Virus record (IMG/VR): IMGVR_UViG_3300034071_000801
Span: 47,405-111,404 of that record
Reading direction: 5' to 3' (one strand)
Source: a virus
Taxonomy: Duplodnaviria; Caudoviricetes
Length of the DNA: 64,000 nucleotides
Part shown: positions 1 through 64,000 of the stretch, one piece after another
How the letters are laid out: each line of letters opens with the position of its first letter
Numbering within the stretch: the first letter of the stretch is position 1
The notes under the pieces: model-generated
Seen by the model: only the letters and a program-made list of their open reading frames with translations
Told to the model about the DNA's origin: nothing
Database searches by the model: none
Made by a program: the position numbers and the translations under genes

Positions 1-15
1 TTAAATCTTTTGATG

Positions 16-645
16 TCATATGTCAGTTCCTCCTTGTGGTTTTTGTGGTGCTACATTCACTGCAGCTCCATCATTAATTAATTCAATATAAGCTTCGAAA
101 GCTCTTTGGTTTAGATAGGTGACACTATTTTGCATGAATGTCATTCTATTACTATTGGTATCAATAGAACTTTCTTTCTTCTGTAAGAGTTCATAATTAA
201 GAGCACCTATCAGCTGTGCAGCTGTATATTCTCCTTCTAATAATATCTTATCAAATTTAAGTCTACATTCATCTTTACCCTTCCTAATAGATCTAGTACC
301 TGTAAACTTCTTATTCTTATACTCAAATGAATCAGTACCTGGATAAGTCTTCCACCATTCTTCAAAGTCTGTTGTAGCAGGCTTTCTTCTTATTATCTTT
401 GCAGTGCTCTTAGCATCTACAAATTCTAATAAATCTTTGCCTATTAATGTGAGCTTTTCATCATCTTTTGTTATAAGCCCTTTTCTTACTAAAGATTGAT
501 AGACAGAATCAATCTTCATACTTCCCTCACATAATGGAGAAATATCATATTGTTCGTCTATCAACTTTAATAAGAATATAACATCTAGATTATAACCTCT
601 CTTGATGAGCTCCTCGAATTGTTGAGGTTCTATGTTTATTTTCAT
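16..645 (-). CDS. Putative replication initiator/replisome organizer-like protein
   Basis: 209 aa; FEEWWKTYP and TYLNQRAFE motifs resemble the C-terminal domain of phage replisome organizers; near the DNA polymerase gene. Confidence 0.5.
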   Translation of the reverse strand: MKINIEPQQFEELIKRGYNLDVIFLLKLIDEQYDISPLCEGSMKIDSVYQSLVRKGLITKDDEKLTLIGKDLLEFVDAKSTAKIIRRKPATTDFEEWWKTYPGTDSFEYKNKKFTGTRSIRKGKDECRLKFDKILLEGEYTAAQLIGALNYELLQKKESSIDTNSNRMTFMQNSVTYLNQRAFEAYIELINDGAAVNVAPQKPQGGTDI

Positions 646-796
646 CTTTTGGTTTTATCACTTTAATTATTGCAGGCTTTCTACTCTTGGCTTTATGTTC
701 TGCTTCCCATTTATGCCATGAATCAACTATATCTCTTTCTCTTTCAAAAGCATATATGTGATCATTGGGATACTCATAATCCTCAAACCAATTCAT
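590..796 (-). CDS. Hypothetical protein
   Basis: 68 aa ORF packed between co-oriented neighbours. Confidence 0.55.
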   Translation of the reverse strand: MNWFEDYEYPNDHIYAFERERDIVDSWHKWEAEHKAKSRKPAIIKVIKPKDENKHRTSTIRGAHQERL

Positions 797-1059
797 TATT
801 CAACAGTTTTTCTTGGTCTTCCAACAGGTCTTTTAGCAACAGGTGTTGCAGATTCTGCAAGAGTTGATTTCTTCTTCTTGTTGTAATACTTCTTCTTCTT
901 CTTAGGTTTCTCCACTTCAGTAACAACAAATGTCACTTTTCTAGGTTGAAATAAAGGCGTATCCTCTTCTTCTTTAATTTCTGGTGCATTCTTGTATGCA
1001 AAATACAATGATAATATTGCTATAACAGCAATTGCTCCAATGATAATAGATAATTCCAT
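796..1059 (-). CDS. Small membrane-anchored basic protein with C-terminal AT-hook-like motif
   Basis: N-terminal hydrophobic helix (LSIIIGAIAVIAILSLYFAY), poly-Lys run, KRPVGRPRK. Confidence 0.65.
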   Translation of the reverse strand: MELSIIIGAIAVIAILSLYFAYKNAPEIKEEEDTPLFQPRKVTFVVTEVEKPKKKKKYYNKKKKSTLAESATPVAKRPVGRPRKTVE

Positions 1060-1064
1060 AATTG

Positions 1065-1322
1065 TTAAGATTTAATTCGCAATCCAAACTGAAGTGTGAA
1101 CCACCCAAATGTTTGTTCTGCTTTTGATTTGTTAAATTTAAAGATTTTTTTCATTAAAGGAATAGCATATGCTTTGAATTCCTCATGCTCAGCTGGAGTC
1201 ATTGTCCAGTTAAAGAACCACATATCATCAGATAGTGTATCCTCTAGGGTCTTACCAACCATATTTAGTTGGTATTCAACTAAATGTTTAGAGATGTTCT
1301 CACGATTGATTTTAGCTTTCAT
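1065..1322 (-). CDS. Hypothetical protein
   Basis: 85 aa, start overlaps the polymerase stop. Confidence 0.7.
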   Translation of the reverse strand: MKAKINRENISKHLVEYQLNMVGKTLEDTLSDDMWFFNWTMTPAEHEEFKAYAIPLMKKIFKFNKSKAEQTFGWFTLQFGLRIKS

Positions 1323-3286
1323 TAGAATAAATTTAATTGATTAGGTATAAATACCGTTTTTACTCTTCTGCCTTCAGTTTTAATCTTTAAGACTAATCTG
1401 TTAGCTTTTTCAATGTAGTAATCATAATTGACATTATCAACTTTACTACCTTTTGGTAAGAAATTACAAACTTTACATACCCACTCACCAGCTTCTACTT
1501 GACTTATTGCAGCAGCTCTGGTTTGACACTCTGGATTCTTAATCTTAAAGATCTTATCTCCTTCATTGGATACATAATAGCGTATGAGTTTATCATACAC
1601 TGTCTTCTCACCAGTTGACCTATTGGTCCCTTCATAGTGAAAACTCCTACTAGCTTTCTGTCTTAAGCAAAAATCATAAAGATTAGTGTGAGCACGAATT
1701 GTATGCTCAACAGGAGTACCATGTACAAAATAACTTTCAAGAGCAATAGGTATGATCCTAGCTGATTTGTTTTTATGTAATTCAAAATCAGTAAGGAAAT
1801 CACCTTTTTTCTTAATCTCTCCATTGGTCATAATTGCTAAATAGTCATTCACTGTACTAAAGATAATCTTGGAATAGTCTGTTCTCTCCAACTCATATTG
1901 AGTGATGTCACACCACCATGCATTGATTTCATGCATCAAAGGAATCATGTCTTTCTTAATCTTGATGGTTACACCATCCGTATTAGCAGAGATCACATGT
2001 ATGCCATTGGTTTCATATTTTTCAATAAGCATCATCAAGCTAAGCTCACCAGTAATTGTGGTGAACATAGTTAACTGCCTATCATATATCCAATTCTGCA
2101 TATCAGATGACTTACCATATACAGAGTTAACTGCAAGTTTAAGTGCTCCAACAATTCCTTTAATCTTCTTATCCTTCTTTGCAAAGGGTTTAAGCTCCAA
2201 TCTTTTATCAAACATCTGTTTGTATCCCCGAAGGAATTCCTTACCTAAATGGGCAGGAAACTTACCATTGTTGATAATGATAGCAGGATAATAACTAGAC
2301 ACATCCCAATCAATTATCTCATAGTCTTCATCAGCTTCGAAGATCTTAGGACCATTCTCTGTGTGAAGACCACCTTTCATAAAAGAATACACATTTCCGT
2401 GGAAATCTATATGCTCTTTGAAATCATCTTGCAGACCAAGCTGCATTTTATTAATCTTCTTTAAGAAGTCTTTTAGTTGTGGAGTTTCAAACTTTACATA
2501 CTTAGCAATGCAATTCTTTACATCAATGCTTTTTCTGAAATATCCTTTCTTAGGAAGTTCTCTGTATGTAATTCCTTTCTCTGAACAATAATACTTCTTA
2601 ATCATTTCATCCCCTATCTTAGAGTCTGAATAGTTCATACAAGGGATACCAAATTCAGCTTCAATATCTTGTCTCAGCTCTATTTGATTATTCCCTTTAT
2701 ACAGTGGATGATCTGTATCACCCATAGTTATCTTGTAGAATTCATAAGTTGCATCTACATCATTATAACAATAGTCAATGGTCATCTCCACTTCTTCTTT
2801 TGTCATATTAATTTTGGTATGATGTATAGGCATTTCTTCTATATTCTCAAGATCCATCTCAAACTCTAGTCTTTTAAGACTCACCATTCGATTCTTATTA
2901 TCATAGTGGTGTATCTTGAACAGATCTAATTGTTTGAGGCTTAATTCATGCTCTCTGTACTCAGGGAACACATCATAGTTAGCATCATGAATAACATCAG
3001 CAGCTTTCTGTGCTATTCTTGCACATATTTCTAAATTGCTTAACTCATGCCACTTATCGTAGTTTCTCAAGATCCATTCAACAACTTGACTGTCAAAGCG
3101 TAGATTATTATATCCTACCCAATAAGCATCAGCATGTTCTTCTGTATATCTAACGAATTTATCTAATTGATTCTTCCATTTAGACACTTGAAAGCTCTTA
3201 CCAGCTTTACCAGGCACCATACATACAACTAAGAATAGTTCTTGCATGGTCTCTATGTCATAAATTATTACGTCTTTGTTGTTCAT
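1322..3286 (-). CDS. DNA polymerase, family B, with 3'-5' exonuclease domain
   Basis: Exo motifs YDIET, YNNLRFD, YCYNDV; polymerase motifs DWDVSSYYP, KLAVNSVYG, SANTDG. Confidence 0.92.
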   Translation of the reverse strand: MNNKDVIIYDIETMQELFLVVCMVPGKAGKSFQVSKWKNQLDKFVRYTEEHADAYWVGYNNLRFDSQVVEWILRNYDKWHELSNLEICARIAQKAADVIHDANYDVFPEYREHELSLKQLDLFKIHHYDNKNRMVSLKRLEFEMDLENIEEMPIHHTKINMTKEEVEMTIDYCYNDVDATYEFYKITMGDTDHPLYKGNNQIELRQDIEAEFGIPCMNYSDSKIGDEMIKKYYCSEKGITYRELPKKGYFRKSIDVKNCIAKYVKFETPQLKDFLKKINKMQLGLQDDFKEHIDFHGNVYSFMKGGLHTENGPKIFEADEDYEIIDWDVSSYYPAIIINNGKFPAHLGKEFLRGYKQMFDKRLELKPFAKKDKKIKGIVGALKLAVNSVYGKSSDMQNWIYDRQLTMFTTITGELSLMMLIEKYETNGIHVISANTDGVTIKIKKDMIPLMHEINAWWCDITQYELERTDYSKIIFSTVNDYLAIMTNGEIKKKGDFLTDFELHKNKSARIIPIALESYFVHGTPVEHTIRAHTNLYDFCLRQKASRSFHYEGTNRSTGEKTVYDKLIRYYVSNEGDKIFKIKNPECQTRAAAISQVEAGEWVCKVCNFLPKGSKVDNVNYDYYIEKANRLVLKIKTEGRRVKTVFIPNQLNLF

Positions 3287-3314
3287 GTAATCTTATTTTA
3301 ATTTAAAAATTAAT

Positions 3315-3734
3315 TTATATTTTTTTAATTAAATTATTTACCAATTGCCATTCATGTTTGGTTGCTGATAATTTTTTACATAATGAATGTAAAGCATTTA
3401 AAGCATCGTCAACCCTTTGTTTTTTTGTATTGGAATTAGTTGTTGGTGTAATTGGTAATTTATCTGTTAAATCCCATTCTATTACAAGTCTGTCAGTAAC
3501 CCTACATTTTCTTTCTGATTTTTCGTAAACTACTCCTAAATCTCTTAATTGAGATAGTAATTTCCAAGCGTGTTTGACTTGAATTTGATTTTGGTCAATG
3601 TAGCTTTGTAGTTCTCCAGCAGTACAAGGCGAAGAATAAAGCATAGCATCTAATGTTCTTAATCTTAATTTTGAAAGTAATCCTTCTGCTTTAATTTGAT
3701 TGTAACAGTTAATGGAAGTTGTTCTTGTTCCCAT
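3315..3734 (-). CDS. Putative winged-helix DNA-binding protein
   Basis: 139 aa; PCTAGEL...LSQLRDLGVV...RKCRVT pattern resembles phage wHTH proteins. Confidence 0.5.
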   Translation of the reverse strand: MGTRTTSINCYNQIKAEGLLSKLRLRTLDAMLYSSPCTAGELQSYIDQNQIQVKHAWKLLSQLRDLGVVYEKSERKCRVTDRLVIEWDLTDKLPITPTTNSNTKKQRVDDALNALHSLCKKLSATKHEWQLVNNLIKKI

Positions 3735-3765
3735 AATCTTATTTGTTTTTAAATTATTTCTTCTT

Positions 3766-3963
3766 TCATTCTCTCGTTGTGTTTTTATGATCTCTCCAAT
3801 CTAACCAAAATCCTATTCCTACAATGATGTTCATACCAAATGAGGCAAGAATTTCTGTTATGTCTTCATAGATGTTAATAGATAGGTGGATATGTCCTAC
3901 CATCCAAAAAGGCATAGCAAGATTATTCGATATCCACCTAACTAAATAATTTATAAATTTCAT
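3766..3963 (-). CDS. Small membrane protein
   Basis: 65 aa with two hydrophobic segments; a TATCTTTG -7 element (3970-3977) lies just upstream. Confidence 0.6.
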   Translation of the reverse strand: MKFINYLVRWISNNLAMPFWMVGHIHLSINIYEDITEILASFGMNIIVGIGFWLDWRDHKNTTRE

Positions 3964-4010
3964 AGCCTACAAAGATAATTAAAAATGTTATATTATTCTA
4001 ACAATTTTAA

Positions 4011-4259
4011 TTAGACTGGTTTTAATTTACGATTGATAAATTCTCTTACTACCATTCTTGTGATATGTGGTATTCTTTTTGCTTCCAATTCATAATTGAT
4101 AATGTTCTCATACTCAGTCTTACTGATTGAATACATTATACCATTTTTACTACTTGGATTCTCTGATTTAAGAATGACAGATTGTGATTTCACTTTCTTA
4201 ATTATAAAATCTGCCACCTTTCTCTCGTGTGTGTGTTTATTTGCTACTGATAATTCCAT
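4011..4259 (-). CDS. Hypothetical protein
   Basis: Track ORF 4011-4301; the ATG at 4259 (MELSV) avoids overlap with the upstream gene. Confidence 0.55.
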   Translation of the reverse strand: MELSVANKHTHERKVADFIIKKVKSQSVILKSENPSSKNGIMYSISKTEYENIINYELEAKRIPHITRMVVREFINRKLKPV

Positions 4260-4261
4260 AT

Positions 4262-4741
4262 TTAAATTTCTTCTAATCCATCGTTTAATGTTACATCCCA
4301 ATCTTCTAGATCATCATCTTCTTGAAGAAAAGATAATATAACTTTATCTTCAATTAATGTTGGTTCTAATCCTTCTTCTTCATCATCTATATCAATAGAT
4401 AAGAATCCTTGTTCTTCTCTTAATACAAAATTAATATCATCTAATGTAATGTCTCTTAATTCATCAGTATCAGGACCATCATCCCACCAACCAATTTGAT
4501 CTTGATTTATTACTACTACTTCTGGATGATATTTTGTATAACTATCAATGATGATGATTAGTTCTACTGGTGCACCATTCTTGCTCATGAACTCATCCAT
4601 GTCTTCAGGAACTTCTTCAAGCTCCCATAGTTCAACATATGGTTCAATTACACCTACAGATATTCTGTTGACAAAGAGCATACCCTCCTCTAATTCAAGA
4701 GGAAGATAGCTTTTTAATGCAATTTCTGCTGTATACCACAT
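4262..4741 (-). CDS. Hypothetical acidic protein
   Basis: 159 aa, coupled to the upstream stop. Confidence 0.7.
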   Translation of the reverse strand: MWYTAEIALKSYLPLELEEGMLFVNRISVGVIEPYVELWELEEVPEDMDEFMSKNGAPVELIIIIDSYTKYHPEVVVINQDQIGWWDDGPDTDELRDITLDDINFVLREEQGFLSIDIDDEEEGLEPTLIEDKVILSFLQEDDDLEDWDVTLNDGLEEI

Positions 4742-5097
4742 TAGAACTCTCTCTTAGGTGCTGGTTCTGTAATTTGATATACACCATGTGAACTAGATAG
4801 TCTTAAAAGAATATGAAGCTGTTCAGCTTCTAAATAGTTTATCTCTTTCTTTGAGTTAATACCAATTAGCTCTATACCATTACCTGTGTCTACTAGCTGC
4901 ATAGCAACTGTTTTTCTTACATTCTCAGCCCATTCAATATAATCACTAAAATATAGTGTATGAACTGTAGCTTGTGGTGTAGCATCTAGTTTATGATAAT
5001 CATATTCATGTTTACCATTGATATAGATTTCTTCTCTGTATAACACATCACTTGTGTTATCAATTACATCTTGTATTTCTTTCTTTAATGTTGCCAT
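4741..5097 (-). CDS. Hypothetical protein
   Basis: 118 aa in a tightly packed operon. Confidence 0.7.
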   Translation of the reverse strand: MATLKKEIQDVIDNTSDVLYREEIYINGKHEYDYHKLDATPQATVHTLYFSDYIEWAENVRKTVAMQLVDTGNGIELIGINSKKEINYLEAEQLHILLRLSSSHGVYQITEPAPKREF

Positions 5098-5098
5098 G

Positions 5099-5398
5099 TT
5101 ATTGTTTGTTTACTAAGTTTAACGCTATTTGATGTCCTTCAAGAGCATCTTCATAAGATGTATATCTATCTTGATATTGGTCATGTTCTCCTCCAAATAT
5201 CATAGTTTCCCATAATACAGGAATATCACTATCCCAAGCATGATCAAGACCAAGAAACACTGTTGATATAAATATATCACCAATATGTTCTTGTTTTACT
5301 GCTTTTCTCTCTGGATTCTTCTCTAACCATTCTGCTGCTTCCATAATTGAAACAGATTTTACAGGTTTATTGTTCTCGTCTAATATATACCAAGCCAT
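5099..5398 (-). CDS. Conserved phage hypothetical protein
   Basis: ISTVFLGLDH...WETMIFGG...RYTSYEDALEGH pattern recognised from a widespread uncharacterised phage family. Confidence 0.7.
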   Translation of the reverse strand: MAWYILDENNKPVKSVSIMEAAEWLEKNPERKAVKQEHIGDIFISTVFLGLDHAWDSDIPVLWETMIFGGEHDQYQDRYTSYEDALEGHQIALNLVNKQ

Positions 5399-5400
5399 AA

Positions 5401-5706
5401 CTATTGAAATAAAGCTGTAGGTGCTCCTACGTTATACATTAACATTACATAAAATCTTATACAATGAATATTGATATCATCTGCTCTACCAAATGCTTCA
5501 GCAAGATCATTATTAACCACTGCTTGAGCAAAACTACCACCTGGATAACCTACACTCCATTTAGTACATAATATACTTGTACCAATATCAATAATGTGAT
5601 CTTTTTGTGAAATTTTTAGAAATAAAGCTAAATACTTATCTGCATATTTGTCAAAATAGTCAGAAACCACTGCTCTGACTATTTCTTGTTGTTGTTCTGG
5701 ATTCAT
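5401..5706 (-). CDS. Hypothetical protein
   Basis: 101 aa, PGGSFAQAVVNNDL...RAD motif; packed operon. Confidence 0.7.
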   Translation of the reverse strand: MNPEQQQEIVRAVVSDYFDKYADKYLALFLKISQKDHIIDIGTSILCTKWSVGYPGGSFAQAVVNNDLAEAFGRADDINIHCIRFYVMLMYNVGAPTALFQ

Positions 5707-5969
5707 AATTCTGATGTTAATTTTTTAATGTTATTAAGGATTTGTTCAATTGTTAATTCTTCTTCTACTACTAGATGTTTAAGTGATTCAGGATATGGAT
5801 AATTATAACTTCTACCATCAGGAAATCTTATTTGAGTTACATTATGATCTTGAAATGTTATTTTTCCAACAACACCTTCATATGGTTGCATATGAGGCAT
5901 ATAAGTTGGATAACCACTAAACTTAAAGCCTTTCATTTCTTTTCCTATAAGTGAATCTTTATCTTCCAT
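5703..5969 (-). CDS. Hypothetical protein, paralog of 5973-6269
   Basis: Shares N-terminal IGKE..F.F and C-terminal LTI..LL...K.LTS with its neighbour. Confidence 0.7.
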   Translation of the reverse strand: MEDKDSLIGKEMKGFKFSGYPTYMPHMQPYEGVVGKITFQDHNVTQIRFPDGRSYNYPYPESLKHLVVEEELTIEQILNNIKKLTSEL

Positions 5970-5972
5970 GAT

Positions 5973-6269
5973 TTATATTTTTGACGTTAGCATCTTCATA
6001 GTGTTTAGAAGATCATCAATTGTTAAATTCTCAAGCTCTTTTGCTTCTAATTGCTCAATGATACCTGCTACAGGATAATGTGATGTCTCTTTTTTACCAA
6101 TTGGTAAAGTGATTTCTACAAGAGCAAATTGTGGATAAGAAGAATTTATATTTAGAACAATAGCATTTTTACCACATAATTGTTTATGAGTATTTGAGTA
6201 TGATAGTAAGTTTTCACTTTTAAACTCAAAACATTCTATCTCTTTACCGATTATATCTTTAGCTTCCAT
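5973..6269 (-). CDS. Hypothetical protein, paralog of 5703-5969
   Basis: Same shared motifs as 5703-5969. Confidence 0.7.
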   Translation of the reverse strand: MEAKDIIGKEIECFEFKSENLLSYSNTHKQLCGKNAIVLNINSSYPQFALVEITLPIGKKETSHYPVAGIIEQLEAKELENLTIDDLLNTMKMLTSKI

Positions 6270-6271
6270 AA

Positions 6272-6505
6272 TTAATATCCTGCTAATTTAGATATGGCAC
6301 CTTCATTACTCAATACATAAGCAAGATCGTCTTCTTGTTTAGGTGTAAGAGTTTTGATTGTAGAGATCAAATTGATTCTACTGTAGGTGATGTCTTCACC
6401 ATATAAGTTTACAAGATTGCTTCCAATCTCTTTTATCTTATTGTAATTAAATACTGTTACAGGTTCACCTTGGTCATCCTGCCATTTTCCGTTGATTATA
6501 CGCAT
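6272..6505 (-). CDS. Hypothetical protein
   Basis: 77 aa, packed operon. Confidence 0.65.
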   Translation of the reverse strand: MRIINGKWQDDQGEPVTVFNYNKIKEIGSNLVNLYGEDITYSRINLISTIKTLTPKQEDDLAYVLSNEGAISKLAGY

Positions 6506-6510
6506 AATTT

Positions 6511-6747
6511 CTATTTTATATTTGTTAAGGGATAAGAGTTTAAGATGGAATCTTTATCAATTACTTTTTTTACAAGCATTGATGAATCATTTCCTCTATA
6601 TGTTTTTTTAGTTTTAGCTTTTTCAACAGCTTCTTTCAAAGCTGCTTCTACATGTAGTTTTGCAAATTCAATCAACGCTAAGTGATGATTAACAGGACTA
6701 TGTGTATGTTTGAATTTCATAAAAAATTCTTCTGCTGTTGGTATCAT
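6511..6747 (-). CDS. Hypothetical phage protein
   Basis: IPTAEEF...EFAKLHVEAAL...IDKDSILNSYPL pattern recalled from Bacteroidota phages. Confidence 0.7.
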   Translation of the reverse strand: MIPTAEEFFMKFKHTHSPVNHHLALIEFAKLHVEAALKEAVEKAKTKKTYRGNDSSMLVKKVIDKDSILNSYPLTNIK

Positions 6748-6752
6748 AACTT

Positions 6753-6992
6753 TTAGTCTTTTTGATTTTCTATAACTTTCTCTATAATTTCATCATATAT
6801 GGCATCACTAATCAAATCAATGATCTCACTGCCATCTACTTGTACTGATTCTAATTCAAACTCAGCATCGTATCCTGGATAACCTTCCATATTACCATCA
6901 TACATTTCTCTTGGTTCTTCTGGATGATATGTTCCACTCACTGTTACATATACACCACCTACGGTGATACCTATTTCTATTTCTTTACTCAT
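6753..6992 (-). CDS. Hypothetical acidic protein
   Basis: 79 aa, packed operon. Confidence 0.65.
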   Translation of the reverse strand: MSKEIEIGITVGGVYVTVSGTYHPEEPREMYDGNMEGYPGYDAEFELESVQVDGSEIIDLISDAIYDEIIEKVIENQKD

Positions 6993-7198
6993 TTGTTTTT
7001 TAAATTATACCATTTTTGATTCTCTTTTTGTATCTCATAACGTTTAACATATTCCATTTTAACATTTGTTTCAACAGATACATCACGTATAACAGCTCTT
7101 AATAGTTTCTTGATGTTGTCTACACCTCCAAATCTTTCTATTTCATTTGGAGATACTTTTATATCAAGTTGTCTTGATTTTACATCTGAAGGTTTCAT
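6989..7198 (-). CDS. Hypothetical protein
   Basis: Track ORF 6989-7243; the ATG at 7198 (MKPSDVK) follows the upstream stop directly. Confidence 0.6.
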   Translation of the reverse strand: MKPSDVKSRQLDIKVSPNEIERFGGVDNIKKLLRAVIRDVSVETNVKMEYVKRYEIQKENQKWYNLKNK

Positions 7199-7199
7199 C

Positions 7200-7565
7200 T
7201 TATTTCTTTTTAAATTGTTCAAACCATTGGTTAAAATCTTCATTACTTAATGTTTCATATTTAGAAAGTATTCTAACTACATCTAATTGACTATAACTTC
7301 TTTCTTGTTGCTTATTATGTCCATATTTCTCAATAAGTCTTATTGCTGAAGCATCTGATTTTGCAAGTAATAAAAATTTTATATCTTCCAACAACGCTTC
7401 TTCAAGAGTGGTTTCTTGTTTAGGTTTCTTTTCTAGTGATTCCATTAGTTTAAGTTTACATTTTTGACATTGTAATGCATCTATAAATCCTGTAGAGATA
7501 ATAGTTCTACATGTATGACAGAGAGTTGCCCCTCTGCCATTATTAAACTTGTGTATAGGTTTCAT
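7200..7565 (-). CDS. Hypothetical protein with N-terminal Cys4 zinc-binding motif
   Basis: CHTC...CQKC; likely start ATG 7565 (MKPIHK). Confidence 0.6.
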   Translation of the reverse strand: MKPIHKFNNGRGATLCHTCRTIISTGFIDALQCQKCKLKLMESLEKKPKQETTLEEALLEDIKFLLLAKSDASAIRLIEKYGHNKQQERSYSQLDVVRILSKYETLSNEDFNQWFEQFKKK

Positions 7566-7566
7566 A

Positions 7567-7941
7567 TTATTTGTGAAATTCAATTAAATATCCTTCGAAT
7601 ATAATAAGTCTAAGACATGTATCATCATCAAATAGTTGTAATGTAATACTCACACCATCTGTATCAACACATTCAATCATTTGAAATCCATCTCCATTTA
7701 CTGTTTTACCATCTTTGGCACCAGTAATTTGATGTAGCCTTTTAATCTTACCACTGGTGTAGTAGATTACAATGTCTTTCACATTATCAGCATTGAATAC
7801 AACAGTGATTTCTGATTGTACCCATGGTTGTAATACACCTTTCTCTTTAGTAATATAAGAGGTGTATTTCTTAACAAATGTATCTTGTGCAGATACTGTT
7901 ATGCTCAATGTTAGTAGAGCTCCTAATAATAGTTTTTTCAT
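7567..7941 (-). CDS. Exported protein with Sec signal peptide
   Basis: MKKLLLGALLTLSITVSA|QDT: basic n-region, hydrophobic core, VSA cleavage site, Gln at +1. Confidence 0.7.
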   Translation of the reverse strand: MKKLLLGALLTLSITVSAQDTFVKKYTSYITKEKGVLQPWVQSEITVVFNADNVKDIVIYYTSGKIKRLHQITGAKDGKTVNGDGFQMIECVDTDGVSITLQLFDDDTCLRLIIFEGYLIEFHK

Positions 7942-7944
7942 AAT

Positions 7945-8064
7945 CTATTTATTTACAGATTTAGGTGTACACACATGTCCATCACTCCATTTGATTCCTG
8001 GAGGTGGTGTTGTTTCTGATGAGCTGTATTTTGTACCACACTCACTACATTCAAATTTATTCAT
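7945..8064 (-). CDS. 39-aa putative zinc-binding peptide (not in ORF track)
   Basis: Hand translation MNKFECSECGTKYSSSETTPPPGIKWSDGHVCTPKSVNK*; CxxC and HxC; fills the gap between neighbours. Confidence 0.6.
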   Translation of the reverse strand: MNKFECSECGTKYSSSETTPPPGIKWSDGHVCTPKSVNK

Positions 8065-8245
8065 CTGATGCTAAAAATAATGTTATTATAAAAGATATAA
8101 ACATATAACCTCTAACTACTCCCCATTCAATATTCACTGGAAGAATGCTCCATGTTATAAAACATGCTATTAGATATATAAATAAACAAATAGCCAATGG
8201 TAGTGTTATAAAAAATCCTAAATAAATACTACAAAACTTTTTCAT
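8057..8245 (-). CDS. Small two-helix membrane protein
   Basis: 62 aa, two long hydrophobic segments. Confidence 0.6.
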   Translation of the reverse strand: MKKFCSIYLGFFITLPLAICLFIYLIACFITWSILPVNIEWGVVRGYMFISFIITLFLASDE

Positions 8246-8310
8246 AATTTCTTTTGTTAATGATTAAACAATTAGGCTCCTGCTATTACACAAGAGCCCT
8301 TTTGCCCTCC

Positions 8311-8457
8311 TTAATAACCCAACTGATGAAGTTGGTTTATATTGGCTTCTACAATATACACACCCTGTGATATTGTACATGCAAACGCTATACTCATTGC
8401 GAATGCTAATTGTCTGAACTGATAAAACTCAGTTGGTTTCATTTGAATTGTTTTCAT
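8311..8457 (-). CDS. 48-aa hypothetical protein (not in ORF track)
   Basis: MKTIQMKPTEFYQFRQLAFAMSIAFACTISQGVYIVEANINQLHQLGY*; preceded by the TCCTTAATAA motif and an A-rich leader. Confidence 0.6.
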   Translation of the reverse strand: MKTIQMKPTEFYQFRQLAFAMSIAFACTISQGVYIVEANINQLHQLGY

Positions 8458-8488
8458 TGTTATTTATTATTAAGGATTAATACATAAT

Positions 8489-8518
8489 AAGAAAAGCCCC
8501 TATGTTAATAGAGGCTTT
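8489..8518 (-). terminator. Intrinsic terminator closing the RNA operon
   Basis: Minus strand AAAGCCTCTAT-TAAC-ATAGGGGCTTT followed by TCTT. Confidence 0.65.
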
Positions 8519-8677
8519 AATAGGACCTTCTCCCTTGGGAGATGTCAATTGTTGAGATTAGGAACATTTCTTCCCTATAAGTACTCAACTCCTTCTCTGC
8601 GTGGAAAGGACTTAACATTCGTGATGTGCAAACTATCCAATGTCTGTTACTGTGCTATTTGCGTCAAGTAACTGCTG

Positions 8678-8746
8678 TGATTGAGACAGGATTCGAACCT
8701 GTGTGTAAGGATATATGTCCATCGCATACCATTCTGCCACTCAATC
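8678..8746 (-). tRNA. tRNA-like element (pseudo-tRNA, anticodon undetermined)
   Basis: Acceptor stem GATTGAG/CTCAATC, D arm GCA-GAATGGTA-TGC, T arm ACAGG-TTCGAAT-CCTGT; anticodon arm ATGGA-CATATA-TCCTT has only a 6-nt loop. Confidence 0.75.
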
Positions 8747-8796
8747 TAGTGGAGGTGGGGAGATTCGCATTTTGTTAATAACTTGTTGTCACATTA

Positions 8797-8828
8797 TTTG
8801 CATATGTCTAGGACATGTTGTAGATTTA
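8797..8828 (+). promoter_or_regulatory. Putative Bacteroidota sigma-A promoter for the homing endonuclease
   Basis: TTTG-N20-TAGATTTA (one mismatch to TAnnTTTG), 23 nt before ATG 8852. Confidence 0.5.
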
Positions 8829-8851
8829 CACCATATCTTAAATTCTTTATC

Positions 8852-9271
8852 ATGACACTACAATACCTTTCTGGATTCTTTGATGCTGATGGTTCAATAT
8901 CAATGAGTAAAAGTTCTAAAAACGATACTTACAAATGTATCAAAATAGATTTTACTAATACTTACATAACAATTCTTGAAGAGATTCAAAAATACTTGTT
9001 AAATGAGCATGGTATTAAAACACATATATCAAAAAAAGCAATTAGAAAAGAAAACCATAATATTGGTTATTCTTTATCTTGTAATAGTAATCAAACTTGT
9101 TTGAAACTTTGTAAACTTATAGATTCTCATCATCCTAAGAAGTTACATCGTATAAATACAATTTTGAAATATCATGATGCAGTTACCATAAGAAATGGTA
9201 AATACACAGATAAACAAGCTACAAGAAGATTAGCCTACGAGAGACTATTCTTTCTTCCTACATTTCTGTAG
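8852..9271 (+). CDS. Single-motif LAGLIDADG homing endonuclease, antisense within the intron
   Basis: MTLQYLSGFFDADGSI LAGLIDADG helix, FTNT strand; 139 aa from ATG 8852. Confidence 0.9.
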   Translation: MTLQYLSGFFDADGSISMSKSSKNDTYKCIKIDFTNTYITILEEIQKYLLNEHGIKTHISKKAIRKENHNIGYSLSCNSNQTCLKLCKLIDSHHPKKLHRINTILKYHDAVTIRNGKYTDKQATRRLAYERLFFLPTFL

Positions 9272-9781
9272 GGATCGGACTATATCATCATCTGTTCTAG
9301 ATGTTGCTTACTGTGGGCTCACCGTAGTGTCCCTAGTCTCTGAACCTTCTCACTTCTTCCAGTGAGCTTGGCTGCTGATTGGCATATTACCCTCGCAGGT
9401 GTAACTTAGCGTTCCAGCAATTCAAGCAATTTTTAATTATACATCCCTGTATAATGAGTCCAATTTCCAAACTCCCGTGTTGCTTACTTCAAAAATACAA
9501 TTTTATACAGCTTATTTAGGGTCAAGCTAGGCTTAACGTTCCCACCACTCTATTTAATCTAATAGAGAAATCTTGAGGTAATTTAGGCTGCTAAACCAAC
9601 GATTACATCCTCATTCAATAATGAGAATACTTTGTTCATGTTAGCTTCGATTTGTGCGTTTGCTCCTAGAGCCACTACACGACTTGTGTTTTTGCCATTT
9701 AAAATAATTCACCTTAGTTTACAGTTATCTCTCTGGCTGAATTGTATAATCTATAATAACCAGTCAATTCCAGTCACCCCC

Positions 9782-10370
9782 ATTTCCCTCGTGTGAGGGC
9801 ATGTATCAATTGTTGTGTTGTTGACCAATGATCAACTTGTATTAGCACCCATCATTATAGCCTTGCAAGTTAGCCCTCGCTGCTTACTTAATGATTAGGG
9901 TCACGTAGTTAATAATACAGTTTGCAGACTGTTAAAGTATAAAATTACAAAAATTACACTTATTAACTACTTGCTTGGAACTCATTTGTGTTGTGACAAA
10001 GTGGCTTAAAAGCTTAGTCCAATCTCTTTCCTTTCTCAAGGGAACAACACATCTACCATTACTGATAGTATCTTTATGTAATGTTTAGTATTTACACTGT
10101 ATTTAAGCACAGGATTATTTCATTACAAAGGTATTCAATGTTTAGCCTGTTTGAGAGTTTATTCATTGCAACTCACAAGTGTTCCCTAACATCAGAGACC
10201 AATCCTACAAGTTTAATGTGTGTGGATGTAGGACCACATTCTTTTGTATCACTCTAGTGAGTTTAAAACTCATAATATGCATAATATAGGTAAGTTCAAT
10301 GATACGCAGCACATACATTGACTATTTAAACTGCTATGTGGCGTTTATAGTCCCCAGTGATTATACAATA
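9782..10370 (-). ncRNA. Candidate large ornate ncRNA (~590 nt)
   Basis: No ORF of 60 aa or more; many nested helices and GNRA-capped hairpins; lies between a consensus promoter and the tmRNA 5' end; boundaries approximate. Confidence 0.65.
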
Positions 10371-10376
10371 TCCCTG

Positions 10377-10408
10377 CAAATATAATCTACAGGGAGTAAC
10401 AAAACAAA
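10377..10408 (-). promoter_or_regulatory. Bacteroidota sigma-A promoter driving the RNA operon
   Basis: Perfect TTTG (10408-10405)-N20-TATATTTG (10384-10377). Confidence 0.75.
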
Positions 10409-10420
10409 TAATTAATCAAA

Positions 10421-11812
10421 TTATAATTTAATTTGTTGTTCACCTACACCTTTAGCATAGCTGAACACTTCCAATTCTTCTGTCACCTTAATCTGTTTAC
10501 CATCTGTCTCAAGACAAAGATCTCTCAACTCATCACTAAATTGCATTAATGATATGGCATTCACTTTATAAGGAAACTTCTCTGTGTTGATATCATCTTG
10601 ACCATCATTGATGATTAAGATCTCTGGCTTCTCTTCTGATAAATCAATATCAAGATTGTGAAGCTTACGATCAGCTATCTCTTTAGCTACATAATTAACC
10701 ATATCACCAATTTCTGTTCCTCCACCATTAGGATCATTAGAGAATGTTTGCCAAAATGCAATTACATCTTCTCTATCCTTTATGTGTTTGAACTCTAAGT
10801 CTTCTGGATTATGTACAAAATAACTAAAGAACACTTCAGCTTCACCTCTCATAACATACTTGAATCTGTCTATTAATATAGCATTTACCCAAATCTGTTT
10901 CTCTTCTTCATTCATACTACCAGAATAATCTAATAGAATGATAATCTTCTGAATCTGCTCTTTTCTATCAACAGGAACATTCACTGTTAAGTCTTTAGTT
11001 AAGAATTTAGTTCTGAAATTAGGAAACATCTTCTGATATAATGGCATCATGTGTATTTGAGCATAATCTCTCATAATCATTGTTGCATATTGATCAGAAT
11101 TAGCCACTATCTTCTCAGATATCTCTTTCTCCACCTTAAACTCATTACCAAACTTACCAACAAGAGATATATGATTCATAATCTCCATCTTCTTATCCTT
11201 GCTTAGTTCATTTAGATCTAATTGTTCATTGATATCTGGATCAGAATAAAGACTTCTATCAAAATCAAATGTTTTTGTTGGATCCACTTCATCATCTTCA
11301 TCATTATCATCTTTTTCTTTACCAGATGATTCTTTAAGCTTCAGATAGATAGCAATAGCTTGTTCAAGAGGTGTAAATCCTGGAACATATTGTTCATATA
11401 CAGCATCAAGCAAAGGTTTCTTCTTTAGATATTCTCCTTTGTCTTCATCAGATAAATTATCTACATCTTTATACTTATCAGCTATATATTCTGTTTCATC
11501 AATCATCTTGAAATAGCACACACGTGCTAACTCTTTGATCAAATCAATAGATGCTTGCTTCTTAACACCTCTCACCTTAGCTTTGATGTCTTTAGCACTT
11601 GGTGTTAGATAATTGACTGGATCTTTAACAAATAGATCTTCATCATTATCTTCATATGATACAACAAATGAGAAATTAGACCAAGAACTCTTGGACCATC
11701 CACTACCACCATATTTACTTTTCCAGCCTCCACTACTCTTCTTAGGAGTATAGGAAGGGGCATAATAATCACCGTAGTAATCATCATACCCATTATCCCA
11801 TAAACTTGCCAT
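10421..11812 (-). CDS. von Willebrand factor A (VWA) domain protein
   Basis: MIDAS motifs LLDYSGSM, GGGT, IINDG; coupled to the upstream AAA+ gene. Confidence 0.88.
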   Translation of the reverse strand: MASLWDNGYDDYYGDYYAPSYTPKKSSGGWKSKYGGSGWSKSSWSNFSFVVSYEDNDEDLFVKDPVNYLTPSAKDIKAKVRGVKKQASIDLIKELARVCYFKMIDETEYIADKYKDVDNLSDEDKGEYLKKKPLLDAVYEQYVPGFTPLEQAIAIYLKLKESSGKEKDDNDEDDEVDPTKTFDFDRSLYSDPDINEQLDLNELSKDKKMEIMNHISLVGKFGNEFKVEKEISEKIVANSDQYATMIMRDYAQIHMMPLYQKMFPNFRTKFLTKDLTVNVPVDRKEQIQKIIILLDYSGSMNEEEKQIWVNAILIDRFKYVMRGEAEVFFSYFVHNPEDLEFKHIKDREDVIAFWQTFSNDPNGGGTEIGDMVNYVAKEIADRKLHNLDIDLSEEKPEILIINDGQDDINTEKFPYKVNAISLMQFSDELRDLCLETDGKQIKVTEELEVFSYAKGVGEQQIKL

Positions 11813-13128
11813 TATATGAATGAAGCAATTTGAAGGTTCTTAGCAAACTTATCCATAGCTTGTGTAGCAGCTTTCACTAATTGTGAATGTATTTGTGCAA
11901 TATCATCACTCACTGCTAATCCTTTGATGTCTGTCAATTGTTTAGTAAGATCACCAAGAGCATCTCTGTACATCTTCTCATCATCTCTAGATACCAATGG
12001 TAAATGAGTTAGAGTTTCAATACTGAATGTAAGAGATGCAGATAAATCTCTGAACTTAATTGTAGCCTCAAACTTCTTAATAGCTTCAGCTATCAATGAT
12101 GGTTTCTTAGAGAACTCAGCAATAAAGCTTAATGATTCTGGTCCACATTGGTCATACACTTGATATGCTGTTACAGCTACACGTGGACTAATTGTAATAC
12201 CATTCTTTGCATACTCTTGTAACAAATAAGGAATCACTGGATCCACATTGTCTACACCAAACTTACTTTCTAGTAATTTGTTGTAGCTGATCTCTGTGTA
12301 ATTATCCCAGATAACATTCAATTCAAGAGGAAATCTTTCCATCAATGCTTTCAATGACATATTCTTTGAGAATTCATCACGAGTTCTATTAGTACAACAG
12401 ATGATGAATTTAGTCTCAATAGGAAATATCTGTGTACCATTTCTAAATGTACCACTTGATAATATATCCTTTAATTGCTCTAAGATGAAATCAGGAGCAT
12501 CAAACATCTCTTCGAATATAACAAAAGGATGATTCATAAATGAATTCTCTACAAGATATTCTATTTTACCTGTCTTCTCAAACATAGGTATATCAAGACC
12601 ACCAAACAATCTATCTGTTGTCATACCTGTACCCATTGTAATAACATAAGGTTCAATACCTTTTGATTTTAGAAAATCAAGTGTCATTTCTGATTTACCA
12701 TGTCCTCCTGGACCATATAAAACTACATTTTTACCTGTTTGAAACCCTACATTAAGGACATTTACTGTTTTGTCCATAAATACGAACTTCTCTGCTACTG
12801 GATTTGCTTTTGCTGATTTCTTTACTTGTGTTGCCATTGTTTTTTCTTTTGTTATTAAGGAATTGTTTAATTTAATTTGTTCTAATACTTCTTCTATGTT
12901 TACTTCTTCTATTTCTTTGATGATACAATTGTTTGATCGGAACACCCAACCATTTATTTCAAATGTATCATCTCTCTCAATGTATTTAATGAATTTATCA
13001 GGAACCTCTTGTTCCATATAATCATTCATATCACCACCTTCAGCCCATTCATCTGGTATATCATATTCATCATTCCAAAGACCATCATCTTTAAACTCTT
13101 GTTCACTTTTAAATCTATATTTACTCAT
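11812..13128 (-). CDS. MoxR/RavA-like AAA+ ATPase with acidic N-terminal extension
   Basis: Walker A GPGGHGKS, Walker B VIFEE, sensor CTN, ALMERF; likely starts ATG 13128 and/or internal ATG 12837. Confidence 0.88.
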   Translation of the reverse strand: MSKYRFKSEQEFKDDGLWNDEYDIPDEWAEGGDMNDYMEQEVPDKFIKYIERDDTFEINGWVFRSNNCIIKEIEEVNIEEVLEQIKLNNSLITKEKTMATQVKKSAKANPVAEKFVFMDKTVNVLNVGFQTGKNVVLYGPGGHGKSEMTLDFLKSKGIEPYVITMGTGMTTDRLFGGLDIPMFEKTGKIEYLVENSFMNHPFVIFEEMFDAPDFILEQLKDILSSGTFRNGTQIFPIETKFIICCTNRTRDEFSKNMSLKALMERFPLELNVIWDNYTEISYNKLLESKFGVDNVDPVIPYLLQEYAKNGITISPRVAVTAYQVYDQCGPESLSFIAEFSKKPSLIAEAIKKFEATIKFRDLSASLTFSIETLTHLPLVSRDDEKMYRDALGDLTKQLTDIKGLAVSDDIAQIHSQLVKAATQAMDKFAKNLQIASFI

Positions 13129-13137
13129 AGCTTTGAT

Positions 13138-13164
13138 ATAAAAGAGAGCCATTACAGCTCTCTT
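13138..13164 (-). terminator. Intrinsic terminator-like hairpin
   Basis: AAGAGAGC-TGTAATG-GCTCTCTT followed by TTAT. Confidence 0.55.
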
Positions 13165-13169
13165 GTTAG

Positions 13170-13448
13170 TTATTCATTAATGATGTCAATTGGATAATCT
13201 TCATCATCATTTTCTTCTTCAGATCCACTAATGATATCAAACATATCACCTATGTCTCTCAACTTTTCACCTAAATGTTTAGCAAGATTCTTGAGAGCTT
13301 CTGTAGTTAGACTATCTAACCATTCTTGTTGCTTCTCTTGTGTACAATCTTCAAACACTGTAGGTTGTCTTCTCTTATCACCTGGAAGTGTATCAAATAT
13401 ATACACACCAGATAGATTTCTTCTTGTTGGACTAGTCATCATCACCAT
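13170..13448 (-). CDS. Hypothetical protein
   Basis: 92 aa, RRNLSGVY...VFEDCT motif. Confidence 0.65.
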   Translation of the reverse strand: MVMMTSPTRRNLSGVYIFDTLPGDKRRQPTVFEDCTQEKQQEWLDSLTTEALKNLAKHLGEKLRDIGDMFDIISGSEEENDDEDYPIDIINE

Positions 13449-13923
13449 CTCCTTCTTCTTCTTGCTGTTTTCTAGCTAAGTCTTTAAGGAAATTACCAAG
13501 TTCTGGTGGTAATGAATCACCATCAATTGGATCACCTGCACTACGACCTTCTGTAAGTTGATCAAGCATCTCTTTGATGTGAGGTGGAAGATCATCACCA
13601 TCTAATTTAATAGATTTAACTGAATCTTTCATACGCTCAAATTTATCTTTTAAACTATCTGCAAATCCATCTAGTTTATCTTGTAAATAGAATGATGACA
13701 TCACAACTAATTGAGAATAGCTAAATTCATTAGCACATGTCTCTACCAATAAACTTGGTGACATATCATCTTTTACTTCTTTGTTCTCATCAAAGACGAA
13801 CTCTTTTAATGTACTTGCAATTTGATCTTGTAGATCAGTCATGTAAGCATCTGTTACACCAATTGCATTGTTAAGCTTTTTTTGACCATGGTCAAAGGTG
13901 AAAATACTTGTTTGTGTACTCAT
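13432..13923 (-). CDS. Hypothetical acidic protein
   Basis: 163 aa, preceded by TCCTTAATAA. Confidence 0.75.
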   Translation of the reverse strand: MSTQTSIFTFDHGQKKLNNAIGVTDAYMTDLQDQIASTLKEFVFDENKEVKDDMSPSLLVETCANEFSYSQLVVMSSFYLQDKLDGFADSLKDKFERMKDSVKSIKLDGDDLPPHIKEMLDQLTEGRSAGDPIDGDSLPPELGNFLKDLARKQQEEEGDGDDD

Positions 13924-13943
13924 GTTATTAAGGATTTAATTGA

Positions 13944-14099
13944 TTACTGGTTTATTGTTTGTCTAATGTCTATTGTTCTTTCTCTTATAATTCCATTTCT
14001 GAAATTATATATCACTTCTACGATTAATCTCTTAGCTTTAATTGCTTTAAATCTATCTGTTGATGCTACTAATGTACCTTTGTTCACTCTAGGTCTCAT
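13944..14099 (-). CDS. 51-aa basic hypothetical protein (not in ORF track)
   Basis: MRPRVNKGTLVASTDRFKAIKAKRLIVEVIYNFRNGIIRERTIDIRQTINQ*; ATGA overlap with the upstream stop. Confidence 0.6.
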   Translation of the reverse strand: MRPRVNKGTLVASTDRFKAIKAKRLIVEVIYNFRNGIIRERTIDIRQTINQ

Positions 14100-14332
14100 A
14101 AAACAAGTTTTAATATTGATGTTATTAGATTAAATGCTACTAATGAATAGAAACATATCTTAAGAACTCTATTCTCTTTCTTATAGAGAGTGATTAATCT
14201 ATCAGCTATGCGTAGCCTTTCATCTTTAAGCTTAATCAGCTCATCAGCTGTTTGTAATGCTTGTTGTTGCATATCTATCAATTCATTCATTGATTGTAAT
14301 GCATCTTCTAAATTTCTTTCTTTAATTGCCAT
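14096..14332 (-). CDS. Coiled-coil protein with C-terminal membrane anchor
   Basis: Heptad-like N-terminus, hydrophobic C-terminus. Confidence 0.65.
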   Translation of the reverse strand: MAIKERNLEDALQSMNELIDMQQQALQTADELIKLKDERLRIADRLITLYKKENRVLKICFYSLVAFNLITSILKLVL

Positions 14333-14351
14333 TGTTATTTGATTTAATTGA

Positions 14352-14510
14352 TTATTTATTTGAGATCATCATACCAATAAGAATTGGTAATGTAAAAGGA
14401 CTTAATAAAAATATTACCCATTCTTTTGATGTAATTGTATCAACTGATTCATTTGCTTGAATCATCATACCTAGCATAACTAGGTATGATATAATAATAT
14501 ATGTTGTCAT
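14352..14510 (-). CDS. 52-aa membrane protein (not in ORF track)
   Basis: MTTYIIISYLVMLGMMIQ...WVIFLLSPFTLPILIGMMISNK*; start overlaps the upstream TGA. Confidence 0.6.
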   Translation of the reverse strand: MTTYIIISYLVMLGMMIQANESVDTITSKEWVIFLLSPFTLPILIGMMISNK

Positions 14511-14701
14511 CATAATCCAATAAGATTATCAAAACAACTCTCTAACAAGAATGTTAGTTGTTGTCTTTCATGAAACAATATGTCTTGTTGCTCTTCAATC
14601 ACATGTATGTTTGTATCATCATGTGCATCTCTTAGACTATCTAATGCATGTATTTCATTCTTGATAGTCTGTAACCTTTGTTCAATGATTTCTGTTCTCA
14701 T
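14510..14701 (-). CDS. Hypothetical protein
   Basis: 63 aa, helical, packed operon. Confidence 0.65.
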   Translation of the reverse strand: MRTEIIEQRLQTIKNEIHALDSLRDAHDDTNIHVIEEQQDILFHERQQLTFLLESCFDNLIGL

Positions 14702-14703
14702 AT

Positions 14704-14910
14704 TTAATAGTTGTTAAGTTTTTCTTCAAGATCACATCCTACAATAACACTTGGTATCCAACCAAATATCATCATACATATTAATGTTCCAACATTTGTG
14801 TAACATTCTTTTAATGACATATCAGATAATAAATATCCAATAAGACTCATAAGAGTCCATGTAGCAATAAGCGTAGCTATTATAGCTAACATAATTTTTG
14901 TTGATTTCAT
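14704..14910 (-). CDS. Small two-helix membrane protein
   Basis: 68 aa, hydrophobic; preceded by TCCTTAATAA. Confidence 0.65.
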   Translation of the reverse strand: MKSTKIMLAIIATLIATWTLMSLIGYLLSDMSLKECYTNVGTLICMMIFGWIPSVIVGCDLEEKLNNY

Positions 14911-15036
14911 TTTATTTGTTATTAAGGAGTTTGTATTGTAAAATCATTTGTAGTTATTCATAGCGAAAATGACCCCTCATTTGTTGTTTGAAGGTATATA
15001 TGTACTACATCCTACTGTTCTAGGACTGTAAATGAT

Positions 15037-15249
15037 TTAGAATTTCCAATGTTCTTCAAAATCTGGTGTATAACCAGTCTTATCTACTAATGGTCTAGAC
15101 TTATCTATTAACCATCTCACTTTATATCTACCAAGCTTATCTTGTTTGATTGTCTGTAAACATCTATCACCAAGAACAGCTTTAAAGCCTTCAGCACTCT
15201 TTAGACTGTTGAAGACTCGTGTAGCATATCTTTGTTCTTTATTCTTCAT
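15037..15249 (-). CDS. Hypothetical protein
   Basis: 70 aa. Confidence 0.6.
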   Translation of the reverse strand: MKNKEQRYATRVFNSLKSAEGFKAVLGDRCLQTIKQDKLGRYKVRWLIDKSRPLVDKTGYTPDFEEHWKF

Positions 15250-15706
15250 AATATAATGGTGACATATCTAGTTTAAATATTCTTCTCTGCCATATTATTC
15301 TAAATGCTTCTATTTCATCAGATGTAAACCACATACTGTCTGTATGTAATACATTTTTACCAATCCACCAAGAGAAATGATAATGCTTGTTATACATATC
15401 ACTAATTTCTTCGTGTTTATACATAGCAAGTTCACTATGATAATCTTCTAATGGATCATAATAGAACTCATCATCATTATCACTATCATCATAATAATCA
15501 TCATCGTAATCATTATATTCAACTATTATTGGACTATATTGATCAAAGACTTCTTCTTCTAATATATAATAATGATCTATACCATCATAGTTTATAAGAT
15601 CATCTAAATATCTATCTGCATCTTCTCTATGAAGAAACATCTTTCTATTGTGTGGAGCATAATAGTCATCATTATAATGCTTCCAATGTGCTGTAAATAT
15701 ATTCAT
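15239..15706 (-). CDS. Asp/Tyr-rich hypothetical protein
   Basis: Likely start ATG 15706 (MNIFTAHW) directly after TCCTTAATAA. Confidence 0.65.
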   Translation of the reverse strand: MNIFTAHWKHYNDDYYAPHNRKMFLHREDADRYLDDLINYDGIDHYYILEEEVFDQYSPIIVEYNDYDDDYYDDSDNDDEFYYDPLEDYHSELAMYKHEEISDMYNKHYHFSWWIGKNVLHTDSMWFTSDEIEAFRIIWQRRIFKLDMSPLYYEE

Positions 15707-15806
15707 ATTATTAAGGAGTTTTAAAATTATATAAACAATCAATTATAGCAAACTTCCTATTGCTCTTCTATTATTGTACCACAGTATTGGTAATTGATTG
15801 TTATTT

Positions 15807-15829
15807 AAAAAGGCCCGTAGAAGAGCCTA
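15807..15829 (-). terminator. Intrinsic terminator
   Basis: Minus strand AGGCTC-TTCTAC-GGGCCT-TTTT. Confidence 0.55.
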
Positions 15830-15835
15830 TAATTA

Positions 15836-15967
15836 TTATTCTATATAAGAAGAAAGTTTATCTCTAAGTAATAACATATCTTCTGATTCATTACCTGATT
15901 CAAACATATATACTCTTATTGTATATAATAACTCTTGTATCTCTTCCTTGGTTAGTTCTACTACCAT
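15836..15967 (-). CDS. 43-aa hypothetical protein (not in ORF track)
   Basis: MVVELTKEEIQELLYTIRVYMFESGNESEDMLLLRDKLSSYIE*, followed by a terminator. Confidence 0.5.
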   Translation of the reverse strand: MVVELTKEEIQELLYTIRVYMFESGNESEDMLLLRDKLSSYIE

Positions 15968-16067
15968 AATGCTATATTTATTGGTTATGTTCGTTGATTA
16001 TTATGTTTATTATTTATGCTCTATTATTGTGTCTATGTCTCCACTGCTATGTTTTTATTGTCACATA

Positions 16068-16215
16068 AAACTTTTTACGAGGGAGAAATAAACTTTTTAC
16101 TCCTATATATATAGGTGTAGTCTATTTCTTTAGGTTTCCCACCCAAATGTTCTATGAACCCACCCTTATATATATAATGTATAAACTTTTTACTACGGAG
16201 AAATAAACTTTTAAT
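16068..16215. repeat. Intergenic iteron-like direct repeats
   Basis: AAACTTTTTAC at 16068, 16090 and 16183, variant at 16205; two pairs joined by GGAGAAAT with 22-bp spacing. Confidence 0.75.
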
Positions 16216-16217
16216 AT

Positions 16218-16243
16218 AATAACAAGCCCAAATTAATGGGCTT
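16218..16243 (-). terminator. Terminator-like hairpin after ORF 16259-16774
   Basis: AAGCCCA-TTAATT-TGGGCTT followed by GTTATT. Confidence 0.5.
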
Positions 16244-16258
16244 GCTATTGCATTGCTA

Positions 16259-16774
16259 TTAAACAGCAATGAGGTCTTCGAAATTGATTGCTCTTTTAGC
16301 AACTTCTTTCTTAAGCATATCGTCTGTGATATTAGTTCTTGTGCTTGACATGTCTGTTGCACCTGTGAAACCAATAGAATAAAGAACCAATTGTTTTTCC
16401 TCTCCTGTTTCTTCGTCTATTACCATGTAAGGCTGACCAAAGTTTGCGTCATTCTCGTCTGTAATAGTTTGAGGAAGTTCAAGGATTGGTAATGTAGCAA
16501 CATTCTCCAATCTTTCTTTCAACTCGCTTGCTGAAGATGATTCACGCAACCAATCTCCTACAGGTTTAGAACAATTAACGTATTCATAATCTCCTGCTTT
16601 ATTAACAAGTTTGATAGAAACTTTCTTTAACACTTTAACACCATTAACAATGGTGCCTTTGAAATTCTTTTCGCTTGCTAATTCGTGGTAACCGTCTTTA
16701 CCTACAAATTCTGCAACTGTACCAATAGTTGCCAATGTGCTTACTCTTTCTGAAGCTTTTTTAAATTTTAACAT
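16259..16774 (-). CDS. Hypothetical (probably early) protein
   Basis: 171 aa stand-alone ORF with A-rich leader and downstream hairpin. Confidence 0.75.
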   Translation of the reverse strand: MLKFKKASERVSTLATIGTVAEFVGKDGYHELASEKNFKGTIVNGVKVLKKVSIKLVNKAGDYEYVNCSKPVGDWLRESSSASELKERLENVATLPILELPQTITDENDANFGQPYMVIDEETGEEKQLVLYSIGFTGATDMSSTRTNITDDMLKKEVAKRAINFEDLIAV

Positions 16775-16882
16775 GATTTCTGTATTTTAATTATTAATTT
16801 ATAATGAGTTATTTACTCCGAATGTAAAAAGGGTTTTGGGATGGAATCCCAAATAGGGTATTGATGGAATCAATAACGTCTG

Positions 16883-17110
16883 TTACAACGCTATTAATTC
16901 CATAAGATTATTATTATAAGTTTGAAAGGTTATTAAGCCTGATTCAAACACCACGATTCCTGTAACCATTTGTCTATTGTTATTAACAACAGCTCTGAAT
17001 GGTAATTCAGGAATCTCCAATCCTAATGGATGTGAGTATTCAACACCATTGATGTCAAACAATCTGTTTGCGTGATTAGGATCACGATCATAAATCTCAA
17101 CTATCTTCAT
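16883..17110 (-). CDS. Hypothetical protein, first gene of the leftward arm
   Basis: 75 aa, ATG start. Confidence 0.65.
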   Translation of the reverse strand: MKIVEIYDRDPNHANRLFDINGVEYSHPLGLEIPELPFRAVVNNNRQMVTGIVVFESGLITFQTYNNNLMELIAL

Positions 17111-17448
17111 AGTGATAAGTATTAAAGATTAATAATAATAATAATTCTTTTTGATTAGATTACATTCTACTTTAGAACATTGCTGTTCACAGGAATCTGA
17201 TACCTGCTAATCAAAAAGAATAAAGATAAGAATGACTGACTACCATTCTGTGTACCGTTGAGCAGGTTGAAGCTATCTGTGTTTTTCTTCAGCAGACAAA
17301 GGTTGCATTTTGGATTGCAACTACCATTGAGTATCAATGGGGGAATACCCCAACCACTCAATTTGTAATGGGGGTTTTGATTTGGAGTGGTCAACACCAG
17401 CACACACATGGGGGGTATTCATATTTTGAAAAAAAAATTTAAAAAAAA

Positions 17449-17481
17449 TTTGGTGGCTAAGCAAAATATGTTATACCTTTG
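17449..17481 (+). promoter_or_regulatory. Bacteroidota sigma-A promoter for the rightward (packaging/structural) arm
   Basis: TTTG-N21-TACCTTTG with upstream A-tracts; a second -7 element TATCTTTG at 17582-17589. Confidence 0.7.
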
Positions 17482-17614
17482 GGGTGGTGGTTGGGCGAGG
17501 TTATCTAGTACAGCTATATAGAAAAACTTCATAATATAGCATTGCAAAATAAAAAAGTATACATTGTATGTGTTTATTGTATATCTTTGTCATATGATTA
17601 GATAAAACTACATT

Positions 17615-18013
17615 ATGAAACCAATGATTATACAAAAACTGAAGAAGAATGTTTCTACAGACATTCAATTAGCTGAGAAGTATTATAGTATACTATCAGC
17701 TATTAACAATCTTCATCTAACAGAAAGAGAAATTCAATTGATATCTTTTACAGCTATTAAAGGGAACATTACATATGCTAATGTAAGAGAAGAATTCTGC
17801 AGAACATATAATAGTACATCTCCTTCTATCAACAACATCATCTCCAAGTTAAAGCGATTAGGTATATTTATTAAGGAGAATGGAAAGGTGAAGGTGAATC
17901 CAATCATTGTTATAGATTTCAACAAGGATTTAACATTAGAAATAAAACTAGTACATGAAGAAGCCAATATCAATGTCAGTGAAGGAGTGGATCATCAAGA
18001 GGATGGCAATTAA
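17615..18013 (+). CDS. Putative winged-helix DNA-binding protein
   Basis: LTEREIQLI...SINNIISKLKRLGIF pattern. Confidence 0.55.
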   Translation: MKPMIIQKLKKNVSTDIQLAEKYYSILSAINNLHLTEREIQLISFTAIKGNITYANVREEFCRTYNSTSPSINNIISKLKRLGIFIKENGKVKVNPIIVIDFNKDLTLEIKLVHEEANINVSEGVDHQEDGN

Positions 18014-18317
18014 CATGGTTATATCAGAGAAGATAATTGATCAAGTCATAAATCATCAGTTTGATTCTGCCAATGATGCTCTTAACACAAATGAAAGTGT
18101 AGAGATTTCTGGATTTGGGAAGTTCTTCTTTAATGCAAAAAAAGCCAATACACATTATAATAAGTTGCTACAGATAAGACAAGCTTATGAGAATACATTA
18201 GCTGATCAATCTATTACAGATAAGAAAAGACATTCTACAGAATTAAGAATGATAACAGTGTTAAATGATATCAAAATATTAAAACCAAAAATCAATGAGC
18301 CTAAGTCAGATATATGA
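17955..18317 (+). CDS. HU/IHF-like DNA-binding protein
   Basis: ALNTNESVEISGFGKF matches the HU/IHF signature. Confidence 0.7.
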   Translation: MKKPISMSVKEWIIKRMAINMVISEKIIDQVINHQFDSANDALNTNESVEISGFGKFFFNAKKANTHYNKLLQIRQAYENTLADQSITDKKRHSTELRMITVLNDIKILKPKINEPKSDI

Positions 18318-18567
18318 AGGATGGAAGAATCATCTTCTTCCTGAAGAGAGAACAAAAGCTTTTATAGAACATGTTAGCAATGAAAGACTTGCTATATGCG
18401 AAGCATGTGAAGAACATTCTTCTAAACATAAGCATATGAGAATAGATGTACATTGTCATAATTGTGGATGTACATTATCAGCAAAAACTAAATGTTTAAC
18501 TTGTGAATGTCCATTGAAGAAATGGATGGCTACAGAAATACCAACAGAAGATGTTAAGACTACGTAA
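18295..18567 (+). CDS. Cys-rich zinc-binding protein
   Basis: RLAICEACE...CHNCGC...CECPLKKW. Confidence 0.75.
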   Translation: MSLSQIYEGWKNHLLPEERTKAFIEHVSNERLAICEACEEHSSKHKHMRIDVHCHNCGCTLSAKTKCLTCECPLKKWMATEIPTEDVKTT

Positions 18568-18841
18568 AATACCATTGCAGCCCCTTATTGAAATCTTACA
18601 AGATCTTTATGATAGTGGAGCAGATTTTATTGATTTGTCAGGAGAGCAGAGTGATGAAGGTGATGCACCAAAAGACACTATACAGATTACAATCAAACCT
18701 GAATATATGCTACATGATGAAAGGGATGATAACGATGATGATGAAGAAGACCAGAATATAGAAATAGATTATTCTGATGATGATGTTCCAAGCACTATCA
18801 GAAAGAGTCTTTCTGAAGATGATATAAATGATCTTATATAA
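18551..18841 (+). CDS. Hypothetical acidic protein
   Basis: 96 aa, overlapping operon. Confidence 0.7.
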   Translation: MLRLRKIPLQPLIEILQDLYDSGADFIDLSGEQSDEGDAPKDTIQITIKPEYMLHDERDDNDDDEEDQNIEIDYSDDDVPSTIRKSLSEDDINDLI

Positions 18842-19107
18842 TGGCAGCAATAAACTACTATAATCAAATCATTCAGACATTAAAACGTTTGAGAAAATCC
18901 CATACTACATACAATATGGGAAGACATATTTCTACAGCTATTGATGGCAGTGAATTATGGGGAGTGTCTGATAAAGAATTGTTTCTTTCTTTACAGAGAT
19001 ATGAGACAAGCCTTGATATGGATGTTGATCATAATGAAGAAGAAATAGAAGCCATTATAAAAGATGGCATGAATTTGGAGAGATTATTTGAAGAGGAGGA
19101 AGACTAA
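18841..19107 (+). CDS. Hypothetical protein
   Basis: 88 aa, coupled start/stop. Confidence 0.7.
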   Translation: MAAINYYNQIIQTLKRLRKSHTTYNMGRHISTAIDGSELWGVSDKELFLSLQRYETSLDMDVDHNEEEIEAIIKDGMNLERLFEEEED

Positions 19108-19117
19108 AACATACACA

Positions 19118-19450
19118 ATGGCAATAAAGAAAACTACATATATAAATACAGAACTTGATTGGGCTGAAGAACAATTATCAAGCTGGAAACAATACGTTGA
19201 TTTAAATCCTTTACATACATTAGAGGATAGAATCAAATGGAAAGAAACAAAAGCTGGTGGTGCTATGCCTATGGTGATTGCATCTATTGAAGCACAAGGG
19301 AAGTTTGTACAAGAGACAATGAAAAACTATCTAGCTTTATTAGAACAAGTTGAGAAGCTACGTGAAAAAGAAGAAGCAAAGGTGGTGCCTGTAAGAGGTG
19401 GTGTTGAGCTTGGTAGTATGGCAGAAGATTTCTTAAAGGGTAGAAGATAA
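19118..19450 (+). CDS. Hypothetical protein, candidate terminase small subunit
   Basis: Helical protein coupled to terL; likely start ATG 19118; function inferred from position only. Confidence 0.45.
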   Translation: MAIKKTTYINTELDWAEEQLSSWKQYVDLNPLHTLEDRIKWKETKAGGAMPMVIASIEAQGKFVQETMKNYLALLEQVEKLREKEEAKVVPVRGGVELGSMAEDFLKGRR

Positions 19451-21480
19451 TGATGATCGATGGCTTACAGAGTATTGAATACGGAGATTGGTTTATCAAT
19501 CAAAAGAGAGTTCCATCAAAGGATTCAGAAGAGTATAAAGCATTTTATGCTTTTCATAAACAACTATGTATTGATGGCTGTACAATGGGAGGAGTATATA
19601 TTAACCCTTTTCTATATTGGCATTTAAACTTCTGGAATACAGAGGTGGATATTATAGATGAGCGTGGAAGGATTAATCAGAAATATGCTAATCCATATCT
19701 ACGTGATAATGAGTGGATTATAACAAATGAAATAGATAGAGCACACAACGAAAAGAAAGGCCTAGTAATATTAGGCATTCGTCGTTTAGCTAAGTCAGTA
19801 ATTGAGAGTTCCTACATAGGTCATGGGGCAACATTCGATGAGAATTCCCAGAACATTATAGCAGGATTGAATGCTCCCGATATAAAGCTTATCACAGATA
19901 AGATTGACAAAGGATTAAACTTCCTACCTGAAGCCTGGAGATGGCAGAGAGTAGAAGACAACTGGAAAAACCAAGTTACATTAGGGATCAAGACAAAAGC
20001 AGGAGAGCGAATCCCCTTTTCTCAGATCCTTATTCGTAACTTAGATGGTGGTAATAATGAAGAGGCTATTGCAGGTACAAAACCTAGAAGGCTTATTATT
20101 GATGAGATAGGTAAGGGTAATTTCCTCAGAGGATTACAAGCTGCTACACCAGGTTTTACTACACCATTTGGTTGGGGATGTTCGCCTATACTTACAGGTA
20201 CAGGTGGAGATATGCAAAACTTTATGGATGCAAAAAGCTTAATGTTTGATGTAGCCAATTTCAACTTCCTAGAATATAATAGTGCAAAGGATGATCAAAG
20301 AATCCATGGACTATTCATTTCTCATAAGTATAGAATGGAAGCTAAAGAAGATTCTACATTAGGAGCCTATCTTGAACAACCAGCAGAATCAGAATTACAT
20401 AATGTAAAGATGCTAGTTTCTAATGAAGAGAAAGCAGATAAGATTACAAATGATAACCTTGACAGATTAAAGAAAGCTGGTGATAGACTAGCTTATTTAA
20501 AAGAGAAGATGTATTACCCACAAGAAGTGGATGATATATTCTTAAATGAGGATACGAACATATTTGATATTGAAGCATCTAAACGTCAGAAAGCCAGACT
20601 ATTAGCACAAGAAAGAACAGGAACTCCTGTTGTTTTATATGATGATGGTGATGGTGTAAAACATGAGTTTACAGATAAGGTGCCTATATCAAACTTCCCA
20701 CTTAAGAATAGTGATAACAAAGAAGCTCCTGTAGTAATATATGAGTTTCCTGTTGATAGTCCTCCATATGGATTATATGTTGCAGGGATTGACCCTTATA
20801 GACAAGGAAAATCTGCATACTCAAGCTCATTAGGATCTGTATACATATACAAACGTATGCATGCTATATCAGGAGAGAAGTATCAAGATATGTTTGTAGC
20901 TAGTTATTGTGCTAGGCCAGAGAAGAAAGAAACATGGGAAGAACAAGCTAGGTACTTAATCAAGTATTATAATGCTAGAGCTCTATGTGAGAATGATGAA
21001 ATATCTTTTATTGACTACATGATAGCCAAAGGAGATGCTCACTATCTAGAGAGACAACCAGATTGGTTAAAGGAAATAGTTCCAAACACCACTGTTAGAA
21101 GGGATTACGGAATACACAGATCTTCTGAGAAAATACGAGACTTTCTTCATGGATGTCTTAAGAAGTATACAGAAGAAGTGATACATACAGAGAAGGATGA
21201 AGATGGAAACATTAAATCTGAGACAAAAGGTATGGCCAAGATATTTGATCCTGTTCTTCTTGAAGAGATGATCCAATATAATGAATCAGGCAACTTTGAT
21301 AGAATCATTGCAGCTGAGTTAGCAATAGCTTTAGCAATGAAACTAGATCCTATTATGGGAAAAATAGGAGGAGAGCCAGATGTAAGAATACAATCAATGT
21401 TCAAGAAGAACAAAAAGAATACTCTGTTTACAGAAAGCAGATCAATGTTTAACACACCAAAAAATAAAATGTTTAGATAA
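19450..21480 (+). CDS. terL: Terminase large subunit
   Basis: Walker A-like GIRRLAKS, Walker B LIIDEIG, coupling motif TGTGG, nuclease YVAGIDPY and GNFDRI. Confidence 0.93.
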   Translation: MMIDGLQSIEYGDWFINQKRVPSKDSEEYKAFYAFHKQLCIDGCTMGGVYINPFLYWHLNFWNTEVDIIDERGRINQKYANPYLRDNEWIITNEIDRAHNEKKGLVILGIRRLAKSVIESSYIGHGATFDENSQNIIAGLNAPDIKLITDKIDKGLNFLPEAWRWQRVEDNWKNQVTLGIKTKAGERIPFSQILIRNLDGGNNEEAIAGTKPRRLIIDEIGKGNFLRGLQAATPGFTTPFGWGCSPILTGTGGDMQNFMDAKSLMFDVANFNFLEYNSAKDDQRIHGLFISHKYRMEAKEDSTLGAYLEQPAESELHNVKMLVSNEEKADKITNDNLDRLKKAGDRLAYLKEKMYYPQEVDDIFLNEDTNIFDIEASKRQKARLLAQERTGTPVVLYDDGDGVKHEFTDKVPISNFPLKNSDNKEAPVVIYEFPVDSPPYGLYVAGIDPYRQGKSAYSSSLGSVYIYKRMHAISGEKYQDMFVASYCARPEKKETWEEQARYLIKYYNARALCENDEISFIDYMIAKGDAHYLERQPDWLKEIVPNTTVRRDYGIHRSSEKIRDFLHGCLKKYTEEVIHTEKDEDGNIKSETKGMAKIFDPVLLEEMIQYNESGNFDRIIAAELAIALAMKLDPIMGKIGGEPDVRIQSMFKKNKKNTLFTESRSMFNTPKNKMFR

Positions 21481-21481
21481 C

Positions 21482-21727
21482 ATGGCAACAAAAAAATATT
21501 GGAAAGAACAATATGACTCAGTCATTAAAACTCATCATAAGTATAATGCAAAAGGTTATAGTTATAGAGAATTTTCAGAGTTTACAGATAAAGATAAAAA
21601 AGGATTATTAAGTTATTACACTACACAAAGTTTATTATCTTCAATAGAAGATGATGAAATGTTTAAAGTGGATTTACATATAATACCTTGTCCAGATTCT
21701 GAGTTATGTAATTTTTTACAATCATAA
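21482..21727 (+). CDS. Hypothetical protein between terL and portal
   Basis: 81 aa ORF filling the gap. Confidence 0.55.
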   Translation: MATKKYWKEQYDSVIKTHHKYNAKGYSYREFSEFTDKDKKGLLSYYTTQSLLSSIEDDEMFKVDLHIIPCPDSELCNFLQS

Positions 21728-21741
21728 TTAAATAAAATATA

Positions 21742-24327
21742 ATGGCAATAATTAGATATACAAAAGATGCTACTATTAGGTATGCATACTTAAACATCTT
21801 CCCTGATCAGTTTAAGACAGATAAGGAAAAACAAGATGAGAGTTGGATTAAGAATACGATGGATTATTTCTCCAATAAAGCATATGCTGAGTATATAAAG
21901 AACAGAGACACCTTTGTTCCTAATTACGATCTTATGAAAGGAATCCTTCGTATGGAAGATTTCTATCAAGAACCAGAAGTGAGAAGCTTTACAGATGTAC
22001 TTACAGGAGATTTAGAACTTCCTGCTTATGTAAAGATGTATTCGATTATCACCACTCCTGTTAATGAGCTCGTTGGTGAAATATCAAAGAGACCTGATAC
22101 ATTTAGAGTGAAGGCATTTGATGATGATAGTAAAGCAGAAGAGCTTCAGTTTAAAACAGATACATTACAAGAATATGTAATCAATCAAGTTAAGCAACAA
22201 TTAACTGAGAAAGCTGCAATGCAAGGACAAGAAATTGATCCAGAGCAATTGCAGCAAATGACAATGGAACAGGTTAAGGATGAGCTAGATAGCTATACAT
22301 CTGTTGCAGAGAAATGGGCTAACCATGTTCTTACATGTCAGAAAGCTGAGTTTGTACTTAAAGAAAAAAGTGAAGATGCATTTAGAGATCTTTTAATATC
22401 TGCTAGAGAATTCTATCACATATATGAAGACAATTCAAAACTTGGATTTAATATTGAAGTGGCTAATCCAAAGAATACATGGTTCTTAAGTACACCAGAT
22501 AGAAAATATATATCAGATCCATCAGGTAGAGCACAAGGAGCATATGCTGCTGGTACTGTGCAAGTTATGGAATTATCTGAAATTATTGAAGCTATTCCAG
22601 ATCTTACAAAAGAAGAAATAGATCACCTTAGATCATCTTTACAAGATTATGGATTGATTAATGTTAGAGAATCAAACCTTGGTAATCCAGATGCTGTTCC
22701 AGGACAAGACTCTGTTATGTATGATACATTTGATCCACTTGTTCTACAGACACGTATGATTATTGAATCAGAGATGAAAGAAAATAATGATGGCTTAAAA
22801 GATTTCTTGGGTCTTACTAATAATGTAAGTTCATTTGGTTATAAGTATGTTGTTGTAAGAAGCTATTGGATATCTAAAAAGAAAATTGGTAAGTTGATTT
22901 ATATAGATGAAATGGGTAATGAGCAATCTACACTTGTTGATGAATCATATAAATCAGGTACTATACCTACACAACAATCATTAGAGTGGGGATGGATTAA
23001 TGAATGGTATCAAGGAACAAAGATTGGTCCAGATATCTATCATATCAAACCATTCAAGTTATTAAATTATTGTCCTATAATAGGTACAACATATGAGGTG
23101 AAGAATACAGAAGCAAAAAGCTTAGTAGATCTTATGAAACCTTTCCAAGTGATTTATAATGTATGTATGAACCAATTATACAAACTACTTGAGAAAGAAG
23201 TTGGTAAGGTTCAACTTATGTCATTAAGACATGTTCCTATTCCTAAAGATGGAGATGCACAAGATGCTCTTGATATCTGGGAAATGGAAGCACGTAACAG
23301 AGGAGTGGTATTTATTGATGATAGTCCTGAAAACCTAAAGAGTCCTAGTTCATTTAATCAATTTACAGCTCTTGATCTTACACGTACACAAGAGATACAA
23401 TCTAGATATACATTAGCTCAACAAGTCAAACTTGAATGCTGGGAACTTGTAGGAATGTCTAAACAACGTATGGGAAGTGTATCTGCTTCTGAAAGTGCAA
23501 CAGGAACTAATACTGCGATGCAGCAGAGCTATTCTCAAACAGAGCCTCTTTTTGTAGCTCACGAGTATGTGCTTGGACAGCTGTATCAAAGTATTATAGA
23601 TGCTGCTCTTTATGTAGAATCATCAAAACCTCAGTCTACGCTTTCATACGTGACCTCTGAGGGACAATCTGCGTTTGTACAAGTGAATGGGTCAGATCTT
23701 AAATTTCGTGACTTAAAAGTGTTCCTAACAAACAGACCAGAAGATACGCAAATGTTTAATGAACTTAGACAATTATCTCAAGCTATTATTCAAAATGGTG
23801 GCACACTTTATGATGTAATAGAATTGTATTCTACTAAGTCTCAAAGAGAACTTAAGAAGGTATTTAAAGATCTTAGAGATAGACAAATTGCTCAACAAGA
23901 TCAACAACAACAACTTGCTCAGCAACAACAAGAAGCTCAACAACAACAAGCACAAGCTCAACAACAGTTCCTTATCCAACAACACCAAGAGCAATTGGCT
24001 CATGATGATTACCAAAAAGAACTTGATAGATTATCTAAAGAAAAGATTGCTATTATACAAGCTACAGGATTTGGTAATGTTGAATCAGAAGATACAAACG
24101 CAAATGCTATTCCTGATATAATGGAAATGAGTAGATTAGCTCATGACCAAGATAAAGCCACTAAAGATTATGGATTAAAGATGGCTGATATTCAATCTAA
24201 GAATAAAGAGAATAGTGATAAAATGTCTATAGAAAAAGAGAAACTTCAAGTGACTAGAGAAAATATGGCAAACGATCTTGCTGTTGCTAAAGAGAATGCT
24301 AAAGGCAGAAATAACAAAAAAGGTTAG
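21742..24327 (+). CDS. Portal protein
   Basis: 861 aa after terL; Q-rich C-terminal coiled coil; QRMG.VSASESAT motif; crAss-like synteny. Confidence 0.88.
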   Translation: MAIIRYTKDATIRYAYLNIFPDQFKTDKEKQDESWIKNTMDYFSNKAYAEYIKNRDTFVPNYDLMKGILRMEDFYQEPEVRSFTDVLTGDLELPAYVKMYSIITTPVNELVGEISKRPDTFRVKAFDDDSKAEELQFKTDTLQEYVINQVKQQLTEKAAMQGQEIDPEQLQQMTMEQVKDELDSYTSVAEKWANHVLTCQKAEFVLKEKSEDAFRDLLISAREFYHIYEDNSKLGFNIEVANPKNTWFLSTPDRKYISDPSGRAQGAYAAGTVQVMELSEIIEAIPDLTKEEIDHLRSSLQDYGLINVRESNLGNPDAVPGQDSVMYDTFDPLVLQTRMIIESEMKENNDGLKDFLGLTNNVSSFGYKYVVVRSYWISKKKIGKLIYIDEMGNEQSTLVDESYKSGTIPTQQSLEWGWINEWYQGTKIGPDIYHIKPFKLLNYCPIIGTTYEVKNTEAKSLVDLMKPFQVIYNVCMNQLYKLLEKEVGKVQLMSLRHVPIPKDGDAQDALDIWEMEARNRGVVFIDDSPENLKSPSSFNQFTALDLTRTQEIQSRYTLAQQVKLECWELVGMSKQRMGSVSASESATGTNTAMQQSYSQTEPLFVAHEYVLGQLYQSIIDAALYVESSKPQSTLSYVTSEGQSAFVQVNGSDLKFRDLKVFLTNRPEDTQMFNELRQLSQAIIQNGGTLYDVIELYSTKSQRELKKVFKDLRDRQIAQQDQQQQLAQQQQEAQQQQAQAQQQFLIQQHQEQLAHDDYQKELDRLSKEKIAIIQATGFGNVESEDTNANAIPDIMEMSRLAHDQDKATKDYGLKMADIQSKNKENSDKMSIEKEKLQVTRENMANDLAVAKENAKGRNNKKG

Positions 24328-24332
24328 AAAAC

Positions 24333-24356
24333 TTCTCCTCTTCGGAGGAGGATTTT
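24333..24356 (+). terminator. Intrinsic terminator
   Basis: TTCTCCTC-TTCG-GAGGAGGA-TTTT (cUUCGg loop). Confidence 0.7.
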
Positions 24357-24406
24357 ATATTAATGCTATATTATCAAGAAAATTGGATCACATTGATACA
24401 TAACTC

Positions 24407-24437
24407 TTTGATATTAGAAACTCTTATTATACTTTTA
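24407..24437 (+). promoter_or_regulatory. Putative sigma-A promoter for scaffold/capsid genes
   Basis: TTTG-N19-TACTTTTA. Confidence 0.45.
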
Positions 24438-24470
24438 CATAAATAAAACCAAACACAAATACAACTACAT

Positions 24471-25739
24471 ATGGCTGATAATTTAGATATAAGCAACTTT
24501 AGTATCCAAGATACTATGGAAATGGGAATGGGTAATCAAGAATTACTTCAGGGATTATTTGAACCTGAGACTGCTTCTAGCAATCCAGAAGATGTCACTG
24601 CAATTATTAAAGATGCAGATTCTCCTGCTGCACCTGCTACACCAGCAACTCCTAAAGGAAAGGACATTGTTCCTCCTAAGAGTGTTGATGGTAAAACAGA
24701 TGAAGAAAAACAAGAAGGGCAATCATTGATTGCTGATTTCTTTAGTGATGGTGATGATGATGATGATGACACACCTGCTCCAGTATCAAAACCTGCAAAA
24801 GCTGCAAGTGATGATACCACTGATGAAGATAATAGTGATGATGAACCACAAGGAACACAATTCACTGCTCTTGCAAATGATCTTTACAAACTAGGTGTAT
24901 TTACATCTGAGGATGATGATGAGCAAGGACCAGTAACCACTGCAGAAGAATTTCTAGAAAGATTCAATGATGAAAAGAAAAAAGGTGCTAGTGAAATAGT
25001 ACAAAACTTCATTGGACAATTTGGAGAAGACTATCAAGAAGCTTTTGATGCCATATTTGTAAAAGGAGTTAATCCAAAAGATTACTTCACTACATATAAC
25101 AATGTTGTTGGATTTGCTGAGATGGATCTTTCTGATGAGAACAATCAAGAAAGAATAATGAAGCAAGCATTGACTAATCAAGGATTTGAGCCAGATGATG
25201 TAGAAACAGAAATCGAAAGACTTAAAAACTACGGTGATTTAGAAAGTGTTGCAACAAAACATCATAAAGTATTAGTTAAAAAAGAAGCAGCTAAGTTACA
25301 AGACTTAGAAGCTAAGTCTGAATCTGAGTTAAGACAAAAAGCTCAAATCAGAAATCAATATATAGATAACGTGCAAACCATCTTACAAGATAAGGTGAAA
25401 GCAAAAGAGTTTGATGGTATTCCAATCAATCCAAAATTAGCAACAGAACTACAAGACTTCTTATTAGTTGATAAGTGGAAAACTCCAACAGGAGAAACCT
25501 TGACTGATTTTGATCGTGCTATTTTAGATCTTAAAAGACCAGAGAATCATGCACAAAAAGTTAAGGTGGGGCTTATTCTTAAAATGTTAGAAAAAGATCC
25601 TACATTATCAACTATACAAAGAACAGGCGTTACAAAGAAATCTAATGAACTGTTTGGAGAAGTTGCAAGACAAGTATCAAAAGCTAAAACAGCTGGACCT
25701 ACTACTGGTGGTGCTAATTCAAAATCATGGTTCTTATAA
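24471..25739 (+). CDS. Putative capsid scaffolding protein
   Basis: Acidic low-complexity N-half and helical C-half; between portal and capsid. Confidence 0.65.
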   Translation: MADNLDISNFSIQDTMEMGMGNQELLQGLFEPETASSNPEDVTAIIKDADSPAAPATPATPKGKDIVPPKSVDGKTDEEKQEGQSLIADFFSDGDDDDDDTPAPVSKPAKAASDDTTDEDNSDDEPQGTQFTALANDLYKLGVFTSEDDDEQGPVTTAEEFLERFNDEKKKGASEIVQNFIGQFGEDYQEAFDAIFVKGVNPKDYFTTYNNVVGFAEMDLSDENNQERIMKQALTNQGFEPDDVETEIERLKNYGDLESVATKHHKVLVKKEAAKLQDLEAKSESELRQKAQIRNQYIDNVQTILQDKVKAKEFDGIPINPKLATELQDFLLVDKWKTPTGETLTDFDRAILDLKRPENHAQKVKVGLILKMLEKDPTLSTIQRTGVTKKSNELFGEVARQVSKAKTAGPTTGGANSKSWFL

Positions 25740-25772
25740 CAAACAATAAATAATTAATAAAAACGAATAACA

Positions 25773-27335
25773 ATGGCAATTCAAACAATTCCTGGGTTAA
25801 CTGGTTTTACTTATGCTCGTGTAGCGTCTATGGACAAACGTGCAGTAGGAAAACTAACAGACTCTAACCACTTAGAGAGTTTTCACTCTACTGAGCCTGC
25901 AGACTATGATAAAAAAATCATCAGTCTTTATACACAGAGCTCACTTTACAGTAATGACTTCTTAGACATGATCAACAAAAGCACACCTTATTACATCGAT
26001 AATAATAGTGATGCATGGAAATGGCAAGTAGCAGTTCCTTACAAATTCCCAAAAATTATTGACATTCCTTCTACTACACAAGATTTAATTGATCTTGGTA
26101 AAACAGGTATTGATGGTCAAGAGTTCCAATTAGTATTAGATACTAACGAGTTCTCTAAAAACGCTATCATCTCTGTAGGTACACGTCAATATGGTCCACG
26201 TTTCTACGTGATCAAAGATCCATTACCTTGGAATATGGGATACTTGTATTCATTTACATTAGTAACTGATAATCCACAAGTTGATTTTGTTAATCCTGTA
26301 TTCTTACAATATGGTGTAGAACTAGAATTAGTTGATGCAGCTATTGGTGAGTTTGATCAAGACTTATTAGGTCTTCCAAGATTAGGTGAGCAAATCACAA
26401 TGTTTGAATCATTAGGTTCTGCATATGGATATGAGCACAAAATCACAGAATGGGCTGATGACAAAATGATGAGAGATGCTTCTGGTAAACCATTAGACAT
26501 CTTGGTATATGCTCCACAAAGACGTAACCAATTACCACTTACACGTAATGATGTTAAATGGGAACCGTTTATTGAATTCTGGATGCGTAAATCAATGATT
26601 GAATTGAAAGTTAAACGTATGATCTGGGCTAAACCAGGTACAGTTAAATCTGGAGGTTCTAAACAAGAATTGAAAAGAACATCTGCTGGTGTATACCACA
26701 GAATGCGTAACAATGGAAACTTGGTACAATATAATAGAGGTGAATTCTCTGCTAACTTGATCCGTTCTGTATTTGGAGATTTATTCTACAGAAGAGTGGA
26801 TGTGAAAGATAGAAGTGTAAAAATGTATACTAATGAAGCTGGATTCGATGTATTCCAACAAGCTTTAAAAACAGATGCATTAAATTCAGGTCTTACTTTC
26901 ATGGCTGATTCTGGAAACAGATACATGCAAGGTGAAGGACAACATATCACTTACAACTTTGCATTTGATGCAATGGTAACTCGTGAGACTGGTAGAGTTG
27001 AATTGATTCACTTAAAAGAATTAGATTTACCACAATCTAACTTAGAGTTTGGACAAAACAAAAAATCTACTCCTGTATTTATGGTGTTTGATGTTTCTCC
27101 AATGTCTGATGGTTCAATGGTAAACAACATTAGAGAAGTACGTATGAAAGGTGCTCCTTCTATGACTTGGGGTTATATTGATGGAACTCGTCATCACTTA
27201 GGTTTTGCTAAATCTCAAGGTATGTCAAGTGCTAATAAATTCCCAGGATACGAAATCTGGATGAAAGACAGATGTGATGTATTTATTGAAGATTTGTCTA
27301 GAACTGTGTTGATTGAGGAAATGCCACAATTCTAA
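25773..27335 (+). CDS. Major capsid protein
   Basis: 520 aa; position after portal/scaffold; codon bias of a highly expressed gene; followed by a terminator-like hairpin. Confidence 0.85.
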   Translation: MAIQTIPGLTGFTYARVASMDKRAVGKLTDSNHLESFHSTEPADYDKKIISLYTQSSLYSNDFLDMINKSTPYYIDNNSDAWKWQVAVPYKFPKIIDIPSTTQDLIDLGKTGIDGQEFQLVLDTNEFSKNAIISVGTRQYGPRFYVIKDPLPWNMGYLYSFTLVTDNPQVDFVNPVFLQYGVELELVDAAIGEFDQDLLGLPRLGEQITMFESLGSAYGYEHKITEWADDKMMRDASGKPLDILVYAPQRRNQLPLTRNDVKWEPFIEFWMRKSMIELKVKRMIWAKPGTVKSGGSKQELKRTSAGVYHRMRNNGNLVQYNRGEFSANLIRSVFGDLFYRRVDVKDRSVKMYTNEAGFDVFQQALKTDALNSGLTFMADSGNRYMQGEGQHITYNFAFDAMVTRETGRVELIHLKELDLPQSNLEFGQNKKSTPVFMVFDVSPMSDGSMVNNIREVRMKGAPSMTWGYIDGTRHHLGFAKSQGMSSANKFPGYEIWMKDRCDVFIEDLSRTVLIEEMPQF

Positions 27336-27347
27336 TAATGAAATTGA

Positions 27348-27389
27348 AGAAGTAATGCTTACCATAAGAACAGCATACTTCTCTTTTTT
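27348..27389 (+). terminator. Terminator-like hairpin after the capsid gene
   Basis: AGAAGTAATGCT...AGCATACTTCT followed by CTTTTTT. Confidence 0.5.
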
Positions 27390-27544
27390 CCGAGAAAAAT
27401 CCCCTCACCTCCTCTCCCTCCCAGAGGGGATTGATCTCAAACTTACTTAGTCAAGCCTCTTGCATAGCAACGTAACTAAGTGTCAGAGTGTTGAAATGGA
27501 TAGTATCCATGTTCAGGTTCCTTCGGTGGAACCACTCTACAAAT

Positions 27545-27618
27545 CGTGTGATGGAGAAGTTGGTTATCTCGTCTGGCTCATAACCAGAAGGTCATAGGTT
27601 CGAGTCCTATTCACGCAA
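27545..27618 (+). tRNA. tRNA-Met(CAT), initiator-like
   Basis: Full cloverleaf; C1xA72 mismatch, A11-U24, anticodon arm TCTGG-CTCATAA-CCAGA, T arm ATAGG-TTCGAGT-CCTAT; CCA not encoded. Confidence 0.92.
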
Positions 27619-27652
27619 CAAATTAAAACCAATTATTAAATTTAACTACATT

Positions 27653-28624
27653 ATGGGTAAGACAGGCAAAATTTCTACTATTAAGAGAGACTATACGAAT
27701 AGTGCTCAACTTCAAACAATGGATAGTGGACTATCACAAAAAGGAATGACAAGAATCCCTGGAACAGGAGTATTCAAATATCCTTATAAAGAATTAGATG
27801 GTAAGTACAGAACAGGATTAGATGAGAATGCTACGTACATTAAAAGAATCCAAGATCCTTTAGAAAAAGAATTAGAGATTGAAAGAGTGAGAGCTCTTAA
27901 AATAAAACTTGAGAATGAAATAGGTGATATTGATTTAGGACCTCGTTCACAATTCTGGAACTATGGTTTATCAACTTCTACAGATGATCAAACACACGTA
28001 CAAGTAGTTAAACTATTAGATGGTGATAACTATTTTGATCTATCAAATGCTTTTCAAGAAATAGCTTTTTCATGGTTAAGAGTTCATCCAACAATTGCAA
28101 GTTCATATCAAGCTTGGGAAAGAGGTGAGTTCGCAGCAGATACACAATTTTATGTTGTAGATGATGAAATTGAAAATGCAGTGATCTTTAAGAAAAAACA
28201 ATTGATCAATAAAGCTATTGTTAAGTTTGATTCTATGAGTCCTGAGAAGAAGAAAAAAGTTGCAAGACTTTTAGGTCTTCCAGTAACAGAAGAAACAAAA
28301 GAAGAAGTGGTTTATAACTTAGTAGATAATGTATTGAAACAAACAGAATTCAAGAATGGTAAATATTCAGGATTGAGTCCAGTTGAAGTGTTCAATAGAT
28401 TTGCAGATATGAAAGAAGCCTTACTCCATATAAAAGATTTAGTAAAACAAGCTGTAGCACATTCAGTTTATAGAATCAAACCAAACGGTAAGATTTATGA
28501 AGGTGAATTTGAAATAGCTAAAGATGAGGAAGATTTAATTAGATTCCTAGCTGATGATGATAACCAAGATGAGTTATTAGTATTAGAAGGTAAATTGAAA
28601 ACTAAAAAGCTAGCTGCTGTATAA
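27653..28624 (+). CDS. Conserved crAss-like protein downstream of the capsid gene
   Basis: 323 aa; synteny only. Confidence 0.7.
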   Translation: MGKTGKISTIKRDYTNSAQLQTMDSGLSQKGMTRIPGTGVFKYPYKELDGKYRTGLDENATYIKRIQDPLEKELEIERVRALKIKLENEIGDIDLGPRSQFWNYGLSTSTDDQTHVQVVKLLDGDNYFDLSNAFQEIAFSWLRVHPTIASSYQAWERGEFAADTQFYVVDDEIENAVIFKKKQLINKAIVKFDSMSPEKKKKVARLLGLPVTEETKEEVVYNLVDNVLKQTEFKNGKYSGLSPVEVFNRFADMKEALLHIKDLVKQAVAHSVYRIKPNGKIYEGEFEIAKDEEDLIRFLADDDNQDELLVLEGKLKTKKLAAV

Positions 28625-28652
28625 GTAGCTAGTTTTAAAAATATAAAAGCAT

Positions 28653-29384
28653 ATGATCCCAGTAGATAGTTTATTGTATAAGATTGATCAGAAACTAAAT
28701 AAACTAGCCACAAATGATCATCAAAAAATACAGTTAGAGGATAAAATCTTAGCTTTGAATGAGGCTCAGATTAAGTTGATAAAACAAAAAGTTGATGGTA
28801 TTAGTGTAACTAGTGGATTAGGAATGGATGCATTTAAAAAACGTTATGAAGACTTACAGAGTCTTGTAATGAATTATAATCACCAACCCTTAACATTAAC
28901 ATTAAAGGATGCTGATTTAAATCAATGGGCTGCTAATATTCATTTACTTGAACCTAAGTATATGTTCTATGTTGACAGCTACGCATTAGCTGATAAAGGT
29001 AGATGTAAAGATAGAAAGATATGGATTAATCGAGATCTTGCTAAACATGGCGATCTTCAATTCATATTAAATAATGATCATTATAAACCTTCATTTGAAT
29101 ATCAAGAAACATTTAACTTCTTAGCATCAGATGAAATAAGTATATTCACCGATGGTACATTTACACCTAAGAATATACAGATAATGTACATGAGATATCC
29201 AGTGTATATAAATAAGACAGGATATATTATGTTAGATGGGCAACCATCATATGATGCTGATTGTGAATTAGAAACATATCTAGAAGATGAACTTTTAGAT
29301 CTTACAGTTCAGAATCTAGCAATGTATACTGAGAATGCTGCAGCAGTACAAAGTGCTCAGTTCAGAATACAAACAAACGAATAA
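28653..29384 (+). CDS. Putative tail ring/tubular protein
   Basis: 243 aa; LNEAQ near the N-terminus, YMRYP...CEL...DELL..TV at the C-terminus as in crAss-like ring proteins. Confidence 0.6.
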   Translation: MIPVDSLLYKIDQKLNKLATNDHQKIQLEDKILALNEAQIKLIKQKVDGISVTSGLGMDAFKKRYEDLQSLVMNYNHQPLTLTLKDADLNQWAANIHLLEPKYMFYVDSYALADKGRCKDRKIWINRDLAKHGDLQFILNNDHYKPSFEYQETFNFLASDEISIFTDGTFTPKNIQIMYMRYPVYINKTGYIMLDGQPSYDADCELETYLEDELLDLTVQNLAMYTENAAAVQSAQFRIQTNE

Positions 29385-29409
29385 TTTTTTAACATTTAAA
29401 TAAATAAAA

Positions 29410-30603
29410 ATGGCTGATTTTTCATTAACCACGCTCTTCGTGGTTCCAGTAGGGCAAACTGCACTCCCTAGCTCTGGCTCAACACAAAACTTGACTGCAG
29501 GACAAGTTGGAATTTTTAATAATTTGTATGCTACGGTAACTAGCTCAACTATTAATAACTTCCCTTATTTTTACGTTGCCCAAGGTAGAACAAACACTTA
29601 TTTGCAAGGATCTAAAAGATCTGATAGAATTGCAGGTGGTTCATCAGTTCTTACAGGAAATGTACAAACAATTAGACCTAATGGTTCTAATGTAACAGAA
29701 TGGTATAAAGTAACAGGATGCCCAACAGCTGCTAACCAAATTACTGATGTAACTGATTTCACTGTACAATGTGGAGAAGTTATTACATTAACTTTGCGTG
29801 CTCACTCTTCTTATATTGATACATTGTATTTCAATGGTTTCACTAGATCAGTAACTATTCAAGCTCCTTGTTGTAACTGTGATAGTAACCCATGTGCTGA
29901 TGTAAGTACATCTACTATCATTGATGAATTAATTTATCAATTGAATTTGAAAGCTCCAGGAAACAACCCTGATAACATTTCATTCTCTACATTCTATACA
30001 TTTGAAAATGTAGGTGGAACTATTTTACGTATTACAGGAAAACCATTGACTATCTATGGACAACCTTGTGATGTAGCTGCATTCCCTTTTGAATATGACA
30101 GAATGTCTTTCAGAACATTTGTATATGCTGGTCCAGCTACTACTGCTGACTTTATTGTTGCAGATGCTTGTAACTTTGTTGCTCAACCAATCATCACTCA
30201 ACGTGCTTCTTATGCTACTGGTACATCTGCAGAAATTGCTCAATTAGAGAAAAATTTCTATAGCTACCAAGCTGGTTACTTGAAACACCTTTACAGAATG
30301 AATGGATATAACGAGAACTTTGAGACTTGGGTATCTAGTGGTGTTACATATGATACATACTACATTAAATTTAATGAGTATGATAAATCTGCATACCAAT
30401 GGGGTGATTACATTCAAGAAGATTCAACTGTAATCATTGCTGCTCCAAACTCTTTAACAAGTGGTATTGCTGCTGCAATTGAAACTGTTTTAGAAGCTGC
30501 TTTAGGAACTGTATTAGATAACAATGCTTGTATTACAACTACAACTACTACATCTAGTGCTCCTGCATCTACTACTACTACAACTTCTACAAACATTCCT
30601 TAA
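29410..30603 (+). CDS. Abundant virion protein, probable auxiliary capsid protein
   Basis: 397 aa, strong codon bias, Thr-rich tail, downstream hairpin at 30640-30680; synteny. Confidence 0.55.
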   Translation: MADFSLTTLFVVPVGQTALPSSGSTQNLTAGQVGIFNNLYATVTSSTINNFPYFYVAQGRTNTYLQGSKRSDRIAGGSSVLTGNVQTIRPNGSNVTEWYKVTGCPTAANQITDVTDFTVQCGEVITLTLRAHSSYIDTLYFNGFTRSVTIQAPCCNCDSNPCADVSTSTIIDELIYQLNLKAPGNNPDNISFSTFYTFENVGGTILRITGKPLTIYGQPCDVAAFPFEYDRMSFRTFVYAGPATTADFIVADACNFVAQPIITQRASYATGTSAEIAQLEKNFYSYQAGYLKHLYRMNGYNENFETWVSSGVTYDTYYIKFNEYDKSAYQWGDYIQEDSTVIIAAPNSLTSGIAAAIETVLEAALGTVLDNNACITTTTTTSSAPASTTTTTSTNIP

Positions 30604-30695
30604 GAATACGAAGAAGTAATAAATATTATTAAATAACCTATGCCAGGGGAAAGAGGATATCACTCATATTCCTCTGGCATATTTATTAAAAAAAC

Positions 30696-31259
30696 ATGGC
30701 AAACTTACAATTAGATATATTAGTAGTCCCTACTTACGATGTTAATACTCTTGGTGTTGCAGATGCTTCTGTATATCCTACCAATCCTCCAGTGGTCTCA
30801 GCACCATCTATTGAGATTGATATTCCAGGATTCGGAATCAAAATACTACCTTTTGTTCCTAACCAATTAAATGTATTTACATCATCTAATTTAGGAATTA
30901 CAGAACCTGGTTGTAATCAACCACTTCCTGATGGAGTATACAGATTAAAATATTCTGTAGCTCCTGCATATGCAAATTATGTAGAAAAGACTATAATACG
31001 TGTTGAGAGACTTCAAGAGAAGTTTGACAGTGCTTTCCTCCAATTAAATATGATGGAGTGTGATAGGGCCCTTAAAACGCAATCTAGCGTACAATTAAAT
31101 ACAATCAACTTCTTTATCCAAGGAGCTATTGCAGCAGCTAATAACTGTGCAGAATATGAATCAAATACATTATATGCTCAAGCAGATAATATGTTAAACG
31201 GTTTTCTTAAATCTAACTGTGGTTGTTCTGGTAACAACTACCAAATAAACTTTTATTAA
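30696..31259 (+). CDS. Putative tail hub/fibre-docking protein
   Basis: LPDGVYRLKYSV motif; crAss-like synteny. Confidence 0.5.
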   Translation: MANLQLDILVVPTYDVNTLGVADASVYPTNPPVVSAPSIEIDIPGFGIKILPFVPNQLNVFTSSNLGITEPGCNQPLPDGVYRLKYSVAPAYANYVEKTIIRVERLQEKFDSAFLQLNMMECDRALKTQSSVQLNTINFFIQGAIAAANNCAEYESNTLYAQADNMLNGFLKSNCGCSGNNYQINFY

Positions 31260-31261
31260 TT

Positions 31262-31357
31262 ATGGCACAATGTTCAGAATGCGGAGCTAAAGTGGGGTGT
31301 GGCTGTCAATTGACCAATGGAATGTGTGCACACTGTGCATCCAAAGTAAACAAATAA
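31262..31357 (+). CDS. 31-aa Cys-rich peptide (not in ORF track)
   Basis: MAQCSECGAKVGCGCQLTNGMCAHCASKVNK*; fills the gap between two co-oriented genes. Confidence 0.7.
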   Translation: MAQCSECGAKVGCGCQLTNGMCAHCASKVNK

Positions 31358-31366
31358 ATTGTTATT

Positions 31367-31735
31367 ATGTTATCACCTAGACTAACTAATTGTCCAGAAT
31401 GTGCAAACATTCCTTCTTTACTTAAAAAAATAGATTGCAAGTTAGCAGAGCTTGGTAATAGTTTGTACAACAATGTTTCATACATGTTGAACAATCCTAT
31501 ACCTGCTGGTGATATTCTTCAATTAATAGGGTATAGAAGAATACTACAGTATAAATATATAAACCCTAATTACGTTCATAGATACTCAGTCAATATGATT
31601 GCTAGTAGAGTGATACGACTTACAGTGGGATGTGTTAGCAAATGTAATACTCCAGAACCTTGTTTAGAGGTTCCTTGTAATATTACAGTAGTACCAAATC
31701 CTACAACCACTACAACAACAACAACAATAGATTAA
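31367..31735 (+). CDS. Putative virion structural protein
   Basis: 122 aa, Cys-rich, C-terminal poly-Thr. Confidence 0.65.
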   Translation: MLSPRLTNCPECANIPSLLKKIDCKLAELGNSLYNNVSYMLNNPIPAGDILQLIGYRRILQYKYINPNYVHRYSVNMIASRVIRLTVGCVSKCNTPEPCLEVPCNITVVPNPTTTTTTTTID

Positions 31736-31754
31736 ACCTTTTAAAATAAAAACT

Positions 31755-32858
31755 ATGTCCAATTGCACAAATTGTTTCAACGGATGTACAGAGATTGTCT
31801 CTGACAGATGTGTCAAATATACAGGAATAGATGTTCCTGCTTTAGGAATTCAAACAGGTGATACATTATCTTCTGTAGAACAATCACTCACTACATATCT
31901 TGTATCTGTATTAGATGGATCTGGAGTGAAGATAGATCTTACTAGTATTGATATATGCACGGTTGTACAAAAATATCTTCCTGTATGTTCAACTTGTACA
32001 GACATATCAATTGCAGATATATCAAAAGCTCTTATTCAAGCTGCTTGCGATTTACAAGAACAAATTGATGGTATTATAGTAGAACTTAATATATTAAATG
32101 CTGATTATAATATTGGATGTTTAACAGGTGTTACAGCTTCTTCAAATACACATGCTATTGTGCAAGCTGTCATAACTAAAGTTTGTTCATTAGGAGTTGA
32201 TTTAATAGCTCTTGCATTAGATCTTGATACAAACTATGTAAAGATTGCTGATCTAAATGGATATATTGCAGCTTATTTAGCTAGTATTGGAACAAGTACA
32301 AAGTATTATAATAGAATGGTTCCTTATGCTGTAGTTGAATACTACGGTGCTATAGCAGGAAACTTTGATGGTACAGGTGCTGGTCTTGTTTCAGGTAATT
32401 GGGAAAAGATATATCTTTGTAATGGATTAAATGGAACACCAGATAAAAGAGGTGTTGTAGGTGTAGGAACAACAGATGGTACTATGTTAGGAGGAGCTAT
32501 GCCTCCTCAAACTTCACCAGGTGGATTTAATCCAACATATACATTAAATAGTACAGGAAGTACAACAAATCAAACTTCACTTCTATTAACTCAAATACCT
32601 AGTCATACACACGTAGCTACAGTAACATTAACAGATCCTGGACATACACATACATATAAATATACAAATGATGTAACTAGTAGTGGACCTGCAGCAATTG
32701 AAGATGGTGTAGTTACAGATGCTACTGCTACAGGAGCAATTAATTCTAATACAACAGGTATTACAGTGACAGTAGCAAATGCTTCACAAGGTGGTGGAGG
32801 AGCTCACTCAAATGTTCAAGTTGGACGTGGATGTTATTATATTCAATACAGACCTTAA
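31755..32858 (+). CDS. Tail fibre/collar-domain protein
   Basis: LCNGLNGTPDKRG collar motif, HTH (His-x-His) repeats, GGGGAHSNVQ...YYIQ terminus. Confidence 0.75.
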   Translation: MSNCTNCFNGCTEIVSDRCVKYTGIDVPALGIQTGDTLSSVEQSLTTYLVSVLDGSGVKIDLTSIDICTVVQKYLPVCSTCTDISIADISKALIQAACDLQEQIDGIIVELNILNADYNIGCLTGVTASSNTHAIVQAVITKVCSLGVDLIALALDLDTNYVKIADLNGYIAAYLASIGTSTKYYNRMVPYAVVEYYGAIAGNFDGTGAGLVSGNWEKIYLCNGLNGTPDKRGVVGVGTTDGTMLGGAMPPQTSPGGFNPTYTLNSTGSTTNQTSLLLTQIPSHTHVATVTLTDPGHTHTYKYTNDVTSSGPAAIEDGVVTDATATGAINSNTTGITVTVANASQGGGGAHSNVQVGRGCYYIQYRP

Positions 32859-32871
32859 TAAATAAATAAAA

Positions 32872-34080
32872 ATGGCATATCCATATTTACCAGTAAATCC
32901 TTGCTGTACAGATGTAGTTATAAATGATGTTTGTGGATGTAGTTCTACAATCACTAATAGTGGTTGTAATACTAATGATCCATGTTCAACACATTTAACT
33001 GCTTCTAGTACTATTGTTTATAATGGTCCTGCATTAACATGCACAACAGCTGAACCATGTGATACACTTAATGTAGTATTACAAAAGATTGATGAGATTA
33101 TATGTAATCTACTTAGTCAAATAAATTCATTAACTATTCAAGTAAATAATATTACTAATCAGTTAATAAATATTAATAGTAACATATCAACTATATATGA
33201 TACATTAGATGTATGTTGTGTTGTTACAACTACAACTACTACTACAGTAAATATACCTTGTGAAAGTTTCTTATTAACAAATACAGGAATAGACCCATTA
33301 GCTATCATTATAACTGATTGTATTACAGGATTAGAAGAAGCAATTGTTTTATTACCAGGAGATACAAATATCTGTGTTGAAACAGATAGTTCATTAATTC
33401 TTCCTGGAACAGTTATAGCTACACCAACAGGTCCTTGTAATACTACTACAACTACTACAAGTAGTTCTTCAACTACAACAACAACTACCACTTTTCCTTG
33501 TGAATGTCTTACATTTACTAATACAGATAATAGTGCAGTAGATCATAATATTTCATATAACGATTGTATTGGTGAACTTATTGATACTACAATCTCTGCA
33601 AATGAAATAATAAAAGTTTGTGGATGTTGTGGTTTTGCAGATAGCCCATTAGTAACTATATCAATAGGAGCTAATTGTATTGGTGGATTATGTCCTACCA
33701 CTACAACTACTACTACAATTGCACCTACAACAACTACTACTACTACAGCGTATAGTAACCCTTGTACATGTATGAACGTAACTATTTCTCAAACAGATTT
33801 AGATGATGCTACAGGAAATACACCTGCACCAGGAAAAGCTGATAATACAGTTTACTTAACTACTACTAAAGGTGCTGGATGTGATGGATCTGAGATAGCT
33901 GCTGAATACACTGTAGCAGGACCTACTGTTGATGGATTTTGTATAAAAACAAGTGACTTAAGTAGCATTGCATTATTCTATTATAAAAATAATGTTCCTG
34001 TATATTTCCCAGCTACAGATAGTGTATACACTATTCTATATACTACTTGTACAACATTTGGTGATTGTAATCCTGTATAA
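32872..34080 (+). CDS. Cys/Thr-rich fibre or decoration protein
   Basis: Short coiled coil, Cys-bounded modules separated by poly-Thr tracts. Confidence 0.65.
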   Translation: MAYPYLPVNPCCTDVVINDVCGCSSTITNSGCNTNDPCSTHLTASSTIVYNGPALTCTTAEPCDTLNVVLQKIDEIICNLLSQINSLTIQVNNITNQLININSNISTIYDTLDVCCVVTTTTTTTVNIPCESFLLTNTGIDPLAIIITDCITGLEEAIVLLPGDTNICVETDSSLILPGTVIATPTGPCNTTTTTTSSSSTTTTTTTFPCECLTFTNTDNSAVDHNISYNDCIGELIDTTISANEIIKVCGCCGFADSPLVTISIGANCIGGLCPTTTTTTTIAPTTTTTTTAYSNPCTCMNVTISQTDLDDATGNTPAPGKADNTVYLTTTKGAGCDGSEIAAEYTVAGPTVDGFCIKTSDLSSIALFYYKNNVPVYFPATDSVYTILYTTCTTFGDCNPV

Positions 34081-34091
34081 AATAAATAAAA

Positions 34092-34388
34092 ATGGCAAAT
34101 TGTCCTGAAATAAATAATATAACAATAATAGGAACGAGTGCTGTCATTTATGATAGTACTCCTCTTCCTTGTACAGGTGTAAATAATAATGATGATCTCA
34201 ATACTATTCTTTCTAAATTTGATGAAGTTATATGTAATGTAACATCTAGTGTATCTACACTAACAGAAGAAATTACAAATATTACAGAAGATGTAATGCT
34301 TATTGTAGAAGATTTATTAATTATAAATAATCAACTTAATATATGTTGTCCAACAACTACTACTACTTCTACAACATTAATAACTTAA
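34092..34388 (+). CDS. Short paralog of the 32872 protein N-terminus
   Basis: IYDSTPLPCT...DDLNTILSKFDEVICN matches VYNGPALTCT...DTLNVVLQKIDEIICN. Confidence 0.7.
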   Translation: MANCPEINNITIIGTSAVIYDSTPLPCTGVNNNDDLNTILSKFDEVICNVTSSVSTLTEEITNITEDVMLIVEDLLIINNQLNICCPTTTTTSTTLIT

Positions 34389-34398
34389 AATTAAACCA

Positions 34399-34902
34399 AT
34401 GACAGTATTAATAACATTAACAACAGCTGGAGCTGACTCAGGTCCATTTAATCTTTATTCAAATTTAGATGGGTACACCTCAGCATTTGAATCAGGAGTT
34501 TCTAAAGCTTCTTTATTAGCAGGATATGCTTCTGCATTAGTTCCTGATTACACAACTACTATAAGAATTAAATCAAATGGTAATTGTGTTAATTATATTG
34601 ACATTAACTTATATGGTACAACTACTACCACTACAACTTCTTCCCCTTTCTATCGTTGTATTAGATTAGATGGATGTGATGGATTTGGCTATAGAGATGT
34701 AGTTTATAATGCTTTATTTGAAACAGTTGGTCAAGTGTTCCAATATTATATATATACTGATCCAAGTGTTCTTCATTGTGGTACAGTTATAGATAATAAT
34801 GTAACATCAATTGCAGATTCATCTATTGTAAATATTACTCCAACTACTTGTGGTAATACAACTTATTGTGAGATTCCAAATCCAACTCCAAGTTTACCGT
34901 AA
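34399..34902 (+). CDS. Thr-rich virion protein
   Basis: N-terminal LTTAGADSGPF domain, poly-Thr linker, Cys-rich C-terminus. Confidence 0.65.
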   Translation: MTVLITLTTAGADSGPFNLYSNLDGYTSAFESGVSKASLLAGYASALVPDYTTTIRIKSNGNCVNYIDINLYGTTTTTTTSSPFYRCIRLDGCDGFGYRDVVYNALFETVGQVFQYYIYTDPSVLHCGTVIDNNVTSIADSSIVNITPTTCGNTTYCEIPNPTPSLP

Positions 34903-34941
34903 CTTAATAAAAAACCTTAGTTTGTTGGTTTTCTAAGGTTT

Positions 34942-34970
34942 CTCCCTGGGCATTTGTCTGGGGAGTTTTT
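34942..34970 (+). terminator. Intrinsic terminator
   Basis: CTCCCTGGGC-ATTT-GTCTGGGGAG-TTTTT, preceded by a second hairpin AAACCTTAG/CTAAGGTTT. Confidence 0.65.
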
Positions 34971-34974
34971 ATTT

Positions 34975-35052
34975 TATAACTAATTTAGTTATAAAGAATT
35001 ACAGCTCTAACTAAAATTATTTGGAATATATAAAAACTATTGTTTATCTTTA
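34975..35052 (+). promoter_or_regulatory. 28-bp palindromic box plus sigma-A promoter (copy 1)
   Basis: TATAACTAATTTAGTTATAAAGAATTAC-N17-TTTG-N21-TATCTTTA. Confidence 0.65.
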
Positions 35053-35080
35053 CGATATTTTTTAACTAATATGAATACAT

Positions 35081-36313
35081 ATGTCTGAAAATCAAAGCTT
35101 GTTACATAGATTAGAAGAGTTATTAAGGCAAAAGAAAAGTAAAAAGTTCTATGCAGAGAAACTAGGAATAAGTGAATTTGAAGTGAATGATCTTCTAAAA
35201 GAGCTGAGAGAAAAAGATGATGTTGATGATATGCTTGTAGGAATTGCTACTAAATTCATGGAAGAATCTAGAAAAGTGAATGTTGAAAAAGGAACAATAG
35301 AAAGTACTGTCACTAGTGCATTCGAACCTAAAGATGATCTTGAGTTAGCTAAGCTACATAAGATAAACCTAGATAAATACGTCATTACCAATTATTGGTC
35401 TAAGATGTTACCAAGTGGAAGTTTTACTTCCTCAGTCTTTTCAAAAAGAAAAGAAGCAAAAGATTACTCTCCTGAAGACTTTGCTAAGTTTTTAGAAAAC
35501 TACAAACCAACTAATGTATCAATCATCAAAGAAGATCGTACTACTGATAAAGATTATGTAGACGTAGAAATATCTTTATCTGATTTTCATTTAGCTAAAA
35601 GATGTGTAGATGGTGATAATGATCCAAAGACAAGAGCTTTAAGATATTTCAATGTGGCTCAATCTTTGATCTGTAAAGTGAAAGCTAATTACAATATAAA
35701 TACTGTTGTACTTCCTATATCAAATGATTTCTTCCATACTGATAACTACCAACACCAAACTACACAGGGTACACCACAAGATACTATAATGGATTACCAT
35801 TCAGAGTATGAATTAGGGTTTTCTGTTCTTGTAGATACAATTAATATGTTGAGACAGTATGCTAGCGATGTAACTGTTGTACTTGTACAAGGTAATCATG
35901 ATAGAACTAAATCCTTTTACTTAGCACATGCATTAGATGTATATTTTCAAGATGCTATGGATGTAGATTTTATCAGAGAACATTCAGTTATCAAAGCTAA
36001 GGTGTTAGGTAATACATTTATTGGATGGCACCATGGTAATTGTAAATTAGATGATCTTCCTTTATTGTTTGCTACACATCCTGAATATAGTCATTTCTTT
36101 GGTAATGCTAAATACAGAGAGATACACACAGGAGATAAACATCACTACATGGCTAAAGAAGTCAAAGGTGTAAGAATACAACAAATGCCTAGCTTGTCTG
36201 GTACAGACAGATGGCACTTAGATAATAATTACGTACACTCAGTACGTGCAGCTCTTGCTCTAGTTTATGATTATAAGCTAGGTAAAATAGCAGAGTTCGA
36301 AACTCGAATATAA
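35081..36313 (+). CDS. Calcineurin-like metallophosphoesterase/nuclease with N-terminal HTH
   Basis: SDFH, NDFFH, GNHD, HHG, GDKHH motifs; YAEKLGISEFEV helix-turn-helix. Confidence 0.82.
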   Translation: MSENQSLLHRLEELLRQKKSKKFYAEKLGISEFEVNDLLKELREKDDVDDMLVGIATKFMEESRKVNVEKGTIESTVTSAFEPKDDLELAKLHKINLDKYVITNYWSKMLPSGSFTSSVFSKRKEAKDYSPEDFAKFLENYKPTNVSIIKEDRTTDKDYVDVEISLSDFHLAKRCVDGDNDPKTRALRYFNVAQSLICKVKANYNINTVVLPISNDFFHTDNYQHQTTQGTPQDTIMDYHSEYELGFSVLVDTINMLRQYASDVTVVLVQGNHDRTKSFYLAHALDVYFQDAMDVDFIREHSVIKAKVLGNTFIGWHHGNCKLDDLPLLFATHPEYSHFFGNAKYREIHTGDKHHYMAKEVKGVRIQQMPSLSGTDRWHLDNNYVHSVRAALALVYDYKLGKIAEFETRI

Positions 36314-36315
36314 TT

Positions 36316-37044
36316 ATGGCAACATTAAGAAAATTAGTATCAGATGTTAGAAGTGTCCACAAGATACTTTCTACAGATAGTCTTATTACAGATAGAGCAA
36401 TTGCTTCTGAGATAAGAAACAACTCCTTGTTATTAATCAAGAGAGAAACCAATCTTAGAAAGCTTTGGGCTACTGATACACTATTTACCACTATCCCTTG
36501 TTTAGAGATGATAGAAGTATCTATTTCTGAATGTTGTGATTATGTTGATCCTTGTTCTATAGCTAGAACTAAATTTAAACTCCCACGTATATCAGAAGGT
36601 AATTACCAATATGTTATTCAAGGAGTTTATTCTATTAATGCCATGAGTGGTAAAGGAAAGAAGTTAAAAGAAATAACTGTCAATCGATATATAAATCTGT
36701 TAACTCTTCCTGTAATTAAGAATCAAGAATACTTCTGGATATCTAATGGATATCTATATGTAAACAATCCTTTACTTAAAGCAATTAGATTTGTAGCTTT
36801 CTTTGAAGAAGATGTAACTAATGATATCATGTATCCTGAATGTGGATGTGGTACACCAGAATACACCACTGATGAGATATGTAAGAATCCTTTAGATAAA
36901 GAATTTGCTCTTCCTGGATACTTAGAACAACAAGTGTTACAACTTACCTCACAGAAACTATTATCTACTTATTTTAATATTAAAACAGATACTAGTCAAG
37001 AAGGAATAGATGGTCAAGCTCCTAACTCAAAACCAACTAATTAA
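36316..37044 (+). CDS. Putative tail ring protein
   Basis: 242 aa; crAss-like synteny before the IHF-like and tail genes. Confidence 0.55.
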   Translation: MATLRKLVSDVRSVHKILSTDSLITDRAIASEIRNNSLLLIKRETNLRKLWATDTLFTTIPCLEMIEVSISECCDYVDPCSIARTKFKLPRISEGNYQYVIQGVYSINAMSGKGKKLKEITVNRYINLLTLPVIKNQEYFWISNGYLYVNNPLLKAIRFVAFFEEDVTNDIMYPECGCGTPEYTTDEICKNPLDKEFALPGYLEQQVLQLTSQKLLSTYFNIKTDTSQEGIDGQAPNSKPTN

Positions 37045-37523
37045 TGAGGACAAAGGTTGATTGGAGAAGCTCTAGTAAAGATAACTATAATCAGTTTTGC
37101 AAAAAACATCAATCTGTAAAATTAACTTTTGATGAATGGAGGAATATATTATACACCTACAATGAATCATTTAAAGAATATATTTTAGAGACTGGTGAGA
37201 AAGCAAAGCTTCCTTATGGATTTGGAGAATTCTCTATCAACAAGAAGAAAAGAAAAAGATTAAAAAATAACATAGATGGTAAAGAATTCATTAATCTACC
37301 AATCGATTGGCAAAAAACTAAAGAGAAAGGAAAAGTTATTTATAACTTTAATTATCATACGGAAGGTTATTTTTTTGGTTGGATGTGGTTTAAACCCACA
37401 GCACGTTTTAAAAATTCTGACTTTTGGTATTTCAAACCTTCTAGGTTAACATCAAGACTTCTATCACACTACTTAAAGACCAACGACAAGTATCAACACA
37501 TCTATAATGAATGGAAAAAATAA
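37044..37523 (+). CDS. IHF-like protein of the crAss-like tail module
   Basis: GEKAKLPYGFGEFSI and IDWQKTK motifs; conserved position. Confidence 0.65.
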   Translation: MRTKVDWRSSSKDNYNQFCKKHQSVKLTFDEWRNILYTYNESFKEYILETGEKAKLPYGFGEFSINKKKRKRLKNNIDGKEFINLPIDWQKTKEKGKVIYNFNYHTEGYFFGWMWFKPTARFKNSDFWYFKPSRLTSRLLSHYLKTNDKYQHIYNEWKK

Positions 37524-37526
37524 ATT

Positions 37527-38501
37527 ATGTCGTACTACTATAAATATGCTTTCATAAGCCCAGAACCTGTCTACTCAACTGTTAAAGAAGAATTAAAATC
37601 TTATTTTGATACAGGTGCTGTAGATGATCTTTTATTTCCTACTTACTTAGACAAAGCTCTAAAGAAGTTAGGAAGAACTACTTATGTGATTACTGATGAA
37701 GTTTTATTTGTTGAAGACTTCCAAGCAAGACTTCCTGATAACTTTTATGCTGTTAGAGAAGCTTGGATGACTACAGAGGTGGCTGGATTCCCTTATCAAT
37801 CAGCTAATTCATTTTATTCACAAGCAGCTTCAGCTACTACAATTCAAGTGGCACCATTAACTATTGGAGGAACTCCTTGTAATAAACCTGGATGTCAAAC
37901 ACCACAATGTGATGGTACATGTATGCCTGTACTTGTACAAGCTGTATATAAGACAAACAATAGTGTAGCCAGAGGATTTACTCATGACTATTTACTTAAG
38001 CCTGGAAACATCTCTGCAAGACAAAACTGTGGAGTGGAATATACAAACAATTGGGAATTCTATTCAGAAGCTCCACCTATTCATCAATTCACTCCTGGCT
38101 CTGCTAGTTATGATTCATTTGATATACGAGATAATAAGTTTGTAACCAATTTTAGAAATGGTGTAGTACATTTAATATTTTATGCTACAGAGTATGATGA
38201 GATAGGAAATCAATTAATTCCTGATAATTATCGTATAAGAGAATATGTAGAAGCATTCCTTAAGTTTAAGATATTTGAGACTCTTACTAATCAAACTAAT
38301 GATGAAACTTTTAATCAGTTACAGCAGAAGTTGATGTATCATAAACAAGCATATGAAGAAGCTTTCATCATGGCTAGTATTGAAATTAAGAAACAAACTC
38401 CTTGGGAGAAACAAAGAAGAATCAAAAATGATCTTAATAGATTTAATATGTATGAACTTCCTAACAGAACTAATAGAGCTGGAAGAAGACGTAATAATTA
38501 A
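37527..38501 (+). CDS. Putative tail tubular (ring) protein
   Basis: 324 aa; DEIGNQLIPD motif; immediately before the stabilization protein. Confidence 0.6.
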   Translation: MSYYYKYAFISPEPVYSTVKEELKSYFDTGAVDDLLFPTYLDKALKKLGRTTYVITDEVLFVEDFQARLPDNFYAVREAWMTTEVAGFPYQSANSFYSQAASATTIQVAPLTIGGTPCNKPGCQTPQCDGTCMPVLVQAVYKTNNSVARGFTHDYLLKPGNISARQNCGVEYTNNWEFYSEAPPIHQFTPGSASYDSFDIRDNKFVTNFRNGVVHLIFYATEYDEIGNQLIPDNYRIREYVEAFLKFKIFETLTNQTNDETFNQLQQKLMYHKQAYEEAFIMASIEIKKQTPWEKQRRIKNDLNRFNMYELPNRTNRAGRRRNN

Positions 38502-38506
38502 TAATT

Positions 38507-41500
38507 ATGGCAGAAGAGCAACAACAAGGTAATATTAGACAAGAGTATAATAATGGTACTGTTGGTTTAAATATGGATCAAACTTTGAACCAGATTAAAC
38601 CAGGTACATTAACTTATGCCTTAAATGCTGCTTTAGAAAACTTTGATTCTAGTTCTGTTAATTATCAGAATGAACAAGGTAATGAATTATGTGTTACATT
38701 TCCTAAAGGATATATATTAATTGGTACACATTTTATTAATGAGCAAAACAAACATATATTCTACATAACCAATCCTGATACAAATGGTAGTCAGATTGGA
38801 TATATGGATAACAATGATTGTATCTATCATATATTAGTTAGTGCATCATGTCTTAACTTCAACATCAATAATCCTATACATAAAACTGTACATAAGATTA
38901 CAAATTGTACAACAGAGATATATTGGACAGATGGATTAAATCCAAGAAGATATTTAGATATTAATAATATACCAAAACTATTACAAATAGGTAGTACGCT
39001 TTGTGATCCAATATACACTGATGAGTTAGATTGTAATCAACTTAAATTACAACCAAACTTTAGTATTCCACAAATTGCTGTAACAGATATTACTACAGGA
39101 GGAGAACTTGTTGCTGGTACATACCAATTTGCTGCTCAGTATTCTGATGCTTCTGGTAATCCTTATACATCATATTATTCTGTTACTAATCCTACACCTA
39201 TTGCAGATCCTTTCATAACAACAGTTAATTATAATTATACTGTTGGAAAATCTATTGTTCTTAGTCTATCTGAATTAGATATATCAGGACAATATCAATA
39301 TTTCAATTTAGCTGTTATTAAAACAGTTAATGGAATAACTTCTGTAGAATTAGTAGGAACATATTTTATTGAACAAGCTAATGATCAAATTACTTATACA
39401 GGTCAAAATAAAACTCAGATAAGATTAACTATCAATGATATATTTGAGAAGTTTCCTTACTACGATATAGCACAAGATCTTACATCTGTACAAGATATTC
39501 TTGTATGGGATAATCTTACATCCATAGATAGAATTAACTATCAAAGTATTGCTTCTGGTATAAATCTATTATGGGAAACATATAAGATTCCTGCTAATGA
39601 AAACTATGCTGATGAATTAAATGCTACAAACTTACGTGGATATCTACGTGATGAAGTGTATGCTATTGAAATTGTATTCTTATTAAAAAATGGAAAGCAA
39701 ACAGATGGGTTTCATATTCCTGGAAGAGTAAAAGGAATTATTGAAAACACAACTCCAGATGTAGTTGATACAGATCCTGATTTCATTGGGCAACCAGAAC
39801 CAGGTACAAACTATAGTCCTTATTGGAAAATATATAATACAGCAAGTGTTCTTGGTACTGCTCCAGAATATTCACCAGATCCTACATACAAAGGACCATA
39901 TCAATTTGGTGAATTTGCTTATTGGGAATCTACAGATGAATATCCTTGTAATGTAGATGTATGGGGTGATCTCGCTGGTCAACCAATTAGACATCATAAG
40001 TTTCCAGATATCCTTGTTAGTCCAATGTTTGAATCAAAACTATTCTCTAGTCCTGGAGCAATGGTAATGGGTAATGATGCTGTATTCCCTATTGGAATCA
40101 AAATAAATAATGATGAGATAAAAAGTCTTATCAGTGTATCTAATCTAACTACTGAACAAAAAGATGATATAGTTGGATACAAAATAGTAAGAGGAGATAG
40201 AGGAACAAATAAATCTATTGTAGCAAAAGGTATATTAAGAAATGTAGGAACATATGAAAGAGAAAAACAACAATATTTCTATCCAAACTATCCATACAAT
40301 GATCTTCATCAAGATCCTTTCTTAAATCAAACTAATAATGCTTGGACACAATTGTGTGAGCCATTTGTTGTAACTATAACATTCTTAGATTCAGATCCTA
40401 ATGGAGGACCTAGTTATGCAGAAATAGAATACACTAGTTGTAACAATGATAAAATAACAACAGAGAAATTATATAATGTAGGAACTTATCCAATTTGTGC
40501 TATAACCAAACCTATTATCAAAGCTGGTAAAGGTACTTCTGCATATGGTAATTATGAGATATGGAGAATTGCTTCTACTGGTAATGCTTTTCAATTTTGT
40601 GCTGGATGGAAAGCTCAATGGACAGATGAGTTTGGAGAGATAAAAGAAGAATGGGTAGAAGGTTGGCCAACTAATTCTAGTTATACAATTCATGTAAAAC
40701 TTGGAACAGAACCTATATGTATTGATAATTGTGATTCATGTGGACAAAGACGTGATTTTATAGAAATTGTAAATGCTACAAATCAATGTAAGGTACCTAT
40801 ACCACAACCTCCAATATCAGATAATGATTCATACAGACAAATATTTAATTCACCTGAAACATCTTTTGGACAACCATTCTTAGGAGCTATTCTTAAATTA
40901 GAGAATGTAATATTTGGTGGAGGTAAAGGACATTTTGTTCAAGTGAAAGGTAATGCAAAATATAAACTTCTTACAAAAGAAGCACAAGAAGATGCACTTA
41001 AATCTGCACAAGAAGTTGGATCTTTAAGTGTAGGATTTAATGCTACAGCAATGTTTACTGTATACCAAGCATATTTAACAATATATGTAAATGGTATTAC
41101 AAGAAGAAACTATGCTCAATCATTTAACTCTATAGCTGATTATAACTATTCAGAATCTATTCCTAATGATCTTGGTGTTAAACAAAGAAACTTAGATATA
41201 AAAAGATATTTAATTCCTGGAGTTGAATCTGTAGGAGATATACATCCTGTTAATAATTATAGAAGAGAATCTTCAGTTTATTTAAGAACATCACTTTTTA
41301 GAGAAGATGGTGTTACACCAGTACCAGCAATACCATTTCCTAGTAATAGTCCTAATATGCTTATAGGAGGATCTCCTAAAATTACAGATTATTCAAGATT
41401 TACTATTGGAAGTACAACAGCATGTTCTTCTCCTGAGAAAGAACAAGACTTACGTGCAGTTTCTTATTATGCTTCATTAAAAAATCAATTTGTAAATCAA

Positions 41501-43699
41501 TGGGGACAATTATATTCCTATGAAACAATTGATACAGGATTCCAAAGAAGTATTAACTCAGTAGGATCTGATGTAGTATTTGGTGGAGATACATTCATTT
41601 CTCGTTTTGCATTTAAAACTAAGCTTCCATTCTTTATTGATAATAGAGTGAATGCTCCTGATGATAGTGATATATTCTATGATGAGATTGGTAATATAGC
41701 TTATCCAAAATACTGGCATTCTGCTAGATCTATACTAAGTGACTACACTGTTACAGCTGGTGCAACAGGTGTATTAACAAATATCATATCATACAAAGCA
41801 CATAACTTTGATTGTCCTAATAGTCAATTACCTGCTCCTCCAGAATCTAATCCTAATAGAACATATTATGATGGATACTTTTATCTATTTGCATATGGTG
41901 TGCCTAACTTCTATTGTGAGAGTTCTTACAATACAGATCTTAGACAAGCCTTTAATAATAGAGAAGGAGATTTCTGGCCACATGTAAGTACTAACATTCC
42001 TGATGATTGGGTACAAGAAGATTTTGTATCTATAGCAAATGACAATACATATACATACAATGTAACTTTTTCTAAACAGAATAAAGAAAATACATTTACA
42101 CATCTTCCTCCAGATTGGACAGCTCAATTGTGTTATACATATTATCCATTTAGAGCTATATATTCTGATTCACAAAATATTGATTCAGATAATAAAGTGA
42201 ATAGTTGGTTAACGTATAGAGCAATTTCATATTTTGATTTTCCTCAAAACTTTGGAGATCTTACATCATTAGATGGTATTCAGAATAGAGCTATATTAGC
42301 TAGGTTTGAGAATAAGAGTTTAATGTATAATAATCTTCTTACAATTGATACAAGTAATCCACAAGCTGCATATGTAGGTAACCCAACATTATTTAAAGGT
42401 GCTCCTCCAATTGACTTTGCGGAAACAGATCTTGGATATGTAGGAAGTCAGAATAAGTTCTTATTGAAAATACCACAAGGACAAATAACTGTAGATGCTA
42501 AGAGAGGACAAGTGTTTTTAATCTCTGGTACTGAGTCTGTAGATTTATCTGCATTTGGTTCTGGGATGAATAGATTCTTTACAGATCATTTAGCTTTTGA
42601 AATTCTTAGATATTATCCAAATGTAGATACAGATAATAACTTTACAGGTATAGGATTACATGGTGTATATGATAGTAAGTTTGATAGAGTTATTATATCA
42701 AAGCTTGATTATATTCCATTAGATAGTAATATTAAATATGATGCTACACTAAGAGAATTCTATATTGAAGAAATTGTAAATGAACTTACATTTAGAACAC
42801 AAGTGTATTTGACAGATCCAGATTATTTCTGTAATAAGTCTTGGACACTTTCATATAATGTAAATACTAAAACATGGATATCATTTCATAGTTACATTCC
42901 TAATTTCTATATAGCTGAAAACAATTTCTTCTATTCAGGAATTAATGGATGTTGTGAAGACTTTGATTTAGTTGCAGGAGAAATAGTTCCTACACCTAGT
43001 ACAACTACTACTACATCTAGTAGCACATCATCAACTACAACAACCAGTACTACTGTGGCTCCTTTAGATTGTACATTAGTTGGAACAGTAGTTCTAACAA
43101 ATTGTACACTTCAAGGAACAGCAGTAGTTACAGTACCTCCAGTTCCACCACCTTGTACAAGACCTACTACATTGAATACATATACATTAATTACAGGATA
43201 TAATATAATAGCTCCACCTTCAACTGTTGTTTCAACAGGAAGTCAAGTGAACGCATGTGCTGCTATAGCATATGTAACAACACATTCAGATTTTACATAT
43301 ACATCAATTCAAGGAGAAGCATTTATTCTTTCTGTAGGTCAAACTATATATGCAAGTAATGGTACAAATGATTGTTCAGTAATACCTGATGGTTGGTATT
43401 TTACAGATGAAAGTGCACATACAACAACAAATGTATATCATGTTGTATCAGGAATAATTACTCAAATAGTAACATGTGTTCCTACTACAACTACTACCAC
43501 TACATTTTCTTGTACATCTTACACTATTAGTAAATCTACAGTAGGTGTAGTTTCAGTAACATATACAGATTGTACAGGTGTAGTTACAAGTGCAAGTGTT
43601 GGTGAAGTAGGAGGAGGACCTTCATTCACAACATTCTGTGCAAGATGTTGTATATCTACTCCACCAGAAGTAACATTAACTAATAACGGACCTTGTTAA
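38507..43699 (+). CDS. Tail stabilization (muzzle/nozzle) protein with Thr/Cys-rich C-terminal extension
   Basis: 1730 aa; GLNMD, YWTDGLNPRRY, FGGDTFISRF, SWTLSY...WISFHSY motifs typical of crAss-like stabilization proteins. Confidence 0.75.
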   Translation: MAEEQQQGNIRQEYNNGTVGLNMDQTLNQIKPGTLTYALNAALENFDSSSVNYQNEQGNELCVTFPKGYILIGTHFINEQNKHIFYITNPDTNGSQIGYMDNNDCIYHILVSASCLNFNINNPIHKTVHKITNCTTEIYWTDGLNPRRYLDINNIPKLLQIGSTLCDPIYTDELDCNQLKLQPNFSIPQIAVTDITTGGELVAGTYQFAAQYSDASGNPYTSYYSVTNPTPIADPFITTVNYNYTVGKSIVLSLSELDISGQYQYFNLAVIKTVNGITSVELVGTYFIEQANDQITYTGQNKTQIRLTINDIFEKFPYYDIAQDLTSVQDILVWDNLTSIDRINYQSIASGINLLWETYKIPANENYADELNATNLRGYLRDEVYAIEIVFLLKNGKQTDGFHIPGRVKGIIENTTPDVVDTDPDFIGQPEPGTNYSPYWKIYNTASVLGTAPEYSPDPTYKGPYQFGEFAYWESTDEYPCNVDVWGDLAGQPIRHHKFPDILVSPMFESKLFSSPGAMVMGNDAVFPIGIKINNDEIKSLISVSNLTTEQKDDIVGYKIVRGDRGTNKSIVAKGILRNVGTYEREKQQYFYPNYPYNDLHQDPFLNQTNNAWTQLCEPFVVTITFLDSDPNGGPSYAEIEYTSCNNDKITTEKLYNVGTYPICAITKPIIKAGKGTSAYGNYEIWRIASTGNAFQFCAGWKAQWTDEFGEIKEEWVEGWPTNSSYTIHVKLGTEPICIDNCDSCGQRRDFIEIVNATNQCKVPIPQPPISDNDSYRQIFNSPETSFGQPFLGAILKLENVIFGGGKGHFVQVKGNAKYKLLTKEAQEDALKSAQEVGSLSVGFNATAMFTVYQAYLTIYVNGITRRNYAQSFNSIADYNYSESIPNDLGVKQRNLDIKRYLIPGVESVGDIHPVNNYRRESSVYLRTSLFREDGVTPVPAIPFPSNSPNMLIGGSPKITDYSRFTIGSTTACSSPEKEQDLRAVSYYASLKNQFVNQWGQLYSYETIDTGFQRSINSVGSDVVFGGDTFISRFAFKTKLPFFIDNRVNAPDDSDIFYDEIGNIAYPKYWHSARSILSDYTVTAGATGVLTNIISYKAHNFDCPNSQLPAPPESNPNRTYYDGYFYLFAYGVPNFYCESSYNTDLRQAFNNREGDFWPHVSTNIPDDWVQEDFVSIANDNTYTYNVTFSKQNKENTFTHLPPDWTAQLCYTYYPFRAIYSDSQNIDSDNKVNSWLTYRAISYFDFPQNFGDLTSLDGIQNRAILARFENKSLMYNNLLTIDTSNPQAAYVGNPTLFKGAPPIDFAETDLGYVGSQNKFLLKIPQGQITVDAKRGQVFLISGTESVDLSAFGSGMNRFFTDHLAFEILRYYPNVDTDNNFTGIGLHGVYDSKFDRVIISKLDYIPLDSNIKYDATLREFYIEEIVNELTFRTQVYLTDPDYFCNKSWTLSYNVNTKTWISFHSYIPNFYIAENNFFYSGINGCCEDFDLVAGEIVPTPSTTTTTSSSTSSTTTTSTTVAPLDCTLVGTVVLTNCTLQGTAVVTVPPVPPPCTRPTTLNTYTLITGYNIIAPPSTVVSTGSQVNACAAIAYVTTHSDFTYTSIQGEAFILSVGQTIYASNGTNDCSVIPDGWYFTDESAHTTTNVYHVVSGIITQIVTCVPTTTTTTTFSCTSYTISKSTVGVVSVTYTDCTGVVTSASVGEVGGGPSFTTFCARCCISTPPEVTLTNNGPC

Positions 43700-43700
43700 C

Positions 43701-44567
43701 ATGTCAAAAACTATAACCATAAAATTAACAAAAGCTGGACCAACTGCTGGACCATTCACTATCTATGACCAATTTGGAAATATCATAGCAGAGAATATTC
43801 CTAAGAAAACTCTTATTGCTGGTATTAGTTATATTGTAAATGATGATGTTACAATAATTACAATTAAATCTGTAGGAAATTGTACAGTGGAAAAGACTAT
43901 AAATCTTGCTCCTATCACTACGGAACAATATGCAAATATTCAATTCTCACAAACTACAACAGCTTGTGTATGGAGACATTTAACTAACATAAGATTGTAT
44001 AATGAGTTCTATGGAGTGATACAACCATACATCATTGAGTATCCTTTTGCATATCAATTCCAAGATGAAATCCTTCAGAATGTAAAAGATTATACAAAAG
44101 CATATGAATATATTCCTATACTGGATGGTGTATTTAATTATAACACAAGAATAGAAACAAATGATAAATGGTTTAACAAAGCTATTCTATATAATGGACA
44201 ACAGAGCTCTGGTATTCTTGAGCTTGTGGCTAAGCCTCTTAATAACTTAAAAGCTTACATGCAATATCCTATTCTTAATACTGAGAGTAAAACTATCACA
44301 TACACTAAGAGTGATAACTTCTATCAGTATAATACATTCTGGGCTACAGAAATAAGTTCTCAGATTCCATTATTTAGAACAACTTGTGAGAGTCTTTCTA
44401 TAGATAAGGTGGTGAATCAAGCTAATATGGATTATGGTCCTAGAAGCTTTAAGAAAGCCACGCTAAGAGCAAAAGAATTAAAAGTGAGACATATCTTAGA
44501 CAACAGTAATACAACGCATCTAGTAAGCCAATTCATATTAACTCCTGCACAAATATCTTATAAGTAA
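43701..44567 (+). CDS. Tail protein, probably the detached C-terminal part of the stabilization protein
   Basis: PYIIEY and FNKAILYNGQQSSG motifs; N-terminal domain shared with ORF 34399. Confidence 0.55.
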   Translation: MSKTITIKLTKAGPTAGPFTIYDQFGNIIAENIPKKTLIAGISYIVNDDVTIITIKSVGNCTVEKTINLAPITTEQYANIQFSQTTTACVWRHLTNIRLYNEFYGVIQPYIIEYPFAYQFQDEILQNVKDYTKAYEYIPILDGVFNYNTRIETNDKWFNKAILYNGQQSSGILELVAKPLNNLKAYMQYPILNTESKTITYTKSDNFYQYNTFWATEISSQIPLFRTTCESLSIDKVVNQANMDYGPRSFKKATLRAKELKVRHILDNSNTTHLVSQFILTPAQISYK

Positions 44568-46423
44568 TGGCTAGTAAAGTAAAATGCACATGTGGATGGT
44601 CATGGGACAAATCTGATTCTAGTAAGAAAGATATGTACATATGTCATGAGTGTGGTAGAGATAATTCTAACAACATGAAGAATGGTGGTTGGTTAGATAA
44701 TTATAATGATTCACAAGCTTCTGCTCCTGAAGGAATGGAAGGAGATGGATTCTCTAATGTAGGTAGAAACTATTCTCCTGCATGGGGTGGGCAGTTTCAG
44801 AATGGTGGTAAAGCACCTAAGTATGTAGAATCAAAAAATGATCCTAGATATAAAGCTTATCATGATAGTCTTTCTTTACATAATGAATCTATTAATGATT
44901 TAAATCTTTTAAAAAAAATGAAAAGTTCTGGAAAGGCCATTGATTTTTTAGAAAGTAGATTTGAATCTGGAGAACCTAGAAAAAATAATGAGTACCCTTT
45001 ATCGAAAAAAGGAGAAAAATCTTTTAATTCTTTAAAAAAATTAAATAAAAAAGAACCACAACCAGCATACAAAAAAATTGAATATGATGGTTTATTTGGA
45101 TTAGGATCAACTATAAATACTCCTGTATATAAAAAACCACAACAACAAGTAATAGTAAAACCTACTACAACTAAACAAACTAAACAAACTAAAAAATCTG
45201 GAATAAGAGAAGTAACAAAAAGCGAATTTAGTGAAATAAGTAATCAAAGTCCTTTAGTCAAAGTAGAAGGAGATGATTTTTATTCTAATGATCTTGGAGA
45301 TAAAGTAGTTATAGTAGAAAAAAGAAAACCTGTAAAAGAAATACAAAATAATCTACAGCCAGCAGGATTAGTACAAGGTGATTTTAATATAGATGCTAAT
45401 GCAGAAATACATCCAGAAGTAAGACGTGCTAAATCTTGGAAGTATAATACAAGAGAAGGTAGAAGTGAAGAATCAGGATATATAAATTCTCCAGAAGATA
45501 TGGATTATTATACTAGACTGAAAGATTTTTATCAAACAGGTGCTGGAAAAGGTTTAGGGAATAAAGTGGAGATTACACCAAGCTATCAAATGGGTGGATC
45601 TGTCTATCCAGTTAATTATGTTCCTCAAGCACAAGAAGGTAAACAATTAACTTTTCTACAACCTACTAGTGATAAACTACCAGAAGGTTATAGAATTCCT
45701 TATTCTGATCCTAGTAGTGAAAGAGCTATGTCTATAGGTGGAGAAAATGGAGAACCATCTTATTTAATTCCTAGTTTTAAATATGGTAAACCATTAAATG
45801 ATCCAATGGGAGAATTTAGAAAAACAGGTGAACATTTAGGTGGTCCATTTAAAACATGGCAAGATGCTGATAAGTGGGAGAATGAAACTAGACATCCAGC
45901 AGTTGAGAAAGGAGAAAATATAATGTTTCCTCAAGAACAATTTGCAATGGGTGGTTCTATACCAGGAGCTGTAGGTTTCTCATATGCACGTACACAAGGT
46001 GCTGCTCCTAGTAATGGTCCATATGCAAAGAAAACAATGGCTAGTGCACAGAATGGTAAAGAGATGAAATACTATCAGAATGGATTAGATTGGCAACCTA
46101 AAAGTATTAGTAGAAATGGTTCTATTATTAAAGATGATAGAGGGCAATGGGATCATCCAGGAGAGATAACAGAAATCAATTCTAATGATATAACAATGGA
46201 AGGAGTTCCTTATGATGTACTTGGTATATCTGATACAGGAGATACAAAACTAATGAAGCCAGGGAAGAACTATAAGTTCAAAGGAAAGAAGGTTACAGAA
46301 TATCCTATGGCTAAGAATGGAATGAGACAAGAACAGAAGAGTTTGCAGAATCTAGATAATCTAACTAACTTTACCAATTACAATAAACCACAACCAGGAG
46401 GCTGGCTAAACAAATACAATTAA
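44567..46423 (+). CDS. Putative internal virion (cargo) protein
   Basis: 618 aa, repeated xxNGG/xxMGG motifs, N-terminal CxC...CxxC. Confidence 0.55.
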   Translation: MASKVKCTCGWSWDKSDSSKKDMYICHECGRDNSNNMKNGGWLDNYNDSQASAPEGMEGDGFSNVGRNYSPAWGGQFQNGGKAPKYVESKNDPRYKAYHDSLSLHNESINDLNLLKKMKSSGKAIDFLESRFESGEPRKNNEYPLSKKGEKSFNSLKKLNKKEPQPAYKKIEYDGLFGLGSTINTPVYKKPQQQVIVKPTTTKQTKQTKKSGIREVTKSEFSEISNQSPLVKVEGDDFYSNDLGDKVVIVEKRKPVKEIQNNLQPAGLVQGDFNIDANAEIHPEVRRAKSWKYNTREGRSEESGYINSPEDMDYYTRLKDFYQTGAGKGLGNKVEITPSYQMGGSVYPVNYVPQAQEGKQLTFLQPTSDKLPEGYRIPYSDPSSERAMSIGGENGEPSYLIPSFKYGKPLNDPMGEFRKTGEHLGGPFKTWQDADKWENETRHPAVEKGENIMFPQEQFAMGGSIPGAVGFSYARTQGAAPSNGPYAKKTMASAQNGKEMKYYQNGLDWQPKSISRNGSIIKDDRGQWDHPGEITEINSNDITMEGVPYDVLGISDTGDTKLMKPGKNYKFKGKKVTEYPMAKNGMRQEQKSLQNLDNLTNFTNYNKPQPGGWLNKYN

Positions 46424-46424
46424 T

Positions 46425-49400
46425 ATGAAAGCACAAATTTTAAAAATAGCAGGTGTTAAAACTGAGAAAGAGTTTTACAAGAAATATAAAACAGAAGCAG
46501 ACTTCATGAAGGTGCATGGTAAAGCTTTTAAAAAAGCTCAAATGGGTACTGTTATTAGTGGTAGTGGTGATAAACTATCAAATCCTAAACTAATCAACTT
46601 ACAGAATATGTATGATGAAGCAGATATGGATGTTACTGGTATGACAGATGAGATGAGACAAAAACAAGCTGCTGCTTTACAATCTTCTCAAGCTCCTGCT
46701 CCTAGTAGCGGAGGTGGAGGTGGTGGAGGAGATATGTTTGGTTCTATATTTAAAATGTTAGGTGGAGCTGGTGGTGGAGCTGGTGGTGAAGCTTCTGGAG
46801 GAGGTATGGGTGAAATGGCTTCTGCATTAGCTAAATATGGAGCTGATATTCCTAGAGCACAAACTGGTTGGAATGGAGCAGGATCAACAAACTATGGGCA
46901 ACCTCAACAACCTTATTATGGTCCTGCATCACAGCAACCAGTTCAAAGTGTAGGAAGTTTACAACCTGCTGGAAATACTCCATCTGGACAAAATTTAAAT
47001 CAACTTAATCCATTACCTACATCTCAACAGTTAAATGCTCAACCTGGACAAGAAGAAGGTATAATGGATACTATTGCAAAGAAAGCAGGACCAGTAGGTC
47101 AACTATATGGTAGCTATCAAGCATTAAGAGGAGAGAGAAGAGCTAGAAAAGCAGCTGAACAACAAAAGGCTGTAAGTGATATTACATTAAAAGCATCACA
47201 AACTAGACCAGAACAAATACAAAGAAAGTATGTAAGACCAGAAGATATACAAAATACTGGTGAAGAGTTCTTTCCTATATATGGTGTAGGAACTAATCCC
47301 CTTGCTAGAAATGGTAGATATATTCATAAAGCACAAGATGGTACAATTGAAACTCCTGAAGTAGATGCAGTACCTACTGATTGGTATGAAGAAGGAATGG
47401 ATAAAGATACTTATTATGGATTTAAGAAACAACTTGATGATGCTGGATATACATCTATAGCAAAACCACAATCTGTAAACATTGGAGAGATGCAGGATAT
47501 AACTGAAGCTCAACCACAATATAATCAACTGTCAGATCAACAATCATCTGAATTTATGGAAACATATAACAGAGATCAAGGTAACTCAACTTCATCATTT
47601 GATTCTAACTCTGCTAGAGATAACTGGGTTCAGAAAACAGGACTTCCATGGAGTGAAGCTAAAAGACTTGGTTATACATCAGGATCTGCAAAAGATAACA
47701 CAAAACTATTAGGTGAATTAAATGATCCTAGATTTAAAAAAGAAAATTTAAGAACAGTTCCTTCTAAAAATAGTTCTAACTCACGTACTCCAGTACAACA
47801 TAGAGAAACTCCTTCAGGAAGACTTACACCTATTAAACCGCAATCATACGCAGAAGCTATGAAAGGTAAACCTAAATACTCAGGTAATCAAGGAAATATA
47901 GGAACACCAGATGAAGGAAATATGATTACTAGACTTGGAGAACGTTTAGCTAATCCACTACAAACATTTGGAGAATATATTAAATATGGAGAATTACCTT
48001 CAAAAGGTTTTTCTAAGTATAGTAAAAATGCTTTTGATCAAGTATTAGGACTTAAAAATCCAGCTTATTGGGCAAATGCTGTAGGTAATGCTTCAGACTA
48101 TGCAAGTGAAGGAGAATATAGGAAAGCAGTGATTGAAGCTGCAGATGCACTTCCTGCTTTAGGTAAACTTAAATATGTTAAAAATGTACCATTTGCTAAA
48201 GGACTTCCAGCAGCAAAAGAGTTTATTAAAAGAGCTGGTTACTTAGGAGAAGGTGCTAAAAGAATATCAGGACCTGCTTCTAAACAATTAGGACAAGCTA
48301 CACCAAAACTATTACAAGAAGGATTTACACCTAATTTTGTAATGTATAAAAATGGTGGTGGTATAGGTGGTAATCCTACAGAGATACAAAACACTTATGG
48401 TAATGGTAACTCTATATATGATGATCTTGGATATGAACCATTAACTGATCCAAACCAAGTTAAATCTTTTTATCATGGTGGAAGATTACATAGTATGCAA
48501 GATGGTGGAGGAACTCCATGGGGACAAATTGGAGAAGTAGGTAGTCAAGTTGCTGGTCAAGCTTCGGGAGGACCTAATGCTGGTGGTGATATTGGTGGTC
48601 AACTTGGTGGTACATTAGGAGAAGCAGCTGGTAATGCTATTGCTCCAGGTATAGGTGGTCCAATTGGTAAAGCTATAGGACAAGTTGGTGGAACACTTGC
48701 TGGAGGATTTTTAGATACTAATCCAAAAGCTATAAAAAGAAATCAAGCTGCTACAAGAAGAAATATACAAACAATGGCTCTTAATTCTGGGTTCCAAGGA
48801 ATACAAGGGCAGAATGCTTCTTATGTAAGAGATGGTGGTGATATTCCTAACTATGAAGATGGTGGATACATGAATCCAGAATATAATCCACAAGTGATTA
48901 CAATGTTTGGAGATCATGATTCTCAAGACTTTGCTGACTATGCTCACAAAGATGAATTTAGAGCTGGTGGACATTTAAAAGCATACACACCTCCTAGTGA
49001 AAGAGCTATGGAAACATATGAGAATGGTGGAGGAGTTAAGTCTTATGGATTAGGTGGAGAGTTACAAACACATTGGGGTGGAGGAGCTGAAACTATGTCA
49101 TACAATCCTTACTTACCAGGTACAGGAGAAACAGTTATGTTTAGAGGTAAGAGTCATGAGGAGTATTCTCCTAATGGAGAAACAGGAATAGGTGTTACAT
49201 ATGGTGGTAATCCAGTAGAAGTTGAAAGAGGAGAACCTATGGTTGAATTAGAAGAAGGTGGTACAGTGGATCCTCAAACAGGAGAAGTACAAAAGTCTGG
49301 TGTAGTATTTGGTAACTTAAAAATACCTAATCAATATATAGATATGTTAGGAGATAAATCTGCTAAGGGTAAGAAGTTTAAAAACTATGTAGCTGATCTT

Positions 49401-50846
49401 TCTAAAACAGAAGCTAAACAAAATAAACTTATAGAGAAATCAACTAATGAGTTAGATGCATTTACACCAATTACATCATTTGATAAATTAAAACTTACAG
49501 CATTACAAGCTAACATACAAGGAGCTAATATGAAACTTAAAGATATAGCTGATAAAAAAATAAATGCAGCTTCTCTTCAAAATGCTATCAATGATACAGC
49601 AGAAGAACATGGATTAGTTGCAGATGATCTTGCAAGAGGTAAAGTGAAAATAGATAAAAAAGCTAATCAGCAATATGCTAAATTTGGTGGTAATTTTAAA
49701 AAAGCACAAGATGGATATAAAACAATAGGTATTAAACCAGGAACTATAGATTATAATCCTATTGGACAAACATCAGGTGGAGATTTATGGAAAGATGAAA
49801 CTACATATGAAAATGTATGGAAACCAAAAGTATATTCTGCATTTAATGATCCAAGAAGAGCTGAAGAGCTTATTAAAAATATTGAGAATTATAAAGGTCA
49901 AGATGCTTCAGATGTACAAGCTGCAATTGCAAAAGGTAAAACTCCTGAAGAGAAGAAAGCTATTGCAATTAGATTAGCTACAGATAAAAAAGTTGGACCT
50001 TTTCATGAGATTATGAATCAAGTTATTGATTATAAACTACCTACTACTACACCAACAACAACTAAAACTATATTACCAAACAATCTTCCTTTAGAACTTC
50101 CAAAAGAAAAAGGTGCAGATTGGATGAATATTATTAATGCTGCTATCCCTTATTTAAGACCTTCAGATCAAGAAGCTCTTGATATGGAACAGTTATATCC
50201 AGAGATGTATGCAATGTCTTCTAATCAATTAGAACCAGTTCCTGCACAAGGATATCAACCTGATCTTGGTGTTCCTTATGATATATCATTACAAGATCAA
50301 TTGAATGCTAACCAAGCAGATTATAGATCTATGCAAAGAATGGTAGGATATAATCCAGCAGCTCAAGCTAATCTAAATGCTCAGAAGTATCAAGCTAACC
50401 AACAAGTGTTAGGTAATCAATTTAGAGCTAACCAAGAGATGAAAGATAAAGTGTATGGTGAGAATAGAAATATTCTAAACCAAGCTAAACTTACTAACCT
50501 TGGTATTTATGATAAGCAATATGAAAGACAAGCTCAAGCTTTATCTAATACTAAAGCTACAACACAAGCTGCTCTTAATTCTATTGCTGATAAGTATGCT
50601 AAGAATAAACTTGAGAACAGAACATTAGGTGTATATGAGAACATGTATAATTATAGATATGATGATCAAGGAAGAGCTATTAATATGAACCCACTTGCAC
50701 AATTCAATACAGAAGGAAGAGCAAATGTTGGTAGTCCTAAAAATGTTGCTCCTGAAGGATACGAATATGAAACTATTTTAAAGAAGAAGAAAGAAAAAGA
50801 TGTTGCTAAAAATGGTTCAATCGTAAAATCTTATAAAAATATATAA
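46425..50846 (+). CDS. Putative internal virion (cargo/ejection) protein
   Basis: 1473 aa, Gly/Gln-rich, glycine-zipper segment, VEVERGE motif, repeated xxxGG motifs. Confidence 0.6.
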   Translation: MKAQILKIAGVKTEKEFYKKYKTEADFMKVHGKAFKKAQMGTVISGSGDKLSNPKLINLQNMYDEADMDVTGMTDEMRQKQAAALQSSQAPAPSSGGGGGGGDMFGSIFKMLGGAGGGAGGEASGGGMGEMASALAKYGADIPRAQTGWNGAGSTNYGQPQQPYYGPASQQPVQSVGSLQPAGNTPSGQNLNQLNPLPTSQQLNAQPGQEEGIMDTIAKKAGPVGQLYGSYQALRGERRARKAAEQQKAVSDITLKASQTRPEQIQRKYVRPEDIQNTGEEFFPIYGVGTNPLARNGRYIHKAQDGTIETPEVDAVPTDWYEEGMDKDTYYGFKKQLDDAGYTSIAKPQSVNIGEMQDITEAQPQYNQLSDQQSSEFMETYNRDQGNSTSSFDSNSARDNWVQKTGLPWSEAKRLGYTSGSAKDNTKLLGELNDPRFKKENLRTVPSKNSSNSRTPVQHRETPSGRLTPIKPQSYAEAMKGKPKYSGNQGNIGTPDEGNMITRLGERLANPLQTFGEYIKYGELPSKGFSKYSKNAFDQVLGLKNPAYWANAVGNASDYASEGEYRKAVIEAADALPALGKLKYVKNVPFAKGLPAAKEFIKRAGYLGEGAKRISGPASKQLGQATPKLLQEGFTPNFVMYKNGGGIGGNPTEIQNTYGNGNSIYDDLGYEPLTDPNQVKSFYHGGRLHSMQDGGGTPWGQIGEVGSQVAGQASGGPNAGGDIGGQLGGTLGEAAGNAIAPGIGGPIGKAIGQVGGTLAGGFLDTNPKAIKRNQAATRRNIQTMALNSGFQGIQGQNASYVRDGGDIPNYEDGGYMNPEYNPQVITMFGDHDSQDFADYAHKDEFRAGGHLKAYTPPSERAMETYENGGGVKSYGLGGELQTHWGGGAETMSYNPYLPGTGETVMFRGKSHEEYSPNGETGIGVTYGGNPVEVERGEPMVELEEGGTVDPQTGEVQKSGVVFGNLKIPNQYIDMLGDKSAKGKKFKNYVADLSKTEAKQNKLIEKSTNELDAFTPITSFDKLKLTALQANIQGANMKLKDIADKKINAASLQNAINDTAEEHGLVADDLARGKVKIDKKANQQYAKFGGNFKKAQDGYKTIGIKPGTIDYNPIGQTSGGDLWKDETTYENVWKPKVYSAFNDPRRAEELIKNIENYKGQDASDVQAAIAKGKTPEEKKAIAIRLATDKKVGPFHEIMNQVIDYKLPTTTPTTTKTILPNNLPLELPKEKGADWMNIINAAIPYLRPSDQEALDMEQLYPEMYAMSSNQLEPVPAQGYQPDLGVPYDISLQDQLNANQADYRSMQRMVGYNPAAQANLNAQKYQANQQVLGNQFRANQEMKDKVYGENRNILNQAKLTNLGIYDKQYERQAQALSNTKATTQAALNSIADKYAKNKLENRTLGVYENMYNYRYDDQGRAINMNPLAQFNTEGRANVGSPKNVAPEGYEYETILKKKKEKDVAKNGSIVKSYKNI

Positions 50847-50918
50847 CTAATTTGATTATAAAGAATTACCAGAATTGATTATTAATTTTGGTAATTCTAA
50901 TAATTCATATTACATTTG
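50842..50918 (+). promoter_or_regulatory. 28-bp box plus sigma-A promoter (copy 2)
   Basis: TATAACTAATTTGATTATAAAGAATTAC-N17-TTTG-N20-TACATTTG. Confidence 0.7.
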
Positions 50919-50956
50919 CTAATCTACATACATAGTATGTAAAATATAAAAATAAC

Positions 50957-53647
50957 ATGGCCTCATATACTGACAAAATTCCAACATTTAATCCTTATGT
51001 ATCACAATTACCTGTAGAGGCAATGGTGAAAGTTGGTATGCAAAAACAACAACAATATGAACAAGGTGTAGAAAAAATACAAACTACAATTGATAATATT
51101 GCAGGAATGGATGTTGCTAGTGAGTTAGATAAAAAATATCTACAATCTAAACTTAATGCTCTTGGTAACAATCTTAAAAATGTTGCTGCTGGAGATTTTT
51201 CAAATTTCCAATTAGTTAATTCTGTTAATGGAATGACTAATCAAATAGCAAAAGATGAAAATGTAATTAATGCTGTAAGTTCTACTGCTAGAATAAGACA
51301 AGAACAAAAAATATTAAATCAAGCTGAGAAAGAAGGAAAATCATCTGTTCAAAATAGAGCTAAGTTTGAAGAAGGTGTTAGTAAATATATCAATAAAACA
51401 GATATAAAAGAATCATATAATGGTAAATATACTCAGTATACAGATATAGATAAAAAACTTAGAGAAGTAGCTGATAAAATACATGAAGTAGATAACTCTA
51501 TTGAGAATCCATATAAAAGAGACAATGCTGGTAATACACTTTATTTTGATTCAAGAGGTAATGCTTCATTAGATCCTTCAAAAGGTGTTGCTAAAATAGA
51601 TGATGCAATGCTTTCTATAAAAGTTAAAGGTAAGCCTGCAGAGAAAATTTTATCTAACTTCTACAGTTCTTTAAATGAAAATGATAAAGAACAATTAGGT
51701 ATAGATGCTTGGTATCATTATAGAGGAAAAACAGCAGATACATTTAAAACAGATGCTACACAAAATTATAATGATTCAAGAGAGTTGTTATCAAAAAAGG
51801 TTATACAATTAAATTTAGATTTAACTACTAAACCTAATTTAACCACTGCAGATAAAAATAAACTTCAAGCAGATATAAATACTGCTAATAAAATATTAAC
51901 AGATGGTTCTCTTGAAAAAAGTTTAGCCACTGAAATTGAACAAATTGATTCTAATGAAGATATTGAACAATATAAATATAAACTTTATACACAAAAAACT
52001 TTAACTAATTTAGCTAAAGATGTGTCTTGGCAAAGTTATGAGCAGGAGTATAAAACTAATCCGTATTTTCAAGCAGACATGCAGAAAAAACAGTTACAGT
52101 TTTCATATGACAATGCTGCAAGAGATCAAAGAAATCAAGATAGAGCATTCAATTGGGGAGTAACTAAATTTTATGCTGAACAAACATTAGCAGCAGCTAA
52201 ACTTAAAGGAGGACTTGCTACAGGTAATATACCAGTTACAGATCAAGCAATTGCTACAGATATCGATAAGCCAGATGCAGGAAAATTAAATGCAGAGATA
52301 TTAGGTATAGGTGGAGAAAGAACAAAAGGTGGTGTAGTTATAGTACCTGGTCAAATTGATAATCTTACTACTAAATATTTAGATAAGGTGACTAATCCTT
52401 CTTTAGGTACAAACCAACAAAAAGCAACATATCTAGATTACTTAGCAAGAGAGTATGCTCAAGATCCATCTAAGTTAGTTAAGAGTTTAGGTAATCCTAA
52501 TTTAGCTAAATACTTAGAACAAAGAAGAGCACTTGAAATTACATTAGGACAAAAACAATCTTTATATAAAGCTACAAAAGATGCATCAAGTATATTTGAT
52601 AAACAACAACAAGATATACTTAAACAAGAAGGTGGTGTAAATGATTCTAAAGGAAGAACTTTATATACATCAACTGAGTTATATAACTTTTCAAAAAATG
52701 CTGAAACTTTTCTTGTTACAACTGGAGGTGGTGGAGGTGCAACTGGAGGTGGTGGTATAGGTACAACATCACTAGATGTTAATGGATTGATGAAAGCAAC
52801 TAAAGGTACTAAAAATGAACCATTAGCAAGAGCTTATATACACAATTATTTAGGTAAAGACTTAACTTCAACAGAAAAAGTATTACTTAATAGAGCACAT
52901 TTAATCAAACAAAAATATGATCCTCAATTACATAAGATAGAACAAGATAAAAGAAACTTTGAATCAGAGTTTTTAGCTAAGAGAATGCCTGAGAGACAAA
53001 TGCAAGTTGGAACTATTGATTATAAAAACAATAAAGGTGATGAAACTCTTGTTGATCAAATAATTGGAAACAAATTACGTGAATATCAGACCCTTGGACA
53101 AGTAGATGTTCAAAAATGGGGAGATTTTTCACCATCAACATTATCTAAAATTAGAGAAGATAAAAATGCTTCATATACAATAGAGAAAAAATATGATGGG
53201 TCTGCTAATTTGGTTGTAACAAGTGGAGAAGATAAACAAATTATTCCTATTACAGCTCAAGAGTTATCTACATACTCTTCAAAGATTGCACAAAGTAATC
53301 CTTGGAATGATATTAAGTCAGAAGTGTTTGCATCAGCTGCACACACAACTAATTTAATAGGAGGTAATGATAGTTCAGCTGCAACAAATGCACGTTTAAG
53401 TGGATACAATGCTCCTAGTTTAGCGAATACAGCATTAGCCCCTTTAGTTAGATTTGATGTTGAAGGATCTGCTGATAATGATGGTGGACCAAATGATAGT
53501 TACATTCTTAGAATGTACGCACAAAATAATGGAATATGGCAAACTGGATATATTGGAAATGAATTTTCTAGTCTTGCTACTGTTCAGGAACAAATGAAAA
53601 ACATTGGTCCTGGAACTGTTTCTGATTTTTTAAAAACCTATAAATAA
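50957..53647 (+). CDS. Putative internal virion (cargo) protein preceding the RNA polymerase
   Basis: 896 aa helical protein; FNPYVSQLP N-terminus; synteny. Confidence 0.6.
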   Translation: MASYTDKIPTFNPYVSQLPVEAMVKVGMQKQQQYEQGVEKIQTTIDNIAGMDVASELDKKYLQSKLNALGNNLKNVAAGDFSNFQLVNSVNGMTNQIAKDENVINAVSSTARIRQEQKILNQAEKEGKSSVQNRAKFEEGVSKYINKTDIKESYNGKYTQYTDIDKKLREVADKIHEVDNSIENPYKRDNAGNTLYFDSRGNASLDPSKGVAKIDDAMLSIKVKGKPAEKILSNFYSSLNENDKEQLGIDAWYHYRGKTADTFKTDATQNYNDSRELLSKKVIQLNLDLTTKPNLTTADKNKLQADINTANKILTDGSLEKSLATEIEQIDSNEDIEQYKYKLYTQKTLTNLAKDVSWQSYEQEYKTNPYFQADMQKKQLQFSYDNAARDQRNQDRAFNWGVTKFYAEQTLAAAKLKGGLATGNIPVTDQAIATDIDKPDAGKLNAEILGIGGERTKGGVVIVPGQIDNLTTKYLDKVTNPSLGTNQQKATYLDYLAREYAQDPSKLVKSLGNPNLAKYLEQRRALEITLGQKQSLYKATKDASSIFDKQQQDILKQEGGVNDSKGRTLYTSTELYNFSKNAETFLVTTGGGGGATGGGGIGTTSLDVNGLMKATKGTKNEPLARAYIHNYLGKDLTSTEKVLLNRAHLIKQKYDPQLHKIEQDKRNFESEFLAKRMPERQMQVGTIDYKNNKGDETLVDQIIGNKLREYQTLGQVDVQKWGDFSPSTLSKIREDKNASYTIEKKYDGSANLVVTSGEDKQIIPITAQELSTYSSKIAQSNPWNDIKSEVFASAAHTTNLIGGNDSSAATNARLSGYNAPSLANTALAPLVRFDVEGSADNDGGPNDSYILRMYAQNNGIWQTGYIGNEFSSLATVQEQMKNIGPGTVSDFLKTYK

Positions 53648-53656
53648 AATAATAGT

Positions 53657-56600
53657 ATGCCAATTTTTGACAACGAACTTATAGATAATACATCTGATAG
53701 AGAAATTAGATTACCACAAGCACCATTAGGATCTCCTGTTACAAGAGAGATAAATACTGACATGGGAGGAAACTGGGGTAATAGTAATAGAAATAAAGTT
53801 GAAATGGGTTTAAGCCTAGATGAACTTGCTAATGTACAAGCTCCAACTCAAACATCTTTTGATAAACCTTTTAGTTCTGTAAGTGCAAAAACATTATTAG
53901 ATAATAAACGTTATCCTATGTATGAAAGAGATGTAGATCTTGAAAACATATATGGATTACAACAATCATGGTATACTAAATTAGGACATAGTCTTGTTAA
54001 AGCTGGAGTTACAGCTGCTGGTACATTTGCACAATCTCTTACAGATATTCCTAATACAATATCAGCTCTTAAGAATGGTAGTATGGCTGATCTTTCTGGT
54101 AATCCAGATGGATATGAAGGAAGTATAGATAATTGGATTAAGAACTTTGAAGATATTCTTCCTAACTATATGACTAGAGAGGAAAAAGAACATCCTTATT
54201 TAGCTATGATTCCTTTTGCTCCAGGGTCTGCAAACTTTTGGGGAGAATCAGTTATTAAGAATCTTGGATTTACAGCTGGTGCTATTGCAGGAGCAGTGGT
54301 ACAAGATGCTGCAATTGGTGCTGTTACAGAAGGTGTAGGAGCAGTTCCATTACTTGCTAATCAAATAGGTAAAACTGCTTTATGGATTAATAAACTTGCA
54401 GGAGGAACTAATAAAGTTGAATCTGTTTTAGATTTAGCAAGAACATTAGGTAAAACTGAAAAACAACTTTTAAAAATACAACAACTAGGAAACATAGCTC
54501 AATCTCAGAAAGTATTAAATGGTGCACGTTATGGTATCATTAGTTGGGGATCTGCACAAACAGAAGCTGGTGTTGAAGCTAGAGATGGATATAGACATGT
54601 TAAAGAACAATTAATTCAAGAGTATAGAGATAAGAACTTTGGTGAAGAACCTATAGGACAATCTCTTCAAGAAATTGAAGACTATTCTACTAATGCTATG
54701 AATACTAGATTTGGTATTAACATGGCATTGTTAACTGTATCTAATGCTGTACAATTTGATAACTTATTTAAATCTTTTACTACAGCTCAAAAAGGAGTTA
54801 CAGGAAGTCTTACAAGAGGTATAGGTGAATCTGGTAAGGTGGGTCTTAAAGAAGGAAGTATTGATGTATTTGAAAAGAAAGCTGTAACAGGTGCAAAAGA
54901 TAGAGTTTGGGATTTTGTTAAACCTAAACTTCCTAATATATTATCTGAAGGTGTATACGAAGAAGGTGGACAATATGCTGCTGAAAAAGGAACCTATGAT
55001 TATTATACAAGAAAATATAAAAACCTTAACAATCCAGTTAAGAAACAAAACTGGGATGATTTAAATGAAATTGTTAGTTCAACTACTTATGGTTTATCTG
55101 AACAATTTAATAGTACAGAAGGTATTAATAATATGATTGTCGGTGGACTTACTGCTATGTTAATAGGAGGAGGACAATCAATATATGATAGAGCAAAAGG
55201 ACAAGGTCAAGATGCTAGATTAAACTCTTCTGTTAGTATGCTTAACAGATATGGAATGACAGGTATTCTTTCTGATAAGTATGACAATACATTAAACTCT
55301 ATTGGTATAGCAAAAGAAATGAATGCTGCTGCAGAGAGTGGAGATATATTTAGATATAAAAATCTTAAGAATGATATGTTTTTCAATTTTGTACAATCAC
55401 GTATTCCTTCTGGAATGCATGATGTTACAATTGAACAATTAAGTATGTTGAAAGATCTTGATAAAGAAGATTTCCAAAAAACTTTTGGGATGGACTTTAA
55501 TTCATCTAACCAAAAAACTGTAAATGGATATGTAGATTCATTAATTGAAAAAGCTAATGATATTAATAAAACATCAGAAGCTATAAATGCTACATTTAAA
55601 AATCCATTCACTCCTTCTACAGATCCTAAAACTCCTGAAGCAGTATCTGAAAACTTTAATCATGACACTTTTGAAAGTTGGAAAACAGATCTTAACTACT
55701 ACGCATCAATTAAAGATGATGTAAATCATAGACTTGATTCTATACAAGATAAAGTATCACAAATAAATCCTCTTTTAGATAATGATACATTAGCTAGTAT
55801 AACTGATGCAGATTCATTAAAAGAATTATCTAGATCATACGAAGAAAGAGCTAATCAATTAAATAAAACAATAACTGAGTACACTACACCTGCTGATAAA
55901 AAAGCTACTAGAGAACAAGTAAAAGCATTACGTACACAGTCTGAAAAAATTAATCTTGCTTTGAATAGCAAATCTCTTGATTTAAAAACATTCCATTCAT
56001 TACTAAACTTTGAATTAAACAATCAAGATGGTAAGAAAGATGATGTTGTAGGTCTTGAGAATGCTTCAGAGCTGTATGTATATGGAGCTGATATTAATAA
56101 AAACAGTGAACATAAAAAAGCAGCAAGTGTAGCATTTGATAATCTTTCTACAGAAGAAGGATTTGATAAATATTTCAAACAAGCAAAAGATATTGCTGAT
56201 AATCAAGTTGCTGCTGAAGAAGCTGATAAAACTGTCACTGGTCCTACATTTGTTAATAGTGAAAAACAACAAGAGCCATTAGAAGTTAATAGAGAGTATG
56301 AAGTGAAAGCTACAAAGAAAGCTACTATTAATAAAATTGCTGAAGATAGATATGAAGTGGTAGCTCCTGATGGAACTTCTTCTTTCTATAAAACTGAAGA
56401 ACAAGCTAAAGAAGAAGCTAAAGATTTAACTGATGAGAATACTAACTTATCTAAGGTTAAAGTGTTAGCAACAAATGAAGATGGTACAGTTAAAGTGGAA
56501 GATGTTAATGGAGATATATTAAATATTGATCCTTCAAGATTACAAGGATATGCTAAAATAAAAACTCAAGAAGAGAAACTAGGTAAGGATAAAGAAGTGA

Positions 56601-59600
56601 TTGATGCAGAACAAGATAAATTAGAATTGTCTTCTGCAGATGTAGAAACTACTTTTGTTGAACCAGGTGAACATGTTGGTTCAGAAGATAAGAGAAAAGA
56701 TGTTGATATATTATTTCTTGCTACATCTAGTCCTTCTGAAGATACAGCTGGTGAATATGTAAATAACTTACCACATGTAAAAAGATCAAGAAAATTCTTA
56801 AATAATGCTAAGTTTTCTAAGAATAGAGGTGACATGAAAGTTATTATTGTCACTCCTAATAATGCAGAAGAATTAGGACTAGAAGGAATTGTACAGCTTT
56901 CATTTGATAAACAAATAGGAGACACTCTTACTGAAGATGAGACTAATGTTGAGATGGGTTTTATGGCTCAGGTATATATTGTACAAACACCTGAAGGAAA
57001 TTTCTTTGTTGATGAAAATGGTAATAAATTAAGTAAAGTTGGTGAAAAAAATCCTACTATACTAAATCATGTTATCTTTCAAACAATGACTTCTGCTAGT
57101 CTTTATACAGAAGGAGGATATGAGAAAGTTAGAGCTGGTCAAGAAAAAGAAGCTGAAAGAGCTCTTGAAGCTTATAAGATATTTAGAGAAGATGTATTTG
57201 CTCAAAAGGGATACACTCCTTATCCATTTGCTATATCAAGAGGAATACCTAGAAAAAATATAGTTAATGATGTATATGAAGATAATCATATGTCTGATAT
57301 ACTTGGTCCAGATGCAGAAGATATTATTGCTAATCATGATAACTTAATCACTGTAGTTACAACAGGTAAACATGAACACAATGGAGAGCTTTTAACTTTT
57401 GATAAAGGAACAACATTAATTCAATATGGTGATCTTTTAGATTTTGCAAACAATAAAAATGTTACAAACAAACAAGCAAATAATATATTTGCTGTAATAG
57501 ATGCATTAGCAAAAGACTTAATTGAAAAATCTAATAGTGGTAAACCTGTAAAATTAAACTATAACTATTCTAAATTTTTACAAAACGTTTTATATTGGAG
57601 ATCTAAAGCAGATACATCTACACCTAGTCAAATAGGTATAGATACTAATGCAATGGAATTTAGAATTGGTGATAAATCATTTCCACTATCTGCAATTCCT
57701 AATAGTAAAAAAGAAATAATAGATGCTCTACAAGATGCATTCATTACAATCAATAACAAGACATTAGCTGAAGGAACTTCTAAAAAGTTTACAGAATATG
57801 TTGTAGATAAAGATGGTGCTTTAAAACCTATTGTTTGGAAGAATTATCAATCATATTTATTATCTAGTAAAAATCCTGATGGTTCTTCTCGTTCAACAGA
57901 AGATACACCATTGATTACACATACAGCTAAACCAACAGAAAACAATAATGCATATAAACAAAAATATACATTTATAACAGATAAAAATATTCTTCCTTAT
58001 GATAGAGTTCCAGTTAAAGAAGAAACAGAAGAAGAGATCACTGTTGAAGAAGATGATGATATTGTTGGTGAATATAAATTAGATGGAGAAAAAGTTAATA
58101 CATCTAGTATTATAAATGCAGGTCCTATATCATTTACAGGAAAGATAATTAAAGCTAACGGTGAAAGTGTTGTTGAAGTAGAAATACTTGATAATGATAC
58201 TATTAAAAAACTTACTACAGATCGCCCATTAATAAATGCAATTGATGCTAACTTAACTGCTATTGCAAATAATCCAGTCACTGAATCTACTGTACCAGAT
58301 AATATAAAAGCAGCATTAGGTAAAGATCTTTTATTAGATGAAAAAGCAAAACTATTTGCTAATATAAGAGTTAGTAGAGAGATAACAGATTTAGCAAATG
58401 CTCCTAAACAAGAAGCTCCTAAAGCTAAAAAGAAAGAAGCTCCTAAACCTGAAAAAGTTGTTGAAACTGAGAAACAACTTTCTGTAATGAATAATTTAAA
58501 AGATAAATCTGGAGAACTATATATTCAATCAGATACAACAGATTCAATTAGTAATCATTATGAATTTATAATAAAGAATGGTAAAGTAGTAAGTGGTAGA
58601 TATAAAACTTATTTTCAAGGTGAATATAGAGATCGAAAAACTGATGATGATGTAAAAGATTCTGAAACTAAATTAAAAGAGTTATTAGAAAGACCATATA
58701 TATATAATGATTATCTTTCTAAATCTTCTGAGTTTACTGAAGAAGGAACTAATATAAAAACTTCATTAACTGAACTAGCTGCTTTGGGAAAAGCTCCAGT
58801 AGCAGAAGAAGTTTCTGATATAGAAGCTAAGAAAGCTGATATAGAAAAAAGAAGAAATGAGCAATTATCTAAAACATCTATTGCAGATGGAAATGGTTTT
58901 TCATATCCTGAAAGTACTAGAGCAAAAGAAATCAATGCTAAATATGATGCTGAGTTAGCTGCTTTAGAAGGAGCTAAAGAAGAAAAACCATTTAATTCTT
59001 CTTTTAAATTTAAAAGTAAAGAAGGTCCTTCTGAATTTAGAAGAACAGGTAAAGATGGTGGTGAAAGAATGACCAATGCTGAATTAGAGATATTCAAAGA
59101 ATGGCATGCTGAGAATGTTCCATTTATTCCTTTTGAAATATTAGAAAATATTATTGAAAGAGGAGATATAAAAGCATGGGGTGTATTTGAAGATGGTGTA
59201 GCTAAATTTGTTAGAGGTGGTCTTAAAGGAACAGAGTATCATGAAGTGTTTGAAGCTATATGGGCTGACTTCTTAACAGAAGAAGAGAAAAATAACTTAC
59301 TAACTGAATTTAAAAATAAAAAAGGAGAATTCACAGATAGACAATCTGGTAAAAAATATAGTTATTCAGATCCTTACCTATCTGATAAAATCATTAAAGA
59401 AAGAATAGCTGATGACTTTGCTGATTTTAGATTAGGTAAATTACCATCTATATCATTAGGGGAAGCTATACGTAAATTCTTTATGAAGATAGTAGATTTC
59501 TTCAAAGCATTTATTATCAATCCTTCATTGAAAAATGAATTGTTTAATGCAATTGATTCTGGTAAGTTTAAAGAAACAAAATTATCACAGAGAGCTAAAT

Positions 59601-62600
59601 CTATGGCTCCTGAATATAGAGCAATAGAAGGACTTACTGAGCAGCAAACCAATGAGTTTATACAAGACATGGTTGCTAATGTTAAACTTATTATTTTTAG
59701 AGAAGGAAGAAAAGATCTTTTATTTAATCCTGAGAAACTTACAGGACAAGAAGTGTTTACACAAGTTAGAGAAAAATATGAAGATCTTGGGGCAGTTGAA
59801 TCATTAGGTGAAAAAAGATACAATGAACTTGTTAAAAGATCTATTGAATTCTTAAGAACAACAGGTATAACATTCAATGCAGAAGAAGCTGTTTCTATAA
59901 ATAATGAAGATGCTAACAATAGAGAATATACACCAGATCCTTTTTCTGTAGATTGGAAAAAGCATTCTACAGGTGCACTTAAGTTTTTGTTATCTACATT
60001 AACTGAAAGAAAAGCATTGAATCAAACAAATGTAGAAAAAGGTAAAGAGTTAAAACCTGCTGAACAAAATCTTTCAGATATTGGAGGATTAAAACTTTTA
60101 AATTTCAATAGAGTGTTTGCTACATTGTTAGACAGACTTCATAATACAAATGATCCTGCTGAGTTTACTAATAAACTTATACAGCTTGCAAAAGAAGATT
60201 CAAACTATCTTCCTGTATTTGCAGCTTTAGGAGGAAATAGAGAAACGCATACATTTAATTTTGACTTATTTAAAGAGTCAGATTGGAGATTGTTTATTCA
60301 ATTCTTTAATACATTCACAAGACAAAAGCCTGAAGCATTAATTCAATATGTTTCTGAAGAAGGAGATGTATATACAGGAAATGCAAATATATTCACAGTA
60401 GTAAAACAAACTGTTGATTCTTGGGTAGATAACATGAAAGTGTTAGGTAAAGCTACTGGTGGATTAATAAACTATGACAAAGCTAATAAAGTTTATAAAA
60501 TAAATACAGTAGCAATTGCAGGTCTTCCTATTAAGAAATCTAATGATATGTTAGACTTTTTATCTAAGATAGGTATAGAGTTTTCTGCAGGAACTTATGA
60601 AGCATTAAGCGATAGAGAAACTATTATAAAAGGAAAGGTAACAACTGAGAAAAAATTATTTGTTGGTGCTGTTAATTCTATATATACACAATTAGGAAAG
60701 AATAATACATTAATGACATTTGATGCTAAGAGATTAGATATTGGTGGACCATTAAGAGTATTAGCAGGTCTTCATACTAAAGTGAATAATCCTAATCAAG
60801 ATTCTACATATTTTGGTGTAGAAGGACAACGTATTGGTTCATTCTCAGAAAACAATGCTCCTTCTTATTTTGAAAATACATTTAATGAATCTAAGACATT
60901 AGATGAGCTTTTGCAAAAAATGCCTCAATTAAATGATGTGTATTCTAGAGGAAGTGAAATATTAAAACCAGGTGGACTTTTCTTTGATAAATATAGAAAC
61001 AGAATTGCTGAACTTAAAGTGGAATATATTCAAGGAAGCAAGAATGAGAGTACTGGAAAAAATAAATCTACAGCTAAATTAGGACTTGGTGAGAGATTTG
61101 TCCAAGAGATAAATCAAAACATCAATGGTAAATACTATGTTCTTATTCCTGGTGATAGTTCAACAGAATGGATGATGAGCTTAGGTAATGTTATTTCTAT
61201 GGATGATGTTATCTCTGGTGATCATTGGGACAAGGTTCATAACATTTACAGTAATTATTTAATTGATGATATAAAACTAGCATTAGAAGATAGAAAACAA
61301 AATCTATATACAAGAGCTAAGTCTCAAGAACTTAGAATCATGAGAGATATTCTTCCTCAAGATATTGTTGAAGCTATTGAAAAAATGATTAAAGATGAAG
61401 ATTCATTTGATAAAATTGAAAAATACATTGATAAGAATAGAAATAAAATAGATAATGCTGTAACTTATTTCATAGAAGATCTATCAGAAGAAACATTTAA
61501 AACATTAGTTGAGTCTAATCAAATAGCAATGGTTGGAGAAGATGAATACTATCTTACTAAATTTGATACAGAGTTCTTAAAGAAATATAAATTAGATGGT
61601 AAAGTTACACGTGATGAAGCGATGAATCTTATAAACTTTGCTAATATCAACTATGAGATAAACAATCAAGAATACCACAAAGTATTATTTGGAGATCCTT
61701 ATCAGTTTAAAACTGAGAAAGGAAAACTAGATGAAACAAAACGTATTAAATCATTTTTATCTGGTAGAAGAAGAACTTTTGATACTCCTGAATACAATAA
61801 CTTCTTAAAAAGACAATATAACTCTGTAGGAGATATTAAGTTAGATGAGAAAGCTCCTGGTTATCATTCTTACAAATCATACACTAACACTATTACATTT
61901 AGTAATATAGACATTGTTGGTAGTGTTGCTATGATGCCAAATGTTCCAAATGAAATTAAAGAGGTGTATGCTAAAACAGATGAATCAGATGCAATGTCTT
62001 GGTTGATGGATAATACACATAAAGAAATTGCTTTAAAAGAAGGACAGTGGACTTCTCAAGCTGAAGCATTTCATCAATGGCACATGGCTTATACAAGAAG
62101 AGCATATGATGCTAGAGAAGATATTGAATGGACTTATGGTGACAACACTGAATTAAAAGCAAAAGATGCAGCATTATTAAAATTTGATATGCCTAAGCAT
62201 AAACTTGCTGTAAGAAAACCTATTATCTCTGGAAACAAAGCTGATAAAAAAGAAATAGATCTTGTATTAGATAAGACATCTCAAATGCCTTTGTACTATC
62301 ACATGGTAGAAGGAACTAGTTTACAAAAAATGTATGACAATATGTTCAAACAAAATATTGGATATAGTATTGTTGTATCTGGTAGAAAGGTAGGAGCACA
62401 AGATCTTCATAACGTATATGATGCTAATGGTGACTTTAACAATTCTGAATATGGAAAAAACAACATAGTTGAGGTTCCTTGGAAGATATATGGTACACAA
62501 GTAGAAACTATGTCTGAAGGAGAGAAAGTTCAAACAAGAGGCTCTCAGCTTACAAAATTATCTACTGTAGATCTTTATGAGAATGGTGAAGCAATTGGTG

Positions 62601-64000
62601 CAACTCCTGAAAGAAAAGAAGTAATTAAAAATGCTGTTGAAAGAAATACAAAAGTGTTAAATCTTTTAAATTTAAATGCATATAATGAGTTATTAAATAA
62701 AATTGGTGTTGTAGATCTTGGTGATGGATATGCTCTTGAAGATAATAAGAGAATATCTGAAACATTGATGTATGAGATGATGAGAAGAGATCTTTCTGAG
62801 AATGCTAAAGATACAATTCAATTAGATGATAATGGTGAGTTTCCTATGCCATTTGAAGCTTCTCCTTCATATTTCCAAATTAAAAGTATTTTATATTCAT
62901 TAGTTAATAAAGCATTAATATCTCCATCAATGAGTGGAGCTCCTCATGTACAAGCTCCTGTTACAATGTTTGAAAAAGCTACAGAAGGAAGAAGTCTTGC
63001 AAGAAAAACTGATGAAGGTTGGGTGAAGATTACTAAAGCTCAATATGCTGCTCTTACAGAAGAAGAAAAGAAGAGTGTGATGCTTACAGATGATACACTT
63101 AAATTCTATGAAGATGAAGATGGAAAACGCTATTGTGAAGTGATGCTCCCTCATTGGTTTAAAGATAAATTTGGAAAGAAAACTGATGAACAAATTCTTG
63201 AATATTTAAAAACAGATGAAGGTAAAAAGATATTAACTGGTATAGGATTTAGAATTCCTACACAAGCTTTATCTTCTGTTGAGGTGTTTAGAGTGAAAGG
63301 ATTCCTTCCACAATATATGGGAAGCACTGTAATAGTTCCTTCAGAGATTACTTCTAAAGCAGGATCGGATTTTGATATTGATAAGTTGAACATGTATCTT
63401 AAATCTATATACACTGATGTTAATGGTAATGTTAAATTAATTACATATAAAGGATCTGAACAAGCTACAAAAGCTTTTTATAGTAAAGTGTATGAAGATA
63501 CAATCCAAAAAGAAATTGATAAAATTGAAAAGTATGATGATTTTAGATCAACAACAATTGATGTATTAAGAATAATAGAATCAGCTAGTGAACAATCTGT
63601 TACAGACATTGGTTCATTAATGACTAATGATCAAATAGATTTTTATAATTATCATTCTAAACTTTTACAAAATATAATAGAACAAGCAGCTGAGAAAAAC
63701 TTAAGTCCTTCTGAATATATTGTTAATCAGCAAGAGAATTTAAATGCAAATAAAGATAAACTTTCATTGAATCAACTTAATCAACAATTAAAAAATGATT
63801 ATGCAAATACAATGTATAAGAAATCTCTTGAGAATGAATATTATGATTCATTAGAAGAACTTCTTACACTTAAAGAAAACTTTATCAAATTGATTACACC
63901 TGTTGATGATGCAGGATTAGAAAAAATGTCTGAGTTATTAGATAATAAAAGAGGATATACAGAATCAAAAATTAAAGGAAGACTTATTAATAGAAACTAC
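53657..64000 (+). CDS. Giant virion RNA polymerase-containing protein (partial, at least 3448 codons; not in ORF track)
   Basis: ATG 53657 (MPIFDNEL); in-frame GFRIPTQ and AGSDFDIDKL (first Asp codon 63368, residue 3238), the catalytic motif of phi14:2 gp66-type RNAPs; absence of any closed + strand ORF in the track implies an unbroken frame. Confidence 0.9.
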   Translation, partial: MPIFDNELIDNTSDREIRLPQAPLGSPVTREINTDMGGNWGNSNRNKVEMGLSLDELANVQAPTQTSFDKPFSSVSAKTLLDNKRYPMYERDVDLENIYGLQQSWYTKLGHSLVKAGVTAAGTFAQSLTDIPNTISALKNGSMADLSGNPDGYEGSIDNWIKNFEDILPNYMTREEKEHPYLAMIPFAPGSANFWGESVIKNLGFTAGAIAGAVVQDAAIGAVTEGVGAVPLLANQIGKTALWINKLAGGTNKVESVLDLARTLGKTEKQLLKIQQLGNIAQSQKVLNGARYGIISWGSAQTEAGVEARDGYRHVKEQLIQEYRDKNFGEEPIGQSLQEIEDYSTNAMNTRFGINMALLTVSNAVQFDNLFKSFTTAQKGVTGSLTRGIGESGKVGLKEGSIDVFEKKAVTGAKDRVWDFVKPKLPNILSEGVYEEGGQYAAEKGTYDYYTRKYKNLNNPVKKQNWDDLNEIVSSTTYGLSEQFNSTEGINNMIVGGLTAMLIGGGQSIYDRAKGQGQDARLNSSVSMLNRYGMTGILSDKYDNTLNSIGIAKEMNAAAESGDIFRYKNLKNDMFFNFVQSRIPSGMHDVTIEQLSMLKDLDKEDFQKTFGMDFNSSNQKTVNGYVDSLIEKANDINKTSEAINATFKNPFTPSTDPKTPEAVSENFNHDTFESWKTDLNYYASIKDDVNHRLDSIQDKVSQINPLLDNDTLASITDADSLKELSRSYEERANQLNKTITEYTTPADKKATREQVKALRTQSEKINLALNSKSLDLKTFHSLLNFELNNQDGKKDDVVGLENASELYVYGADINKNSEHKKAASVAFDNLSTEEGFDKYFKQAKDIADNQVAAEEADKTVTGPTFVNSEKQQEPLEVNREYEVKATKKATINKIAEDRYEVVAPDGTSSFYKTEEQAKEEAKDLTDENTNLSKVKVLATNEDGTVKVEDVNGDILNIDPSRLQGYAKIKTQEEKLGKDKEVIDAEQDKLELSSADVETTFVEPGEHVGSEDKRKDVDILFLATSSPSEDTAGEYVNNLPHVKRSRKFLNNAKFSKNRGDMKVIIVTPNNAEELGLEGIVQLSFDKQIGDTLTEDETNVEMGFMAQVYIVQTPEGNFFVDENGNKLSKVGEKNPTILNHVIFQTMTSASLYTEGGYEKVRAGQEKEAERALEAYKIFREDVFAQKGYTPYPFAISRGIPRKNIVNDVYEDNHMSDILGPDAEDIIANHDNLITVVTTGKHEHNGELLTFDKGTTLIQYGDLLDFANNKNVTNKQANNIFAVIDALAKDLIEKSNSGKPVKLNYNYSKFLQNVLYWRSKADTSTPSQIGIDTNAMEFRIGDKSFPLSAIPNSKKEIIDALQDAFITINNKTLAEGTSKKFTEYVVDKDGALKPIVWKNYQSYLLSSKNPDGSSRSTEDTPLITHTAKPTENNNAYKQKYTFITDKNILPYDRVPVKEETEEEITVEEDDDIVGEYKLDGEKVNTSSIINAGPISFTGKIIKANGESVVEVEILDNDTIKKLTTDRPLINAIDANLTAIANNPVTESTVPDNIKAALGKDLLLDEKAKLFANIRVSREITDLANAPKQEAPKAKKKEAPKPEKVVETEKQLSVMNNLKDKSGELYIQSDTTDSISNHYEFIIKNGKVVSGRYKTYFQGEYRDRKTDDDVKDSETKLKELLERPYIYNDYLSKSSEFTEEGTNIKTSLTELAALGKAPVAEEVSDIEAKKADIEKRRNEQLSKTSIADGNGFSYPESTRAKEINAKYDAELAALEGAKEEKPFNSSFKFKSKEGPSEFRRTGKDGGERMTNAELEIFKEWHAENVPFIPFEILENIIERGDIKAWGVFEDGVAKFVRGGLKGTEYHEVFEAIWADFLTEEEKNNLLTEFKNKKGEFTDRQSGKKYSYSDPYLSDKIIKERIADDFADFRLGKLPSISLGEAIRKFFMKIVDFFKAFIINPSLKNELFNAIDSGKFKETKLSQRAKSMAPEYRAIEGLTEQQTNEFIQDMVANVKLIIFREGRKDLLFNPEKLTGQEVFTQVREKYEDLGAVESLGEKRYNELVKRSIEFLRTTGITFNAEEAVSINNEDANNREYTPDPFSVDWKKHSTGALKFLLSTLTERKALNQTNVEKGKELKPAEQNLSDIGGLKLLNFNRVFATLLDRLHNTNDPAEFTNKLIQLAKEDSNYLPVFAALGGNRETHTFNFDLFKESDWRLFIQFFNTFTRQKPEALIQYVSEEGDVYTGNANIFTVVKQTVDSWVDNMKVLGKATGGLINYDKANKVYKINTVAIAGLPIKKSNDMLDFLSKIGIEFSAGTYEALSDRETIIKGKVTTEKKLFVGAVNSIYTQLGKNNTLMTFDAKRLDIGGPLRVLAGLHTKVNNPNQDSTYFGVEGQRIGSFSENNAPSYFENTFNESKTLDELLQKMPQLNDVYSRGSEILKPGGLFFDKYRNRIAELKVEYIQGSKNESTGKNKSTAKLGLGERFVQEINQNINGKYYVLIPGDSSTEWMMSLGNVISMDDVISGDHWDKVHNIYSNYLIDDIKLALEDRKQNLYTRAKSQELRIMRDILPQDIVEAIEKMIKDEDSFDKIEKYIDKNRNKIDNAVTYFIEDLSEETFKTLVESNQIAMVGEDEYYLTKFDTEFLKKYKLDGKVTRDEAMNLINFANINYEINNQEYHKVLFGDPYQFKTEKGKLDETKRIKSFLSGRRRTFDTPEYNNFLKRQYNSVGDIKLDEKAPGYHSYKSYTNTITFSNIDIVGSVAMMPNVPNEIKEVYAKTDESDAMSWLMDNTHKEIALKEGQWTSQAEAFHQWHMAYTRRAYDAREDIEWTYGDNTELKAKDAALLKFDMPKHKLAVRKPIISGNKADKKEIDLVLDKTSQMPLYYHMVEGTSLQKMYDNMFKQNIGYSIVVSGRKVGAQDLHNVYDANGDFNNSEYGKNNIVEVPWKIYGTQVETMSEGEKVQTRGSQLTKLSTVDLYENGEAIGATPERKEVIKNAVERNTKVLNLLNLNAYNELLNKIGVVDLGDGYALEDNKRISETLMYEMMRRDLSENAKDTIQLDDNGEFPMPFEASPSYFQIKSILYSLVNKALISPSMSGAPHVQAPVTMFEKATEGRSLARKTDEGWVKITKAQYAALTEEEKKSVMLTDDTLKFYEDEDGKRYCEVMLPHWFKDKFGKKTDEQILEYLKTDEGKKILTGIGFRIPTQALSSVEVFRVKGFLPQYMGSTVIVPSEITSKAGSDFDIDKLNMYLKSIYTDVNGNVKLITYKGSEQATKAFYSKVYEDTIQKEIDKIEKYDDFRSTTIDVLRIIESASEQSVTDIGSLMTNDQIDFYNYHSKLLQNIIEQAAEKNLSPSEYIVNQQENLNANKDKLSLNQLNQQLKNDYANTMYKKSLENEYYDSLEELLTLKENFIKLITPVDDAGLEKMSELLDNKRGYTESKIKGRLINRNY

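What the first reader, a model, noticed from the sequence alone, without database searches (positions are those of the whole stretch)
8489..10408. A self-contained phage non-coding RNA operon centred on ribosome rescue
Seen, in minus-strand order: perfect host promoter (10408-10377), ~590-nt structured RNA, intron-split tmRNA, pseudo-tRNA 3 nt later, ~150-nt structured segment, terminator. About 1.9 kb has no sense-strand protein gene of 60 aa or more in an otherwise densely coding genome, and no smpB was recognised in the window. Inference: one precursor processed by RNase P and self-splicing into several RNAs that remodel host translation or counter tRNA/ribosome-targeting defences. I do not know of this combination being described.
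Basis: partly seen in the sequence, partly recalled or inferred. Interest (0 to 1): 0.88.

Follow-up and report, generated by a model that had tools for sequence, protein, structure and literature searches.

The report
Phage RNA-gene island with intron-split tmRNA
A lake phage related to crAss-like phages carries a 1.9-kb stretch of RNA genes only: a ribosome-rescue RNA (tmRNA) split by a mobile self-splicing intron, a tRNA-shaped element that cannot decode, and a widespread folded phage RNA of unknown function.

Summary
Removing bases 9469-8768 (minus strand) gives a 331-nt tmRNA, and a related phage carries exactly this intron-less allele. The intron is a 702-nt group I intron in the T-loop. 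A 69-nt tRNA-like element with a 6-nt anticodon loop follows 3 nt after the tmRNA. Then come a covarying about 100-nt RNA and a terminator-like hairpin. The 111-kb genome has no smpB.

The "590-nt structured RNA" is not one unit (fold z -1.57). It is a mosaic that includes a roughly 244-nt RNA family, "motif X". This family has strong covariation, occurs in at least 120 viral stretches and is absent from Rfam 15. It probably matches one of the two unexplained abundant non-coding RNAs of phage phi14:2.

In 29 related loci the modules are shuffled; only the tmRNA is near-constant (22 of 29). A single precursor cut at tRNA-like punctuation is plausible but unproven. The claimed anti-defence role has no evidence.

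Intron-form tmRNA is already in print. This scan has flagged similar RNA arrays and intron-split phage tmRNAs on other DNA.

The parts
10377..10408 (-). Bacteroidota-type promoter-like pattern: TTTG (10408-10405), 20-nt spacer, TATATTTG (10384-10377)
   Evidence: The pattern match is. Both boxes are kept in most of the 23 related loci aligned. The consensus itself is recalled, not looked up. It is the only one of five -7-like boxes in the unit with a properly spaced TTTG.
10371..10395 (-). Conserved 11-bp hairpin right after the stop of the VWA-like gene. It overlaps the -7 box and looks like a terminator.
   Evidence: Found in the terminator-like scan. It is kept in about 20 of 23 aligned loci, with compensatory changes in L027 and L013. 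L010, which lacks the island, has a different plain terminator hairpin here.
10238..10370 (-). Module A1: conserved first ~130 nt of the putative transcript
   Evidence: BLAST identity 78-98% in L005, L016, L004, L018, L012, L020, L025 and L008; alignment. In L005 and L016 this module precedes a membrane-protein and lipoprotein gene pair instead.
10149..10237 (-). Module A2: hairpin-bearing spacer
   Evidence: In L025, L015 and L020 it lies downstream of the tmRNA; in L005 it lies upstream of the tmRNA, as here. The modules are therefore shuffled.
9905..10148 (-). Motif X RNA, an uncatalogued phage RNA family. Layout: 5' box 10148-10130; hairpin P1 10068-10053 with a GNRA loop; long-range helix P2 10051-10045 with 9993-9987; hairpin P3 10044-10028 with the invariant loop CUUGAGAAA; invariant tail from 9986; helix P5 9970-9960 with 9915-9905.
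   Evidence: In 14 sequences, 15 of 24 pairs show changes on both sides and 97.3% of cells pair, against 35-46% when partners are slid. In 67 distinct further sequences, 16 of 17 pairs do so and 96.1% pair. The 5' box is present in 98 of 110 distinct copies. P5 is supported in 28 of 111 distinct copies, against 0 and 2 in controls. There is no credible Rfam match.
9782..9850 (-). Module A4: tmRNA leader with two hairpins directly before the tmRNA 5' end
   Evidence: Conserved in L004, L011, L022, L014, L020, L012, L019 and L013. Compensatory variants of both hairpins are visible in L013 and L019 (read by eye).
9470..9781 (-). tmRNA 5' exon: acceptor 5' strand, pseudoknots, tag reading frame, and the first part of the T-arm ending ...GGGAGTT
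   Evidence: ARAGORN on the in-silico spliced RNA. BLAST gives 97-99% identity to the intron-less tmRNAs of L016 and L005, which Rfam RF00023 scores at 56.6 and 49.9 bits.
8768..9469 (-). Group I intron, 702 nt, inserted between T-loop bases 2 and 3 (TT|CGAAT). The last exon base U pairs with G in P1, and the intron ends in G8768.
   Evidence: Rfam RF00028 covers the full model at 9479-9256. The natural empty site is in L016. The same intron (92% identical) sits at the same site in L014 and L017, whose 5' exons are only 73-74% identical to the window's.
8852..9271 (+). LAGLIDADG homing endonuclease gene, 139 aa with a single motif (LSGFFDADGS), antisense to the intron. It lies in the intron's 3' part after P9, and its last 16 nt overlap the intron core.
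   Evidence: Pfam LAGLIDADG_3 E 1.3e-9 and LAGLIDADG_1 E 1e-6. It has 134 homologues. The ORF is intact in L014 and L017, with 18 synonymous and 15 non-synonymous codon differences from L014.
8750..8767 (-). tmRNA 3' exon: rest of the T-loop, T-stem 3' strand, acceptor 3' strand and discriminator A8750. No CCA is encoded; the next bases are CTA at 8749-8747.
   Evidence: The acceptor stem reads G1-C, G2-C, G3-U, G4-C, G5-C, U6-A, G7-C directly from the sequence.
8678..8746 (-). tRNA-like element. Its acceptor, D and T arms are intact. Its anticodon arm has a U-U mismatch and a 6-nt loop.
   Evidence: Rfam RF00005, 47.9 bits. ARAGORN finds nothing here and calls the 97% and 93% identical copies in L006 and L020 'tRNA-???' with a 2-nt anticodon. 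It belongs to a family of 12 elements with conserved arms and a variable middle.
8578..8677 (-). Module F1: conserved RNA of two to three hairpins that begins at the 3' end of the tRNA-like element
   Evidence: RNAalifold on 9 sequences finds 3 pairs with compensatory changes. A frame-shifting indel in relatives rules out the 33-aa ORF (alignment). In 7 of 10 copies it starts directly at a tRNA-like or tmRNA 3' end.
8485..8577 (-). Module F2, ending in a terminator-like hairpin (8518-8493) with a T-rich tail
   Evidence: Terminator scan. It is 100% identical in L005, 99% in L016 and 86% in L019; the 3' part is 97% identical in L027.

Best explanation
The stretch is a hypervariable island of RNA genes in the early-gene arm of a phi14:2-like phage of the order Crassvirales, probably from a lake.

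Shown:
- It holds a tmRNA gene whose T-loop is split by a mobile group I intron. The intron carries its homing endonuclease gene on the opposite strand.
- It holds a tRNA-derived element that keeps the acceptor, D and T arms but has no usable anticodon loop.
- It holds several separately conserved folded RNAs. Motif X is a widespread phage RNA family.

Inferred mechanism:
1. Transcription starts just after the VWA-like gene and ends at the hairpin at 8518-8493.
2. The intron splices itself out and rebuilds the T-loop.
3. Host RNase P and RNase Z cut at the tmRNA and at the tRNA-like element. This frees the tmRNA 3' end, leaving only a 3-nt trailer, and frees the 5' end of F1. In relatives the same kind of cut would free the 5' end of motif X.
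4. The host adds CCA. Host alanyl-tRNA synthetase charges the tmRNA through its G3-U70 pair, and host SmpB delivers it to stalled ribosomes.
5. Rescued proteins receive a long, phage-specific tag that ends in LAA.

The endonuclease spreads the intron among tmRNA alleles. Together with other homing endonuclease genes seen in relatives, it drives the shuffling of the island. The function of motif X and F1 is not known.
For: tmRNA and intron:
-.
- The intron-less allele in L016 joins exactly the two exon ends, and Rfam accepts it as tmRNA.
- The intron's guide sequence changes with the exon: the window has exon GAGUU with guide GGACUC, and L017 has exon GGGUU with guide GGACC (read by eye).

Intron mobility:
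- The introns are 92% identical while the 5' exons are 73-74% identical.
- In 20 viral loci with endonuclease relatives, a group I core abuts the gene's 3' end on the opposite strand in 10. It is on the same strand in 1. In 2 loci the endonuclease gene stands free beside a tmRNA. The other 7 show no intron.

The tag is translated:
- A 15-codon core is conserved in 14 phage tmRNAs. Changes are biased to third codon positions, for example 2, 3 and 10 changes at positions 1, 2 and 3 against phage FpV4.

tRNA-like element:
- All 12 family members keep 7 of 7 acceptor pairs, in three different sequence versions. The region between the D and T arms varies from about 27 to about 100 nt.

Punctuation:
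- F1 begins at the last base of a tRNA-like element or tmRNA in 7 of 10 copies.
- In 6 of the 98 distinct motif X copies that have the 5' box, a tRNA or tRNA-like 3' end lies 3-6 nt before that box.

Single unit:
- There is no terminator-like site on the sense strand between 10371 and 8518.
- There is no second properly spaced promoter pattern.

Expression in a relative:
- In phi14:2, two long intergenic regions are transcribed above most genes from the earliest time point, and their level persists (bioRxiv 10.1101/2020.03.07.982082, sections 4-6 read).
- By GenBank coordinates, the two matching long gaps hold motif X and the tmRNA.

Partner protein: no smpB in the phage.
Against: - No read-level data show a single precursor, splicing, or the processed ends. 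The RNA libraries I could lay are contigs only.
- The promoter pattern is no more frequent than chance in the window (3 against 3.93). It lies inside a hairpin that could simply terminate the upstream genes.
- In phi14:2 the early class is made by the virion polymerase, and no common upstream motif was found. The host-type promoter may therefore be irrelevant.
- The modules are not a fixed set. Among 29 related loci, motif X is in 13 and F1 in 9. A tRNA-like element lies in the island in 8 of the 29 loci scanned with Rfam, and the intron is in 2.
- L016 has the same tmRNA with no tRNA-like element after it, so that element is not required for tmRNA maturation.
- In the window, the putative motif X pseudoknot has 2 mismatches in 7 pairs, and it shows no covariation anywhere.
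Confidence: 0.6

Rival explanations
1. The modules are separate genes, each with its own start recognised by the virion-packaged phage RNA polymerase. They are not pieces of one precursor. The pattern at 10408-10377 is mainly the terminator of the upstream MoxR/VWA genes.
For: - phi14:2 early transcripts come from the virion polymerase and share no upstream motif.
- The modules occur in different orders and subsets in relatives, as independent cassettes would.
- Motif X has no same-strand tRNA or tmRNA found by ARAGORN in the fetched stretch in 41 of 77 copies.
- The hairpin at 10395-10371 fits the terminator pattern, and L010 has a plain terminator at the same place.
Against: - Modules abut tRNA-like or tmRNA ends to the base. 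Processing explains this; separate starts do not.
- Both promoter boxes are conserved, including the -33 TTTG, which lies outside the hairpin.
- There are no internal terminator-like sites.
Confidence: 0.3
2. The tRNA-like element and the flanking modules are leftovers of homing-endonuclease-driven recombination and decaying tRNA genes. They have no function of their own, and only the tmRNA matters.
For: - The island ranges from 58 to about 4,870 nt among relatives. It is full of homing endonuclease genes of the LAGLIDADG, GIY-YIG and HNH-like kinds (classes read by eye from the ORF sequences).
- L012 manages with promoter, leader and tmRNA only, in 655 nt.
- At another site, 5 kb upstream of the VWA gene, L017 has a true tRNA-Leu. 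L014, L011 and L010 have oversized or undecodable versions there.
Against: - Neutral decay would not keep 7 of 7 acceptor pairs in 12 of 12 copies across three sequence versions while the middle diverges freely.
- Motif X and F1 show compensatory base changes.
- Motif X is present in at least 120 viral stretches.
Confidence: 0.12
3. One reading: the RNAs act together to remodel host translation or to counter host defences that cut tRNAs or stall ribosomes.
For: - A phage tmRNA with a conserved, unusually long tag and no smpB of its own must work on host ribosomes.
- tRNA-shaped RNAs without an anticodon could in principle occupy tRNA-binding enzymes.
- Motif X lies on the same strand as tRNA or tmRNA genes within 2.5 kb in 31 of 77 copies. 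In only 2 copies does the locus hold opposite-strand ones.
Against: - No defence or anti-defence gene was tied to the island in any call.
- The elements do not co-occur as a set.
- An anticodon-nuclease decoy would need the anticodon loop, which is exactly the part that is lost.
Confidence: 0.15
4. The phage tmRNA is a competitor that blocks host trans-translation rather than a working rescuer. A tag-less tmRNA-like RNA of mycobacteriophage DS6A is reported to do this.
For: [quoted passage not shown]
Against: - Here the tag frame is complete, ends in LAA and evolves like a coding sequence.
- The acceptor stem has the G3-U70 pair.
- The intron-less twin allele passes the tmRNA covariance model.
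Confidence: 0.08

Closest known systems
Intron-form tmRNA genes (group I intron in the T-psi-C loop; tmRNA database expansion, PMC11915505; the first case in Clostridium botulinum is recalled)
   Same: - A group I intron sits in the T-loop. The base before the splice site is U paired with G in P1, and the intron ends in G.
- Some of these introns carry LAGLIDADG genes: 23 of 844, of which 4 lie after P9.
- The paper's subsite 3 is found only in the class Bacteroidia. That fits the TT|C site here, if I read their numbering correctly; the figure is not held.
   Different: - This one is in a phage genome, not a bacterial one.
- The endonuclease gene is on the opposite strand. The passages I read do not state orientation.
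- The tmRNA is embedded in a larger island of RNA genes.
- The paper searched RefSeq viruses. I could not see its supplements, so I cannot say whether any phage intron form is listed there.
The two abundant 'long non-coding RNAs' of Cellulophaga phage phi14:2 (Drobysheva et al., bioRxiv 10.1101/2020.03.07.982082)
   Same: - phi14:2 is a relative. Its tmRNA shares a 92% identical 50-nt stretch with the window.
- It has a motif X copy at 97.1 bits and a tmRNA, in two neighbouring long gaps separated by one gene. This is the layout that the paper describes.
   Different: - The paper leaves the functions open and, in the text I read, does not name either RNA.
- phi14:2 has no intron.
- My mapping of their 'g004-g005' and 'g005-g006' junctions onto these gaps is an inference.
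Antisense homing endonuclease gene I-DirII in a Didymium rDNA group I intron (cited in PMC3073962)
   Same: An endonuclease gene sits inside a group I intron of a non-coding RNA gene, on the opposite strand. It therefore needs its own promoter.
   Different: - That case is a eukaryotic nuclear intron, whose endonuclease is, as I recall, of the His-Cys box family. This one is a bacterial-virus LAGLIDADG gene.
- I found no -7 box for it on the plus strand.
tRNA punctuation of polycistronic transcripts (animal mitochondria; bacterial tRNA-linked small RNAs such as 3' external spacers), recalled
   Same: tRNA-shaped elements directly abut other RNAs, so RNase P and RNase Z cuts would release the neighbours.
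   Different: - Here the punctuating element is not a working tRNA, and the released products are non-coding RNAs of a phage.
- Processing has not been shown.
GOLLD and ROOL large phage-associated RNAs (Rfam)
   Same: They are folded RNAs of unknown function in phages, often near tRNA genes. A GOLLD copy lies about 1.2 kb from an intron-split tmRNA in locus L170.
   Different: Motif X does not match either model. It is much smaller, about 244 nt.

Membership tests
tmRNA (Rfam RF00023; intron gene form) | tRNA-like domain: a 7-bp acceptor stem with G3-U70 and a T-arm | tested here: met
   The acceptor stem was read. The T-arm GGGAG / TTCGAAT / CTCCC forms only after joining 9470 to 8767.
tmRNA (Rfam RF00023; intron gene form) | Tag reading frame with a resume codon and a stop, ending in a hydrophobic degron-like tail | tested here: met
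   ARAGORN finds a GCA resume codon and a 26-aa tag ending in GLAA followed by a stop. The substitution pattern is that of a coding sequence.
tmRNA (Rfam RF00023; intron gene form) | Covariance-model score above the curated threshold | tested here: inconclusive
   The window itself gives no RF00023 match because of the intron, and I could not hand a joined sequence to Rfam. The natural intron-less allele L016 (97.4% identical 5' exon, identical 3' exon) scores 56.6 bits against a threshold of 47.
tmRNA (Rfam RF00023; intron gene form) | Works with SmpB | not testable with these tools
   There is no SmpB in the phage record. The host protein would be needed.
Group I intron (Rfam RF00028) | Catalytic core matches the model above threshold | tested here: met
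   94.8 bits against a threshold of 50, covering model positions 1-253.
Group I intron (Rfam RF00028) | U before the 5' splice site paired with G in P1; G as the last intron base; exact restoration of the host gene | tested here: met
   U9470 and G8768. The empty-site allele L016 joins the same two bases.
Group I intron (Rfam RF00028) | Self-splicing | not testable with these tools
   An RNA-library contig of a relative runs across the exon-intron border, and another breaks exactly at 9470 and continues into a 3'-exon-like sequence. Either could equally come from DNA or from an intron-less allele.
LAGLIDADG homing endonuclease | LAGLIDADG domain with the acidic residue of the motif | tested here: met
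   Pfam PF14528 38.6 bits and PF00961 30.0 bits, both above their cut-offs. The motif SGFFDADGS is invariant in 12 aligned homologues. Cleavage activity was not tested.
tRNA (decoding) | Cloverleaf with a 7-nt anticodon loop | tested here: not met
   The Rfam tRNA model matches (47.9 bits), but the loop has 6 nt. ARAGORN gives no call here and a 2-nt 'anticodon' in the twin copies. I therefore file it as tRNA-like, not as a tRNA.
Any Rfam 15 family, for motif X and F1 | A match at or near a family's threshold | tested here: not met
   The permissive scan of 8300-10600 gives only chance-level hits there: SL2 at 22.6 bits, E 2.3, against a threshold of 41.
Bacteroidota primary-sigma promoter (-33 TTTG / -7 TAnnTTTG; consensus recalled) | Both boxes at about 19-21 nt spacing, upstream of a transcript start | tested here: inconclusive
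   The pattern is present and conserved, but the count is at chance level. All 3 matches in the window do lie between genes and point the right way. The transcript start is not testable here.

The most novel reading that the evidence does not exclude
Phages of Bacteroidota run a cassette system for non-coding RNA genes. Anticodon-less tRNA-shaped elements would serve as universal cut marks, so that any RNA cassette dropped next to one is released by host RNase P and RNase Z. Examples of such cassettes are the tmRNA, motif X and F1. Homing endonucleases would shuffle the cassettes between phages. Motif X, the most widespread cassette, would then be a free, very abundant, trans-acting phage RNA with a still unknown target in the infected cell.
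Probability: 0.3. Interest if true: 0.8.

Novelty: new variant of a known kind. Interest (0 to 1): 0.6.

Why it matters
- It gives names to two unexplained, highly abundant RNAs of the only well-studied non-gut crAss-like phage. One is very probably its tmRNA. The other contains a folded RNA family present in at least 120 viral stretches.
- It shows that the intron form of the tmRNA gene, so far described from bacteria, also circulates among phages, together with an endonuclease gene placed on the opposite strand.
- The tRNA-shaped elements that have lost their anticodon but keep every feature RNase P needs suggest a simple, testable way for phages to mature arrays of non-coding RNAs.
- The long phage-specific tag, conserved at the peptide level, suggests that phage tmRNAs do more than add a degradation signal.
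- All of this can be tested in the phi14:2 and Cellulophaga baltica laboratory system.

Tried and rejected
- **One 590-nt ornate RNA.** Rejected: fold z -1.57 and patchy module-wise conservation.
- **Small proteins in the gap.** The 37-aa ORF at 10318-10205 runs past the end of conserved module A1. The 33-aa ORF in F1 is frame-shifted in relatives. A short ORF starting at the motif X tail ATG varies from 6 to 38 aa in relatives, with conservation ending at the RNA motif (read by eye). All were rejected as genes.
- **Motif X as a cellular RNA.** The exact-pattern scan of 185,579 species genomes gave 2 hits, both on MAG contigs.
- **Motif X pseudoknot.** All 7 pairs are invariant except in the window, so it can be neither supported nor refuted.
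- **Pairing of the motif X 5' box with helix P2 or with the tail.** Looked for by eye; no covariation, dropped.
- **Known ribozyme classes for motif X** (hammerhead, twister, pistol, hatchet, HDV-like). No Rfam match, and the topology does not fit what I recall of them.
- **Promoter for the endonuclease gene.** There is no TAnnTTTG on the plus strand in 8300-10480. The sigma-70-like site at 8825-8853 overlaps the start codon.
- **RNA libraries X19-X22**:
  - Short contigs matching the motif X core (10028-10081) carry word depths of 124,608 in X21, 1,844 in X22 and 922 in X19. The tmRNA 5' part reaches 95, 9.6 and 706 in the same runs.
  - The tool warns that contig depth sums all relatives and is no measure of expression, and that DNA may be present. 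I use this only as a hint.
  - No contig spans the whole stretch, and parts without cover prove nothing.
  - One X19 contig ends exactly at 9470 and continues into a 3'-exon-like sequence. One X20 contig runs across the exon-intron border. Both fit either splicing or allelic DNA.
- **DNA runs X2-X18.** Only the run that holds all the words, the possible source, is labelled lake water.
- **Supplements.** The supplementary tables of Drobysheva et al. and of PMC11915505 were closed. They may hold the exact coordinates of the phi14:2 RNAs and any phage intron-form tmRNAs.
- **Literature.** Searches on crAss-like phages and tmRNA and on phi14 non-coding RNA found no paper that names these RNAs. I read only listings, apart from the three papers cited above.


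Full report
**What the window is**

The window is the last 64 kb of a 111,404-base IMG/VR virus record rated 97% complete. The closest named relative is Cellulophaga phage phi14:2 (Crassvirales, Steigviridae), which shares a 92% identical 50-nt stretch inside the tmRNA. Flavobacterium phages of the FpV4 group share 80% identity over the first 150 nt of the tmRNA. The finding lies on the minus strand. It sits between a MoxR-like ATPase / weak VWA gene pair (13152-10421) and a small 48-aa ORF (8457-8311) that is conserved in nearly all relatives.

**Checking the observation**

- Rfam finds a full-length group I intron core at 9479-9256 (94.8 bits, E 3.9e-23) and a tRNA-like match at 8746-8678 (47.9 bits).
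- ARAGORN finds neither a tmRNA nor this tRNA in the window. The permissive Rfam scan also finds no tmRNA.
- Reading the strand shows a tmRNA 5' end at 9781 and a 3' acceptor strand ending at A8750.
- I joined the exons in a script at three trial junctions. Only 9470 joined to 8767 gives an ARAGORN tmRNA: 331 nt, tag ANAQIEANMNKVFSLLNEDVIVGLAA.
- The acceptor stem has the G3-U70 pair that alanyl-tRNA synthetase uses (established knowledge).
- No sense-strand ORF in the unit exceeds 37 aa.
- SmpB is absent from the whole record.
- The terminator-like hairpin at 8518-8493 and the promoter-like pattern at 10408-10377 are both present.

**The intron**

The related locus L016 carries the same tmRNA without the intron. 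Its sequence runs ...GGGAGTT then CGAATCTCCCC..., exactly the two exon ends of the window. Rfam scores that allele as tmRNA at 56.6 bits.

Loci L014 and L017 carry the same intron (702 and 703 nt, 92% identical) at the same T-loop position, but in a tmRNA whose 5' exon is only 73-74% identical to the window's. An intron that is better conserved than its host gene, together with an empty-site allele, is the signature of a mobile intron.

The last exon base is U, paired with G in P1, and the last intron base is G. The guide sequence differs between the window and L017 in step with the exon (by eye).

The tmRNA database paper reports 883 intron-form tmRNA sequences (PMC11915505, passages read). 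All have the intron in the T-loop, at four subsites. Subsite 3 is found only in the class Bacteroidia. The window's site (TT|CGAAT) is subsite 3 if I read their numbering correctly; the figure is not held.

The plus strand holds an ORF at 8852-9271 whose product has a single LAGLIDADG motif (Pfam E 1.3e-9 and 1e-6).

- It has 134 homologues of about 139 aa.
- It is intact in L014 and L017, with 18 synonymous against 15 non-synonymous codon differences from L014.
- It lies antisense to the intron, in the part after P9, and its end overlaps the intron core by 16 nt.

This layout is typical of the family. I scanned 20 viral loci that encode relatives:

| Arrangement | Loci |
|---|---|
| Group I core abutting the gene's 3' end, opposite strand | 10 |
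| Group I core on the same strand | 1 |
| Gene free-standing beside a tmRNA | 2 |
| No intron found | 7 |

 An antisense endonuclease gene in a group I intron of a non-coding RNA gene has a eukaryotic precedent, I-DirII (PMC3073962, passage read). I found no promoter box for the gene on the plus strand.

**The tRNA-like element**

It begins 3 nt after the tmRNA discriminator base. Its acceptor, D and T arms are regular. Its anticodon stem has a U-U mismatch and its loop has 6 nt. ARAGORN calls the near-identical copies in L006 and L020 'tRNA-???' with a two-base anticodon.

Relatives hold a family of such elements, 12 of which I examined:
- All keep 7 of 7 acceptor pairs, in three different sequence versions.
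- They share a leucine-type D-arm and a T-arm.
- The part between the D and T arms ranges from about 27 to about 100 nt.

At another site, L017 has a true tRNA-Leu where L014, L011 and L010 have oversized or undecodable versions. The parts that RNase P and RNase Z recognise are kept, and the decoding part is free to vary. That argues for selection on shape, not on decoding.

The element is not essential for the tmRNA, because L016 lacks it.

**The flanking RNA**

The 589 nt between the promoter pattern and the tmRNA do not fold better than shuffles to a notable degree (z -1.57). BLAST against 29 loci anchored on the VWA gene shows a mosaic:
- A1 (10370-10238) is conserved in eight loci.
- A2 lies downstream of the tmRNA in three relatives.
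- A4 (9850-9782) is the leader directly before the tmRNA.
- The central block is the one I call motif X.

In L005 and L016, a membrane-protein and lipoprotein gene pair is inserted after A1.

**Motif X**

The core is at 10068-9973. It consists of a hairpin with a GNRA loop, a long-range helix, a hairpin with an invariant loop, a variable hairpin and an invariant tail.

| Test | Result |
|---|---|
| 14 sequences found by BLAST, including phi14:2 | 15 of 24 pairs change on both sides; 97.3% of cells pair, against 35-46% when partners are slid |
| Same pattern, 185,579 species genomes | 2 contigs, both from MAGs |
| Covariance model on 75 further viral loci | 77 matches; 16 of 17 pairs change on both sides; 96.1% pair. 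This alignment is fitted to the model, which favours it |
| 5' box | Present in 98 of 110 distinct copies |
| 3' helix (window 9970-9960 with 9915-9905) | Exact complement in 28 of 111 distinct copies, against 0 and 2 in controls |

The RNA therefore spans about 10148-9905. Rfam 15 has nothing like it.

The loop-tail pseudoknot is invariant, so it is untested. In the window it has two mismatches.

Same-strand tRNA or tmRNA genes lie within 2.5 kb in 31 of 77 copies, 22 of them downstream of the motif. Only 2 copies have opposite-strand ones in the locus.

**Module F1**

F1 (8677-8578) has three compensatory pairs in nine sequences. In 7 of 10 copies it begins directly at a tRNA-like or tmRNA 3' end.

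**Co-occurrence in relatives**

Counts are over the 29 loci anchored on the VWA gene.

| Element | Loci |
|---|---|
| tmRNA downstream of the VWA gene | 22 |
| Motif X | 13 |
| F1 | 9 |
| tRNA-like element in the island (all 29 scanned with Rfam) | 8 |
| The intron | 2 |

The tmRNA count breaks down as follows: ARAGORN finds 14, Rfam finds 17 including 3 that ARAGORN missed, 2 are intron forms, and 3 are seen by BLAST only. The other 7 are L010, which lacks the whole island, and six more distant loci.

L006 has the window's order without the intron: motif X, tmRNA, tRNA-like element, F1. None of the 29 loci has the full combination. The elements are a shuffled set of cassettes around a near-constant tmRNA.

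**Promoter, terminator and transcription**

The pattern TTTG-N17-22-TAnnTTTG occurs 3 times in the window, against 3.93 in shuffles. All three matches lie between genes and point towards the genes that follow.

The match at 10408-10377 and the 11-bp hairpin that overlaps it are both conserved in about 20 of 23 aligned loci. The hairpin shows compensatory changes. The site may therefore be a terminator, a promoter, or both.

There is no other properly spaced promoter pattern and no terminator-like site inside the unit.

In phi14:2 the early genes are made by the virion-packaged polymerase with no common upstream motif, and the middle and late genes by the host enzyme. Two long intergenic regions, the 'g004-g005 and g005-g006 junctions', are transcribed above most genes from the first time point and do not decline. 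Their function was left open. By GenBank coordinates, phi14:2 has two long gaps separated by one gene:
- 2905-3589 holds motif X.
- 3911-4601 holds the tmRNA.

The match to the paper's regions is my inference, because its supplementary tables were closed.

**The tag**

The tag is 24-32 aa in these phages. A core, Q-I/V-x-A-N-M-x-x-V/A-F-S-L-L/I, is shared by 13 of 14 tags, including that of the unrelated FpV4. Differences are concentrated at third codon positions. The tag therefore appears to be translated, and its sequence matters beyond the terminal LAA.

**Earlier notes of this scan**

Other agents flagged arrays of uncatalogued RNA modules in front of phage tmRNAs. They pointed to the phi14:2 paper, which I then read. 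They also flagged oversized tRNA-shaped RNAs and intron-split phage tmRNAs on other DNA. This kind of locus has therefore been found before in the scan. The antisense endonuclease and the empty-site allele are specific to this report.

**Verdict**

The parts are real and mostly as described. The intron-split tmRNA is a known gene form in a new setting. The tRNA-like punctuation and motif X are the more interesting parts. The single-precursor model is reasonable (about 0.5), and the anti-defence reading is unsupported.

Noticed in passing
L020 2953-3800, L022 7225-8060, L031 7180-8010: In three relatives the VWA-like gene itself appears to be interrupted near residue 405 by a second group I intron. 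Its core resembles the tmRNA intron (86% over 65 nt). In L020 and L022 it carries a 221-aa LAGLIDADG gene on the sense strand; L031 has only a 104-aa ORF with such a motif.
   Followed up: partly
L170 300-714 (+): A GOLLD RNA (Rfam, 328 bits) lies about 1.2 kb from an intron-split tmRNA with an antisense LAGLIDADG gene in another viral contig.
   Followed up: no
L005 7627-8651, L016 5839-6863; also L009, L022, L027, L031, L032: A cassette of a ~55-60-aa membrane protein and a ~267-281-aa lipoprotein-like protein sits in the island between the conserved hairpin or module A1 and the RNA modules in seven relatives. It is absent from the window.
   Followed up: no
L010 7393-7450: One relative (73% identical VWA protein) lacks the whole RNA island. 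A plain terminator hairpin is followed at once by the conserved 48-aa ORF.
   Followed up: partly
window 9663-9583 (-) and tmRNAs of L004-L027, L003: The phage tmRNA tags are unusually long (24-32 aa) and share a conserved core that evolves like a coding sequence. This hints at a function of the tag beyond a degradation signal.
   Followed up: partly
window 11812-13152 and 10421-11812 (-): A MoxR-like AAA ATPase (Pfam bpMoxR, E 4.9e-13) is paired with a protein that has only a weak, below-threshold VWA match. The pair lies directly upstream of the RNA island and is conserved in all 29 anchored loci.
   Followed up: no
window 53657-64000 (+), 38507-43699, 46425-50846: Very large ORFs (more than 3,448 aa with an open end, 1,730 aa and 1,473 aa) lie on the opposite arm, as expected for the virion RNA polymerase region of crAss-like phages. 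They were not analysed.
   Followed up: no
L005 8791-8919 and 9454-9560: In the closest relative that has the same tmRNA tag, motif X gives only two weak partial matches on either side of a 176-aa endonuclease-like ORF. It looks as if the RNA gene had been split by an insertion.
   Followed up: no
L014 2169-2275, L011 2322-2416, L010 781-876, L017 2241-2326: At a second site about 5 kb upstream of the VWA gene, one relative has a true tRNA-Leu(AAG). Three others have oversized or undecodable tRNA-like versions at the same place.
   Followed up: partly

What the first reader, a model, noticed from the sequence alone, without database searches (positions are those of the whole stretch)
8750..9781. 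Phage tmRNA interrupted in the T-loop by a homing group I intron
Seen: removing 9469-8768 rebuilds GGGAG-TTCGAAT-CTCCC exactly, with a U.G pair at the 5' splice site, a terminal G and all P/Q/R/S core elements. Known: T-loop group I introns have precedent in a few bacterial tmRNAs (Clostridium botulinum) but are rare, and phage tmRNAs are themselves uncommon. Inference: tmRNA maturation depends on splicing, and the endonuclease could cut intron-less ssrA alleles of competing phages or even the host's ssrA or similar T arms.
Basis: partly seen in the sequence, partly recalled or inferred. Interest (0 to 1): 0.9.

Follow-up and report, generated by a model that had tools for sequence, protein, structure and literature searches.

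The report
Intron-split phage tmRNA, antisense homing nuclease
A lake phage's own ribosome-rescue RNA (tmRNA) gene is split by a self-splicing intron whose selfish DNA-cutting enzyme is encoded on the opposite strand; this is a new host and layout for a known kind of mobile intron, shared with Bacteroidota bacteria.

Summary
Observation confirmed. On the minus strand, 9781-8750 is a tmRNA gene split between T-loop nucleotides 2 and 3 by a 702-nt group I intron (9469-8768). Rfam scores the intron at 94.8 bits over the full model. ARAGORN finds a tmRNA only after the intron is removed in silico.

The record is a 111-kb IMG/VR virus with no SmpB. Of 119 related viral tmRNA loci, 4 carry this intron. 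An intron-less allele (L064, 97.7% identical in exon 1) has the identical empty site.

The endonuclease is a 139-aa single-motif LAGLIDADG protein. It is encoded antisense to the intron (8852-9271, +) and is under purifying selection (dN/dS 0.12-0.27).

PMC11915505 lists 883 intron-form tmRNAs, and those at this subsite are all from class Bacteroidia. What seems new is the phage setting, the antisense nuclease gene, and one nuclease clade occupying subsites 3, 7 and 8 in both phages and Flavobacteriaceae.

Splicing and cleavage are inferred; RNA data gave no spliced joint. Earlier notes of this scan report intron-split phage tmRNAs on other DNA. Interest is moderate.

The parts
9470..9781 (-). 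tmRNA 5' exon (312 nt). It holds the acceptor 5' strand GGGGGTG, the tag reading frame, the pseudoknot region and the 5' half of the T-arm, ending ...GGGAGTT.
   Evidence: ARAGORN on the in-silico spliced sequence. 79.6% identity over about 150 nt to the tmRNAs of Flavobacterium phages. 97.7% identity to the intron-less L064.
9583..9663 (-). Tag reading frame as called by ARAGORN: 26 aa, ANAQIEANMNKVFSLLNEDVIVGLAA, plus TAA. The frame stays open upstream to a GGC at 9696, which would give 37 aa.
   Evidence: Relatives' tags share the core ANM.KVFSL and end in AA. The open frame was read.
8768..9469 (-). Group I intron, 702 nt, inserted between T-loop nucleotides 2 and 3 (subsite 3). U(-1) at 9470 pairs with a G of the guide sequence. 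The terminal G (omega G) is at 8768.
9256..9479 (-). Ribozyme core P1-P9 (the first 10 nt are exon).
   Evidence: Rfam RF00028 at 94.8 bits, full model. RNAalifold on 25 homologous cores gives 49 pairs, 37 with compensatory changes, in P2, P3, P4, P5, P6, P8 and P9.
9456..9461 (-). Internal guide sequence GGACTC. It pairs with exon GAGUU plus the first intron U (P1), with a U.G wobble at the splice site.
   Evidence: Rfam alignment. Compensatory change to GGACCC where the exon reads GTGGG.
8852..9271 (+). Homing endonuclease gene: 139 aa, single LAGLIDADG motif. It is encoded antisense to the intron, after P9, and its last 16 nt overlap P9.
   Evidence: It is the only ORF of 40 aa or more in the intron. 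Pfam LAGLIDADG_3 E 1.3e-9 and LAGLIDADG_1 E 1e-6. 134 homologues. dN/dS 0.12-0.27. AlphaFold model pLDDT 89.5; best folds I-Vdi141I, I-CvuI, I-CreI and I-TnaI.
8771..8800 (+). Putative promoter for the nuclease gene, of Bacteroidota type: TTTG, 18 nt, ATTATTTG. It lies inside the 3' end of the intron.
   Evidence: Read from the sequence. The consensus TTTG / TAnnTTTG is recalled, not tested. TATATTTG stands upstream of the gene in L149, L150 and L153.
8750..8767 (-). tmRNA 3' exon (18 nt): the rest of the T-loop (CGAAT), the T-stem 3' half (CTCCC), the acceptor 3' strand (CACCTCC) and the discriminator A. CTA follows, not CCA.
8678..8746 (-). tRNA-like gene 3 nt downstream of the tmRNA. It is probably co-transcribed, and its 5' processing would free the tmRNA 3' end (inference).
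   Evidence: Rfam tRNA 47.9 bits. ARAGORN does not call it.

Best explanation
This is a working intron-form ssrA (tmRNA) gene of an uncultured 111-kb freshwater phage, probably of a Bacteroidota host. The precursor is transcribed leftwards, like all neighbouring genes. The group I ribozyme folds and a free guanosine attacks after ...GGGAGUU, where U(-1) pairs with a G of the guide sequence GGACUC. The terminal G at 8768 then docks and the exons are ligated. This restores the T-loop UUCGAAU, the T-stem and the acceptor stem with its G3.U70 pair, so the RNA can be charged with alanine and used with the host's SmpB. The roughly 490 nt between P9 and the terminal G carry, on the other strand, a 139-aa single-motif LAGLIDADG endonuclease gene with its own promoter. 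The enzyme presumably acts as a homodimer and cuts intron-less ssrA alleles at the T-arm during co-infection. Repair then copies the intron into the cut allele (homing). Shown here: the anatomy, covariation of the ribozyme and of the split stems, purifying selection on the nuclease gene, patchy distribution of the intron, and an identical empty site in a near-identical allele. Inferred: splicing, promoter use, dimerisation, cleavage and homing.
For: Rfam full-length intron match. ARAGORN finds a tmRNA only after in-silico splicing. Split T-stem, guide sequence and acceptor stem covary. 37 of 49 ribozyme pairs have compensatory changes across 25 cores. The record is viral, 97% complete, with one intron and no SmpB. 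The same tmRNA family without an intron occurs in cultured Cellulophaga and Flavobacterium phages. Among 119 IMG/VR loci there are 4 intron forms and 106 standard forms. The closest allele, L064, lacks the intron and is identical for more than 50 nt upstream and 11 nt downstream of the insertion point. The nuclease gene is intact in 13 of 13 copies examined, with dN/dS 0.12-0.27 in 9 pairs with the window. The motif GFFDADGS is invariant in 16 of 16 aligned homologues. The predicted fold matches homodimeric LAGLIDADG enzymes. Close relatives of the nuclease stand free beside uninterrupted tmRNA genes (L164, L167). This argues for a DNA-targeting rather than a splicing role.
Against: There is no direct evidence of splicing. 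Four runs were laid and none gave a joint 9470/8767. One RNA-library contig (X19, a relative with 40 differences) runs unspliced across the 5' splice site. Rfam's tmRNA model gives no hit on the unspliced gene even at E<=1, although it hit other intron forms. A helix that would bring the distant 3' splice site to the core appears in the window's minimum-energy fold but not in the consensus of 13 homologues. The target is only weakly symmetric, at best 5 of 11 positions, which is not what an ideal homodimer site looks like. The promoter reading rests on a recalled consensus.
Confidence: 0.8

Rival explanations
1. The intron still splices, but the LAGLIDADG protein no longer drives homing. It is kept as a maturase that helps the ribozyme fold, or for some other phage function.
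For: Purifying selection would also fit a maturase. The 3' splice site lies about 490 nt from P9 with no conserved closing helix, so protein help is conceivable.
Against: The catalytic-type motif GFFDADGS is invariant in 16 of 16 homologues. The same protein clade stands free next to uninterrupted tmRNAs, where there is no intron to mature. The intron is patchily distributed among near-identical alleles.
Confidence: 0.1
2. The split ssrA is a dead gene. The intron or its long 3' part no longer splices, and the phage relies on host tmRNA.
For: No spliced RNA was seen, and one RNA-library contig of a relative is unspliced. The phage has no SmpB.
Against: The exons are 97.7% identical to an intron-less allele, with compensatory acceptor-stem changes. 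The core scores as high as those of the bacterial homologues. Guide sequence and exon co-vary. In Marinoscillum contigs of 458 and 989 kb the tmRNA gene found carries a homologous intron; other copies of the gene were not looked for.
Confidence: 0.04
3. The nuclease is a weapon as well as a selfish gene. It cuts the host's chromosomal ssrA, or rival phages' ssrA, so that ribosome rescue comes to depend on the phage's own tmRNA.
For: Bacterial Flavobacteriaceae ssrA introns carry nucleases that nest inside the phage clade, so the lineage has moved between phage and host genes.
Against: The host is unknown. Bacterial T-arm and acceptor sequences differ from the phage site at many positions. Nothing here tests cleavage.
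Confidence: 0.1
4. The locus is bacterial rather than phage-borne: a mis-binned or chimaeric contig.
For: Close nuclease relatives occur on Flavobacteriaceae MAG contigs.
Against: The record is a 111,404-bp virus record rated 97% complete. The tag and tmRNA belong to the family seen in cultured Cellulophaga and Flavobacterium phages, not to the bacterial GESNYALAA type. An independent run holds the same junctions.
Confidence: 0.02

Closest known systems
Intron-form tmRNA genes with a T-loop group I intron, in particular the subsite-3 group reported only from class Bacteroidia (PMC11915505; abstract, methods passages and Results part 1 read)
   Same: Group I intron in the T-loop with U(-1) and a terminal G. 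Same subsite, between loop nucleotides 2 and 3 (my reading of their numbering 1-8). A LAGLIDADG gene after P9, one of the two sites they report.
   Different: It lies in a phage genome; their text says all subsite-3 cases are Bacteroidia. At 702 nt it is longer than any they found (none over 700). The nuclease gene is antisense, and that text contains none of the words antisense, orientation, opposite, strand or reverse. Their table of form by taxon is in a supplement I could not open.
Bacterial ssrA introns of Marinoscillum, on large isolate contigs, and of an Ekhidna MAG chromosome (L131-L133), and of Prolixibacteraceae MAGs (L128, L130)
   Same: Subsite 3. The ribozyme is clearly homologous, with long identical stretches in P6-P7. 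A single-motif LAGLIDADG gene follows P9.
   Different: The nuclease gene is in sense orientation, and in Marinoscillum its stop codon TAG ends on the terminal G. The proteins are only 33-43% identical. The tag is the bacterial GESNYAMAA. The introns are 639-668 nt.
Flavobacteriaceae MAG ssrA introns (L122, L123)
   Same: Antisense LAGLIDADG gene of the same clade (59-63% identity; 100/100 clade), a homologous ribozyme and the same post-P9 site.
   Different: Subsite 7 (TTCGAT|T) with a retargeted guide sequence GGTCGA. The tag is bacterial (GESNYALAA).
Antisense homing endonuclease genes in nuclear rDNA group IE introns, e.g. Dsq.L2066 of Didymium (PMC9548176; abstract and passages read)
   Same: The nuclease gene sits in a P9 extension on the strand opposite to the ribozyme and is expressed from its own promoter.
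   Different: A His-Cys box enzyme. Eukaryotic Pol II transcript with a spliceosomal intron and poly(A). The host gene is rRNA.
Phage tmRNAs of Cellulophaga phages (phi40:1; 'Calle' in PMC8776804, passages read) and of Flavobacterium phage FpV4
   Same: Same tmRNA family, with similar long tags (AQIEANMEAVNAILNLEVAVGV in phi40:1).
   Different: Uninterrupted genes. No close relative of the nuclease exists in 50,697 phage records; the best is Sphingobium phage Lacusarx at 31%.
Collaborative homing of a free-standing endonuclease with an ORF-less intron (cyanophage psbA / F-CphI; recalled, not read here)
   Same: In relatives L164, L167 and L125-L127 the nuclease gene lies outside the intron or beside an uninterrupted tmRNA.
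   Different: In the window the gene lies inside the intron.

Membership tests
Group I intron (Rfam RF00028) | Conserved catalytic core P3-P9 matching the covariance model above its gathering score | tested here: met
   94.8 bits against 50, model 1-253 of 253. 37 of 49 consensus pairs show compensatory changes in 25 homologues.
Group I intron (Rfam RF00028) | P1 formed by the 5' exon and the internal guide, with U.G at the splice site | tested here: met
   GAGUU|U pairs with GGACUC. An A-to-G change in the exon is matched by U-to-C in the guide in L039 and L098.
Group I intron (Rfam RF00028) | Terminal G before the 3' splice site, and exon ligation that restores the host RNA | tested here: met
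   G at 8768. The joined exons give a tmRNA that ARAGORN calls. P10 of about 3 bp was read by eye only.
Group I intron (Rfam RF00028) | GTP-dependent self-splicing | not testable with these tools
   RNA contigs gave no spliced joint.
tmRNA (ssrA) | tRNA-like domain with an acceptor stem carrying G3.U70, a T-arm and a discriminator A | tested here: met
   GGGGGTG/CACCTCC gives G3.U. T-arm GGGAG-TTCGAAT-CTCCC after the join. Compensatory acceptor stem in L064.
tmRNA (ssrA) | Internal tag reading frame with a resume codon and a hydrophobic ...AA end | tested here: met
   A 26-aa tag ending GLAA plus TAA. The family shares the core ANM.KVFSL. The resume codon is uncertain (GCA, or GGC 11 codons upstream).
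tmRNA (ssrA) | Match to Rfam RF00023 | tested here: not met
   No hit on the unspliced gene at gathering score or at E<=1. The spliced form could not be given to that tool. The uninterrupted relatives phi40:1 and FpV4 score 87.6 and 58.2 bits.
tmRNA (ssrA) | Partner protein SmpB available | tested here: inconclusive
   There is none in the phage genome. It would have to come from the host.
Intron-form tmRNA, T-loop subsite 3 (PMC11915505) | Intron between T-loop nucleotides 2 and 3 | tested here: met
   TT|CGAAT. The mapping of their numbering is my reading of their Figure 2 legend.
LAGLIDADG homing endonucleases | LAGLIDADG domain above the Pfam cut-offs | tested here: met
   PF14528 38.6 bits (cut-off 22.5) and PF00961 30 bits (cut-off 23.1).
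LAGLIDADG homing endonucleases | Single motif and the alpha-beta-beta-alpha-beta-beta-alpha fold of the homodimeric enzymes, with a conserved acidic residue at the end of the motif | tested here: met
   Model pLDDT 89.5. Foldseek best matches I-Vdi141I, I-CvuI, I-CreI and I-TnaI, TM 0.47-0.59. DADGS is invariant in 16 of 16. Dimer formation was not tested.
LAGLIDADG homing endonucleases | Site-specific cleavage of the intron-less allele | not testable with these tools
   A natural empty site is available in L064.
Mobile (homing) intron | Presence/absence polymorphism at one precise site among close alleles | tested here: met
   4 of 119 related loci carry it. L064 (97.7% in exon 1) lacks it with identical flanks.

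The most novel reading that the evidence does not exclude
One ribozyme-plus-nuclease lineage shuttles between the chromosomal ssrA genes of Bacteroidota and the ssrA genes of their phages. As it moves it re-aims its guide sequence among T-loop subsites 3, 7 and 8 and flips or swaps its nuclease gene. The published 'four subsites = separate founding events' would then partly be one drifting element. In addition, the phage's antisense-encoded nuclease may cut host or rival ssrA during infection, making ribosome rescue depend on the phage's own long-tagged tmRNA.
Probability: 0.15. Interest if true: 0.8.

Novelty: new variant of a known kind. Interest (0 to 1): 0.5.

Why it matters
tmRNA T-loop introns are now catalogued by the hundred, but in the text I could read only for bacteria. 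Neither phage copies nor the orientation of the nuclease gene is mentioned there. This locus and its relatives show three things.

First, phages carry the same element as their likely hosts' chromosomes. That gives a concrete route for intron traffic between virus and cell.

Second, a prokaryotic group I intron can keep its homing endonuclease gene on the antisense strand with its own promoter. That layout has so far been described for nuclear rDNA introns.

Third, one nuclease clade sits at three neighbouring T-loop subsites. This makes the question of how homing sites drift directly testable.

Natural intron-less alleles with identical flanks (L064, L041-type) provide ready substrates for cleavage and homing experiments. 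The long, conserved phage tag raises its own question about what phage tmRNAs do.

Tried and rejected
RNA evidence. Three RNA-library runs (X19, X20, X23) and one DNA run (X2), all kept as contigs, were laid on 8600-9900. No joint 9470/8767 appeared. X19 holds a 516-nt contig of a relative (40 differences) that crosses the 5' splice site unspliced. An X20 contig that leaves the window at 9470 continues into a different tmRNA 3' end (another acceptor stem), so it says nothing about this gene. These runs neither show nor exclude splicing.

Palindromic target. I expected the T-arm DNA to be a good symmetric site for a homodimer. The best even-centred symmetry is only 5 of 11 positions, so I dropped this argument.

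Closing helix. The window's minimum-energy fold pairs a 10-nt stretch after P9 with one just before the 3' end. RNAalifold on 13 homologues keeps no such helix.

L103's different antisense ORF looked HNH-like to me from memory. Pfam gives no match at E<=0.01.

Rfam's tmRNA model finds nothing in the unspliced gene.

Rfam at gathering score did not report the introns of L115, L103, L148-L150, L153 or L154. BLAST with the window's core did.

Literature. Searches listed no paper describing an intron-split phage tmRNA, or an antisense nuclease gene in a bacterial or phage group I intron. I saw only the listings, and passages of six papers. The supplements of PMC11915505, which break forms down by taxon, were closed. 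Absence from print is therefore not established.

Rows left out. Of the 46 viral nuclease loci, 40 were scanned with Rfam and all 46 with BLAST. Twenty-two showed no intron core beside the gene. Subsites could not be resolved for L157, L158, L161, L162 and L140. L151's subsite 8 was read by eye. The tree used 37 rows chosen from loci with near-full-length matches, and its root is a midpoint.
Full report
**The sequence**

Read on the minus strand, window 9781-8750 begins GGGGGTGACTGGAATTGAC..., like a tmRNA. It carries an open tag frame ending ...VGLAA-TAA.

It runs into ...ACACGGGAGTT at 9470. After 702 nt it resumes at 8767 with CGAATCTCCCCACCTCCA, followed by CTA.

Rfam places a full-length group I intron at 9479-9256 on the minus strand. 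The score is 94.8 bits against a gathering score of 50, E 3.9e-23, model positions 1-253. It is the only group I intron in the 111,404-bp genome.

ARAGORN finds no tmRNA in the window or in the unspliced 1301 nt. A script then removed 9469-8768. ARAGORN now calls a 331-nt tmRNA with both tRNA-like halves and the tag ANAQIEANMNKVFSLLNEDVIVGLAA*.

**More than chance**

Three independent kinds of comparison support the junctions.

- Uninterrupted homologues exist. Cellulophaga phage phi40:1 has an ARAGORN and Rfam tmRNA with tag AQIEANMEAVNAILNLEVAVGV. Flavobacterium phage FpV4 has an Rfam tmRNA at 58 bits. In the alignment both read ...TT|CGA... exactly where the window is interrupted.
- The stem halves separated by the intron covary. 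The T-stem is GGGAG/CTCCC in the window and L115, and GTGGG/CCCAC in L039 and L098. The intron's guide sequence changes with it, from GGACTC to GGACCC.
- In the intron-less allele L064 the acceptor stem is GGGCTAG/CTAGTCC, against GGGGGTG/CACCTCC in the window. Both keep G3.U70.

The ribozyme itself is well supported. RNAalifold on 25 homologous cores gives 49 pairs, 37 of them with compensatory changes, covering P2, P3, P4, P5, P6, P8 and P9. P7 is invariant and forms a pseudoknot with P3, so that program does not draw it.

**The setting is a phage**

- The window is part of an IMG/VR virus record rated 97% complete.
- The record has no SmpB.
- Every ORF of 90 aa or more between 4011 and 15742 is on the minus strand except one.
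- The tmRNA belongs to a large family of viral contigs.
- Those 119 loci break down as follows:

| Class | Loci |
|---|---|
| Standard tmRNA called by ARAGORN | 72 |
| Contiguous T-arm and acceptor found by my own pattern | 34 |
| Carry this intron (L039, L098, L115, L103) | 4 |
| Too short | 5 |
| Unresolved | 4 |

- The closest allele by exon 1 is L064 (97.7% over 306 nt). It has no intron and is identical to the window for more than 50 nt upstream and 11 nt downstream of the insertion point.
- Six more loci (L041, L042, L047, L051, L109, L118) have an uninterrupted T-arm and acceptor identical to the window's joined exons.
- An independent freshwater DNA run (X2) holds contigs with no differences across both intron-exon junctions.

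**The endonuclease**

The intron has no minus-strand ORF of 40 aa or more. The only ORF lies on the plus strand, at 8783-9271 from a TTG. The likely start is the ATG at 8852, which gives 139 aa beginning MTLQYLSGFFDADGSI.

- Pfam: LAGLIDADG_3 (E 1.3e-9) and LAGLIDADG_1 (E 1e-6), both above their cut-offs.
- The gene lies after P9, and its last 16 nt overlap P9.
- It is a real gene. A database search returned 134 homologues; the 120 listed are 135-188 aa long (mostly about 139) and at least 53% identical. It is intact in the 13 copies I extracted. dN/dS against nine viral copies is 0.12-0.27.
- GFFDADGS is invariant in 16 of 16 aligned homologues.
- An AlphaFold model (pLDDT 89.5) has the alpha-beta-beta-alpha-beta-beta-alpha fold. 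Its best matches are the homodimeric enzymes I-Vdi141I, I-CvuI, I-CreI and I-TnaI. A sequence profile reaches LAGLIDADG structures only weakly, at E 3e-4 to 9e-3.
- Upstream on its own strand, inside the last 33 nt of the intron, stands TTTG-18 nt-ATTATTTG. This resembles the Bacteroidota promoter consensus as I recall it (TTTG / TAnnTTTG). L149, L150 and L153 have TATATTTG at the matching place. This is a reading, not a test.

**Relatives elsewhere**

*Bacterial genomes.* A scan of species-representative genomes found 20 loci.

- In Prolixibacteraceae MAGs (L128, L130), an Ekhidna MAG chromosome (L131) and two Marinoscillum isolates (L132, L133; contigs of 458 and 989 kb), a homologous ribozyme sits at the same subsite. 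There the nuclease gene is in sense orientation. It is 33-43% identical, and in Marinoscillum its TAG stop ends on the terminal G.
- Two Flavobacteriaceae MAG contigs (L122, L123) have a bacterial tmRNA (tag GESNYALAA). It carries the antisense arrangement, with a nuclease 59-63% identical to the window's. The intron there lies four nucleotides further on (TTCGAT|T, subsite 7), with the guide sequence GGTCGA.

*Viral contigs.* 46 loci encode a relative of the nuclease.

| Arrangement of the intron core beside the gene | Loci | Detected by |
|---|---|---|
| Antisense to the gene | 18 | 13 by Rfam, 5 more by BLAST only |
| Sense | 6 | 2 by Rfam, 4 by BLAST only |
| No core beside the gene | 22 | - |

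Among the loci without a core, L164, L167 and L170 have the gene lying tail-to-tail against a tmRNA with no intron core beside it. I read L164 and L167 and found their tmRNA uninterrupted.

Resolved subsites were:

- Antisense group: 11 viral loci at subsite 3, two at subsite 7 (L166, L174) and one at subsite 8 (L154). L151 is at subsite 8 by eye.
- Sense group: five viral loci at subsite 3.

*Nuclease tree.* In a maximum-likelihood tree of 37 nucleases with a midpoint root, the window falls in a 15-row clade with 100/100 support. Every member of that clade is antisense. The clade mixes subsites 3, 7 and 8, and the two Flavobacteriaceae sequences nest among viral ones.

*Ribozyme against nuclease.* The ribozymes of sense-type viral introns are 81-84% identical to the window's core (L159, L160, L163). 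Those of several antisense ones are 72-81% identical. The sense-type nucleases, however, are far more distant: 38-46% identical, against 62-69%. Ribozyme and nuclease gene therefore seem to have partly separate histories.

**How it most likely works**

- The precursor is made leftwards, probably together with the tRNA-like gene that starts 3 nt after the tmRNA (8746-8678; Rfam tRNA 47.9 bits). Processing at that element would free the tmRNA 3' end. That end reads A-CTA and so needs trimming and CCA addition (inference).
- P1 forms between GAGUU|U and GGACUC, with U(-1).G. After guanosine attack, the first three nucleotides of the 3' exon (CGA) can pair with the nucleotides just 5' of the guide, giving a short P10 (read by eye). 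The G at 8768 is the leaving end.
- Ligation rebuilds the T-arm.
- The nuclease is made from its own plus-strand transcript. It presumably dimerises and cuts intron-less alleles such as L064 during mixed infections. Repair then copies the intron in.
- Shown: anatomy, covariation, selection, patchy distribution and empty sites.
- Inferred: splicing, transcription of the antisense gene, cleavage and homing.

**Against, or missing**

- No spliced RNA was seen, and one RNA-library contig of a relative crosses the 5' splice site unspliced.
- No conserved structure was found that brings the 3' splice site, about 490 nt away, to the core.
- The target is only weakly symmetric.
- Rfam's tmRNA model does not see the split gene.

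**Comparison with what is known**

PMC11915505 (2025; abstract, methods passages and Results part 1 read) reports:

- 883 unique intron-form tmRNAs, all interrupted in the T-loop;
- four subsites, with subsite 7 in 21 phyla and subsite 3 only in class Bacteroidia;
- LAGLIDADG genes in 36 of the 883, placed after P9 or in P7.1;
- no intron longer than 700 bp;
- 79 phage tmRNAs in total.

The text contains none of the words antisense, orientation, opposite, strand or reverse.

Phage tmRNAs of Cellulophaga phages are also in print (PMC8776804, passages). Antisense nuclease genes in P9 extensions are described for nuclear rDNA group IE introns (PMC9548176, abstract and passages).

My searches listed no paper on an intron-split phage tmRNA, or on an antisense nuclease gene in a bacterial or phage group I intron. 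Those searches cover open-access text only. No cultured phage among 50,697 records has a close relative of the nuclease.

Earlier notes of this scan describe intron-split phage tmRNAs, free-standing nucleases beside tmRNA genes and duplicated 'ghost' 3' ends in other genomes. Other first-reader notes on this same stretch already name the antisense gene. I reached the antisense reading before seeing them. They are not independent evidence.

**Verdict**

This is a genuine, well-preserved, probably active intron-form tmRNA gene in a phage. It belongs to a known kind of element. Three features are not described in the texts I could read:

- the phage host gene;
- the antisense nuclease gene;
- one nuclease clade spread over three T-loop subsites in both phages and Flavobacteriaceae.

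Interest is moderate (0.5). The case is attractive for specialists in mobile introns and tmRNA because natural empty sites and intermediate forms are at hand.

Noticed in passing
window 8678-8746 (-): A tRNA-like gene lies 3 nt after the tmRNA discriminator. Rfam tRNA scores 47.9 bits, but ARAGORN does not call it. The anticodon loop is one nucleotide short and the stem has a non-standard pair.
   Followed up: partly
window 9782-10420: About 640 nt upstream of the tmRNA hold no minus-strand ORF of 40 aa or more. No Rfam family reached its gathering score in the stretch searched (8400-10500); the best hit was manA-II at 27 bits against a gathering score of 100.
   Followed up: partly
window 9583-9696 (-): The tag length is ambiguous. 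ARAGORN resumes at GCA (26 aa), but the frame is open from a GGC 11 codons upstream (37 aa). Relatives' tags of 9-33 aa (mostly 17 or more) share the core ANM.KVFSL(I/L), which is unusual for tmRNA tags.
   Followed up: partly
L014 (IMG/VR), about 377 and 979 nt after the tmRNA start: Two copies of the tmRNA 3' end (T-arm plus acceptor) lie about 600 nt apart, as after an insertion into the gene.
   Followed up: no
L125-L127, L129 (Vicingaceae / Flavobacteriales MAGs): A short (210-232 nt) subsite-7 intron. The LAGLIDADG gene lies just beyond the tmRNA 3' end, in sense orientation. L126 has a second copy of the 3' end after the nuclease gene.
   Followed up: partly
L164 300-1230 and L167 840-1760: The nuclease gene stands free, tail-to-tail with an uninterrupted tmRNA whose T-loop reads AGTCGGAG instead of TTCGAAT. 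In L164 a remnant ...CCCACCTCCAC of another tmRNA 3' end follows the head of the nuclease gene.
   Followed up: partly
L103 9044-10116 and 3304-3454: The ribozyme belongs to the same lineage (73% identity over about 200 nt). The antisense ORF is different: at least 173 aa, cut by the locus end, with no Pfam match. A Hatchet ribozyme hit (75 bits) lies 5.6 kb away.
   Followed up: partly
L162 300-714: A GOLLD RNA (328 bits) lies about 1.2 kb from an intron-form tmRNA with an antisense nuclease gene.
   Followed up: no
window 4011-15742: All ORFs of 90 aa or more are on the minus strand. The nuclease gene is the only plus-strand ORF, so it is antisense to the whole local transcription direction.
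   Followed up: yes

Follow-up and report, generated by a model that had tools for sequence, protein, structure and literature searches.

Organisation of the locus

On the minus strand of the window (the whole 64,000-nucleotide stretch of lake-phage DNA analysed here), between a vWA-like gene and a tmRNA gene, lies an intergenic region in which positions 10148-9840 are the gene for a stand-alone structured non-coding RNA of ~310 nt (Table 1). The tmRNA 5′ end falls at about 9785: the stretch 9785-9635 shares 79.6% identity with sequence that Rfam calls tmRNA (58.2 bits) in Flavobacterium phage FpV4, and 89% with a tmRNA called by ARAGORN in homologous locus L054. A group I intron with a homing endonuclease lies 300 nt from the RNA, matched by Rfam inside the tmRNA at 9256-9479. 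The RNA is not part of the tmRNA (RF00023), since phage tmRNA homology begins at 9785 and relatives keep the tmRNA without 9784-10369. In RNA-library contigs of related phages exactly these 586 nt are missing, with 9783 joined to 10370 and only AAA(A) between, and the ORF-proximal stretch 10413-10370 is thereby joined directly to the tmRNA. By eye, an AGGGA-A motif follows a hairpin at both edges of this cassette, so that ordinary recombination can explain the indel.

Table 1. Positions of the RNA features upstream of the tmRNA gene, in window coordinates.
Feature	Position	Strand	Description
Terminator-like hairpin and U-rich run	10371..10395	-	Ends the preceding vWA-like gene (stop 10421); upstream limit of the RNA-gene block
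Upstream non-core stretch	10238..10369	-	Mosaic common piecewise to some relatives; may hold a promoter
U2 module	10149..10237	-	89 nt, three hairpins; separate small element directly before the core here
Conserved core	9840..10148	-	309 nt; P1-P7 and variable hairpins V1-V4
P1 hairpin	10148-10146 with 10131-10129	-	Loop 10145-10132 is the near-invariant UAAACAUUGAA
P2	10077..10127	-	10127-10121 with 10083-10077; encloses variable hairpin V1
P3 hairpin	10053..10068	-	GNRA cap, loop GUAA 10062-10059; preceded by junction UAAAGAUA (10076-10069)
P4	9987..10051	-	10051-10045 with 9993-9987; encloses P5 and variable hairpin V2
P5	10044-10041 with 10031-10028	-	Conserved 9-nt loop CUUGAGAAA at 10040-10032
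J4/6	9974..9986	-	Near-invariant single-stranded junction; family consensus AAUGAGUUCUCAG
P6	9902..9973	-	9973-9960 with 9915-9902; encloses V3; absent from a subclass of relatives
P7	9840..9901	-	9901-9898 and 9895-9889 with 9857-9851 and 9850-9847; encloses V4; followed by conserved 3′ tail GCUAA
Spacer	9786..9839	-	Two hairpins (9836-9820, 9799-9786) between core and tmRNA 5′ end

Blastn finds different sub-pieces of the upstream stretch in different relatives (L073, L068, L063, L072 and L054), with ~1.08 kb between upstream pieces in L073. A sigma-70-like match lies at 10299-10272; a scan for sigma-70-type promoters returned 6 sites against 9.3 expected from shuffles, which is not above chance, and only 9 of 54 loci have the Bacteroidota -7 motif TAnnTTTG in the 120 nt before the core. 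U2 is known in six copies, in which 3 of 24 predicted pairs carry compensatory changes, and the L004 copy sits on the downstream side of the tmRNA, apart from the core. The 54-nt spacer does hold the two hairpins that a sequence-only reading of this DNA had placed at 9820-9836 and 9786-9799, and is common only to L063 and to L033, where it also separates core and tmRNA.

Conserved structure of the core RNA

The core belongs to a large, almost exclusively phage-borne RNA family that no Rfam model recognises. We described the family with two half covariance models, R2 for the 5′ domain and R1 for the 3′ domain, which match the window at 10148-9970 (157.3 bits) and 9996-9840 (92.1 bits), respectively, and scored covariation within each half. 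Family-wide conservation is limited to 10148-9840; it ends at 10148, 10370-10149 not being conserved, and the core, 309 nt here, measures 261-504 nt in relatives. All helices of the 5′ domain are present in the window copy, namely P1 with its UAAACAUUGAA loop, P2, the GNRA-capped P3, and P4 enclosing P5 with its CUUGAGAAA loop, as are the features of the 3′ domain, comprising the junction AAUGAGUUC..AGCAA (the junction reads CA in the window and UC in most family members), P6, the abutting P7 and the tail GGGUGCUAA.

Both sides of the helix have changed in 3 of 3 pairs of P1 (96.5% of alignment cells paired), 6 of 7 pairs of P4 and all 4 of P5, and compensatory changes occur in every one of the six pairs of both P2, where the result was repeated in a second homologue set, and P3 (98.2% of cells paired). 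In the 3′ domain P7 has compensatory changes in 8 of 11 pairs (6 of 11 in the second set) and P6 in 2 of 9, with 96.2% of cells paired; P6 is absent from 10 of the 28 distinct sequences of the second set. J4/6 remains near-invariant in that set also, which was gathered with a different pattern. The near-frozen sequence of the family consists of the loops UAAACAUUGAA and CUUGAGAAA, one GNRA loop, two junctions and the 3′ tail, while V1-V4 vary freely; the V4 of the window is common to L054 and L014, and its V1 is not. Two full copies abut head to tail in three loci (L028, L041 and L075).

Several elements of this fold had been picked out beforehand by eye. The 11-bp stem 9905-9915/9960-9970 and the arms 9848-9857/9889-9900 proved to be the conserved minus-strand helices P6 and P7, the GUAA-capped hairpin at 10053-10068 is P3, and the GAGA-containing loop at 10031-10040 is that of P5. 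The minus strand is assigned because of U-G pairs, because of a fold z-score of -2.53 on that strand against -0.37 on the plus strand (20 shuffles each), and because every neighbouring tRNA or tmRNA is on the same strand.

Alternative pairings were tried and rejected. RNAalifold on eight sequences paired a 5′ AGG with a 3′ GCU, which was ruled out by L068, L004 (AGC...GCU) and L009 (UCA...UGA), where the changes are compensated locally in P1; it also offered another register for P5, and the variants CAAC/GUUG, AAGC/GCUU and UCAC/GUGA fit the 4-bp register only. A pseudoknot between AGCA of J4/6 and UGCU of the tail leaves the tail variants UUCU and UACU uncompensated, and pairing of the P1 loop with J4/6 (CAUU/AAUG) leaves a variant in L045 uncompensated, judged by eye. 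Covariation gave no intramolecular partner for the GNRA loop or the frozen loops.

We found no conserved ORF in the region, short ones included, the longest ORFs in 9786-10420 being 58 aa (plus strand) and 37 aa (minus strand). Insertions between the conserved blocks can have any length, and changes within the blocks are pairwise compensatory.

Homologues and covariation

An exact 22-mer of the core (20 specified bases) was found in 78 IMG/VR contigs and in at least 119 metagenome contigs, with many more found by a second word, and in only 3 of 185,579 bacterial species genomes. R1 matched 83 of 84 sources, and R2 gave 95 matches. In alignments that were fitted to the model and are hence biased towards the structure, 97.5% of cells in the 5′ domain are paired compared with 82.1% after shuffling (slid controls 34-56%), 25 of 26 pairs are compensatory and 212 cells are doubly changed, against 35.8 ± 4.4; the 3′ domain has 91.0% paired compared with 86.8% shuffled, compensatory changes in 10 of 20 pairs and 46 doubly changed cells against 14.0. 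The second set, gathered with a different pattern, comprised 106 stretches, of which 80 were listed and 56 of these were new; R2 matched 43 and R1 31 of the 56. Here 98.2% of cells were paired in the 5′ domain, with 15 of 26 pairs compensatory, and 94.1% in the 3′ domain, with 10 of 20. Covariation among homologues, which the earlier reading had named as one check on its candidate, is strong in both sets; as both were seeded with exact conserved words, they under-sample the diversity of the family.

Among 50,697 phage records, blastn of the region found Cellulophaga phage phi14:2 only (two records, E = 4e-3), the other six rows being at chance level (E = 8), and 10421-18400 had no blastn match. 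In Flavobacterium phage FpV4 the tmRNA is preceded by 1.4 kb without annotation, and neither R1 nor R2 matched this phage. The carriers are probably phages of Bacteroidota in fresh and sea water.

Genomic neighbourhood

Of 80 loci, 36 have a tmRNA or tRNA gene on the same strand no more than 1.5 kb away (a tmRNA in 22, a tRNA only in 14 more). The tmRNA follows the RNA directly on the same strand in 19 of the 80, as it does in the window, and precedes it in three. Distances can be very small: 3 nt separate the core from the tmRNA start in L054, 2-3 nt separate the end of a tRNA from the core in L038 and L016, and a metatranscriptome contig joins the T-arm of a tRNA to position 10148 with 7 nt between. 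The association with tmRNA is frequent and not obligatory, because 44 of the 80 loci have no tRNA or tmRNA in their available sequence and in three of five long carrier records no tmRNA exceeds the cut-off over the whole length. Candidate 'tRNA 5′ halves' seen by eye directly after the core in L003, L045 and L078 were called neither by ARAGORN nor, in L003 and L078, by Rfam, and were left uncounted.

Terminator-like sites within 90 nt downstream of the core were found at only 5 of 54 loci. By eye, ~15 loci have a protein gene whose start is 20-45 nt beyond the core, and the RNA may act as a leader in some genomes; the downstream genes belong to no consistent family. The commonest neighbour, PHROG 15656 (no Pfam match; 25 of 80 loci), is a mosaic family without fixed position, and we therefore claim no link to a partner protein. 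Upstream genes for a MoxR-like ATPase and a vWA-like protein are common to only 12 and 10 of the 80 loci, respectively. A reading of the RNA as a Y RNA was dropped, given the few loci with MoxR/vWA genes and the lack of any TROVE/Ro60 signature.

Expression and the phi14:2 homologue

Assembled contigs of a freshwater metatranscriptome (X21) reach a summed depth of 102,018 over 10003-10063, the highest depths being sums over the conserved blocks of many relatives rather than the RNA level of this phage; single contigs there have depths of 3,987 (75 nt) and 2,168 (118 nt), and depth over the core blocks greatly exceeds that over the adjoining part of the tmRNA. Depths in a marine metatranscriptome (X19) are 371-655. 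Starts, ends and strand are not readable from the assembled contigs of either run, an RNA library can contain DNA, and zones without contig cover in some RNA runs were left out as evidence.

The homologue in Cellulophaga phage phi14:2 (L001) matches at 3070-3361 (R2 79.2 bits, R1 97.8 bits), and its first conserved block is at 2912. In the surrounding gap of 685 nt (2905-3589) only three ORFs of 34-39 aa are annotated, all on the opposite strand, and the homologue is 670 nt upstream of the tmRNA of that phage. Compared with the window copy it is longer (450 nt, with a large V1) and has a small ORF between RNA and tmRNA. In the phi14:2 record, tiny false ORFs are annotated over the homologue. 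Drobysheva et al. (bioRxiv 10.1101/2020.03.07.982082) report that rightward transcription of two long intergenic regions of this crAss-like phage already exceeds that of most protein genes at the earliest time point and does not fall off afterwards; they give the function as 'to be determined' and describe an abundant long non-coding RNA from the g004-g005 junction. On an assumed gene numbering, we infer that the 2905-3589 gap is this junction. Unlike the present analysis, their paper gives no sequence family, structure or homologues for that RNA.

Possible roles of the RNA

The best explanation overall, which we consider probable, is a stand-alone phage RNA that is made in a run of RNA genes, trimmed free and active in trans. 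It would be transcribed within a run delimited by the terminator-like hairpins at 10395-10371 and 8518-8493 and containing U2, the core RNA, the intron-split tmRNA and a tRNA-like element, and would be released by the enzymes that trim its tRNA-shaped neighbours, through RNase P cleavage where the tmRNA or tRNA behind it begins, or through tRNA 3′-end processing where a tRNA precedes it. The freed RNA would then accumulate as an abundant, stable, trans-acting molecule. Action in trans rather than in cis is suggested because downstream genes belong to no consistent family and because relatives keep the tmRNA without the RNA.

Alternatively, the RNA might resemble ROOL and GOLLD in function and assemble with itself during infection into an RNA-only ring or cage, held together by its GNRA and frozen loops. 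We regard this as unlikely. The RNA shares their genomic habit, being phage-borne, abundant and next to tRNA genes; according to the abstract of PMC12286853, ROOL, GOLLD and OLE form homo-oligomers; and both the near-invariant GNRA loop of P3 and the frozen loops, which have no intramolecular covariation partner, as well as the head-to-tail double copies, would suit such an assembly; against it stand the lack of ROOL/GOLLD homology, a size half of theirs or less, and conserved loops none of which looks self-complementary by eye. Improbable, in our judgement, is a cis-acting leader of the tmRNA or the following gene, acting as a platform for folding or processing, or controlling transcription. 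In its favour, 19 of 80 loci have the tmRNA immediately after the RNA and on its strand, at distances down to 3 nt, and terminators before downstream genes are scarce (5 of 54), but relatives in which 9783 and 10370 are joined by AAA(A) carry the same tmRNA without the RNA, the tmRNA is upstream in three loci, most loci have no nearby tmRNA and their downstream genes no common family, and X21 covers the tmRNA part next to the core blocks to a far smaller depth than the blocks themselves.

The exact indel of 9784-10369 could also be read as insertion of a self-contained element, the RNA being catalytic or the RNA part of a mobile cassette with a ribozyme-like core that would promote its own spread or processing. 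An architecture of frozen core and free peripheral hairpins like that of introns and ribozymes, the exchange of modules between relatives (V4 with L054 and L014, V1 not) and the group I intron with homing endonuclease 300 nt away are in keeping with this quite improbable reading; no intron or ribozyme model matches, however, the element lies between genes rather than within one, several unrelated modules accompany the core, and with the AGGGA-A motif seen by eye at both edges ordinary recombination suffices. Least credible, and in our view very improbable, is the one ornate RNA of ~590 nt (10370-9782) joined by long-range helices that the sequence-only reading proposed. The 586 nt do form a single indel unit and may well be one primary transcript, and the minimum-energy fold of 10420-9786 pairs distant parts, but conservation ends at 10148, only 309 nt being conserved, and the upstream 220 nt are a mosaic of separately distributed modules whose pieces occur apart in other phages (L073, L004). 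The proposed long-range arms pair locally in conserved hairpins: of the helix 10041-10046/10180-10185, positions 10041-10044 belong to P5, with compensatory changes in 4 of 4 pairs, and in place of the GGTCTCT/AGAGATT pairing around it, the GGGAAC and GGTCTCT arms form a local U2 hairpin in all six copies, one of them away from the core. What did hold of that proposal is a large multi-helix non-coding RNA on the minus strand directly upstream of the tmRNA.

If the RNA is, as we favour, a stand-alone product acting in trans, its frozen loops and junctions may form a surface on which a conserved partner in translation, from host or phage, docks, helping the phage to take over or protect translation; this is a speculative guess, which we hold tentatively. 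The likeliest docking partners, again speculatively, would be tRNA-shaped RNAs (tRNA or tmRNA) or the ribosome. Each of the two frozen loops holds a U-N-N-R-A pentamer, which we take to be like that of T-loops, and the tRNA elbow is gripped by T-box stem I, RNase P and the ribosomal L1 stalk. It is conceivable, albeit decidedly unlikely, that the two loops together grip the elbow of tRNA or tmRNA, making the RNA a phage-made platform and a new class of trans-acting tRNA-binding RNA. Were this true, the phage could sequester tRNAs and its own tmRNA, protect them or pass them on while it takes over translation, for example in the face of host nucleases that cut tRNAs.

To our knowledge, large and highly conserved RNAs with frozen junctions have so far been ribozymes, riboswitches or, recently, RNA-only assemblies (ROOL, GOLLD and OLE). 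The uncatalogued family described here is widespread in fresh and sea water and very abundant in at least one metatranscriptome, and the fact that it often lies against tmRNA and tRNA genes points to an undescribed piece of phage translation handling. Its presence in phi14:2, a cultured and genetically studied phage, makes the function directly testable. The family also fills a gap in the catalogue, as annotators now put tiny false ORFs on such loci, e.g. in the phi14:2 record.

Comparison with known RNA families

A cmscan of 8300-10700 with permissive filters (E ≤ 10) gave 12 matches, none of them to ROOL (RF03087) or GOLLD (RF01998), and neither family reached its gathering score in the window. 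The only Rfam match overlapping 9840-10148 was SL2, at chance level (22.6 bits against a cut-off of 41; E = 2.4), and OLE, RNase P RNA, group I and II introns, 6S, SRP RNA and T-box had no Rfam 15 match there; nor did any Rfam family reach its gathering score over the cores of 19 homologous loci or of phi14:2. Of the suggestion that the RNA is either ROOL/GOLLD-like or a new class, the likeness of the tRNA/tmRNA context and a class absent from Rfam remain, and membership in ROOL or GOLLD falls away.

The stable species 1 and 2 RNAs of phage T4 are encoded within a cluster of tRNA genes and freed by the enzymes that process tRNAs; they are much smaller than this RNA, and we know of no sequence relation between them. 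GOLLD and ROOL are large multi-helix RNAs, carried mainly by phages and prophages, often beside tRNA genes and abundant. A screen of IMG/VR reported 8,495 candidate structured motifs in DNA viruses (PMC10690425), among which this family may be included; its main text names no motif beside tmRNA genes. The literature searched, with PMC10690425 and the phi14:2 preprint represented by their main texts, describes the family nowhere except in the phi14:2 remark. Like ROOL and GOLLD, the RNA described here is phage-borne, adjoins tRNA-type genes and appears as an abundant transcript, represented here by deep metatranscriptome contigs. It differs from them in having no match in sequence or structure, a different helix plan and a length of 261-504 nt compared with their ~600-800 nt, and whereas their hosts are Lactobacillales or come from the rumen, this RNA is carried, probably by phages of Bacteroidota, in fresh water and the sea.

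Genomic setting of the RNA

The window derives from a lake-water metagenome and makes up the right-hand end (64 kb) of one virus record of 111,404 bp (CheckV: 97% complete), in which the RNA is present as a single copy. No credible minus-strand ORF was found across the ~2 kb separating the two terminator-like hairpins that bound the RNA block (see table). Sequence comparison identified 9785-9635 as homologous to phage tmRNAs, so the sequence-only reading was right to call a tmRNA here, with an RNA candidate directly upstream of it.

The T-loop of the tmRNA (8768-9785, minus) is interrupted by a group I intron, which is why the Rfam tmRNA model misses the gene; by eye, excising ~9470-8777 restores the T-arm GGGAG-UUCGAAU-CUCCC along with an acceptor stem of 7 bp that includes G3:U70. 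A LAGLIDADG homing endonuclease ORF (162 aa, 8783-9271, plus; Pfam 1.3e-09, 1e-06) lies antisense within the 3' part of the intron, and a tRNA-like element, its anticodon loop apparently one base short, starts a few bases past the tmRNA 3' end.

Features of the RNA block and core, and of related loci (L numbers; L001 is Cellulophaga phage phi14:2)
Feature	Location	Strand	Remarks
MoxR-like ATPase gene	13152-11812	minus	
vWA-like gene	11812-10421	minus	
Terminator-like hairpin	10395-10371	minus	Upstream edge of RNA block
Terminator-like hairpin	8518-8493	minus	Downstream edge of RNA block
Group I intron	9479-9256	minus	Rfam 94.8 bits
tRNA-like element	8746-8678	minus	Rfam tRNA 47.9 bits; no ARAGORN call
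P1			3-bp stem; near-invariant loop UAAACAUUGAA
P2			Helix closing variable hairpin V1
Junction after P2			UAAAGAUA
P3			6-bp stem, GNRA loop
P4			Helix around P5 and V2
P5			4 bp; conserved 9-nt loop CUUGAGAAA
J4/6			Near-invariant junction, 13-16 nt
P6	9905-9915/9960-9970		Helix around V3
P7	9848-9857/9889-9900		Abuts P6, zero linker; surrounds V4
3' tail			GCUAA
89-nt three-hairpin module	window 10149-10237	minus	
89-nt three-hairpin module	L073 1577-1665; L066 5189-5277; L024 8706-8790; L018 7951-8036; L004 3712-3801		
PHROG 15656 family member	window 7200-7583	minus	
PHROG 15656 family member	L001 2194-2904; 23 other loci		
phi14:2 gap	2905-3589		Contains RNA homologue
phi14:2 gap	~4102-4601		Contains most of tmRNA gene (Rfam: 4031-4502)

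Homologues and fold of the core

Over 9786-10420 no Rfam family matched, ROOL and GOLLD included, even when filters were permissive and the threshold was E<=10. Folding against shuffled sequences (only 20 per strand) gave z = -2.53 for the minus strand versus -0.37 for the plus strand. We regard comparative evidence as the decisive support for a structured RNA. A weak blastn match linked the region to Cellulophaga phage phi14:2, whose alignment with the window consists of near-identical blocks interrupted by unrelated hairpins. A 22-letter pattern from the best conserved block, which defined our first homologue set, occurred in 78 IMG/VR contigs and at least 119 metagenome contigs, some of them marine, and in just 3 of the 185,579 species genomes of bacteria and archaea. 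Alignments bounded the conservation at 10148 and 9840, with core lengths of 261-504 nt among relatives. The finding is genuine and merits further study within these corrected limits.

Seven helices were derived from alignments of relatives, and U-G pairs in P3 and other helices set the strand. Both long stems noticed by eye in the sequence-only reading are family features (P6 and P7), as are its GUAA-capped hairpin (P3) and its GAGA-containing loop (that of P5). Of 28 distinct members in the second homologue set, ~10 lack P6. Seven loci (L084, L093, L107, L110, L128, L135 and L138) had a clear 5'-domain match (91 bits) and no 3'-domain match at E<=0.001, and carry either a diverged 3' half or a shorter form of the RNA.

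One covariance model was built for each half (R2, 5' domain; R1, 3' domain). Covariation was counted on alignments fitted to the model, and both homologue sets were seeded on conserved words. The first set (84 sources) had 97.5% of 5'-domain cells paired versus 82.1% when shuffled (slid controls, 34-56%), compensatory changes at 25 of 26 pairs, and 212 doubly changed cells versus 35.8 +/- 4.4. Corresponding values for the 3' domain were 91.0% versus 86.8% (slid controls, 33-44%), 10 of 20 pairs, and 46 cells versus 14.0 +/- 3.1. Because this set rested on one exact word, a second was gathered using another block as the source of the pattern (106 stretches; 56 new loci among the 80 listed). R2 matched 43 and R1 31 of the 56; the 13 matched by neither are presumably chance hits of the looser pattern. 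Pairing in the new loci reached 98.2% (5' domain; 15 of 26 pairs compensatory) and 94.1% (3' domain; 10 of 20). In none of the four tests did any of 500 shuffles reach the observed values.

A cassette of modules

The single ~590-nt RNA originally proposed did not survive comparison: the family RNA accounts for 309 nt of it. Hairpins at 9820-9836 and 9786-9799 exist outside the conserved RNA, in a 54-nt spacer common to L033 and L063 only. The hairpin 10203-10209/10227-10233 and the arms read as long-range pairing belong instead to a separate 89-nt three-hairpin unit, 10237-10149, kept in six loci with compensatory changes of its own. This module usually lies immediately before the core, in L004 past the tmRNA and far from the core; it has no Rfam match and may be a separate small RNA gene. 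Further upstream, 10419-10238 is 96.7% identical to L073, which carries ~1.08 kb of extra DNA before the module, and L054, L072 and others have sub-pieces only. Mosaic upstream sequence, separate unit and spacer together indicate a cassette of modules. RNA-library contigs link 9783 straight to 10370 with AAA or AAAA between (marine assembly X19, depth 68.5; X20, a 5,296-nt contig), so that in close relatives the tmRNA directly follows the vWA-like gene, and 9784-10369 is inserted or deleted as a unit. By eye, AGGGA-A follows a G+C-rich hairpin at both edges, so short-repeat recombination would suffice to explain the indel.

Neighbouring genes across loci

We surveyed 80 sources (the window, phi14:2 and L003-L080, some duplicating one phage). 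A same-strand tmRNA lay within 1.5 kb in 22 (downstream in 19, upstream in the other 3); a further 14 had only tRNA genes at that range, and neither was detected in the available flanking DNA of 44. Spacing can be minimal: 3 nt from core to tmRNA in L054, 2-3 nt from a tRNA end to the core in L038 and L016, and, in one metatranscriptome contig, 7 nt between a tRNA T-arm and 10148. Terminator-like sites occurred within 90 nt past the core in only 5 of 54 loci, and downstream protein genes, where present, had no common family. Five long carrier records have no tmRNA close to the RNA, and two of these encode one elsewhere.

Three loci (L028, L041 and L075) hold two abutting copies, in L028 (3861-4672) full copies at 4021-4364 and 4366-4672 head to tail, with a partial 5' domain ahead of them; L041 and L075 share this arrangement. 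PHROG 15656, a mosaic family of phage proteins that has conserved N- and C-terminal modules and no counterpart in Pfam, recurs at variable positions up to 4.5 kb from the RNA (25 of 80 loci); the window's copy has only the C-terminal module in common. Flavobacterium phage FpV4 has a 1.4-kb unannotated gap ahead of its tmRNA (L002 2098-3500), from which this RNA family is absent.

Expression and possible function

RNA libraries contain this family at very high abundance. All four RNA runs are assembled contigs, which show presence but neither the ends nor the strand of a transcript. Summed depths pool conserved blocks of many relatives and are not the level of this phage's RNA; in freshwater metatranscriptome X21 they were 102,018 over 10003-10063, 50,103 over 10064-10124 and 8,876 over 9942-10002, versus 55-201 over the 5' part of the tmRNA; single short contigs reached 3,987 and 2,168. 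Depth in X19 was 371-655. For phi14:2, passages of Drobysheva et al. (bioRxiv 10.1101/2020.03.07.982082) describe two long intergenic stretches with rightward transcription, the 'g004-g005 and g005-g006 junctions'; starting at the earliest time point, transcripts of both exceeded those of most protein genes, with no later drop. At this place the GenBank record shows a pair of long gaps with only tiny annotated ORFs, and we infer that the transcript of the g004-g005 junction is this RNA's homologue. Three annotated 34-39-aa 'hypothetical proteins' lie opposite the homologue's strand (KC821624.1, 3106-3431) and two more over the tmRNA; all are probably false gene calls.

The data show a phage-borne RNA gene, conserved and structured, that shares the strand of its tRNA-type neighbours, has no terminator of its own and is abundant as RNA. 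It may be co-transcribed with neighbouring RNA genes and released by tRNA-processing enzymes, after which the freed RNA would be stable and act in trans. Speculatively, frozen loops and junctions beside freely varying peripheral hairpins suggest that the frozen parts contact something conserved; the neighbouring genes lead us to guess at tRNA-shaped RNAs or the ribosome. A rival to such trans action is a cis-acting leader for the tmRNA, weakened by relatives that carry the tmRNA but not the RNA and by the large number of loci lacking a tmRNA. Alternatively, the RNA might be a ribozyme or mobile cassette, or might, by analogy with ROOL and GOLLD, form an RNA-only assembly.

Rfam 15 does not contain the family, and full-text searches found no literature description, although the supplementary motif lists of an IMG/VR screen (PMC10690425) may include it; its phi14:2 member has apparently already been observed as an unexplained abundant transcript. 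We place it as a new RNA class within a known kind, the large structured phage RNAs found beside tRNA genes.
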